Source: Actinomycetota bacterium
GTDB lineage: Bacteria; Actinomycetota; Acidimicrobiia; IMCC26256; BP-133
DNA: 24,000 nt
Assembly (NCBI GenBank): GCA_040756995.1
Contig: JBFLYK010000030.1
Span: 19,481-43,480, forward strand
Direction of reading: 5' to 3'
Translations under genes and position numbers: made by a program
Part shown: positions 1 through 24,000 of the stretch, in pieces
Position numbering within the stretch: position 1 is the stretch's first letter
How the letters are laid out: each line of letters starts with the position of its first letter
The notes under the pieces: model-generated
The model's database searches: none
What the model was told of the DNA's origin: nothing
What the model saw: the letters and a program-made list of their open reading frames with translations, nothing else

Positions 1-33
1 GTGGCCGGCCGCTCATGAAACGGAGACGACCGG

Positions 34-1572
34 GTGATCATCCCGCTCACCATCGAGGACTTCCTGCGCCGGGGAGCCCAGGTCTACGGCAGCCGGCTCG
101 CCGTCGTCGACGAGCCCGGAGCGCCCGGCGGCAGCCTCGGGGCGTTGACCTACGCTGAGTTCGCCAGCATGGCCAAGGGCCTAGCGGTCCGGCTCGACGA
201 GCTCGGCGTGGGGCTCGGTGCACGCGTCGCCGTGCTGTCGCCCAACTCGGCCCGCTTCCTGTGCGCCCTCTTCGGGGTGAGCGCCTACGGCCGCGTCCTG
301 GTCCCCATCAACTACCGGCTGAACGAGGATGAGATCCGCTACATCGTCGAGCACTCCGGCGCCGGCGTCCTTCTTGTCGACCCCGAACTCGAGGACAAGA
401 CCGCGGGGCTCGACGTGAAGCACCGCTTCCTCCTCGGGCACGGCTCCGACAACGCCCTCTTCGGCGGGCAGGGTGAGCCGATCGGCAGGGTCACCGAGGA
501 GAACGCCACCGCCTCCATCAACTACACGTCGGGAACCACCGCCCGGCCGAAGGGCGTCGAACTCTCCCACCGGGGCCTGTGGCTCAATGCCGTCGCCTTC
601 GGATGGCACATGGGCGTCAACGACGCCGACGTCTACCTCCACACGCTCCCGACCTTCCACTGCAACGGGTGGGGCGTGCCGTACGCCGCGACCGGCACCG
701 GGGTGCGCCAGATCGTCCTTCGCAAGGTCGACGGCGAGGAGATCCTCCGCCGGATCGAGACCGAAGGCGTGACGTTGCTGTGCGGCGCTCCGGCCGTGGC
801 CGCCGCCATCCTCGACGCCGCCACCGCCCGCCGGGCCGGTGGGCGTGACGTCCCCGGCGGCGACCGGCGGGTACGCATGGTCGTGGCCGGCGCCCCCCCG
901 CCGACGCGCCTCATCGAACGCATGGAGACCGAACTCGGCTGGGAGTTCATCCAGATCTACGGCCTGACCGAGACGTCCCCGTTGCTGACCGTGAACCGGT
1001 CCCGCTGGGAGTGGGACGATCTCGACGGGCGCGGCCGGGCCCAGCGCCTCGCTCGGGCCGGCGTCCCCGCCATCGGCGTCCAGCTGACTACCGGCACCGA
1101 CGGCGAAGTGCTCGCCCGCTCCAACCACGTCTTCACCGGGTACTGGAACCAGCCCGACGAGTCGTCCAAGGCCATCCCCGACGGATGGTTCCGCACCGGC
1201 GACGGCGGGATGCTCGACGGCGCCTACCTCACGATCGCCGACCGCAAGAAGGACGTCATCATCTCCGGAGGCGAGAACGTCTCGTCAATCGAGGTGGAAG
1301 ACACCCTGTTCCTCCATCCGGCCGTGGCCGAAGTCGCCGTGATCGGCGTCCCGGACGAACGCTGGGGCGAGACCATCAAGGCCCTCGTCGTCTCCCAGGA
1401 CGACGTGACCGAGGAGGACTTAATCGCCTTCTGCCGGGAGCGGCTGGCCCACTTCAAGTGCCCGAGATCCGTCGAGTTCCGGGAGTCGCTGCCCCGAACA
1501 GCGACAGGGAAGCTGCAGAAGTTCCGGCTCCGCCAGCCGTACTGGGAGGGTCGTGAACGCCACGTCAGCTGA
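34..1572 (+). CDS. AMP-forming acyl-CoA synthetase / fatty-acid--CoA ligase (ANL superfamily)
   Basis: 512-aa ORF with the AMP-binding signature INYTSGTTARPKGV, YGLTET, the hinge region TGDGG...DRKKDVIISGGENV, and C-terminal PRTATGKLQK. The GTG start at 34 is preceded by GGAGA about 7 nt upstream. Substrate chain length cannot be read from the sequence. Confidence 0.9.
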   Translation: MIIPLTIEDFLRRGAQVYGSRLAVVDEPGAPGGSLGALTYAEFASMAKGLAVRLDELGVGLGARVAVLSPNSARFLCALFGVSAYGRVLVPINYRLNEDEIRYIVEHSGAGVLLVDPELEDKTAGLDVKHRFLLGHGSDNALFGGQGEPIGRVTEENATASINYTSGTTARPKGVELSHRGLWLNAVAFGWHMGVNDADVYLHTLPTFHCNGWGVPYAATGTGVRQIVLRKVDGEEILRRIETEGVTLLCGAPAVAAAILDAATARRAGGRDVPGGDRRVRMVVAGAPPPTRLIERMETELGWEFIQIYGLTETSPLLTVNRSRWEWDDLDGRGRAQRLARAGVPAIGVQLTTGTDGEVLARSNHVFTGYWNQPDESSKAIPDGWFRTGDGGMLDGAYLTIADRKKDVIISGGENVSSIEVEDTLFLHPAVAEVAVIGVPDERWGETIKALVVSQDDVTEEDLIAFCRERLAHFKCPRSVEFRESLPRTATGKLQKFRLRQPYWEGRERHVS

Positions 1573-3439
1573 ACTGCTCCATCTCGCGTTCTCCCCCGAC
1601 CGGCTGCTGGAACGCCTCGAAGACGACGTCGTCGGGCTCCGCCGGGAGGCTGAGGTGCTGGCCACCGCGCTCGAAACCGGTCGGCACGTCGTCCTCGAGG
1701 GCCCGCCCGGGGTGGGCAAGTCAACCCTCCTCCGGGCGGTGGCCGACCAGGTCGGGTGGGGCGTGGCCTTCGTCGAAGGCAACGCCGAGCTGACCCCCGG
1801 ACGCCTCGTCGGAGGCCATGACCCCGCCCTCGTGCTCGACGGCGGCTACCGCCCGGAGGCCTTCATGGAAGGTCCCCTCGTCAGCGCCATGCGGAGCGGG
1901 TCTCTCCTCTACATCGAGGAGTTCAACCGGGTGCCGGAAGAGACCCTCAACGTCCTCATCACCGCGCTGGCCGAAGGCGAGATCCACGTCCCTCGCCTCG
2001 GGCACATCCGGGCGGACGACAAGTTCCGCCTCATCGCGGCGATGAACCCGTTCGACGCCGTCGGCACAGCCCGGGTGGGCCAGGCGATCTACGACCGGAT
2101 GTGCCGGATCGCCATGGCGTACCAGGGCGAGGAGGCCGAGCGGGCCATCGTCGAGCGAGTGACCGGCATCACCGGCGAGCCGGCAGCGCTGGCGGTGGCG
2201 ATCGCCCGGGCCACCCGCGCCCACCCGGCGGTGCGGACGGGCGCGTCGGTGCGGGGCGCGATCGACATGGTCCTCCTCGGCGAGGGCCTGGCCACGCTCC
2301 GGGCGGAGCCGGCGCCGACCCGGACCACCCTCCTCGACGCCGCGCTGGCGGCCTTCTCCGGCCGGATCCGGGTGGAGGACGGCCGGGAGGAGACCCCGGA
2401 GGCGATCATCACCTCCATCCTCGACGCCCTGCTCCTGGAGCCGGAAGAGGGGTCGAACCGGGGAAAAGCGCCAAGCCCGCCGGCCGGGCCCGCTCCTGAC
2501 ACCGCCAGCCACGGGCGGACCCTTGAGGGCGACAACGCCCGGGCCACGGTGGAGGACTCGGCCCGCCAGACCACGGGCCGTGCCGATCTTTCCCGAATGC
2601 ATCCTCAACTGGCTGACGTCTCACCCGAGGTCGGCGTTCTGGACGATGCCGCCCTCGACCTCCTGCTGGCCGAGGACCTCGACGAGGGCATCGCCCTCCT
2701 CTGCGACCTGTCCCGCGCCACCGACGTCCAGCTGCGAAGCCTGGCCCGCCAAGCCGCCCGTCGAGTGTTCTTCCGCCTGGCCAGCCGGGGCCCCGTTGCC
2801 CGGCGCGGCATCCGGCGCCTCGTCGCCGAACCGGGAAGCGAAGGCGACCTCGACCTCGAGCGGAGCGTGGAACGGGCCGGTGGACGACGTCCACGGCGCC
2901 CCGAGGACATGGTCGTCCGGCGCTGGGAGGCGGCCGAACGGGCGATCTGCCTGCTCGTGGACCGGAGCGGCTCGATGAGCGGCGCCGCGGTGGGGACGGC
3001 GGCGCTGGCGGCGGCCTCCGTTGTCATCGCCGCCGGGGAGCAGACCGACTGCTCCGTGATCGCCTTCGCCCACGACGCGGTGGTCCTCCAGCGCCAGGGG
3101 CAGCGCCGTCCCCCCGGGGAGTTGGTCGACGACATCCTGGCGCTGCGGGGGAAGGGCACGACGGACCTCGCCCTGGCCCTGCGGGCCGCCTCCTCCCAGC
3201 TCGCCCGCAGCGCTGCCGGCGACCGCGTCGCCGTCCTCCTCTCCGACTGCCTGCCGACCGCCGGTGGCGATCCCGCCCTGGCGTTGGGGGGCCTCGACCA
3301 CCTGCACGTGGTGGGGGTCTCCGACGAGCCGGAATCGGTCGCCGCCGGCCGGGCGCTCGCCCGCCAAGGCCGGGGCCGGCACGGGCTCGCCCTCCGGCCC
3401 AGCCTCGTGCCGGCGGTGATGACCGCCACCCTGGCCTGA
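1553..3439 (+). CDS. MoxR-type AAA+ ATPase fused to a C-terminal von Willebrand factor A (VWA) domain (BchD/ChlD-like architecture)
   Basis: 628-aa ORF. Walker A is GPPGVGKST and Walker B is LLYIEEFNR, with MoxR-like AAMNP and an arginine-finger region. A Pro/Glu/Asp-rich linker follows (about aa 300-350). The C-terminal VWA domain has the MIDAS motif LLVDRSGSMSG...GTTDL...LLSDC. The GTG start overlaps the upstream ligase gene by 20 nt, suggesting an operon. Confidence 0.85.
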   Translation: MNATSAELLHLAFSPDRLLERLEDDVVGLRREAEVLATALETGRHVVLEGPPGVGKSTLLRAVADQVGWGVAFVEGNAELTPGRLVGGHDPALVLDGGYRPEAFMEGPLVSAMRSGSLLYIEEFNRVPEETLNVLITALAEGEIHVPRLGHIRADDKFRLIAAMNPFDAVGTARVGQAIYDRMCRIAMAYQGEEAERAIVERVTGITGEPAALAVAIARATRAHPAVRTGASVRGAIDMVLLGEGLATLRAEPAPTRTTLLDAALAAFSGRIRVEDGREETPEAIITSILDALLLEPEEGSNRGKAPSPPAGPAPDTASHGRTLEGDNARATVEDSARQTTGRADLSRMHPQLADVSPEVGVLDDAALDLLLAEDLDEGIALLCDLSRATDVQLRSLARQAARRVFFRLASRGPVARRGIRRLVAEPGSEGDLDLERSVERAGGRRPRRPEDMVVRRWEAAERAICLLVDRSGSMSGAAVGTAALAAASVVIAAGEQTDCSVIAFAHDAVVLQRQGQRRPPGELVDDILALRGKGTTDLALALRAASSQLARSAAGDRVAVLLSDCLPTAGGDPALALGGLDHLHVVGVSDEPESVAAGRALARQGRGRHGLALRPSLVPAVMTATLA

Positions 3440-3525
3440 ATCCCCTCCGGATGGGTGTAGGCGGGGAGGGAGAAACGACCGAGATTGGGGCGGAACTCTC
3501 ACCACCATTCCAGAAAGGAGGCCGT

Positions 3526-3801
3526 GTGGCCCAGTTCCTCATCGAGCGGCACTTCGGTCAGATGACCCCGGAGCAAGTGGCGGCAGCCGGCTCCGAGTCG
3601 AAGCGCCAGGCCGCGGAGAATTTCCCCGACATCACCTGGGAGCGTTCGCACGTCATGCAGGGGCCTGACGGCCTCGTCACTTACTGCGTCTACTCCGCTC
3701 CCGACGAGGAGTACGTCCGCAAGCACGCCGCCGCGGCCGGCCTTCCCTGTGATCAGATCCAGCAGATCGCGCAGACCGTGGGACCCGGCGACTTCGAGTA
3801 G
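3526..3801 (+). CDS. DUF4242-like small protein (SCO4226-type nickel-binding protein family)
   Basis: The track ORF 3451-3801 is trimmed to GTG 3526, directly after the SD AAAGGAGG (3514-3521). The 91-aa product begins VAQFLIERHFGQMTPEQV..., matching the size and N-terminal pattern I associate with DUF4242. Family assignment is from memory. Confidence 0.65.
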   Translation: MAQFLIERHFGQMTPEQVAAAGSESKRQAAENFPDITWERSHVMQGPDGLVTYCVYSAPDEEYVRKHAAAAGLPCDQIQQIAQTVGPGDFE

Positions 3802-3826
3802 CCAAACCCTGTTCTCAAACACCTGA

Positions 3827-3860
3827 CCGGAGGGCCCGGAGAGACACCGAGGCCCTCTGG
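3827..3860 (+). terminator. Putative intrinsic terminator hairpin downstream of the DUF4242-like gene
   Basis: CCGGAGGGCC (3827-3836) pairs with GGCCCTCTGG (3851-3860), with one G-U pair. The stem can extend into the loop through CGG/CCG. There is no clear U-tract, which is common in high-GC actinobacteria. Confidence 0.4.
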
Positions 3861-3949
3861 TGAGGCGCGCCTCTTCAATTGCGGGCACAATGGCGCTCGG
3901 CATCCGTGTGCTCCGGGACGGATGGAGCGCGCCGACCACGGGGGCGACC

Positions 3950-4288
3950 ATGACGGACGCGTGGGACAGCGGTACGCCGGAGTACGAGTGGGCGATCCTC
4001 TCTTCGATGGAGGCGTCGTTGCAGCGGGGCGCCCCGCGCTTCGTCCGCCAGTTCGAAGCACTCGGACACGACGGCATCCGTCCCCGGACATGGGCGGCGC
4101 TCGCCGTGGCCTGGGTCGCCGGCGCCGTGGTCCTCGCCACCTTCACCTTCTCCCTGCCCTGGGCCTTTGTCGGCCTCGTCGTGATGGCCGCCGCCTTGGC
4201 GTTCCTGGTCGCCTTCGAACTCGTGCCGGTAGGGCGGCACCGGGCGCGCCCGGCCCAGAAGCTGGCCGCGCATCCCGGGGACGGCTGA
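3950..4288 (+). CDS. DUF3040-like membrane protein
   Basis: The track ORF 3860-4288 is trimmed to ATG 3950. The N-terminus TPEYEWAILSSMEASLQRGAPRFVRQFE resembles the DUF3040 helix pattern (LSExExxxLxxIExxLxxxDPxF). Two C-terminal hydrophobic helices follow (WAALAVAWVAGAVVLATFTF, WAFVGLVVMAAALAFLVAF). The start codon is uncertain; 3860 and 3890 are alternatives. Confidence 0.6.
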   Translation: MTDAWDSGTPEYEWAILSSMEASLQRGAPRFVRQFEALGHDGIRPRTWAALAVAWVAGAVVLATFTFSLPWAFVGLVVMAAALAFLVAFELVPVGRHRARPAQKLAAHPGDG

Positions 4289-4384
4289 CGCACTCACCCG
4301 ATTGGGGGTGCCGGACGGCCCTCTCCCGCCGGACCATTGGACGGCGCGTCGTGAGACCGCGCGGTCAGCGAGGAGGAGGACTCG

Positions 4385-4834
4385 ATGGCGGATGTCGCTC
4401 AACACCACCACTGGCACGAACTCCCGCTCCGTCGGCGCGTCCTGCGGTTCGTCCTCGTGTCGATCCTGCTCGTCACTGGCGTCATGCTGCTCCAGAGCGT
4501 CGTGATGTACCTGACGATGCCGAAGGTCACGAAGGCCACCCACCACGCCCGCGCGGCCTGCGCCTCCCTCGGGACGTGGCTCGACGGCGGCGGGCCCACC
4601 GGAACGCCCGAGGCGGCTCCGAGCCTGACGGAGGCCACGGAGAGCGCCCGGTCGGCGGCCGCGATGGCTCCTGAGCGCTGGTCGGCACTCCTCGAGGACC
4701 TGCAGTCGGCGGCCGGGCCGGACACTCCGGTGAACGGGCCGGGACCGGTCCTCACCCCGCGCGGTCGCGCCATCGCGAGCGCCATGGCGACCTGCGACTC
4801 CGTCCTCGGCAAGCGGGTAGCCCGGGCGTCCTGA
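4385..4834 (+). CDS. Hypothetical membrane-anchored protein with a His-rich N-terminus
   Basis: ATG 4385 is preceded by a strong SD, GAGGAGGAGGA (4369-4379). The N-terminus is MADVAQHHHWHE, followed by one TM helix (VLRFVLVSILLVTGVMLLQSVVMYL) and an Ala-rich, probably helical, extracytoplasmic domain with 2-3 Cys. I recognise no family. Its stop lies 12 nt before the radical SAM gene. Confidence 0.55.
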   Translation: MADVAQHHHWHELPLRRRVLRFVLVSILLVTGVMLLQSVVMYLTMPKVTKATHHARAACASLGTWLDGGGPTGTPEAAPSLTEATESARSAAAMAPERWSALLEDLQSAAGPDTPVNGPGPVLTPRGRAIASAMATCDSVLGKRVARAS

Positions 4835-4846
4835 CGGTCAGCGACG

Positions 4847-6322
4847 TTGACGACCCCGGTTCCGCTCCGCCGCAAAGTCGACCGCGACGGCGTCTTCCTC
4901 GAGTACACCAAGAGCATCTGCCCGGAGTGCCGGACGGTGGTCGACGGCCAGGTCGTCGTCCGGGACAACAAGGTATTCCTTCGCAAGCGCTGTCCCGCCC
5001 ATGGCGGCTTCGAAGCCCTCCTGTATTCCGACGCTCACCTCTACTTCCACTCCTTGCGGTTCAACAAGCCTGGAACGATCCCCCTCGAAACCCAGACCGA
5101 GCTTGTCGACGGGTGCCCACTGGACTGCGGTCTGTGTCCCGACCACCAGCAGCACGCCTGCCTCGGGATCATCGAGGTGAACACCGGCTGCAACCTCGAC
5201 TGTCCCGTCTGCTTCGCCGAATCGGGGCAGCGGCCCGACGGCTTCTCCCTGACTCTGGAGCAGGTGGAGTCGGCTCTCGACGCCTTCGTTCGGGCCGAAG
5301 GTGACCCCGAGGTGGTCATGTTCTCGGGGGGCGAGCCCACCATCCATCCCCAGATCCTCGACTTCGTGCGCCTCGCCAACGACAAGGGGATCGGGCTCGT
5401 CACCCTGAACACCAACGGGATCCGCCTCGCCCACGACGAACGGTTCGTCGCGGCCCTGGCCGGCATCGAGCCGCGACCCCGGATCTACCTGCAATTCGAC
5501 GGACTCAGCGAAGCGACGCACCGGACGATGAGGGGACGCGACTTGCGGGCCGTCAAGCAACGGGCCCTCGACCACTGCGCTGAAGCTGGATTGACCGTCA
5601 TCCTGGTGCCGGCCGTGGAGCGGGGCGTCAACGAGACCGAGCTCGGCGAGATCGTCCGGTACGGCATGGCTCACCCCGCGGTCAAAGGCGTCGCCTTCCA
5701 GCCTGTGACCCACACCGGCCGGCACATCGACTTCGATCCCACCGACCGGGTCACCAACGCCGATGTGATCCACGCCCTCGCGGACCAGCTCCCCGACTGG
5801 TTCCAGGTGTCGGATTTCGTGCCCGTTCCCTGCTGCTTCCCCACCTGCCGGTCGATCACCTACGCCGTCGTCGAAGGTGAAACCGTCATCCCCATCCCCC
5901 GGCTCCTCAACGTGGAGGACCACCTCGACTACGTCACGAATCGCGTGATGCCCGACGGTTCGGTCCGGGCGGCGCTGGAGAAGCTGTGGAGCGCCTCGGC
6001 CTTCGCCGGCAGCCCCGGCACCGACGTCCACCTCGATCAGCTCGGCTGCCTGAACTGCGGTGTGGAGACTGCGTCCGTCTTCGACTCCCTGGCAGAGAAG
6101 ATCTTCATGATCGTGATCCAGGATTTCGCCGACCCCTACACCCTCAACGTCAAGCAACTCATGAAGTGCTGCGTGGAGGAGTTACTCCCGGACGGCCGCA
6201 TCATCCCCTTCTGCGCCTACAACTCGGTGGGGTACCGGGAGCAGGTTCGAGACCTCCTCTCGGGAAGCGGTAGTAGCGCCCTCCCGGGATCTGCCACGAA
6301 CATCGGAAGGAGGCTGGGCTGA
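4847..6322 (+). CDS. Radical SAM enzyme with an N-terminal Cys4 zinc-ribbon-like segment
   Basis: 491-aa ORF with the canonical CxxxCxxC cluster motif (GCNLDCPVCFA) and a GGEP SAM-binding motif (FSGGEPTIHP). The N-terminus carries CPEC...x19...CPAHG. C-terminal Cys motifs are present (VPCCFPTC, KCCVEE, IIPFCAYN). TTG at 4847 is the only available start because the frame opens at 4835. The overall architecture recalls the MJ0619/Tes (GDGT-MAS) type of radical SAM protein, from memory only. Confidence 0.88.
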   Translation: MTTPVPLRRKVDRDGVFLEYTKSICPECRTVVDGQVVVRDNKVFLRKRCPAHGGFEALLYSDAHLYFHSLRFNKPGTIPLETQTELVDGCPLDCGLCPDHQQHACLGIIEVNTGCNLDCPVCFAESGQRPDGFSLTLEQVESALDAFVRAEGDPEVVMFSGGEPTIHPQILDFVRLANDKGIGLVTLNTNGIRLAHDERFVAALAGIEPRPRIYLQFDGLSEATHRTMRGRDLRAVKQRALDHCAEAGLTVILVPAVERGVNETELGEIVRYGMAHPAVKGVAFQPVTHTGRHIDFDPTDRVTNADVIHALADQLPDWFQVSDFVPVPCCFPTCRSITYAVVEGETVIPIPRLLNVEDHLDYVTNRVMPDGSVRAALEKLWSASAFAGSPGTDVHLDQLGCLNCGVETASVFDSLAEKIFMIVIQDFADPYTLNVKQLMKCCVEELLPDGRIIPFCAYNSVGYREQVRDLLSGSGSSALPGSATNIGRRLG

Positions 6323-7122
6323 ACGCCCCGGGAGCATCCCTCTCCGTCGATCCGACCGTCCTCAAGAACTGCTGCGCCGCGATCTATGAGAGCGACCTCC
6401 TCGCCCTCGTGCTCGGGGCGAGCTATCACCCGGGCGGATTTGAGATGACCCGGCGTCTGGCCCGGGTGCTGCGGCTGCGGCGCGGCGAACGCGTCCTCGA
6501 CGTGGCCTGCGGCCGGGGCGGAAGCGCCTTGCTCCTCGCCGACGAGTTCGCCGCCTCGGTGGACGGGGTCGATCTGGGCCGGGCATCAGTGGAGCACGCC
6601 CGGGCCGAGGCGATCCGGCGGGACCTCGACGGTCTCACTCGCTTCCACGTCGGAGACGCCGAGCGTCTCCCTTTCCCCGATGCCACTTTCGACGTCGTGA
6701 TCTGCGAGTGCTCCTTGTGCACGTTCCCCGACAAAGATCGGGCGGCGGCCGAATTCGCGCGGGTCCTCCGGCCCGGCGGGCGCCTCGGCCTCACCGACGT
6801 CACCCTCGACCCTGCCCGGCTCGACCCAGAGCTGGCCACACTGGCCGGTTCCATCGCCTGCCTGGCCGGCGCCCGACCGGCTGCGGAATACGAAGCGCTG
6901 CTGGCCACGGCCGGGCTGGAGACCACCGTCTCGGAAGCCCACGACTACGCCCTGGCCCACATGGTGGATCAGATCGACGCTCGCCTCCGGGCGCTGGGCG
7001 TCCTTTGGACTACCAACGGCCCGTTCGACACCGAGGCCCTTCTGGGCCACACCGCCCGGGCCGCGGCGGCCGTGGCCGACGGCGTCGCCGGCTACTGCCT
7101 CCTCGTCGCCCGGCGTTCCTGA
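6319..7122 (+). CDS. Class I SAM-dependent methyltransferase (ArsM/UbiE-like)
   Basis: Motif I is VLDVACGRGGSALLLA, with an acidic post-I residue (VDGVDL) and motif FDVVICECSLCTF. The track starts the ORF at GTG 6409, but the frame is open from 6277 and encodes a conserved-looking KNCCAAIYESDLLALVLGASYHPGG segment upstream. That stretch has no ATG, GTG or TTG. CTG 6319 lies 5 nt after a near-perfect SD, GGAAGGAGG (6305-6313), and overlaps the radical SAM stop (CTGA). The CDS itself is confident; the start is uncertain. Confidence 0.8.
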   Translation: MNAPGASLSVDPTVLKNCCAAIYESDLLALVLGASYHPGGFEMTRRLARVLRLRRGERVLDVACGRGGSALLLADEFAASVDGVDLGRASVEHARAEAIRRDLDGLTRFHVGDAERLPFPDATFDVVICECSLCTFPDKDRAAAEFARVLRPGGRLGLTDVTLDPARLDPELATLAGSIACLAGARPAAEYEALLATAGLETTVSEAHDYALAHMVDQIDARLRALGVLWTTNGPFDTEALLGHTARAAAAVADGVAGYCLLVARRS

Positions 7123-7144
7123 CCCGGCCAATCGGACAACGAAT

Positions 7145-7176
7145 GGGGGGCCGGCCGCTTCAGCGGCCGGCCCCCC
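7145..7176. terminator. Bidirectional terminator hairpin between the convergent methyltransferase and pmoB-like genes
   Basis: Perfect 14-bp GC-rich stem GGGGGGCCGGCCGC (7145-7158) with loop TTCA and GCGGCCGGCCCCCC (7163-7176). It lies between the stop codons at 7122 (+) and 7213 (-). Confidence 0.7.
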
Positions 7177-7212
7177 GTGACCGAAGGCCTGTCAGCGCCC
7201 GTGGTCGCGTTG

Positions 7213-8412
7213 TCAGCGAGCCCGGGTGAGCTCACCCCACATCTCGACGCCTTCCCGGGCGCCCGTGGGATCCTCGAAGATGAGGAGGCCCGACAGCGAC
7301 GACTGCACCTCGTGGAGGGAGATGAGGCCGTGGTGACCCCAGACGGAGTCCGCCATGACGAGCGTCAGCTCCCTCGTCTCACCGGGGTTGATCGGAGCGT
7401 CGTCGGGAACGACGAGCGAGTACTCCTGCCCGCTGCCGGGAACCCCGAACGTGACCGTCGAGGTGGTGAACTCCCGGATCGACGCCGGCTGCTGGCCGTT
7501 GTTGGTCACCTTCAGCTTCCAGGTCACCTTCTCCTCGGTGGGTGAGTACCGGATGAGGTCGGTGTTCTCCACCGCCAGCGTCTTCGGCAGGTCCAGCGCC
7601 GGCGGGTTGTGGCGCCGGATCTGCTGGGGGACGGTCTCGGGATATGCGTTCTTGGCCCACAGCATCCCGCTGCCGAGGATGACCGCGATCCCGACGGCCG
7701 TGTACACGCCGAACCGGCGCTCCCGCGGGCCGACCAGCTCCTCCTCGACGTTCTCACCCGTGGCCAGCAGCTTGGCCCGGTAGAGCAGCGGCCTCGGGAC
7801 GAGCCAGTAAACGAGCCAGACCACCGCCGGCAGGAGGGCGATAAGGTGCCAGCTGAGCACCGTCGAGCGCCCGTACGACTCGAGGTTCACCACCTTCCCG
7901 TTGGCGAGCTCGACCTCGTTCCGGTAGGTGGGGCCGCCTTCGACCCGCACCCACTGCCCGGGCCCGATGATCGGGCCGACCGTCTTGAACTGAAGCATGG
8001 GGTGGAGGTGCCAGCGCCCCTCCTTGCGGCCGACGACCGTGAGCTTGAAGTCGTAGGTCTTGCCCCGCTCCATCTTCATGCGTCCCGGCACGAACTCGCC
8101 TCCGACCCGGCGGTCGGTCACGACGAAGACAGGCCCGGGGGCGTTGACGTTGAGGTACTCCTCGGTGTTCTCGGGCTTGGCGATCTTGCCGGGCCAGTTA
8201 GTCAGCAGGGTCATCCGGCCCGTCATGGTGACGGACTCACCCCGCTGGATCTTGTTGGTGGACCACTTCACGTCCGACCAGGCGACCGCCCCGGTCTTGA
8301 TGAAGGCTTCCTGGGCGTTCTCGCCGTGGGCCGAGGCCGGCCCGGCCAGGGCCGTCACCGTCCCGGCGAGGGCCGTCATCAGGAGCAGCAAGAACTGAAA
8401 CACTCGCCTCAT
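7213..8412 (-). CDS. pmoB: Copper membrane monooxygenase subunit B (PmoB/AmoB family)
   Basis: The 654-aa track ORF is trimmed to ATG 8412, which overlaps the pmoA stop (ATGA). The signal peptide MRRVFQFLLLLMTALAGTVTALAGPASA is followed by HGENAQEAF, matching the canonical N-terminal His of mature PmoB. The HxH motif GRWHLHPM is present. Two central TM helices are flanked by two cupredoxin-sized soluble domains. Total length is 399 aa. Confidence 0.9.
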   Translation of the reverse strand: MRRVFQFLLLLMTALAGTVTALAGPASAHGENAQEAFIKTGAVAWSDVKWSTNKIQRGESVTMTGRMTLLTNWPGKIAKPENTEEYLNVNAPGPVFVVTDRRVGGEFVPGRMKMERGKTYDFKLTVVGRKEGRWHLHPMLQFKTVGPIIGPGQWVRVEGGPTYRNEVELANGKVVNLESYGRSTVLSWHLIALLPAVVWLVYWLVPRPLLYRAKLLATGENVEEELVGPRERRFGVYTAVGIAVILGSGMLWAKNAYPETVPQQIRRHNPPALDLPKTLAVENTDLIRYSPTEEKVTWKLKVTNNGQQPASIREFTTSTVTFGVPGSGQEYSLVVPDDAPINPGETRELTLVMADSVWGHHGLISLHEVQSSLSGLLIFEDPTGAREGVEMWGELTRAR

Positions 8413-9236
8413 GAGTTCCCTCCCGTTCCAGCGCCGACGAGCATGACCGGCTCGCCCACGGCTTCGGGCTGGCGCACCGCGGGTGCCGGACGCATGAACT
8501 GCGTCGCCGGCTTCACGGCCAGGTACTTCCCGATGAAGATCCCGAACCAGTAGAACGGGAGGGCCAGGAAGCCCGAGGCGAAGGCGATGACGTAGTCGAT
8601 CTGTTCGAGGAATGCCCGCAGGCTTCCCTGCTCGATGATCCGGAGGTATTCCGGCGTCGAGGTCCGGATGTACATGAAGCCCTGCATGTCGGCCAGCGAC
8701 AGCACGGTCCCGTTGTACTCGACGGGCTGGAGGAACGGGGCAAGCATTATCCAGTTCTGCGGGATGAACATCAACCCGAAGGCGAAACAGGCCAGGACCG
8801 ACGTGATCCCGTACCTCCCCCTGGTCCACATCAGGATGATGTCCATGACGACTCCGCCCATGACCATGGTCGCCGGCCACACAAAATTGAACGGGTAGTG
8901 GTCGATGACACCCCAGTTGAACCAGCGGTTGAGCAGCTGGGCCAGCACCAGCAGCACCGTACCGAGTGTCGCCCCGATCGGTATCCGTAATTGTGACCAG
9001 CCGATATAGTGCAGAGCACCCGGCACGATGGCGCTCAGCGCCGGCGTCAGCGTCGCCCACCACTGACGGTCTTTCCAGTCGGTCCAGAAGTCCCAGTCGC
9101 CCACCGTCAGCATGTTGCTCACGTGATAGGCGGCGGGAACGATGAAGATGACCCCGACAATCAGGAGCAGATCCCACTTCCTGCTGAACGTGGCTCGCCC
9201 GTACTTGTGGGGAACTAGCTCGGCCGCTTCAGCCAT
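8409..9236 (-). CDS. pmoA: Copper membrane monooxygenase subunit A (PmoA/AmoA family)
   Basis: 275 aa with near-identical blocks to the canonical PmoA sequence as I recall it: GDWDFWTDWKDRQWW, YPFNFVWPA, VEYNG, RTSTPEYLRIIEQGSLR. It is multi-pass hydrophobic. The SD GGAGGG lies 6 nt upstream of ATG 9236. A C-terminal extension of about 30 aa is present relative to methanotroph PmoA. Confidence 0.92.
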   Translation of the reverse strand: MAEAAELVPHKYGRATFSRKWDLLLIVGVIFIVPAAYHVSNMLTVGDWDFWTDWKDRQWWATLTPALSAIVPGALHYIGWSQLRIPIGATLGTVLLVLAQLLNRWFNWGVIDHYPFNFVWPATMVMGGVVMDIILMWTRGRYGITSVLACFAFGLMFIPQNWIMLAPFLQPVEYNGTVLSLADMQGFMYIRTSTPEYLRIIEQGSLRAFLEQIDYVIAFASGFLALPFYWFGIFIGKYLAVKPATQFMRPAPAVRQPEAVGEPVMLVGAGTGGNS

Positions 9237-9336
9237 CAGCTTTCCCTCCGTCTGGTAATCGGTCTGCCATTCCCCGCTCGGCGGCCGCGAAGGGTCCCTC
9301 TCCGGGGTCGTGCATGGTTGGTTGTCGATGGGTGGT

Positions 9337-9382
9337 CATCGCCCGGCGGCGAATCCGTCCGGTGTGCCGCCACCGGGCGATG
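9337..9382 (-). promoter_or_regulatory. Intercistronic stem-loop between pmoC-like and pmoA-like genes
   Basis: CATCGCCCGG (9337-9346) pairs perfectly with CCGGGCGATG (9373-9382). The stem extends by CGGC (9347-9350) pairing with GCCG (9366-9369) across a 2-nt bulge. It lies inside the 199-nt pmoC-pmoA spacer. Confidence 0.5.
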
Positions 9383-9435
9383 CCGACCCGAAGCCCCCGG
9401 AGGGGCCTACTGGGTGTGCTTCTCCTGCTACAGCG

Positions 9436-10323
9436 TTACTGCGGAGCCCACCACCGCCGCCAGTGGACGGGGTAGGACGCGGGGACCGGCTCGGCCGTCC
9501 CTTCCTTCTCCGCCTGGGCGGCTTCCTTGTCGGCCAACTCCCACATCCGGGGACCCGTGGCGAACCACACGGCGAACGTCCCGGCCAGGAGGTAGGCGAA
9601 CAGGTTGAAGCCCCAGTGCAGGGGGGCGGAGAAGATCTCCTCGGTGAAGAAGAAGCTGTGGAACCACTCGTTCATCGCCACCCAGATGAGCAGGAAGAAC
9701 GAGCCGCTCAGCACGAGCCCCCAGGAGATCGGGAAGCCCTTGTCCCGGAAGAGGTGAGGCAGCCGGTCCCGGGCGTAGAGATACGACCCCACAGCCAGCA
9801 TGATGAAGAGCGGGAAGATCCCGAAGAACAGGTTGATATGGGACGGTGTGAACGCCGTGTCCCGCACCGCCACCTGGTGCCAGGTGGCGTCCTGCTCCGC
9901 CTTGAAGCTCCCGCCGACGAAGATCGCCATCAGGTAGATGCCGAGCAACGCCCACAGTCTCCAGATGTGCCCCATCTCGTGCTGGGCCGTGACCGCACCG
10001 AACTCGGCCCGCTGGGCCTTGCAGTGCTTGCAGCCCTTGGCGATCCACGAGTACCAGATCAGACCACCTAACGGGATGATGGTGAGGTTCGCCCACAGCA
10101 TCGTCATCCAGTAGCGGCCGAATTCAGGCGTCGTGGCGTCGAGGCCCTTGCTGAACGCGAAGAGCTTGTCCCAGGTCATCCAGAAGACGGTGATCCCGAG
10201 GACCATGCCCAAGCCGATGAGCAGAGGGGCCCAGGGACCGCCCTTTCGAGCCGAGACAGCGATGTCGTCAACGAGGACGACCTCCTCGACACCGAGCCTC
10301 TGGTCCTGCGCCGTTGTTGCCAT
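9436..10323 (-). CDS. pmoC: Copper membrane monooxygenase subunit C (PmoC/AmoC family)
   Basis: 295 aa with hallmark blocks AEQDATWHQVAVRDTAFTPSHI (Asp-x3-His-x12-His) and MNEWFHSFFFTEEIFSAPLHWGF (Asn-x3-His-x13-His). It is multi-pass hydrophobic. The SD GGGAG lies about 6 nt upstream of ATG 10323. Confidence 0.92.
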   Translation of the reverse strand: MATTAQDQRLGVEEVVLVDDIAVSARKGGPWAPLLIGLGMVLGITVFWMTWDKLFAFSKGLDATTPEFGRYWMTMLWANLTIIPLGGLIWYSWIAKGCKHCKAQRAEFGAVTAQHEMGHIWRLWALLGIYLMAIFVGGSFKAEQDATWHQVAVRDTAFTPSHINLFFGIFPLFIMLAVGSYLYARDRLPHLFRDKGFPISWGLVLSGSFFLLIWVAMNEWFHSFFFTEEIFSAPLHWGFNLFAYLLAGTFAVWFATGPRMWELADKEAAQAEKEGTAEPVPASYPVHWRRWWAPQ

Positions 10324-10648
10324 GTGTTCTCCCGCACCCCCTTTCAGGGTTGAGTATCCGGTTCGTTACCTACGGTGAAGGCCCTCGGGACGTCCTCCGC
10401 ACTCGGTTCCGAGACCCGATGGGTTCCGACCCATCGTGACGATCCTCACCGCAGGGATGCGGGTGTCATACCTCCATCTGGAGAAATGTTTGCGCCGATC
10501 GGCCCGCCCGAATTCCGATGTTCCCCGCCGCTGCCGGAGCTCGGACGTGCCCGAATCATTGCGAAATCACGGCGCGCCGAAATGCGCCTTCCCCCGGGAG
10601 GGGAGGGCGCAACTCGAGCGAAAGAATCAGCGCTGAGAGGCTGCGGCC
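10324..10648 (-). promoter_or_regulatory. Long non-coding leader/promoter region upstream of the pmoC-like gene
   Basis: 325 nt with no convincing ORF and visibly lower GC than the flanks. It contains the hairpin CGATGGGT-TCCG-ACCCATCG (10417-10436) and the inverted repeat CCTCC-ATCT-GGAG (10471-10483). Long 5' leaders are known for pmoCAB/amoCAB transcripts. I could not call -35/-10 boxes with confidence. Confidence 0.4.
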
Positions 10649-10780
10649 TCAGCGGTCGCGCTTGGCGGGGTTCTTCTTCACGAAGTAGAAGAGCATCGCC
10701 CCGAAGACCAGCGGCGTGAAGAAGGGAAGCAGCATGTACGGACCGCTCCCTCCGTGAGCCACGACCAGTTCGTACGGCAT
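10649..10780 (-). CDS. 43-aa single-helix hydrophobic small protein (not in the ORF track)
   Basis: My own translation is MPYELVVAHGGSGPYMLLPFFTPLVFGAMLFYFVKKNPAKRDR. ATG 10780 is preceded by GAAGGGAGAG with a 5-nt spacer. There is one hydrophobic helix and a basic C-terminal tail. The stop codon is embedded in the hairpin GCTGAGAGGC...GCCTCAGC (10632-10653). It is on the same strand as pmoCAB and upstream of it. Confidence 0.5.
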   Translation of the reverse strand: MPYELVVAHGGSGPYMLLPFFTPLVFGAMLFYFVKKNPAKRDR

Positions 10781-11100
10781 GCCCGCTCTCCCTTCTGACG
10801 GTGAATACGACGACCGTCATTAGGAAGGATGCCGGGGAGGCCGTCTACCTCCAGATGGAGGGTTGAACGGAGGTTCACAACTGGGGCGGGCCAGCGACAG
10901 AAACGGACTTCCCGGCTATGATTGGGACTTTCGACGCTGGTTCTTGTTGCGCTAGGCAGCGACGATAGGCTGCCGGCCACCCAGGGGGTGCTCGCGCCGA
11001 TCGCGCGGGCGTTGCACGTTGGGTGGCGGCTGAACGGACGAGGAGTCGGCTCGTGTGGTTGGTCGCCCGGGGGGGCCTTGAAGTTCCAGGGAAGTGGCGA
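10781..11100. promoter_or_regulatory. Divergent control region between the small ORF/CuMMO side and the sensor kinase/SDIMO side
   Basis: 320-nt gap between divergent start codons. It contains the inverted repeat TGACGGT-N10-ACCGTCA (10796-10819) and the palindrome CCTCC-AGAT-GGAGG (10848-10861). Promoters are inferred from the gene arrangement only. Confidence 0.4.
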
Positions 11101-12252
11101 ATGAAGAAAGTCGGGGCGGAGGACGTCGCCCTCGAGGCGACTGGCGAGCTCGAACGGCTGGAGCAGGACTATGCCGCCGTCATCGCCCTCCTCGACCGTG
11201 GTGCCGCTTTCCGCCACGCCACCGCCCAGGCCCGCCAATCGCTCGGCGTGGACGTCGCCATGGCCGGTGAGGTCGACGACGACGTCGACACCCTGGTCCT
11301 CCGCACTTTCAGCGGCGTCCGCACCAACTCCCTGCAGGAGCTCGTTGTCCCTCCCGGAACCGGCCTCGGCGGCAAGGTGGCGGTGCTGCGTCACCCCATC
11401 TGGGTTCCGGACTACTGCGCGTCGCCGGCGATCACCCACGACTTCGACCTCTACGTCCGCAACGAGCAGCTCCAGGGCATGCTGGCCGTCCCGATTCTGC
11501 GAGGCCACGAGTTCCACGGCGTGCTCTACGTGGGGAACCGGCAGCGCTGCGCGTTCGGAGACCGGGCCAGCGACACGCTGCTCCAGATCGCCCGACAGGC
11601 CGGCCTGGCTATCGACATCGCCGGCCGCTCCCAGGAGATGGCCGACATCGCCGTCGAGGAGGAGCGGAGCCGGATCGCCCTGTCCCTCCATGACACCGTC
11701 GGGGCCATGTTGTTCGGGATCAGCGCCGCGGCCAAGGACCTCACCACCAACGTCCAGGCAGACCATCCCCTGCGTCGGCGCGTCGAGTTCATCGAGCAGC
11801 AGGCCGTCCGGGCGGCTGTCGCCCTCCGGGCGGCCCTGCGGGCTCTGGACGAGACCCCGAGGGAGGTGGCGCTGGCCGTGGCCCTCAAGCGGGACTGCAG
11901 CGCCTTCCAGACCCGAACCGGAATCCGCACCAAGGTCGTCACCCTCGGCGACGTCGGTGCCATCGACGCCGGTCGCAAGTCGGCGCTCCTGTCGGCCATG
12001 CGGGAAGCGCTCCTCAACGTCGAAAAGCACGCCAACGCCAAGTCGGTGGTGGTGAGCCTGGTCCGCACCGACGACGGCATCGCGGTGGTGGTGGCCGACG
12101 ACGGAGTGGGGATCCCCGCCGAGCATCAGCGCACCGCCGGCCTCGGGCTGAAGGCGACCGCCGAGCGCATGGCCCAGGTGGGCGGGCGGATGATGATCGC
12201 CCCTGGCGACGAAGCCGGCGGCACCGTGATGAGGGCCTGGGCGCCGGTGTGA
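11101..12252 (+). CDS. Cytoplasmic sensor histidine kinase, GAF domain + HisKA_3 + HATPase_c (NarX/DevS-type transmitter)
   Basis: No TM segment is present. The N-terminal region of about 170 aa is GAF-like (LGVDVAMAGEV...VPILRGHEFHGVLYVGNR). The H-box is EEERSRIALSLHDTVG (HisKA_3 type). The N-box is REALLNVEKHA and the G-box is DDGVGIP...GLGL. I chose ATG 11101 (GGAAG about 6 nt upstream); GTG 11023 is the alternative in the track. Confidence 0.85.
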   Translation: MKKVGAEDVALEATGELERLEQDYAAVIALLDRGAAFRHATAQARQSLGVDVAMAGEVDDDVDTLVLRTFSGVRTNSLQELVVPPGTGLGGKVAVLRHPIWVPDYCASPAITHDFDLYVRNEQLQGMLAVPILRGHEFHGVLYVGNRQRCAFGDRASDTLLQIARQAGLAIDIAGRSQEMADIAVEEERSRIALSLHDTVGAMLFGISAAAKDLTTNVQADHPLRRRVEFIEQQAVRAAVALRAALRALDETPREVALAVALKRDCSAFQTRTGIRTKVVTLGDVGAIDAGRKSALLSAMREALLNVEKHANAKSVVVSLVRTDDGIAVVVADDGVGIPAEHQRTAGLGLKATAERMAQVGGRMMIAPGDEAGGTVMRAWAPV

Positions 12253-12890
12253 GGACGACCCAGGCGTCCGTACGGGTCCTCGTCGTCGACGACCACCCCG
12301 TGGTCCGCCAGGGGGTGGCCATGCTCCTGCGGTCGGACCCGCAGATCAGCCTCATCGGCGAGGCCGCCTCCGCCCGGGACGCCATCGACACCACCCGGCG
12401 TCTGCGCCCTGACGTGATCCTCCTCGATCTCCGGCTGCCCGACATGCTGGCCTGCGAGGCCATTCCTCAGCTCCGGGGAGCCAATCCCACCTCGAAGATC
12501 GTGATCTTCACCGCCTACGCCGGCCACCGGGCGCTCAGCGCCGCGATCGAGGCGGGGGCCGACTGCTGCCTGCGTAAGGACGCCGCCGACGTCGACCTGG
12601 CGGTGACCATCAAACGCGTCGCCCGGGGTGAACGGTTCGTCGATCCCCGGCTCCGCCACGACAGCGCACCCGGCCGGATTCCCCGCAGCGCGGCGGGGCC
12701 GTCGCTCACCCAGCGGGAATACGAAGTCCTCCGGCGGGTGGCGATGGGCGAGACCAACCCGGAGATCGCCGAAGCGCTCGGCCTCTCCCGCAACACCGTG
12801 AAGACCTACCTGCAGACGGCTCTCCAGAAGCTCGGCGTCCGCAACCGCGTGGAGGCGATCGCCAAAGCCAACGAGGTCGGTCTCCTGTAA
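12249..12890 (+). CDS. Response regulator, NarL/LuxR family (REC + HTH_LuxR)
   Basis: The REC domain shows VRVLVVDDHPVVRQG with the phospho-acceptor context DVILLDLRLPD. The C-terminal LuxR HTH reads LTQREYEVLRRVAMGETNPEIAEALGLSRNTVKTYLQTALQKLGV. The GTG start overlaps the kinase stop (GTGA at 12249-12252). Confidence 0.9.
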   Translation: MRTTQASVRVLVVDDHPVVRQGVAMLLRSDPQISLIGEAASARDAIDTTRRLRPDVILLDLRLPDMLACEAIPQLRGANPTSKIVIFTAYAGHRALSAAIEAGADCCLRKDAADVDLAVTIKRVARGERFVDPRLRHDSAPGRIPRSAAGPSLTQREYEVLRRVAMGETNPEIAEALGLSRNTVKTYLQTALQKLGVRNRVEAIAKANEVGLL

Positions 12891-12897
12891 AGGAGGG

Positions 12898-14442
12898 ATG
12901 ATGGCGCGGTCGCTCGCCGCCCGCCACGACAAGGTCAAGGCCTTTTCCTGGGATCCGACCTACGTCGTTCGCAAACCGCGCTACCCGACGCGCTACACCA
13001 TCCCTCCCCGGACCCGGGATCCGTTCCGGCACCTCCTGCGCGAGTACCTGGCCATGGAGGAGGAGAAGGACAACCGGCAGTACGGCGCCCTCGAGGACGT
13101 CATCACCCGGAGCCGCAGTCCGGAGCAGACCCAGCCGCGGTGGATGGAGGTCCTTAAGCCGCTGCTCGGGATCGTGACCTTCGGCGAGTACGCCGCCATG
13201 AAGTGCATGACGATCATCACCGATGCGGTCGATAACCCGGAGCTCCGCCAGGGATACCTGGCCCAGATGCTCGACGAGGTCCGCCACGTCAACCAGGAAT
13301 CCTACCTCCTCCGCTACCTCGCCAAGCACGCCCCCGACCCGGCCGGCTTCAACTCGGCGCTCCAGGCGCGGGCCTACGACCCGATCTGCCGGGCCGGGAG
13401 AGCGGCCTTCGAGACGTTCCTCAACGACGACCCGATCGCCTGCGCCCTCAACCTCCAGGTGGTGGCGGAGGCGGCCTATACCAACTCGATCTTCGTGGCC
13501 GTCACCGAGATCGCGGCCGCCAACGGCGACCCGGCCACGCCATCGGTCTTCCTCAGCGTGCAGTCCGACGAGGCCCGGCACATGTCGAACGGCTACGCCA
13601 CCTTGGCCGCGGTGCTCTCCGAACCCGACAACATCCCCCTTCTCCAGGAGGACTTCGACGCCGCCTTCTGGCGCCAGCACGTCTTCCTCGACAACTTCCT
13701 CGGCGCGGTCTACGACTACTTCCCCAAGGTCCGGCTCCGGCCCTACCGGGAGTACTGGGAGCAGTGGGTGTGGAACGACTGGATCGGGAGCTACGTCGAG
13801 CGGTTGAGCCCCTTCGGGCTGCAGGTGCCGCGCTGGGCGGAGCAAGCCCGCCGGAACGTCATGTGGGGCGGGCACACGCTGGCCATGCTGTCCCACGCGC
13901 TGTGGCCGATCCACCACTGGCGCAGCGACCCGATGCTCGACGAGGACTTCGAGTACCTCGAAGACCACTATCCCGGGTGGGAAGCCCTCTACGGCGGCTT
14001 CTGGCGGACGTACCGGGAGATGACCGATCCCCGCGACCGGGCGCTCCCCTACCAATTGCTCGACGAGTTGCCGTCGTTCTGCCGGGTGTGCCAGATGCCG
14101 GCGATCCTGCCCCGGCCCGACTGGGCCGACACCCGCATCTACCGCGACCTCGACAGGGTCAAGCACGTCTTCTGTTCGGAAGCCTGTGAACTCATCTTCC
14201 GGCGGGCCCCCCACCGGTACCGGGGGAGGACCTGGTGGGAGATCTACGACGGCATGGACCTCGCCGAGTACATCGAACGGGCCGGTCTGGTCCGGGCCGA
14301 CGGGAGGACCCTGGTGGCTCAGCCGCACCTCGACACCGACGAGTCCCGGCTGTGGACGCTCGACGACATCCGCGCCGTCGGGAAGGAGATCCGGGATCCG
14401 TTGCGAGACGTGCGACTCGACGACCTCCCGGTGATCGCGTGA
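12898..14442 (+). CDS. Soluble di-iron monooxygenase hydroxylase alpha (large) subunit
   Basis: 514 aa with both carboxylate-bridged di-iron motifs: GEYAA...DEVRH and AEAAYTN...SDEARH. Other typical SDIMO alpha blocks are present (MEEEKDNRQYGA, AAANGD, YPGW, GRTLVAQPHLD...LWTLDDIR). A C-terminal CRVC...CSEAC segment follows. It starts 7 nt after the regulator stop with the SD AGGAGGG; either ATG 12898 or ATG 12901 could be the start. Confidence 0.93.
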   Translation: MMARSLAARHDKVKAFSWDPTYVVRKPRYPTRYTIPPRTRDPFRHLLREYLAMEEEKDNRQYGALEDVITRSRSPEQTQPRWMEVLKPLLGIVTFGEYAAMKCMTIITDAVDNPELRQGYLAQMLDEVRHVNQESYLLRYLAKHAPDPAGFNSALQARAYDPICRAGRAAFETFLNDDPIACALNLQVVAEAAYTNSIFVAVTEIAAANGDPATPSVFLSVQSDEARHMSNGYATLAAVLSEPDNIPLLQEDFDAAFWRQHVFLDNFLGAVYDYFPKVRLRPYREYWEQWVWNDWIGSYVERLSPFGLQVPRWAEQARRNVMWGGHTLAMLSHALWPIHHWRSDPMLDEDFEYLEDHYPGWEALYGGFWRTYREMTDPRDRALPYQLLDELPSFCRVCQMPAILPRPDWADTRIYRDLDRVKHVFCSEACELIFRRAPHRYRGRTWWEIYDGMDLAEYIERAGLVRADGRTLVAQPHLDTDESRLWTLDDIRAVGKEIRDPLRDVRLDDLPVIA

Positions 14443-14534
14443 GCGTGCCGGGCGGGGCACCCCGAGAGACGCCAACCCCGAGCCGGATCGGTGCCTCCCG
14501 CCTGGTGTCGTCGCTCGCGACCACGAGGGAGACC

Positions 14535-15638
14535 ATGGTTGAGCGGCTCCTCGGCCGGCGACGGGCCGAGGCGCCCGACCCGATCGATCCGCCGGCAGAC
14601 TTCTATTCGCCCCGTGAACTCACCTACGTGACGCCCGTCGGCCGGCGGCTGTCGGACTACGAGGCCTCGATCTGTCAGAACCAGCCGGATTTCGGCCAGT
14701 ACGACTCGGGCGGCTGGTACCTCCTCTCCCCGGAAGGGAGGGCCCTCTTCGACGAGGGGACCACCGCCCTGCGCCACCCCAACTGGTTCGACTACCGTGA
14801 CCCCTCTACCCTGTGGCAGCGCACCTATGTCCGCCAGCAGGCCGAGCAGGAGCGGGCCATCGCCGCCGCCCTGGAGACGGCCCGGATGGACGACGCCTTC
14901 GCCGACGTGGACAGTGCCTGGGCCTGCGACATCCTGGCCCGCTACTACGAAGCCTGGGGTTGCGCCGAGTGGGGGCTGTTCCTGGCCTACACCTACCCGG
15001 TACGCGAGGCGCTGTCCGACACCCTCACCATGGCCTTCGTGTTCGCCGCCGTTGACCATCTGCGCCATCAGCAGGCCATCGGGCTCTACTCGCTCGACCT
15101 GGAGGACGAGGTGCTGGGCTACCGGTCCGGCCTGGGGCCCGATACCTGGATCAGCGACGCGGCCCTCCAGCCGAGCCGGCGGGTCGTCGAGGGCCTCATG
15201 GCCACCGACGACTGGGGGGAGATGGTGATCGTGACCGCCCTGCTGTTCGAGCCGCTCCTCTCGGCCTTCGTCACCAGCCAGTTCCTCCGCCGGCATGCGG
15301 CCCTCAACGGTGACATCCTCACCCCCGCGATCATCCTGACGGCCGAGCGGGACCGGGCCCGGAACCGGGCGGCCACTGTCGCCCTCGTGGAATTGCTCCT
15401 TGGCCCGAGCGACCGGAAGGGCCGTCCCGTTCCGGCCGGCCACAACCGCGACGTCCTCCAGGACTGGATCGACCATTGGGCCCCCCTCGTCCTCGAGGCC
15501 GTCGACGCCTTCGTCCCCGTCTTCGATCTCCCGCCGGCGCGGGGTCCATCGGCCGCCGCCGCCCGAGAGCGCGTCGTGGCCGGCTGCCACGACCTCCTGT
15601 GCGACGCCGGTCTCGAACTGCCGGGGGCCGCCTCATGA
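14535..15638 (+). CDS. Soluble di-iron monooxygenase hydroxylase beta (small) subunit
   Basis: The track ORF 14235-15638 is trimmed to ATG 14535, preceded by GAGGGAG. The product is 367 aa, a size typical for a beta subunit, with the characteristic NWFDYRDPSTLWQRTYVRQQAEQE block. It lacks the alpha-type ExxH di-iron motifs, as expected. An alternative start is GTG 14439, which overlaps the alpha stop (GTGA). Confidence 0.8.
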   Translation: MVERLLGRRRAEAPDPIDPPADFYSPRELTYVTPVGRRLSDYEASICQNQPDFGQYDSGGWYLLSPEGRALFDEGTTALRHPNWFDYRDPSTLWQRTYVRQQAEQERAIAAALETARMDDAFADVDSAWACDILARYYEAWGCAEWGLFLAYTYPVREALSDTLTMAFVFAAVDHLRHQQAIGLYSLDLEDEVLGYRSGLGPDTWISDAALQPSRRVVEGLMATDDWGEMVIVTALLFEPLLSAFVTSQFLRRHAALNGDILTPAIILTAERDRARNRAATVALVELLLGPSDRKGRPVPAGHNRDVLQDWIDHWAPLVLEAVDAFVPVFDLPPARGPSAAAARERVVAGCHDLLCDAGLELPGAAS

Positions 15639-15967
15639 CCAGCGACGGAGGGCGATGGGGCGACGCCGGTCGCCAGACGGTCGGTGTGTGCCTGATGAAG
15701 ACGGAAGAAGGCGAGGCGACGGTCGCCTACCTTTCGGAACGGGCTCCACAGCTGCGGATCCAGGACCGGGGGGCCTTCTACCTGGTGGAGGGAGAAGGCG
15801 AGATCCGTATCGGCATGCCGGAGGTCAGCGAGTACCTCGGCCGCGACTTGCCGGTGCACACGTTCCTGGTCACGATGAGCAGCTACTACGGCCGCGTCCA
15901 CCTCGATGAGGATGCCTTCGTCGTCTCGGCGGCCATGGATCAGCTCGAGAATCGTGACGCCTCCTGA
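15635..15967 (+). CDS. Monooxygenase coupling/effector protein (MmoB/DmpM family)
   Basis: The track ORF 15476-15967 is trimmed to ATG 15635, which overlaps the beta stop (ATGA). The 110-aa product aligns by eye with DmpM/MmoB-type regulators over VGVCLMKTEEGEATVAYL...IRI...VSEYLGRDL...FLV...GRV...DAFVV. Confidence 0.78.
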   Translation: MTSDGGRWGDAGRQTVGVCLMKTEEGEATVAYLSERAPQLRIQDRGAFYLVEGEGEIRIGMPEVSEYLGRDLPVHTFLVTMSSYYGRVHLDEDAFVVSAAMDQLENRDAS

Positions 15968-15979
15968 GAAGGCCGGAAC

Positions 15980-17035
15980 ATGCCCCGAAGACTGAACCGG
16001 GAGGAGCCCGAACCGGCCGGCCTCGACACGGCGCACCGGATCACGATGCTGCCCCAACGCGAGGAGTTCCCGGCCCACCCCGACGAAGACCTGCTCACCG
16101 CCGCGCTGCGTAGCGGTCGCCAGGTGATGTACGGCTGCCGGCACGGCAACTGCGGGACGTGCCTCCATCGGCTCGTCGACGGCGAGGTCGTCGAGGCCGT
16201 CACATCCCCCTACGTGCTCTCCGCGGACGCCCGGGACCAGGGAGCGATCCTGCTCTGTTCCACCTACGCCCGCAGCGACGTGACGATCGAGAGTTCCGAG
16301 GCGGACGTCCTCGCCGAGGACATCGAGGTCATCCCGCCGGAGCAACGGATGGCAGAGGTGCGGTCCACCTCCGGCGTCACACCGTCGGTCGTGGAACTCC
16401 GGGTCGCGCTCGACAGGCCGCTGTCGTTCCGGGCCGGCCAGTACGTCGAGGTCTGGGTGCCCGGCAGTGACTGCCGCCGCTCGTTGTCCATCGCCAGTGC
16501 CCCGGCGGAAGCCGACGAGCTGAGCTTCGTCGTGCGGATGCGACCGGGAGGCCGCTTCGCCTCGGCGCTCGCCGGAATCCGGCCCGGCGACACCCTGCGG
16601 CTCCAGGGGCCGTTCGGCCATTTCCACTTCCGCGATTCGGGCCGGCCGGCGGTGATGGCGGCGCTCGGAACCGGGATCGCCCCGATCCTGTCGATCATCC
16701 TCGACGTCGTGAAGGCGGCGGGCCCTCCGCTCGCGCTGTACTACGGCGGAGCCGCCGACGAGCGGCCCTACGTGGAAGAACTCGAACGTCTGGCGGCGGC
16801 CACCCCCCACTTCTCCCTCCACTTTGCACCGCCGCCCCGCAACGGTTCGAACGAGATCGGAATGCTGACCCAGCTCCTCGCCGGCCGGCTCCGGGACGGG
16901 TCATCGCACGATGCCTACGTCGCCGGGCTGCCGCCGATGTGTGACGCCCTCTGCGCTTTGCTGGCGGCCAAGGGCACGCCGGAACGCCACGTCCACGTCG
17001 AGCGCTTCTATCCCGCCGAACCGACCCGGCGATGA
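15980..17035 (+). CDS. NADH:ferredoxin oxidoreductase component (plant-type 2Fe-2S ferredoxin + FNR-like FAD/NAD domains)
   Basis: 351 aa. The N-terminal 2Fe-2S motif is CRHGNCGTCLHRL...LLC. The FAD-binding motif is RRSLSIAS and the NAD-binding motif is GTGIAPILSI. This is the typical MmoC/DmpP/TmoF-type reductase layout. GAGAAGG lies about 7 nt upstream of ATG 15980. Confidence 0.9.
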   Translation: MPRRLNREEPEPAGLDTAHRITMLPQREEFPAHPDEDLLTAALRSGRQVMYGCRHGNCGTCLHRLVDGEVVEAVTSPYVLSADARDQGAILLCSTYARSDVTIESSEADVLAEDIEVIPPEQRMAEVRSTSGVTPSVVELRVALDRPLSFRAGQYVEVWVPGSDCRRSLSIASAPAEADELSFVVRMRPGGRFASALAGIRPGDTLRLQGPFGHFHFRDSGRPAVMAALGTGIAPILSIILDVVKAAGPPLALYYGGAADERPYVEELERLAAATPHFSLHFAPPPRNGSNEIGMLTQLLAGRLRDGSSHDAYVAGLPPMCDALCALLAAKGTPERHVHVERFYPAEPTRR

Positions 17036-17036
17036 G

Positions 17037-17069
17037 ACGGGTCCCGGTCGCCGAGCGACCGGGACCCGT
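17037..17069. terminator. Bidirectional terminator hairpin between the convergent reductase and coxM-like genes
   Basis: Perfect 15-bp stem ACGGGTCCCGGTCGC (17037-17051) pairing with GCGACCGGGACCCGT (17055-17069), with a 3-nt loop (effectively a slightly larger loop). It is followed by TTCTCGG on the plus strand. It lies in the 64-nt gap between the stops at 17035 (+) and 17100 (-). Confidence 0.65.
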
Positions 17070-17099
17070 TCTCGGTGCGTCCGACGGTTTCCGGGATGG

Positions 17100-17924
17100 T
17101 CAGGCCACCCCCGCCTCCTGGAGGGCCCGGCGGACGAGCACCCTGGCCAGGTGACGGCGGTAGGCCGCGTCGGCATTCAGGTCGGTGACCGGGTCGGTAC
17201 CCTCGCCCGCCTGCTCCGCCGCCTCGGCCGCCGAGGCGCCCTGACGGAGAGCCTGCTCCACCAGCCGGGCCCGCAACGGCGTCGGACCCATGTTGACGAG
17301 CGCCACGCCAGTGGTCCCGTTGTGGACGGCGGCCACCCCGACGATGGCCCAGTCGAGCGCCCGACGGTTGAACTTCTGATACGACCAGCCGGCGCCCGCC
17401 ATCTTCGGTACCCGCACCTCGACGAGCATCTCGTCGGGCGCGAGCGCCGTCTCGAGGAATCCCGAGAAGAAGTCCACGGCCGGGATGTCCCTGGCGCCGC
17501 CCGGACCCTTGGCCACCAACGTGGCGCCGAGGGCCACCATCACAGCCGGAAGGTCGGCGGCCGGGTCGCCGTGGGCCAGCGATCCTCCCAGCGTGCCGCG
17601 ATGGCGGACCTGGGGGTCGCCGACCAGACCGGCGACGTGGGCCAGAAGCGGGACCTCGGCCCGGAGGAGCTCGCTCGTCTCGAGATCATGGTGCCGGGTG
17701 AGCGCCCCGATGGCCACCTGGTCGCCGTCCTCCCAGATGTAGGACTGTTCCCGCACCCCGGCGACGTCGATCAACACCGTCGGTGACGCCAGCCGGAACT
17801 TCATGAGCGGGATCAGCGAGTGGCCGCCGGCCAGGAGCTTGGCGTCATCGCCGTGCTCCGAGAGCAGGGCGATCGCCTCCTCCGTCGAGGAGGCGCGAAC
17901 GTAGTCGAACGGTGCCGGGATCAT
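17100..17924 (-). CDS. coxM: Molybdenum hydroxylase FAD-binding medium subunit (CoxM/XdhB-like)
   Basis: The track ORF is trimmed to ATG 17924, which overlaps the coxL stop (ATGA). The N-terminus [21 protein letters not shown]...KLLAGGHSLIPLMKFR is the classic FAD_binding_5 pattern. The product is 274 aa. Confidence 0.88.
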   Translation of the reverse strand: MIPAPFDYVRASSTEEAIALLSEHGDDAKLLAGGHSLIPLMKFRLASPTVLIDVAGVREQSYIWEDGDQVAIGALTRHHDLETSELLRAEVPLLAHVAGLVGDPQVRHRGTLGGSLAHGDPAADLPAVMVALGATLVAKGPGGARDIPAVDFFSGFLETALAPDEMLVEVRVPKMAGAGWSYQKFNRRALDWAIVGVAAVHNGTTGVALVNMGPTPLRARLVEQALRQGASAAEAAEQAGEGTDPVTDLNADAAYRRHLARVLVRRALQEAGVA

Positions 17925-20281
17925 GCCGTGCGCTCCTTTGCGGCCTGGATCGCCTGCCACACCCGGTGCGGGGAGGCAGGCATTCGGACGTCGGTCACGC
18001 CGAACGGGGTCAGCGCGTCGACGATGGCGTTCACGACCGCCTGGGCAGCGGCGATCGTGCCGGCCTCCCCGACGCCCTTCGACCCGAGCGGATTCGAGGT
18101 CGTGGGGGTGACGGTGGAATCCGTCGTCAGGCCCGGGACCTCGGCGGCGGACGGGACGAGGTAGTCGGCCAACGTCGACGTCAGGAGGTTCCCGTCCTCG
18201 TCGTAGACCGCTTCCTCGAACAGCGCCTGGCCCACGCCCTGGACCACTCCGCCGTGGACCTGCCCTTCCACGATCATCGGGTTCACCTGGTTGCCACAGT
18301 CGTCGACAGCCACGTACTTGACGAGGTCGACCTTGCCGGTCTCCTCGTCGACCTCGACGACACAGGCGTGGGTCCCGAACGGGAACGTGAAGTTCGCCGG
18401 GTCGAACGACACCTGGGCCCGGAGGTTCGGCTCCATCCCGTCAGGGAGGTTGTGGGCGGTGAAGGCACCGAAGGCCACCGCCTGGATGGGCAGGGTCCGA
18501 TCGGGTGATCCCTTGACGGAGAAGCTGCCGTTCGTGAACTCGAGGTCGTCTTCTCCCACCTCCATCTGATGAGCGGCGATGGCCAGGGCCTTGGCCAGCA
18601 CCTTGTCGGTGGCCATCGCCACTGCTGCTCCCCCGACCGCCAGCGACCGGCTCCCGTACGTGTCGAGACCCATCGGGGAAACGGCGGTGTCGGAGTGGAG
18701 GACGTCGACGTCGTCGACCGCGATACCGAACCGGTCGGAGACGATCTGGGCCCAGGAGGTTTCGTGGCCCTGCCCGTGGGGGGAGGTGCCCGTGACCACT
18801 TCGGCCTTCCCGGTCGGCAGCAGGGCCACGGTGGCCGACTCCCAGCCGCCGGCGCCATAGCGGAGAGCGGCGAGGACCCGGCTGGGGCCGATCCCGCAGA
18901 TCTCGACGTAGGTCGACAGGCCGACCCCCAGGTGCTTCGTCGACCCGGTCTGCTTCCGGGTCGCCTGCTCCTTGCGGAGCACCTCGTAGTCGACGAGCTC
19001 CAGGGCCCGGTCCAGGGTGAGGGCGTAGTTGCCGCTGTCGTAGACGAGCCCGGCGCAGGTCTCATAGGGGAACCGGTCGGGCCCGATGTAGTTCCGCCGG
19101 CGGATGTCGGCCGGGTCGAGGCCCATCACGCGGGCCAGGGTGTCCATCGCCCGCTCGATGGCGTAGCTCGCTTCGGGGCGGCCGGCGCCGCGGTAGGCGT
19201 CGGTCGGCGTCTTCGTCGTGAAGACGGACGTGCAGGAGAACGAGTAGGCCCCGATGTCGTAGACACCGTGGTAGAGGAAGCCGCCGAGGAGCGGAACGCC
19301 CGGCGTGACCAGCTGGAGGTAGGCGCCCATGTCGGCCAGGAGCCGCACGCGGGCGGCCTGGACCTTCCCCGACTCGTCGGCGGCCAGCTCGATCTCCTGG
19401 ATCTGGCCGCGGCCGTGGGTGGTGGCCTGGGCGTTCTCGCTGCGCTCCTCGGTCCAGCGCACCGGCCGCCGGAGGCGCCGGGCGAGAGCGAGGCACAGCG
19501 CCTCTTCGGCGTAGACGTTGAGCTTCGAACCGAACCCGCCGCCCACGGAGGGAACGATGACGCGGATCTTCGTCTCTGCGACCCCCACGGTGAGGCCGAG
19601 CATCACCTTGAGGATGTGGGGCACCTGCGTCGAGGAGTAGACGGTGTAGTCGCCGCCGTAGGGGGCGGGGACCACGCAGACGCCGCGGGGCTCCATGGCC
19701 GAAGGAACGAGCCGCTGCTGGACGTACCGCTCCTTCACCACATGGGCGGCACCGGCGAACGCCTCGTCAACCTTGGCCTCGTCCGGCTTCAGGTCCCAGG
19801 TGTAGGCCCGGTTGGTGCCGAGGTCGTCATGGAGGACGACCCGGTCGGAGAGCGCGTCCTCGAGGTCGATGACGGCCGGCAGGACCTCGTAGTCGACTTC
19901 GATGGCCGCCAGGGCATCCTTCGCCGCCACCTTCGAGTCGGCGACGACCACCGCCACCGCCTCGCCGACGTAGCAGGCCTTCTCCACGGCAACGGGGAAG
20001 TGCGCCGGGTTCTTCATGTCCTCGGTGACGGCCCAGGCGCACGGCAGCGGGCCTGCCCACTCGTCCCGCAGGTCGGCGCCGGTCAGGACGCCCACGACCC
20101 CGGGACGACTCTGCGCCTCCGAGGTGTCGATGGAGCGGATGCGGGCGTGGGCATGGGGGCTGCGCAGCAGGGCGACATGGAGGGCCCCGGGTACGGCGAG
20201 GTCGTCAACGTACTTCGCCTCCCCGGTGAGGAGGGGTGCATCCTCGCGGCGGGGGATCCGCTCCCCCATCACCGGGCTCAC
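17921..20281 (-). CDS. coxL: Molybdopterin-binding large subunit of a xanthine-dehydrogenase-family enzyme (form II CoxL-like)
   Basis: The 1149-aa track ORF is trimmed to GTG 20281, which overlaps the coxS stop (GTGA); ATG 20269 is an alternative. The N-terminus is [28 protein letters not shown] motif is present (SVGGGFGSK). The active-site loop is AYRGAGR (19178-19198), the form II signature, not the form I AYxCSFR. Confidence 0.9.
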
Positions 20282-20745
20282 GGCCGGCTCCCGTTGCCGG
20301 CCGCGGCAAGAACGGCCTTGACGATGTTGTGGTAGCCGGTGCAGCGGCACAGGTTGCCCTCGAGCCCAGACCGGATCTCGGCCTCCGTGGGGTTGGGCAC
20401 CTCGGCGAGGAGCGAGACCGAGGCCATGACCATGCCCGCCGTGCAGTAGCCGCACTGGAGGCCGTGGTGCTCGTGGAAGGCCTGCTGTACCGGGTGGAAT
20501 TTCCCGTCGGTGGCAAGGCCCTCGATCGTGGTGAGGCTCGCGCCGTCGGCCTGGACGGCGAACATCGTGCAGGACTTCACCGACTCCCCGCCCACGAGCA
20601 CGGTGCACGCACCGCACGACGTCGTGTCGCAGCCGATCTTCGTTCCGGTGAGCCCCACGACGTCGCGCAGGTAGGCGACAAGCAGCGTTCTCGGTTCGAC
20701 GTCGTGTTCGTACGACGTCCCGTTGACGGTCATCGAGACCCGCAT
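20278..20745 (-). CDS. coxS: 2Fe-2S iron-sulfur small subunit of the molybdenum hydroxylase (CoxS-like)
   Basis: The track ORF is trimmed to ATG 20745, with the SD AGGAAGGG about 8 nt upstream. The product begins MRVSMTVNG...[12 protein letters not shown] (plant-type cluster) and continues with CGYCTAG...CRCTGY (second cluster). It is 155 aa. Confidence 0.9.
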
Positions 20746-20889
20746 CGGTACCGCCCTTCCTGTCTGGTCGTTGTCCAGCGCATCGTGAAACGGTTCCGGA
20801 CGGAAGCCCACCCCCGTTTGGAGGTGTCCTCTTGCCCGGCGCCTTGCCAAGATCCCGGGCGAAAGGCATCGACCGGGAAGGACGGGGAC

Positions 20890-21063
20890 ATGGCACTGAC
20901 AGCCGACGAGGAGCAGGCCTTCGCGCAGCTGGCCGCGGCGCTGACCGCCGGTTCGACACAGACGCCACCGGAACGGCGCCGGCCGGCAGGTTGGCTCTTC
21001 GTGGTGATCGCTCTGATCTGCGTCCTGGCCGCGGCATGCCTGACGGCCTCGATCTGGCTGTGA
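20890..21063 (+). CDS. Small DUF3040-like membrane-anchored protein (57 aa)
   Basis: Only the last 57 codons of the 275-aa track ORF 20236-21063 look real. ATG 20890 follows GGGAAGGACGGGGA. The product [21 protein letters not shown]... carries one C-terminal TM helix ([23 protein letters not shown]). Its stop overlaps the GTG of the next gene (GTGA). Confidence 0.45.
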
Positions 21064-21614
21064 CCCCTCCGGAGGACTCCAATCCGCCCTCGGCTCCCGG
21101 TGGGAGAGGGCGCCGCAGCTTCCTCACCGGCCTTGGGGCGGCGGTAGCGGGAGGGTTCCTCGCCTCGATCGGCGATGCGATGGGAAGGACCTTCGGGCCG
21201 GACCGCCGGAGCTGGCCCGCCGCCGGGGCCAGTCCCGCCTCGGGATTCTCGCGTTCCGGCCTCGGCCGGGGTGTCGTCACCCGGGGCGCCTCCATCGGTG
21301 TGAGGGAGGCAACCGACGTGGTGGTCGACGCCGTGACGATCGAGCCCGGTGGCCAGACCGGCTGGCACACCCATCCTGGTCCAGAAGTCCTCGTCGTGAC
21401 CCGTGGCGTCCTGACCTTCCGCCGTTCCGACGGGAAGACCTGCCTGACGGAACAGGTCCGTGCCGGTCAGGCCTTCGTGGGAGCGGCGGCCGGTGAACTC
21501 CACGCCGCCCACAACGAGGGCGCCGAAGACACCGAGTTCGTCGTCACCTTCTTCGACGTCCCGCCGGGCGACCCGCCGAGGCAGGACGCCGACCCGCCGT
21601 CTGGCTGCCCGTGA
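21060..21614 (+). CDS. Tat-exported cupin-domain metalloprotein
   Basis: The track ORF 20832-21614 is trimmed to GTG 21060. The twin-arginine signal is [26 protein letters not shown]. Cupin motif 1 is [20 protein letters not shown] and motif 2 is GQAFVG...[10 protein letters not shown]. Confidence 0.75.
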
Positions 21615-21939
21615 GAACCCGCTGGCGGACGGCGACGTAGCCGGCCACGGCCACCGCCACGGCCGTCCACCAGACCACGTCGTGAACGCGCAACGGCCAG
21701 TCCGGGGACAGCGCGGCGACCAGCCCGATGGCGGCCAGGCAGCAGAGGGCCTCGTGACGGCCCCGGCGCCGCGTGGCCCAGAGCACGACCGTGAGGCCGG
21801 CGAGCCCGAGGAGATCACCCAGAACTCCCCGGGCCAGGTAGGGGTGCCCGTAGGAGACCCACAACGCGCTGGAGACCAGAAACGCCAGCGCCGTGGTCAC
21901 CAGTTCGCTGCGGCCGAGCCCCAGCCGGCCGGTGGTCAC
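21544..21939 (-). CDS. Hypothetical small integral membrane protein (131 aa)
   Basis: The track ORF 21544-22269 is trimmed to GTG 21939, which overlaps the ABC1 kinase stop (GTGA). It has three or four hydrophobic segments (ELVTTALAFLVSSALWV, LLGLAGLTVVLWA, ALCCLAAIGLVAAL, VVWWTAVAVAVAGYVAV). Its 3' end overlaps the convergent cupin gene by 71 nt. I recognise no confident family. Confidence 0.45.
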   Translation of the reverse strand: MTTGRLGLGRSELVTTALAFLVSSALWVSYGHPYLARGVLGDLLGLAGLTVVLWATRRRGRHEALCCLAAIGLVAALSPDWPLRVHDVVWWTAVAVAVAGYVAVRQRVLTGSQTAGRRPASAGRPAGRRRR

Positions 21940-23345
21940 GGCAATGCCGGCACCGGCGCACTCGCCTCCCGAACCGCGCCCTCGAACATGAACTCGATGA
22001 GGAACGGGTCGGCGAGGATGTCGTAGTCGGGGGCGACCAGCTTGGCGTACCGCTCGAAGTACAGCACCTGCTTGGCCAGCAGGACGAGCGACCGGGGAAG
22101 CTGGACCCCGTGGGGGGCGGCCATCCGCACCGCGGCCGAGAACACCGCCTGGTAATCGACCGCGCCGATGGGCTGGTCCAGCAGCGGTTCGACCAGCCGC
22201 TCGATCGCCGCCGCCGCCTGGGTGACCGTCCCGTCCCCGCCCATCCGGGCGCCGAGATCCGCCAGGCACCGGGTGACCTCGCGGAAGTCCCGGGTGTGGA
22301 GCAGCGCCACCACGCCTCGTCGGACCAGCCCGGTGGTCTCGACGTCGAGTTCGCCGGTGATCCCGAAATCGAGGAACACCACCCGCCCGTCCCGGTCGAC
22401 GAGGAGGTTTCCGGCGTGGACATCGCCGTGGAAGAACCGGTGCTCGCAGGCCCCCTCGATCCAGGCCCGGACACCGGCCCGGAGAAGCGCCAGGAGATCG
22501 AAGCCGGTCTCGGTCAGGCCAACCAGATCATCGACCTTGGTGCCCTCGATCCGCTCCATGGTCAGCACCGCCCGGCCGCTGAGCGACCGGTGGACCGAAG
22601 GGGCCCGGACCAGATCGTTCGACCCGAACGAGCGCAGGTTGCGCTCGAAGCGCTCCATCGCCGCAGCCTCGTGCTCGAAGTCGAGTTCCTGGCGGAGGGT
22701 GGCGACCACGTCGTCGACGACGACGACTGGATTCAGGACGCGGGCATGGGCCGAGAAACGCTGGGCCAACCGGGCAACCACCCGCAGCAGGCGCAGGTCG
22801 GTGAGGAACCGGCGCTCCACGCCGGGCCGGCGAACCTTCACCACTGCTGGCTCCCCTGACCGCAAGGTCACGGCGTGGACCTGGGCGATCGACGCTGCCG
22901 CCAGCGGCTCCGGATCGATCGAGGCGAACAGCGCTTCGACCGGTGCCCCCAGGTCCTGCTCCACGATCTCCCGCATGTCCTCCCAGCGTTCGGCAGGGGC
23001 CGAGTCGAGCAGGTCCCGAAGCTCGTCGGAGATGGCGGCGGGGAACAGACTCGGCGAGGAGGAAACGAGCTGGCTCAGCTTGACGAAGGGCGGTCCGAGA
23101 GCGACGACCACCCGGCGCACCCGCGGCGCCAGAGCCTGGGGCGTCCGGTGCTTCTTGCGAACGAGGCCGGGCAGGATGTGGCGCGCCACGGCCAGCGAGA
23201 TCCGGGTCGAGCGGAGCGCCTCGCGGGGCGTCAGGCGCCGCAGGGAGGCGTCGGTCAGCAGTCCTGAGTTCGTTCGCACCGGAGAACTATGGGCAGGGGG
23301 GCGGACACGGACCACCTCCGGATGGAGGGGCGCTGCCGGGACCAT
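21936..23345 (-). CDS. ABC1/UbiB-family atypical protein kinase
   Basis: Hallmark blocks are LGPPFVKLSQLVSSSPSLFPAAISDELRDLLD, AAASIAQVHAV, VVKVRRPGV, FFHGDVHAGNLLV and VVFLDFGITGEL. The start is uncertain. ATG 23345 is the first Met that does not run into the divergent lipoprotein gene, but it has no SD. Confidence 0.82.
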   Translation of the reverse strand: MVPAAPLHPEVVRVRPPAHSSPVRTNSGLLTDASLRRLTPREALRSTRISLAVARHILPGLVRKKHRTPQALAPRVRRVVVALGPPFVKLSQLVSSSPSLFPAAISDELRDLLDSAPAERWEDMREIVEQDLGAPVEALFASIDPEPLAAASIAQVHAVTLRSGEPAVVKVRRPGVERRFLTDLRLLRVVARLAQRFSAHARVLNPVVVVDDVVATLRQELDFEHEAAAMERFERNLRSFGSNDLVRAPSVHRSLSGRAVLTMERIEGTKVDDLVGLTETGFDLLALLRAGVRAWIEGACEHRFFHGDVHAGNLLVDRDGRVVFLDFGITGELDVETTGLVRRGVVALLHTRDFREVTRCLADLGARMGGDGTVTQAAAAIERLVEPLLDQPIGAVDYQAVFSAAVRMAAPHGVQLPRSLVLLAKQVLYFERYAKLVAPDYDILADPFLIEFMFEGAVREASAPVPALP

Positions 23346-23457
23346 ATCCAGATGGAGGTGCCGTCGACGTGGGCGCTCCCTCAGCCTGGACCACCAGCAC
23401 CCGTGATCCGCCGTGCCGGACGACGACTCTTCCGGTGGGAAGAAAGGACCACATCTG

Positions 23458-24000
23458 ATGAGGGGCTTCGGGCGGTTCACCCGCCACGTTCTTCTGGTCG
23501 GGCTCGGGGCGGTGACCATCACTTCCACCGCCTGCGGCGGCGGTGGTGCCGGGGCATCCGACAGCTTGGTGGTGGTCTCCAGCGTGGCGCCGTTGGTGGA
23601 CATGATCGAGCGGGTGGCCGGCAGCCGGGCCGAGGTCCGAGGCCTCGTGCCCCCGGGCGAGAACGGCCACACCTATGTCCCGCGTCCGAGTGACGCCCGG
23701 ACCCTCTCGGACGCGAGTCTGTTCATCGACAACGGCCTGAGCCTCAACAACGTGGTACGGGGTTCCGTTTCCGGGAACCTGCCCAAAGGTGCCGACATCC
23801 ACTTCCTGTCCGAGGGGGTGCCCGAGAGCGAACTGATCGGCAACCCTGACGGGTGCCACGAGGGACACTGTCATGGACCGGTGAACGCCCACCTGTGGCC
23901 GGACCCGAACTACGCCTCGATCTTCGTGGACGAGATCGTCAAAGCCCTCTCGGCGGTGGACAAGGACGGCGCCGACGAGTACCGCCGGAATGGCCAGGCG
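23458..24000 (+). CDS. Metal ABC transporter substrate-binding lipoprotein (ZnuA/TroA/MntC cluster-9 family), 5' partial
   Basis: This is my own translation, since the ORF runs off the window and is not in the track. ATG 23458 follows GGGAAGAAAGGA. The signal peptide carries a lipobox-like ITSTAC. Other blocks are VVVSSVAPLVDMIERVAG...GHTYVPRPSD and NAHLWPDPNY, with a Cys/His loop GCHEGHCHG. Confidence 0.85.
   Translation, partial: MRGFGRFTRHVLLVGLGAVTITSTACGGGGAGASDSLVVVSSVAPLVDMIERVAGSRAEVRGLVPPGENGHTYVPRPSDARTLSDASLFIDNGLSLNNVVRGSVSGNLPKGADIHFLSEGVPESELIGNPDGCHEGHCHGPVNAHLWPDPNYASIFVDEIVKALSAVDKDGADEYRRNGQA

Follow-up and report, generated by a model that had tools for sequence, protein, structure and literature searches.

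Two monooxygenases of different metal chemistry are encoded back to back in the window considered here (the whole 24,000-nt stretch of DNA that was analysed), probably from an uncultured soil actinomycete, and the arrangement raises the question of whether the kinase-regulator pair between them selects one enzyme or switches on both. The two divergent operons span 7145-17069, with the genes of a copper membrane monooxygenase (CuMMO) on the minus strand and those of the kinase, the regulator and a soluble di-iron monooxygenase (SDIMO) on the plus strand.

Organisation of the two operons

7145-7159/7162-7176, no strand: hairpin with a perfect 15-bp GC stem, at the convergent junction of a methyltransferase gene and pmoB
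8412..7213, minus strand: PmoB-like CuMMO subunit, 399 aa (PF04744, 5.2e-84)
9236..8409, minus strand: PmoA-like CuMMO subunit, 275 aa (PF02461, 3.8e-72)
10323..9436, minus strand: PmoC-like CuMMO subunit, 295 aa (PF04896, 9.7e-58)
11101..12252, plus strand: GAF-HisKA_3-HATPase_c histidine kinase, 383 aa (domain scan)
12249..12890, plus strand: NarL/LuxR-type response regulator (REC-GerE), 213 aa (domain scan)
12898..14442, plus strand: SDIMO alpha hydroxylase, group-6 type, all di-iron ligands present
14439..15638, plus strand: SDIMO beta hydroxylase, 399 aa
15635..15967, plus strand: MmoB/DmpM-type coupling protein, 110 aa
15980..17035, plus strand: Fer2-FAD-NAD reductase, 351 aa
17037-17051/17055-17069, no strand: hairpin with a perfect 15-bp GC stem, at the convergent junction with a molybdenum hydroxylase operon

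Domain and profile scans gave strong family matches for all seven proteins, bearing out every gene identity of the original prediction, and the metal ligands are intact in CuMMO and SDIMO alike. The prediction was also accurate on the layout: the stems of both junction hairpins are 15 nt long and 100% complementary, and 7 nt separate the regulator stop, ending at 12890, from the alpha ATG at 12898. The hairpin at 7145..7176 is likely a bidirectional terminator.

The PmoC-like protein keeps the ligands of both PmoC metal sites (D-x3-H...H and N...H...H), and the PmoB-like protein has a signal peptide ending in ASA before HGE and the CuB ligands (the N-terminal His and WHLH). The latter is taken to start at the ATG at 8412, giving the 399 aa found in relatives; the mechanical open reading frame (ORF) extends to 9177. 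The PmoA-like protein shares 95% identity with a single metagenome cluster, 75-77% and 62% with a further three, and no more than 55% with anything beyond those four; the closest named organism reaches at most 49%, and Mycobacteriales HmoA 46-47%. Judged from these values, the CuMMO appears to represent a new, deep-branching clade known from metagenomes only.

The SDIMO can be assigned by sequence to group 6, as alpha is 64-66% identical to SmoA of Mycolicibacterium chubuense NBB4 and its homologues in PH-06, ZPP and WAY2 versus at most 47% to other SDIMO groups, and the SDIMO genes follow the order by which group 6 is defined. Many group-6 clusters typically include a GroEL-like chaperonin and an alcohol dehydrogenase; the window contains neither.

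The kinase, whose 383-aa start is backed by two related contigs, is cytoplasmic and has one GAF domain; structurally it stands closest to DevS/DosT and DesK, and no Cu-sensing domain of any known type was seen in it. Kinase and regulator are homologous over their full length to the pair of the NBB4 group-6 cluster (43% and 41% identity, respectively), and the recognition helix NTVKTYLQ is conserved between both regulators. Such GAF-kinase/LuxR-regulator pairs are the standard companion of group-6 SDIMO clusters, and relatives with 80%, 70% and 67% alpha identity keep the kinase-regulator-SDIMO unit with no adjoining CuMMO, so the proposal of a sensor dedicated to the pairing of the two operons is not supported. 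The neighbours of this unit differ between relatives. In contigs L092 and L093 the regulator gene is missing between kinase and alpha, which indicates that this gene can lie outside the locus.

The control region

10324..10435, minus strand: predicted pmoC 5' leader, ~110 nt, sequence and hairpins kept in L083 and L092
10442..10486, minus strand: P_pmoC, with box 1 (TACCTCCATCTGGAGAAA, centred between 10477 and 10478), N21 and GAGGAT (10447..10442)
10631..10654, minus strand: terminator-like hairpin 3' of the small ORF, with an L092 counterpart at the same place
10780..10649, minus strand: 43-aa "AHGG" small membrane protein, MPYELVVAHGGSGPY-TM-KKNPAKRDR
10819..10863, minus strand: P_small, with box 2 (TACCTCCAGATGGAGGGT, centred between 10854 and 10855), N21 and CCTAAT (10824..10819)
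10894..10922, plus strand: promoter-like site of the kinase-regulator-SDIMO operon, GCGACA-17-TATGAT

The inter-operon gap (10324-11100, 0.78 kb) holds a 43-codon ORF, as had been noted. Its coding-type GC pattern (0.59/0.39/0.86), Shine-Dalgarno sequence and conserved homologues indicate that it is a real gene; the other mechanical ORFs overlapping the gap are not conserved. The AHGG membrane-protein family is encoded in 59 of the 90 CuMMO loci examined. With its own predicted promoter and terminator, the gene would be transcribed separately from pmoCAB, and at the same place after the small ORF L092 has a distinct GC hairpin with a T-run behind it. The pmoC leader hairpins CGATGGG...CCCATCG and CTCGG..CCGAG stay in L083 and L092 despite changing loop sequences; covariation could not be demonstrated, and the leader has no Rfam match.

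The gap is indeed a control region common to both operons, a point that the two conserved operator boxes found inside it support beyond what the original prediction could draw on. Both are kept in L083, where only the central 2 nt differ, and in the more distant L092, and among relatives the stretch from box to hexamer diverges in sequence at constant length. These conserved footprints were drawn from three related lineages and the smoA promoters of Mycobacteriales. The palindrome is of the 7-2-7 type, ACCTCCR-NN-YGGAGGT, known from group-6 smoA promoters; in NBB4, PH-06 and WAY2 the same half-sites make up ACCTCCGATCGGAGGT, some 90-95 nt ahead of smoA, and the hmoC upstream regions of these cultured strains contain no such box. 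At the smoA promoter of Rhodococcus BCP1, where the start was mapped by primer extension, a conserved palindrome over the -35 region has been reported and is said to be common to NBB4.

Within the window, the pattern TACCTCCANNTGGAG has 8 matches versus 0.28 expected, and the composite YGGRGGTR-N21-NANNNT has 6 versus 0.20 expected, a number reached in 0 of 100 shuffles. Half-site, N21 and hexamer NANNNT fit 7 of 9 gene-facing sides versus 1 of 15 non-gene-facing sides, the putative -10 hexamers being weak and chosen by position. Box 1 faces pmoC from 146 nt upstream of its ATG. The kinase-SDIMO operon, whose -10 is conserved in L083, differs in having no box at N21 spacing: box 2 is displaced upstream by about 32 nt, its centre ~74 nt from the inferred start, and no internal promoter of the N21-box type was found in the operon. 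In L092, a single palindrome lies midway and symmetric between the small-ORF -10 and the equivalent kinase/SDIMO -10 (TAGACT), which is at the N21 position.

Flanking genes and further boxes

34..7122, plus strand: left flank, seven listed genes/ORFs from ligase to methyltransferase
4385-4834, plus strand: membrane ORF with a His-rich N-terminus and an operator-like site upstream (4303-4337)
17100..20745, minus strand: CoxS/CoxL/CoxM-like molybdenum hydroxylase operon
about 17924..17100, minus strand: CoxM-like
20281..17921, minus strand: CoxL-like
20745..20278, minus strand: CoxS-like
20782..20853, no strand: box 4, bidirectional (ACCTCCAAACGGGGGT, centred between 20817 and 20818)
about 20893-21614, plus strand: DUF3040-like gene and cupin gene with a TAT signal
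21936..23279, minus strand: ABC1/UbiB-type atypical kinase gene
within 23286..23387, facing the ABC1 gene: box 3a (centred between 23321 and 23322), N21-CATAGT
within 23286..23387, facing the ZnuA-like gene: box 3b (centred between 23351 and 23352), N21-CAGCCT
23458..24000, plus strand: metal ABC-transporter lipoprotein of the ZnuA/TroA family, His/Cys-rich loop, continuing past the window end

The box-N21-hexamer arrangement also precedes the Mo-hydroxylase operon, the ABC1 kinase gene, the ZnuA-like gene and two further units. In box 4, the coxS side continues with N21 and CACGAT and the plus-strand side, facing the DUF3040-like and cupin genes, with N21 and CAAGAT. The ABC1 gene is apparently leaderless, its GTG standing 7 nt after the -10. 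The Mo-hydroxylase, whose operon is divergent from the kinase gene in the 80% relative, is a candidate for the aldehyde-oxidising step. The left flank encodes an AMP-binding acyl-CoA ligase, which shares 53-55% identity with the hmoCAB-adjacent ligases of NBB4 and WAY2, as well as MoxR-VWA fusion, DUF4242/SCO4226-like and DUF3040 proteins, a TrsS/Tes-like radical SAM enzyme and a methyltransferase.

Choice between enzymes or co-induction

The original prediction was a hard-wired either/or switch, with the two-component system responding to metal, O2 or substrate so that the enzymes are expressed reciprocally, in the manner of the copper switch of methanotrophs. The difference in box position, ~-42 at pmoC and the small ORF versus ~-74 at the kinase-SDIMO operon, would suit it, as a single regulator might in principle act as a repressor in one place and as an activator in the other. 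The same box before the ZnuA-like metal-uptake gene ties metal supply to the regulon, and reciprocal or metal-dependent use of Hmo and Smo has been hypothesised for NBB4. However, the pmoC and small-ORF boxes share their architecture with group-6 smoA promoters, alkane-inducible in BCP1, and in L092 both operons share a single palindrome, equally far from each. The soluble single-GAF kinase and its retention with the SDIMO where the CuMMO is missing likewise speak against a switch, and genes for MmoR, MmoD, MmoG, CopCD or methanobactin did not turn up in domain scans of the window ORFs. An either/or choice is thus unlikely. The shared operator position at pmoC, the small ORF and group-6 smoA, together with the symmetric L092 palindrome, predicts co-regulation of the same sign, and conservation of boxes and spacing in two relatives points to co-induction.

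An unlinked global regulator, for example of the CRP or another LuxR type, might instead bind the boxes and leave the local pair to control only its own operon. The boxes retained in L092 and L093, at loci lacking the regulator gene, would fit this, as would the spread of at least 7 sites over 24 kb before functionally diverse genes and the putative CRP sites proposed at BCP1 smoA. This reading is nonetheless less probable still: the palindrome co-occurs with this family of kinases and regulators in Mycobacteriales, in L086 and in the lineage of the window, from which we infer that the regulator binds the boxes, and the window and NBB4 regulators have the recognition helix in common. A 7-2-7 inverted repeat is, moreover, the typical dimer site of NarL-family regulators such as NarL and NarP. 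Least probable is adjacency without coupling, with a CuMMO cassette that landed beside a mobile group-6 module, each of them regulated independently, and boxes serving only the SDIMO and two-component system or another factor. In its favour, group-6 clusters and CuMMOs frequently reside on plasmids and move horizontally, the kinase-regulator-SDIMO unit has different neighbours in different relatives, and no motif common to the hmoC and smoX upstream regions was found in NBB4. Yet the N21-hexamer spacing recurs at box 1 on the side towards pmoC and is kept in L083 and L092, the layout is maintained in at least 4 independent metagenome contigs whose proteins are 79-96% identical, and the window ORFs scanned yielded no transposase or integrase.

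Co-induction of the CuMMO and the group-6 SDIMO by one kinase-regulator pair, in a short-chain hydrocarbon island, is the reading we consider somewhat more probable than its negation. The kinase would sense a cytoplasmic signal, by analogy with smoABCD of Rhodococcus BCP1 an alkane or alkane metabolite, and phosphorylate the regulator, whose dimer would bind ACCTCCR-NN-YGGAGGT palindromes centred ~42 bp upstream of transcription starts. It would thereby switch on pmoCAB, the small-protein gene, the Mo-hydroxylase operon, the ABC1 and ZnuA-like genes and two further units, and feed back from a more distal position on its own operon, in which the SDIMO genes would be transcribed together with their cognate kinase and regulator. 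Since that operon has neither a box at the N21 position nor such an internal promoter, the pmoCAB and SDIMO operons may differ in how strongly they respond, or even in the kind of response. A box that overlaps the -35 region might, besides, repress transcription instead of activating it.

The claim that no such locus had been described is partly true. Neighbouring CuMMO and SDIMO genes are known, as in NBB4, for which an affinity or metal-availability hypothesis is already published, the group-3 SDIMO smoXYB1C1Z lies ~6.8 kb downstream of hmoCAB, and contig L098 carries a second, independent back-to-back CuMMO/group-3 SDIMO arrangement. What appears to be new is the CuMMO clade, the operator shared with smoA-type promoters and the AHGG family. 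The block would constitute the core of an island for the oxidation of short-chain hydrocarbons, and a choice between copper and iron enzymes according to metal supply, if any, would act after transcription initiation.

Gene organization of the locus

The copper (CuMMO) and di-iron (SDIMO) monooxygenase genes form a compact 10-kb unit in a window whose G+C content is ~70% throughout. This G+C content, the DUF3040 and DUF4242 genes, a gene that seems to be leaderless and the closest SDIMO relatives point to an actinomycete as the probable host. The original prediction described pmoCAB-like genes diverging from a kinase–regulator–SDIMO string, with 7 nt between the regulator and the alpha subunit gene and a hairpin at each of the two convergent junctions. 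This description holds in all details: the family matches to both enzymes are strong, the C-A-B order lies on the minus strand, the regulator–alpha spacing is 7 nt, and each hairpin is a perfect 15-bp inverted repeat.

Genes of the CuMMO–SDIMO block
10323–9436, minus strand: PmoC-like (Pfam/NCBIfam; PF04896, 9.7e-58)
9236–8409, minus strand: PmoA-like (Pfam/NCBIfam; PF02461, 3.8e-72)
Start ATG 8412, minus strand: PmoB-like, 399 aa (PF04744, 5.2e-84)
10649–10780, minus strand: 43-aa small protein with an AHGG motif
11101–12252, plus strand: GAF-HisKA_3-HATPase_c kinase (domain search)
12249–12890, plus strand: REC-GerE regulator (domain search)
12898–14442, plus strand: SDIMO alpha subunit
14439–15638, plus strand: SDIMO beta subunit
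15635–15967, plus strand: MmoB-type coupling protein
15980–17035, plus strand: Fer2-FAD-NAD reductase

The mechanical open reading frame of PmoB extends to 9177, yet the family match begins only at residue 285, and the start was placed at ATG 8412, giving a product of 399 aa that is also found in related contigs.

A new clade of copper monooxygenases

The three contiguous Amo/PmoC, A and B homologues, arranged in a C-A-B operon, place the enzyme within the CuMMO superfamily. Alignment to solved pMMO and AMO chains indicated that the metal ligands are conserved, comprising His33, His137 and His139 of PmoB (M. capsulatus Bath numbering; ASA/HGE and WHLH) as well as Asp156, His160 and His173 together with Asn227, His231 and His245 of PmoC (same numbering; EQDATWHQV...TPSH and NEWFHS...PLHW). 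The NCBIfam scores fall below the trusted cut-offs (AmoA_BACT 251 versus 290, AmoB_BACT 306 versus 336, AmoC_BACT 202 versus 319), and the enzyme is thus a member of the superfamily rather than an AMO or pMMO orthologue.

Close relatives of the PmoA-like protein are few. Among 5.8 billion proteins, one cluster is 95% identical and three are 62–77% identical, while all others reach at most 55%; in 185,579 species genomes (GTDB) the top match is a 49% identical protein of an Alicyclobacillaceae MAG. Identity to Mycobacteriales HmoA is 46–47% (46% for HmoA of strain NBB4), an exact look-up of the PmoA returned no identical record, and a metagenome scan with PmoC found distant relatives alone (34–41% identity), unsuited to footprinting. 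Judged by these identities, the CuMMO belongs to a new, metagenome-only clade of the superfamily, and the related contigs originate from forest and farmland soil assemblies.

The di-iron enzyme and its two-component system

The SDIMO genes follow the order alpha, beta, coupling protein and reductase, without a gamma subunit or Rieske ferredoxin, which is the stated hallmark of group-6 SDIMOs (PMC11825192). Group assignment was made by pairwise identity of the alpha subunit, which is 66.1% identical to NBB4 SmoA and 65.6% to that of PH-06 (M. dioxanotrophicus), with 64.8% for the Rhodococcus strains ZPP and WAY2, compared with at most 47% to group-4 EtnC-type, ~42–44% to group-3 and ~37% to group-5 type proteins. 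All six di-iron ligands (MmoX E114, E144, H147, E209, E243 and H246; E...EXXH twice) align to identical residues. By gene order and identity, the SDIMO is of the group-6 type (propane-1-MO type). The recently proposed group 7 was also considered and rejected, as its gene order and hosts differ.

The original prediction also regarded the two-component system as a dedicated sensor placed between the two enzymes. This view is not supported by comparison with relatives. In Rhodococcus aetherivorans BCP1 and in NBB4, group-6 smoABCD is already known from the literature to be accompanied by a GAF kinase and a LuxR-type regulator, and the kinase and regulator of the window are 43% and 41% identical over their full length to the NBB4 pair. 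They share the domain composition of the group-6 hisK/luxR-like pair (HisKA_3, HATPase_c and GAF; REC and GerE), and the phospho-acceptor motifs LHD (kinase) and LLDL (regulator) are present. In relatives at 93–95% identity the entire layout is retained, the 43-aa gene included. At 80% alpha identity, the kinase–regulator–SDIMO string instead diverges from a CoxSLM operon with no CuMMO there, and at 67% it diverges from an AMP-binding gene; a relative at 70% has no CuMMO in the visible part of its contig. These changes of neighbour imply that the two-component system belongs to the SDIMO module, with the CuMMO as a neighbour particular to this lineage.

The group-6 clusters (smoABCD/prmABCD) of BCP1, NBB4 and PH-06 resemble the window in gene order, in alpha identity (64–66%), in the GAF kinase and LuxR-type regulator, and in an ACCTCC...GGAGGT palindrome over the -35 region. 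There are also differences. In Mycobacteriales, the regulator gene is antisense and smoA has its own intergenic promoter, whereas in the window the regulator gene is read in the same direction as alpha and stops 7 nt short of it, leaving no separate smoA promoter. Furthermore, the groEL, NDMA-type alcohol dehydrogenase and aldehyde dehydrogenase genes that follow those clusters are absent after this one and from the whole 24-kb window, although such accessories are conserved only partially among group-6 clusters. The system can also be compared with DevS/DosT-DevR (DosR) and NarX/NarQ-NarL, which likewise combine a HisKA_3 kinase carrying a cytoplasmic GAF sensor with a NarL-family regulator and inverted-repeat operators, some overlapping -35. 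The ATP-binding domain of the kinase resembles those of DevS, DosT and DesK, but the system of the window differs from these types in the single GAF domain of its kinase, without evidence of a haem ligand, and in the half-site sequence of its operator. Neither a membrane segment nor a copper-sensing domain of known type was seen in the kinase.

Two further observations concern the relatives of this module. The related contigs L092 (743–1925) and L093 (1–1242), with a kinase 79% and an alpha subunit 93.5% identical, lack the response-regulator gene; alpha starts ~22 nt after the kinase stop, and the operator boxes are still present. In the 80% relative (contig of P0122, JGI 3300078620), a gene for a glyoxal-oxidase-like copper radical oxidase of 777 aa follows coxSLM, divergent from kinase–regulator–SDIMO; the window does not encode such an oxidase, which might serve as a partner in the oxidation of alcohols or aldehydes.

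A common operator and promoter geometry

The gap between the divergent operons holds a palindrome, TACCTCCA-NN-TGGAG, at 10469 and 10846, with eight matches in the window versus 0.28 expected. In L083, a related contig with a 96% identical PmoC, the flanking DNA has diverged while both boxes are retained, two central bases alone differing, and the boxes are likewise retained in L092 (PmoC 86%, kinase 79% identical). The half-site is identical to that of ACCTCCGATCGGAGGT, found 90–95 nt upstream of smoA in NBB4, PH-06 and WAY2. For BCP1, whose smoA start has been located by primer extension, a conserved palindrome over the -35 region is reported and said to be common with NBB4.

On gene-facing sides, the palindrome centre is followed by a 9-nt half-site, exactly 21 non-conserved nt and a hexamer, which reads GAGGAT for pmoC, CCTAAT for the 43-aa gene, TAGACT for the L092 kinase operon, and GACGAT, GATGCT and GATGGT for smoA of NBB4, PH-06 and WAY2, respectively. 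The pattern NANNNT fits 7/9 gene-facing hexamers versus 1/15 of the other sides. For the composite YGGRGGTR-N21-NANNNT, the window has six matches where 0.20 are expected, a count that none of 100 shuffles reached. With this spacing the box centre would lie near -42, the classical class II activator position. From co-occurrence, conservation and spacing, the regulator of the window is predicted to bind the ACCTCC...GGAGGT palindrome.

The same arrangement is found in front of other genes.

Operator sites elsewhere in the window
20782–20853 (box 4, bidirectional; centre 20817/20818): faces coxS (ATG 20745) on one side and a DUF3040-like gene followed by a TAT-signal cupin on the other
Within 23286–23387 (box 3a): faces an apparently leaderless ABC1/UbiB kinase gene
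Within 23286–23387 (box 3b): faces a gene for a ZnuA-family metal-binding lipoprotein, running off the window
4303–4337 (half-palindromic): faces a three-gene unit encoding a membrane protein whose N-terminus is His-rich, a TrsS/Tes-like radical SAM enzyme and a methyltransferase

As the operator, 21-nt spacer and hexamer precede coxSLM, DUF3040/cupin, ABC1, the ZnuA-like gene and the radical-SAM unit, most of the 24-kb window looks like one regulon. This sets the locus apart from other group-6 clusters, since here the operator extends to the CuMMO and at least five further units. No such box was found in the regions upstream of hmoC in NBB4, PH-06 and WAY2, and a comparison of the NBB4 sequences preceding hmoC and smoX with the intergenic region of L098, a second back-to-back locus, revealed no common motif. 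Placing a CuMMO under the group-6 operator set thus appears lineage-specific.

The window and L083 are ~97% identical over the pmoC leader (10324–10452, minus strand), and two of its hairpin stems are kept in L092 with altered loops. RNAalifold on the three sequences found the hairpins conserved with no compensatory change, and Rfam gave no match in the whole window. The leader could be a post-transcriptional control element.

Parallel or reciprocal expression of the two enzymes

Gaseous-alkane oxidisers often have both copper and iron monooxygenases, and we know of no account of how the two are coordinated outside methanotrophs. The original prediction proposed a hard-wired either/or choice between the enzymes, which the present analysis does not support. 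The methanotroph copper switch likewise concerns one organism with a copper membrane enzyme and a di-iron soluble enzyme for an overlapping substrate class. In methanotrophs, however, the loci are separate rather than back-to-back, and the switch involves MmoR/sigma-54, MmoG, MmoD and copper-uptake systems. Among the window ORFs scanned for domains, none of these genes of a methanotroph-type copper switch (MmoR/sigma-54, MmoG, MmoD or copper acquisition) was found.

The promoter geometry, for its part, predicts parallel and not reciprocal control. In L092, the -10 of the kinase/SDIMO operon and that of the small gene lie at exactly equal distances from a single palindrome between them, and pmoC has its own copy; by this symmetry, the two enzymes are predicted to respond alike. 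The window and L083 differ from L092 in that an extra ~32 nt (three helical turns) lies between the box and the kinase operon's conserved TATGAT, which shifts the box centre from ~-42 to ~-74. No other box-type promoter was found before alpha, inside the kinase or regulator genes, and with the box at ~-74 the SDIMO response may therefore differ in amplitude. The interval from box 2 to the -10 that contains the extra sequence spans 10864–10916 in the window versus 2040–2072 in L092. Reciprocal expression of the copper and iron enzymes is retained as a minority rival to parallel control. As BCP1 smoABCD is induced by C1–C7 alkanes, the analogy favours induction by a substrate or metabolite; the sign of regulation, the GAF ligand and the substrate itself are matters that we can only infer.

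A small AHGG protein associated with copper monooxygenases

The 43-codon ORF (10649–10780, minus strand), mentioned in passing in the original prediction, proved to be a real gene, with a Shine-Dalgarno sequence, a GC3 of 0.86 and conserved homologues. Compared with L083 it shows seven synonymous and five conservative codon changes, and 32 of its 43 positions are invariant over three lineages. The gene is equipped with a box-type promoter of its own and with a terminator-like hairpin, which is very clear in L092. The product reads M-x5-VVAHGG, followed by a single TM helix and a basic tail, and lacks a signal peptide.

The same design recurs immediately downstream of hmoB, in a gene without a name, in NBB4, PH-06, WAY2, L098 and several actinobacterial MAGs, and in Binatia-type operons an AHGG gene lies between pmoA and pmoB, its product carrying a cleavable signal peptide. 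Members of this family start with a signal peptide or merely a short N-terminus, carry AHG[GMVI], one TM within ~22 residues and a basic tail, and are encoded on the CuMMO strand in the operon zone, all of which applies to the 43-aa ORF. Such a gene is present in 59 of 90 CuMMO loci, those of NBB4, PH-06, WAY2 and L098 included, at three different operon positions.

Positions of AHGG genes in compared loci
Window: 10649–10780, minus strand
L081, a Mycobacteriales locus: 14122–14337
L096, a Mycobacteriales locus: 7101–7397
L097, a Mycobacteriales locus: 7096–7377
L098, the second back-to-back locus: 7595–7873
44 Binatia-type loci: between pmoA and pmoB (e.g., L010 at 4545, L057 at 10785)

AHG[GMVI] combined with a TM occurs 59 times in CuMMO operon zones (0.15/kb) versus three times elsewhere in the same loci (0.0013/kb), a ~120-fold difference. 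Profile scores are modest, with 1/2000 and 12/5000 composition-matched shuffles matching the score of the window peptide. Searches of the small ORF against PDB chains and 1.84 billion representatives returned its own lineage alone, plus spurious repeats. In the CAxB operons of Binatota, the gene between A and B is recorded only as 'x hypothetical' (Murphy et al. 2021, PMC8262859). The Binatota gene shares the AHGG motif, single TM and basic tail with that of the window, but lies between pmoA and pmoB and encodes a signal peptide, whereas the window gene lies upstream of pmoC, encodes no signal peptide and is served by a promoter and a terminator of its own. No name or function was found for the family, and the hmoD/bmoD literature was uninformative.

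Precedents for the layout and neighbouring genes

The suggestion that no such layout had been described needs to be narrowed. In NBB4, hmoCAB is described as directly upstream of the group-3 SDIMO smoXYB1C1Z, and a high/low-affinity pair or metal-availability-dependent expression has already been hypothesised for Hmo and Smo (PMC8784404, citing Coleman 2012 and Martin 2014). In the plasmid record (Mycolicibacterium chubuense NBB4, pMYCCH.01), the two clusters are co-directional and 6.8 kb apart, with an AMP-binding gene, an AcoR/GAF-type regulator and sigC in between. As in the window, one locus combines a CuMMO with an SDIMO for gaseous hydrocarbons and has an AMP-binding ligase and MoxR/VWA genes nearby, and co-regulation, metal and affinity hypotheses were raised for it previously. 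The NBB4 SDIMO differs in being of group 3 with a gamma subunit, co-directional and ~6.8 kb downstream, whereas that of the window is of group 6, divergent, 0.78 kb away and headed by a two-component system, with a common operator on both sides. In L098 (JGI 3300028831, 9087 bp; 138–7472), an independent back-to-back locus, pmoCAB (PmoA 52% identical to that of the window) diverges across 964 bp from a gene for a 422-aa regulator-like protein and a group-3 alpha gene, the latter's product being 76% identical to NBB4 SmoX.

With these precedents the claim of novelty is reduced, yet the pairing is uncommon. No SDIMO was found within 10 kb of the CuMMO in 80 genome loci (GTDB; the best 80 of 360, with Mycobacteriales loci outside this set), and in PH-06, WAY2 and ZPP both enzyme types are on the same plasmid, 40–80 kb apart. 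What appears new, as read from the sequence, is that a new CuMMO clade has been recruited into a group-6 SDIMO two-component regulon with a defined operator.

Several neighbours recur elsewhere. In the loci compared (L081, L095, L096, L097 and L001), counterparts of the AMP-binding ligase (34–1572), MoxR/VWA genes (1553–3439) and a DUF4242/SCO4226-like gene (3451–3801) are found beside Mycobacteriales CuMMO operons, and the ligase also adjoins the CuMMO operon of an Alicyclobacillaceae MAG. The ligase shares 53–55% identity with the ligases that adjoin hmoCAB in NBB4 and WAY2, and a DUF4242 gene is also found near hmoCAB in PH-06. This recurrence suggests that the three are a conserved accessory set. 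The ligase and the Mo hydroxylase would fit a route from hydrocarbon through alcohol, aldehyde and acid to acyl-CoA; neither an alcohol dehydrogenase nor a GroEL-type chaperonin is encoded within the window. The radical SAM protein (4847–6322, plus strand) scores 340 bits to selenoprotein-type TrsS and 319 bits to the tetraether lipid synthase Tes, both below cut-offs, and is followed by a SAM methyltransferase gene (6409–7122, plus strand) that converges on pmoB; a role of the two in membrane-lipid or cofactor modification is conceivable. From the cupin gene to where the convergent ABC1 gene ends, ~0.3 kb (21615–21935) has no convincing coding signal; the several mechanical ORFs that overlap this stretch are atypical in their GC by codon position.

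Implications

It could be speculated, though as a whole this is rather doubtful, that a group-6-derived two-component system captured the whole island and co-expresses the new-clade CuMMO, the di-iron enzyme, the Mo hydroxylase, the quinone-related ABC1 kinase and a metal importer in one regulon. Both monooxygenases would then be made on substrate, with metal supply deciding which is active, and the 43-aa AHGG protein would be an unrecognised fourth component of non-methanotroph CuMMOs, as a subunit or copper-handling factor, conserved from Mycobacteriales to Binatia at three operon positions. The locus offers a testable wiring diagram, with a defined operator, predicted promoters for at least seven units and a cognate sensor pair; the 10-kb unit could be moved into Mycolicibacterium smegmatis, and the promoter and regulator set could be used in biosensors for short-chain hydrocarbons. 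In soil, pmoA/amoA marker surveys built on known groups would probably miss or misassign this CuMMO clade. Functional expression of actinobacterial-type CuMMOs is a known bottleneck, and the AHGG protein may be needed for it.
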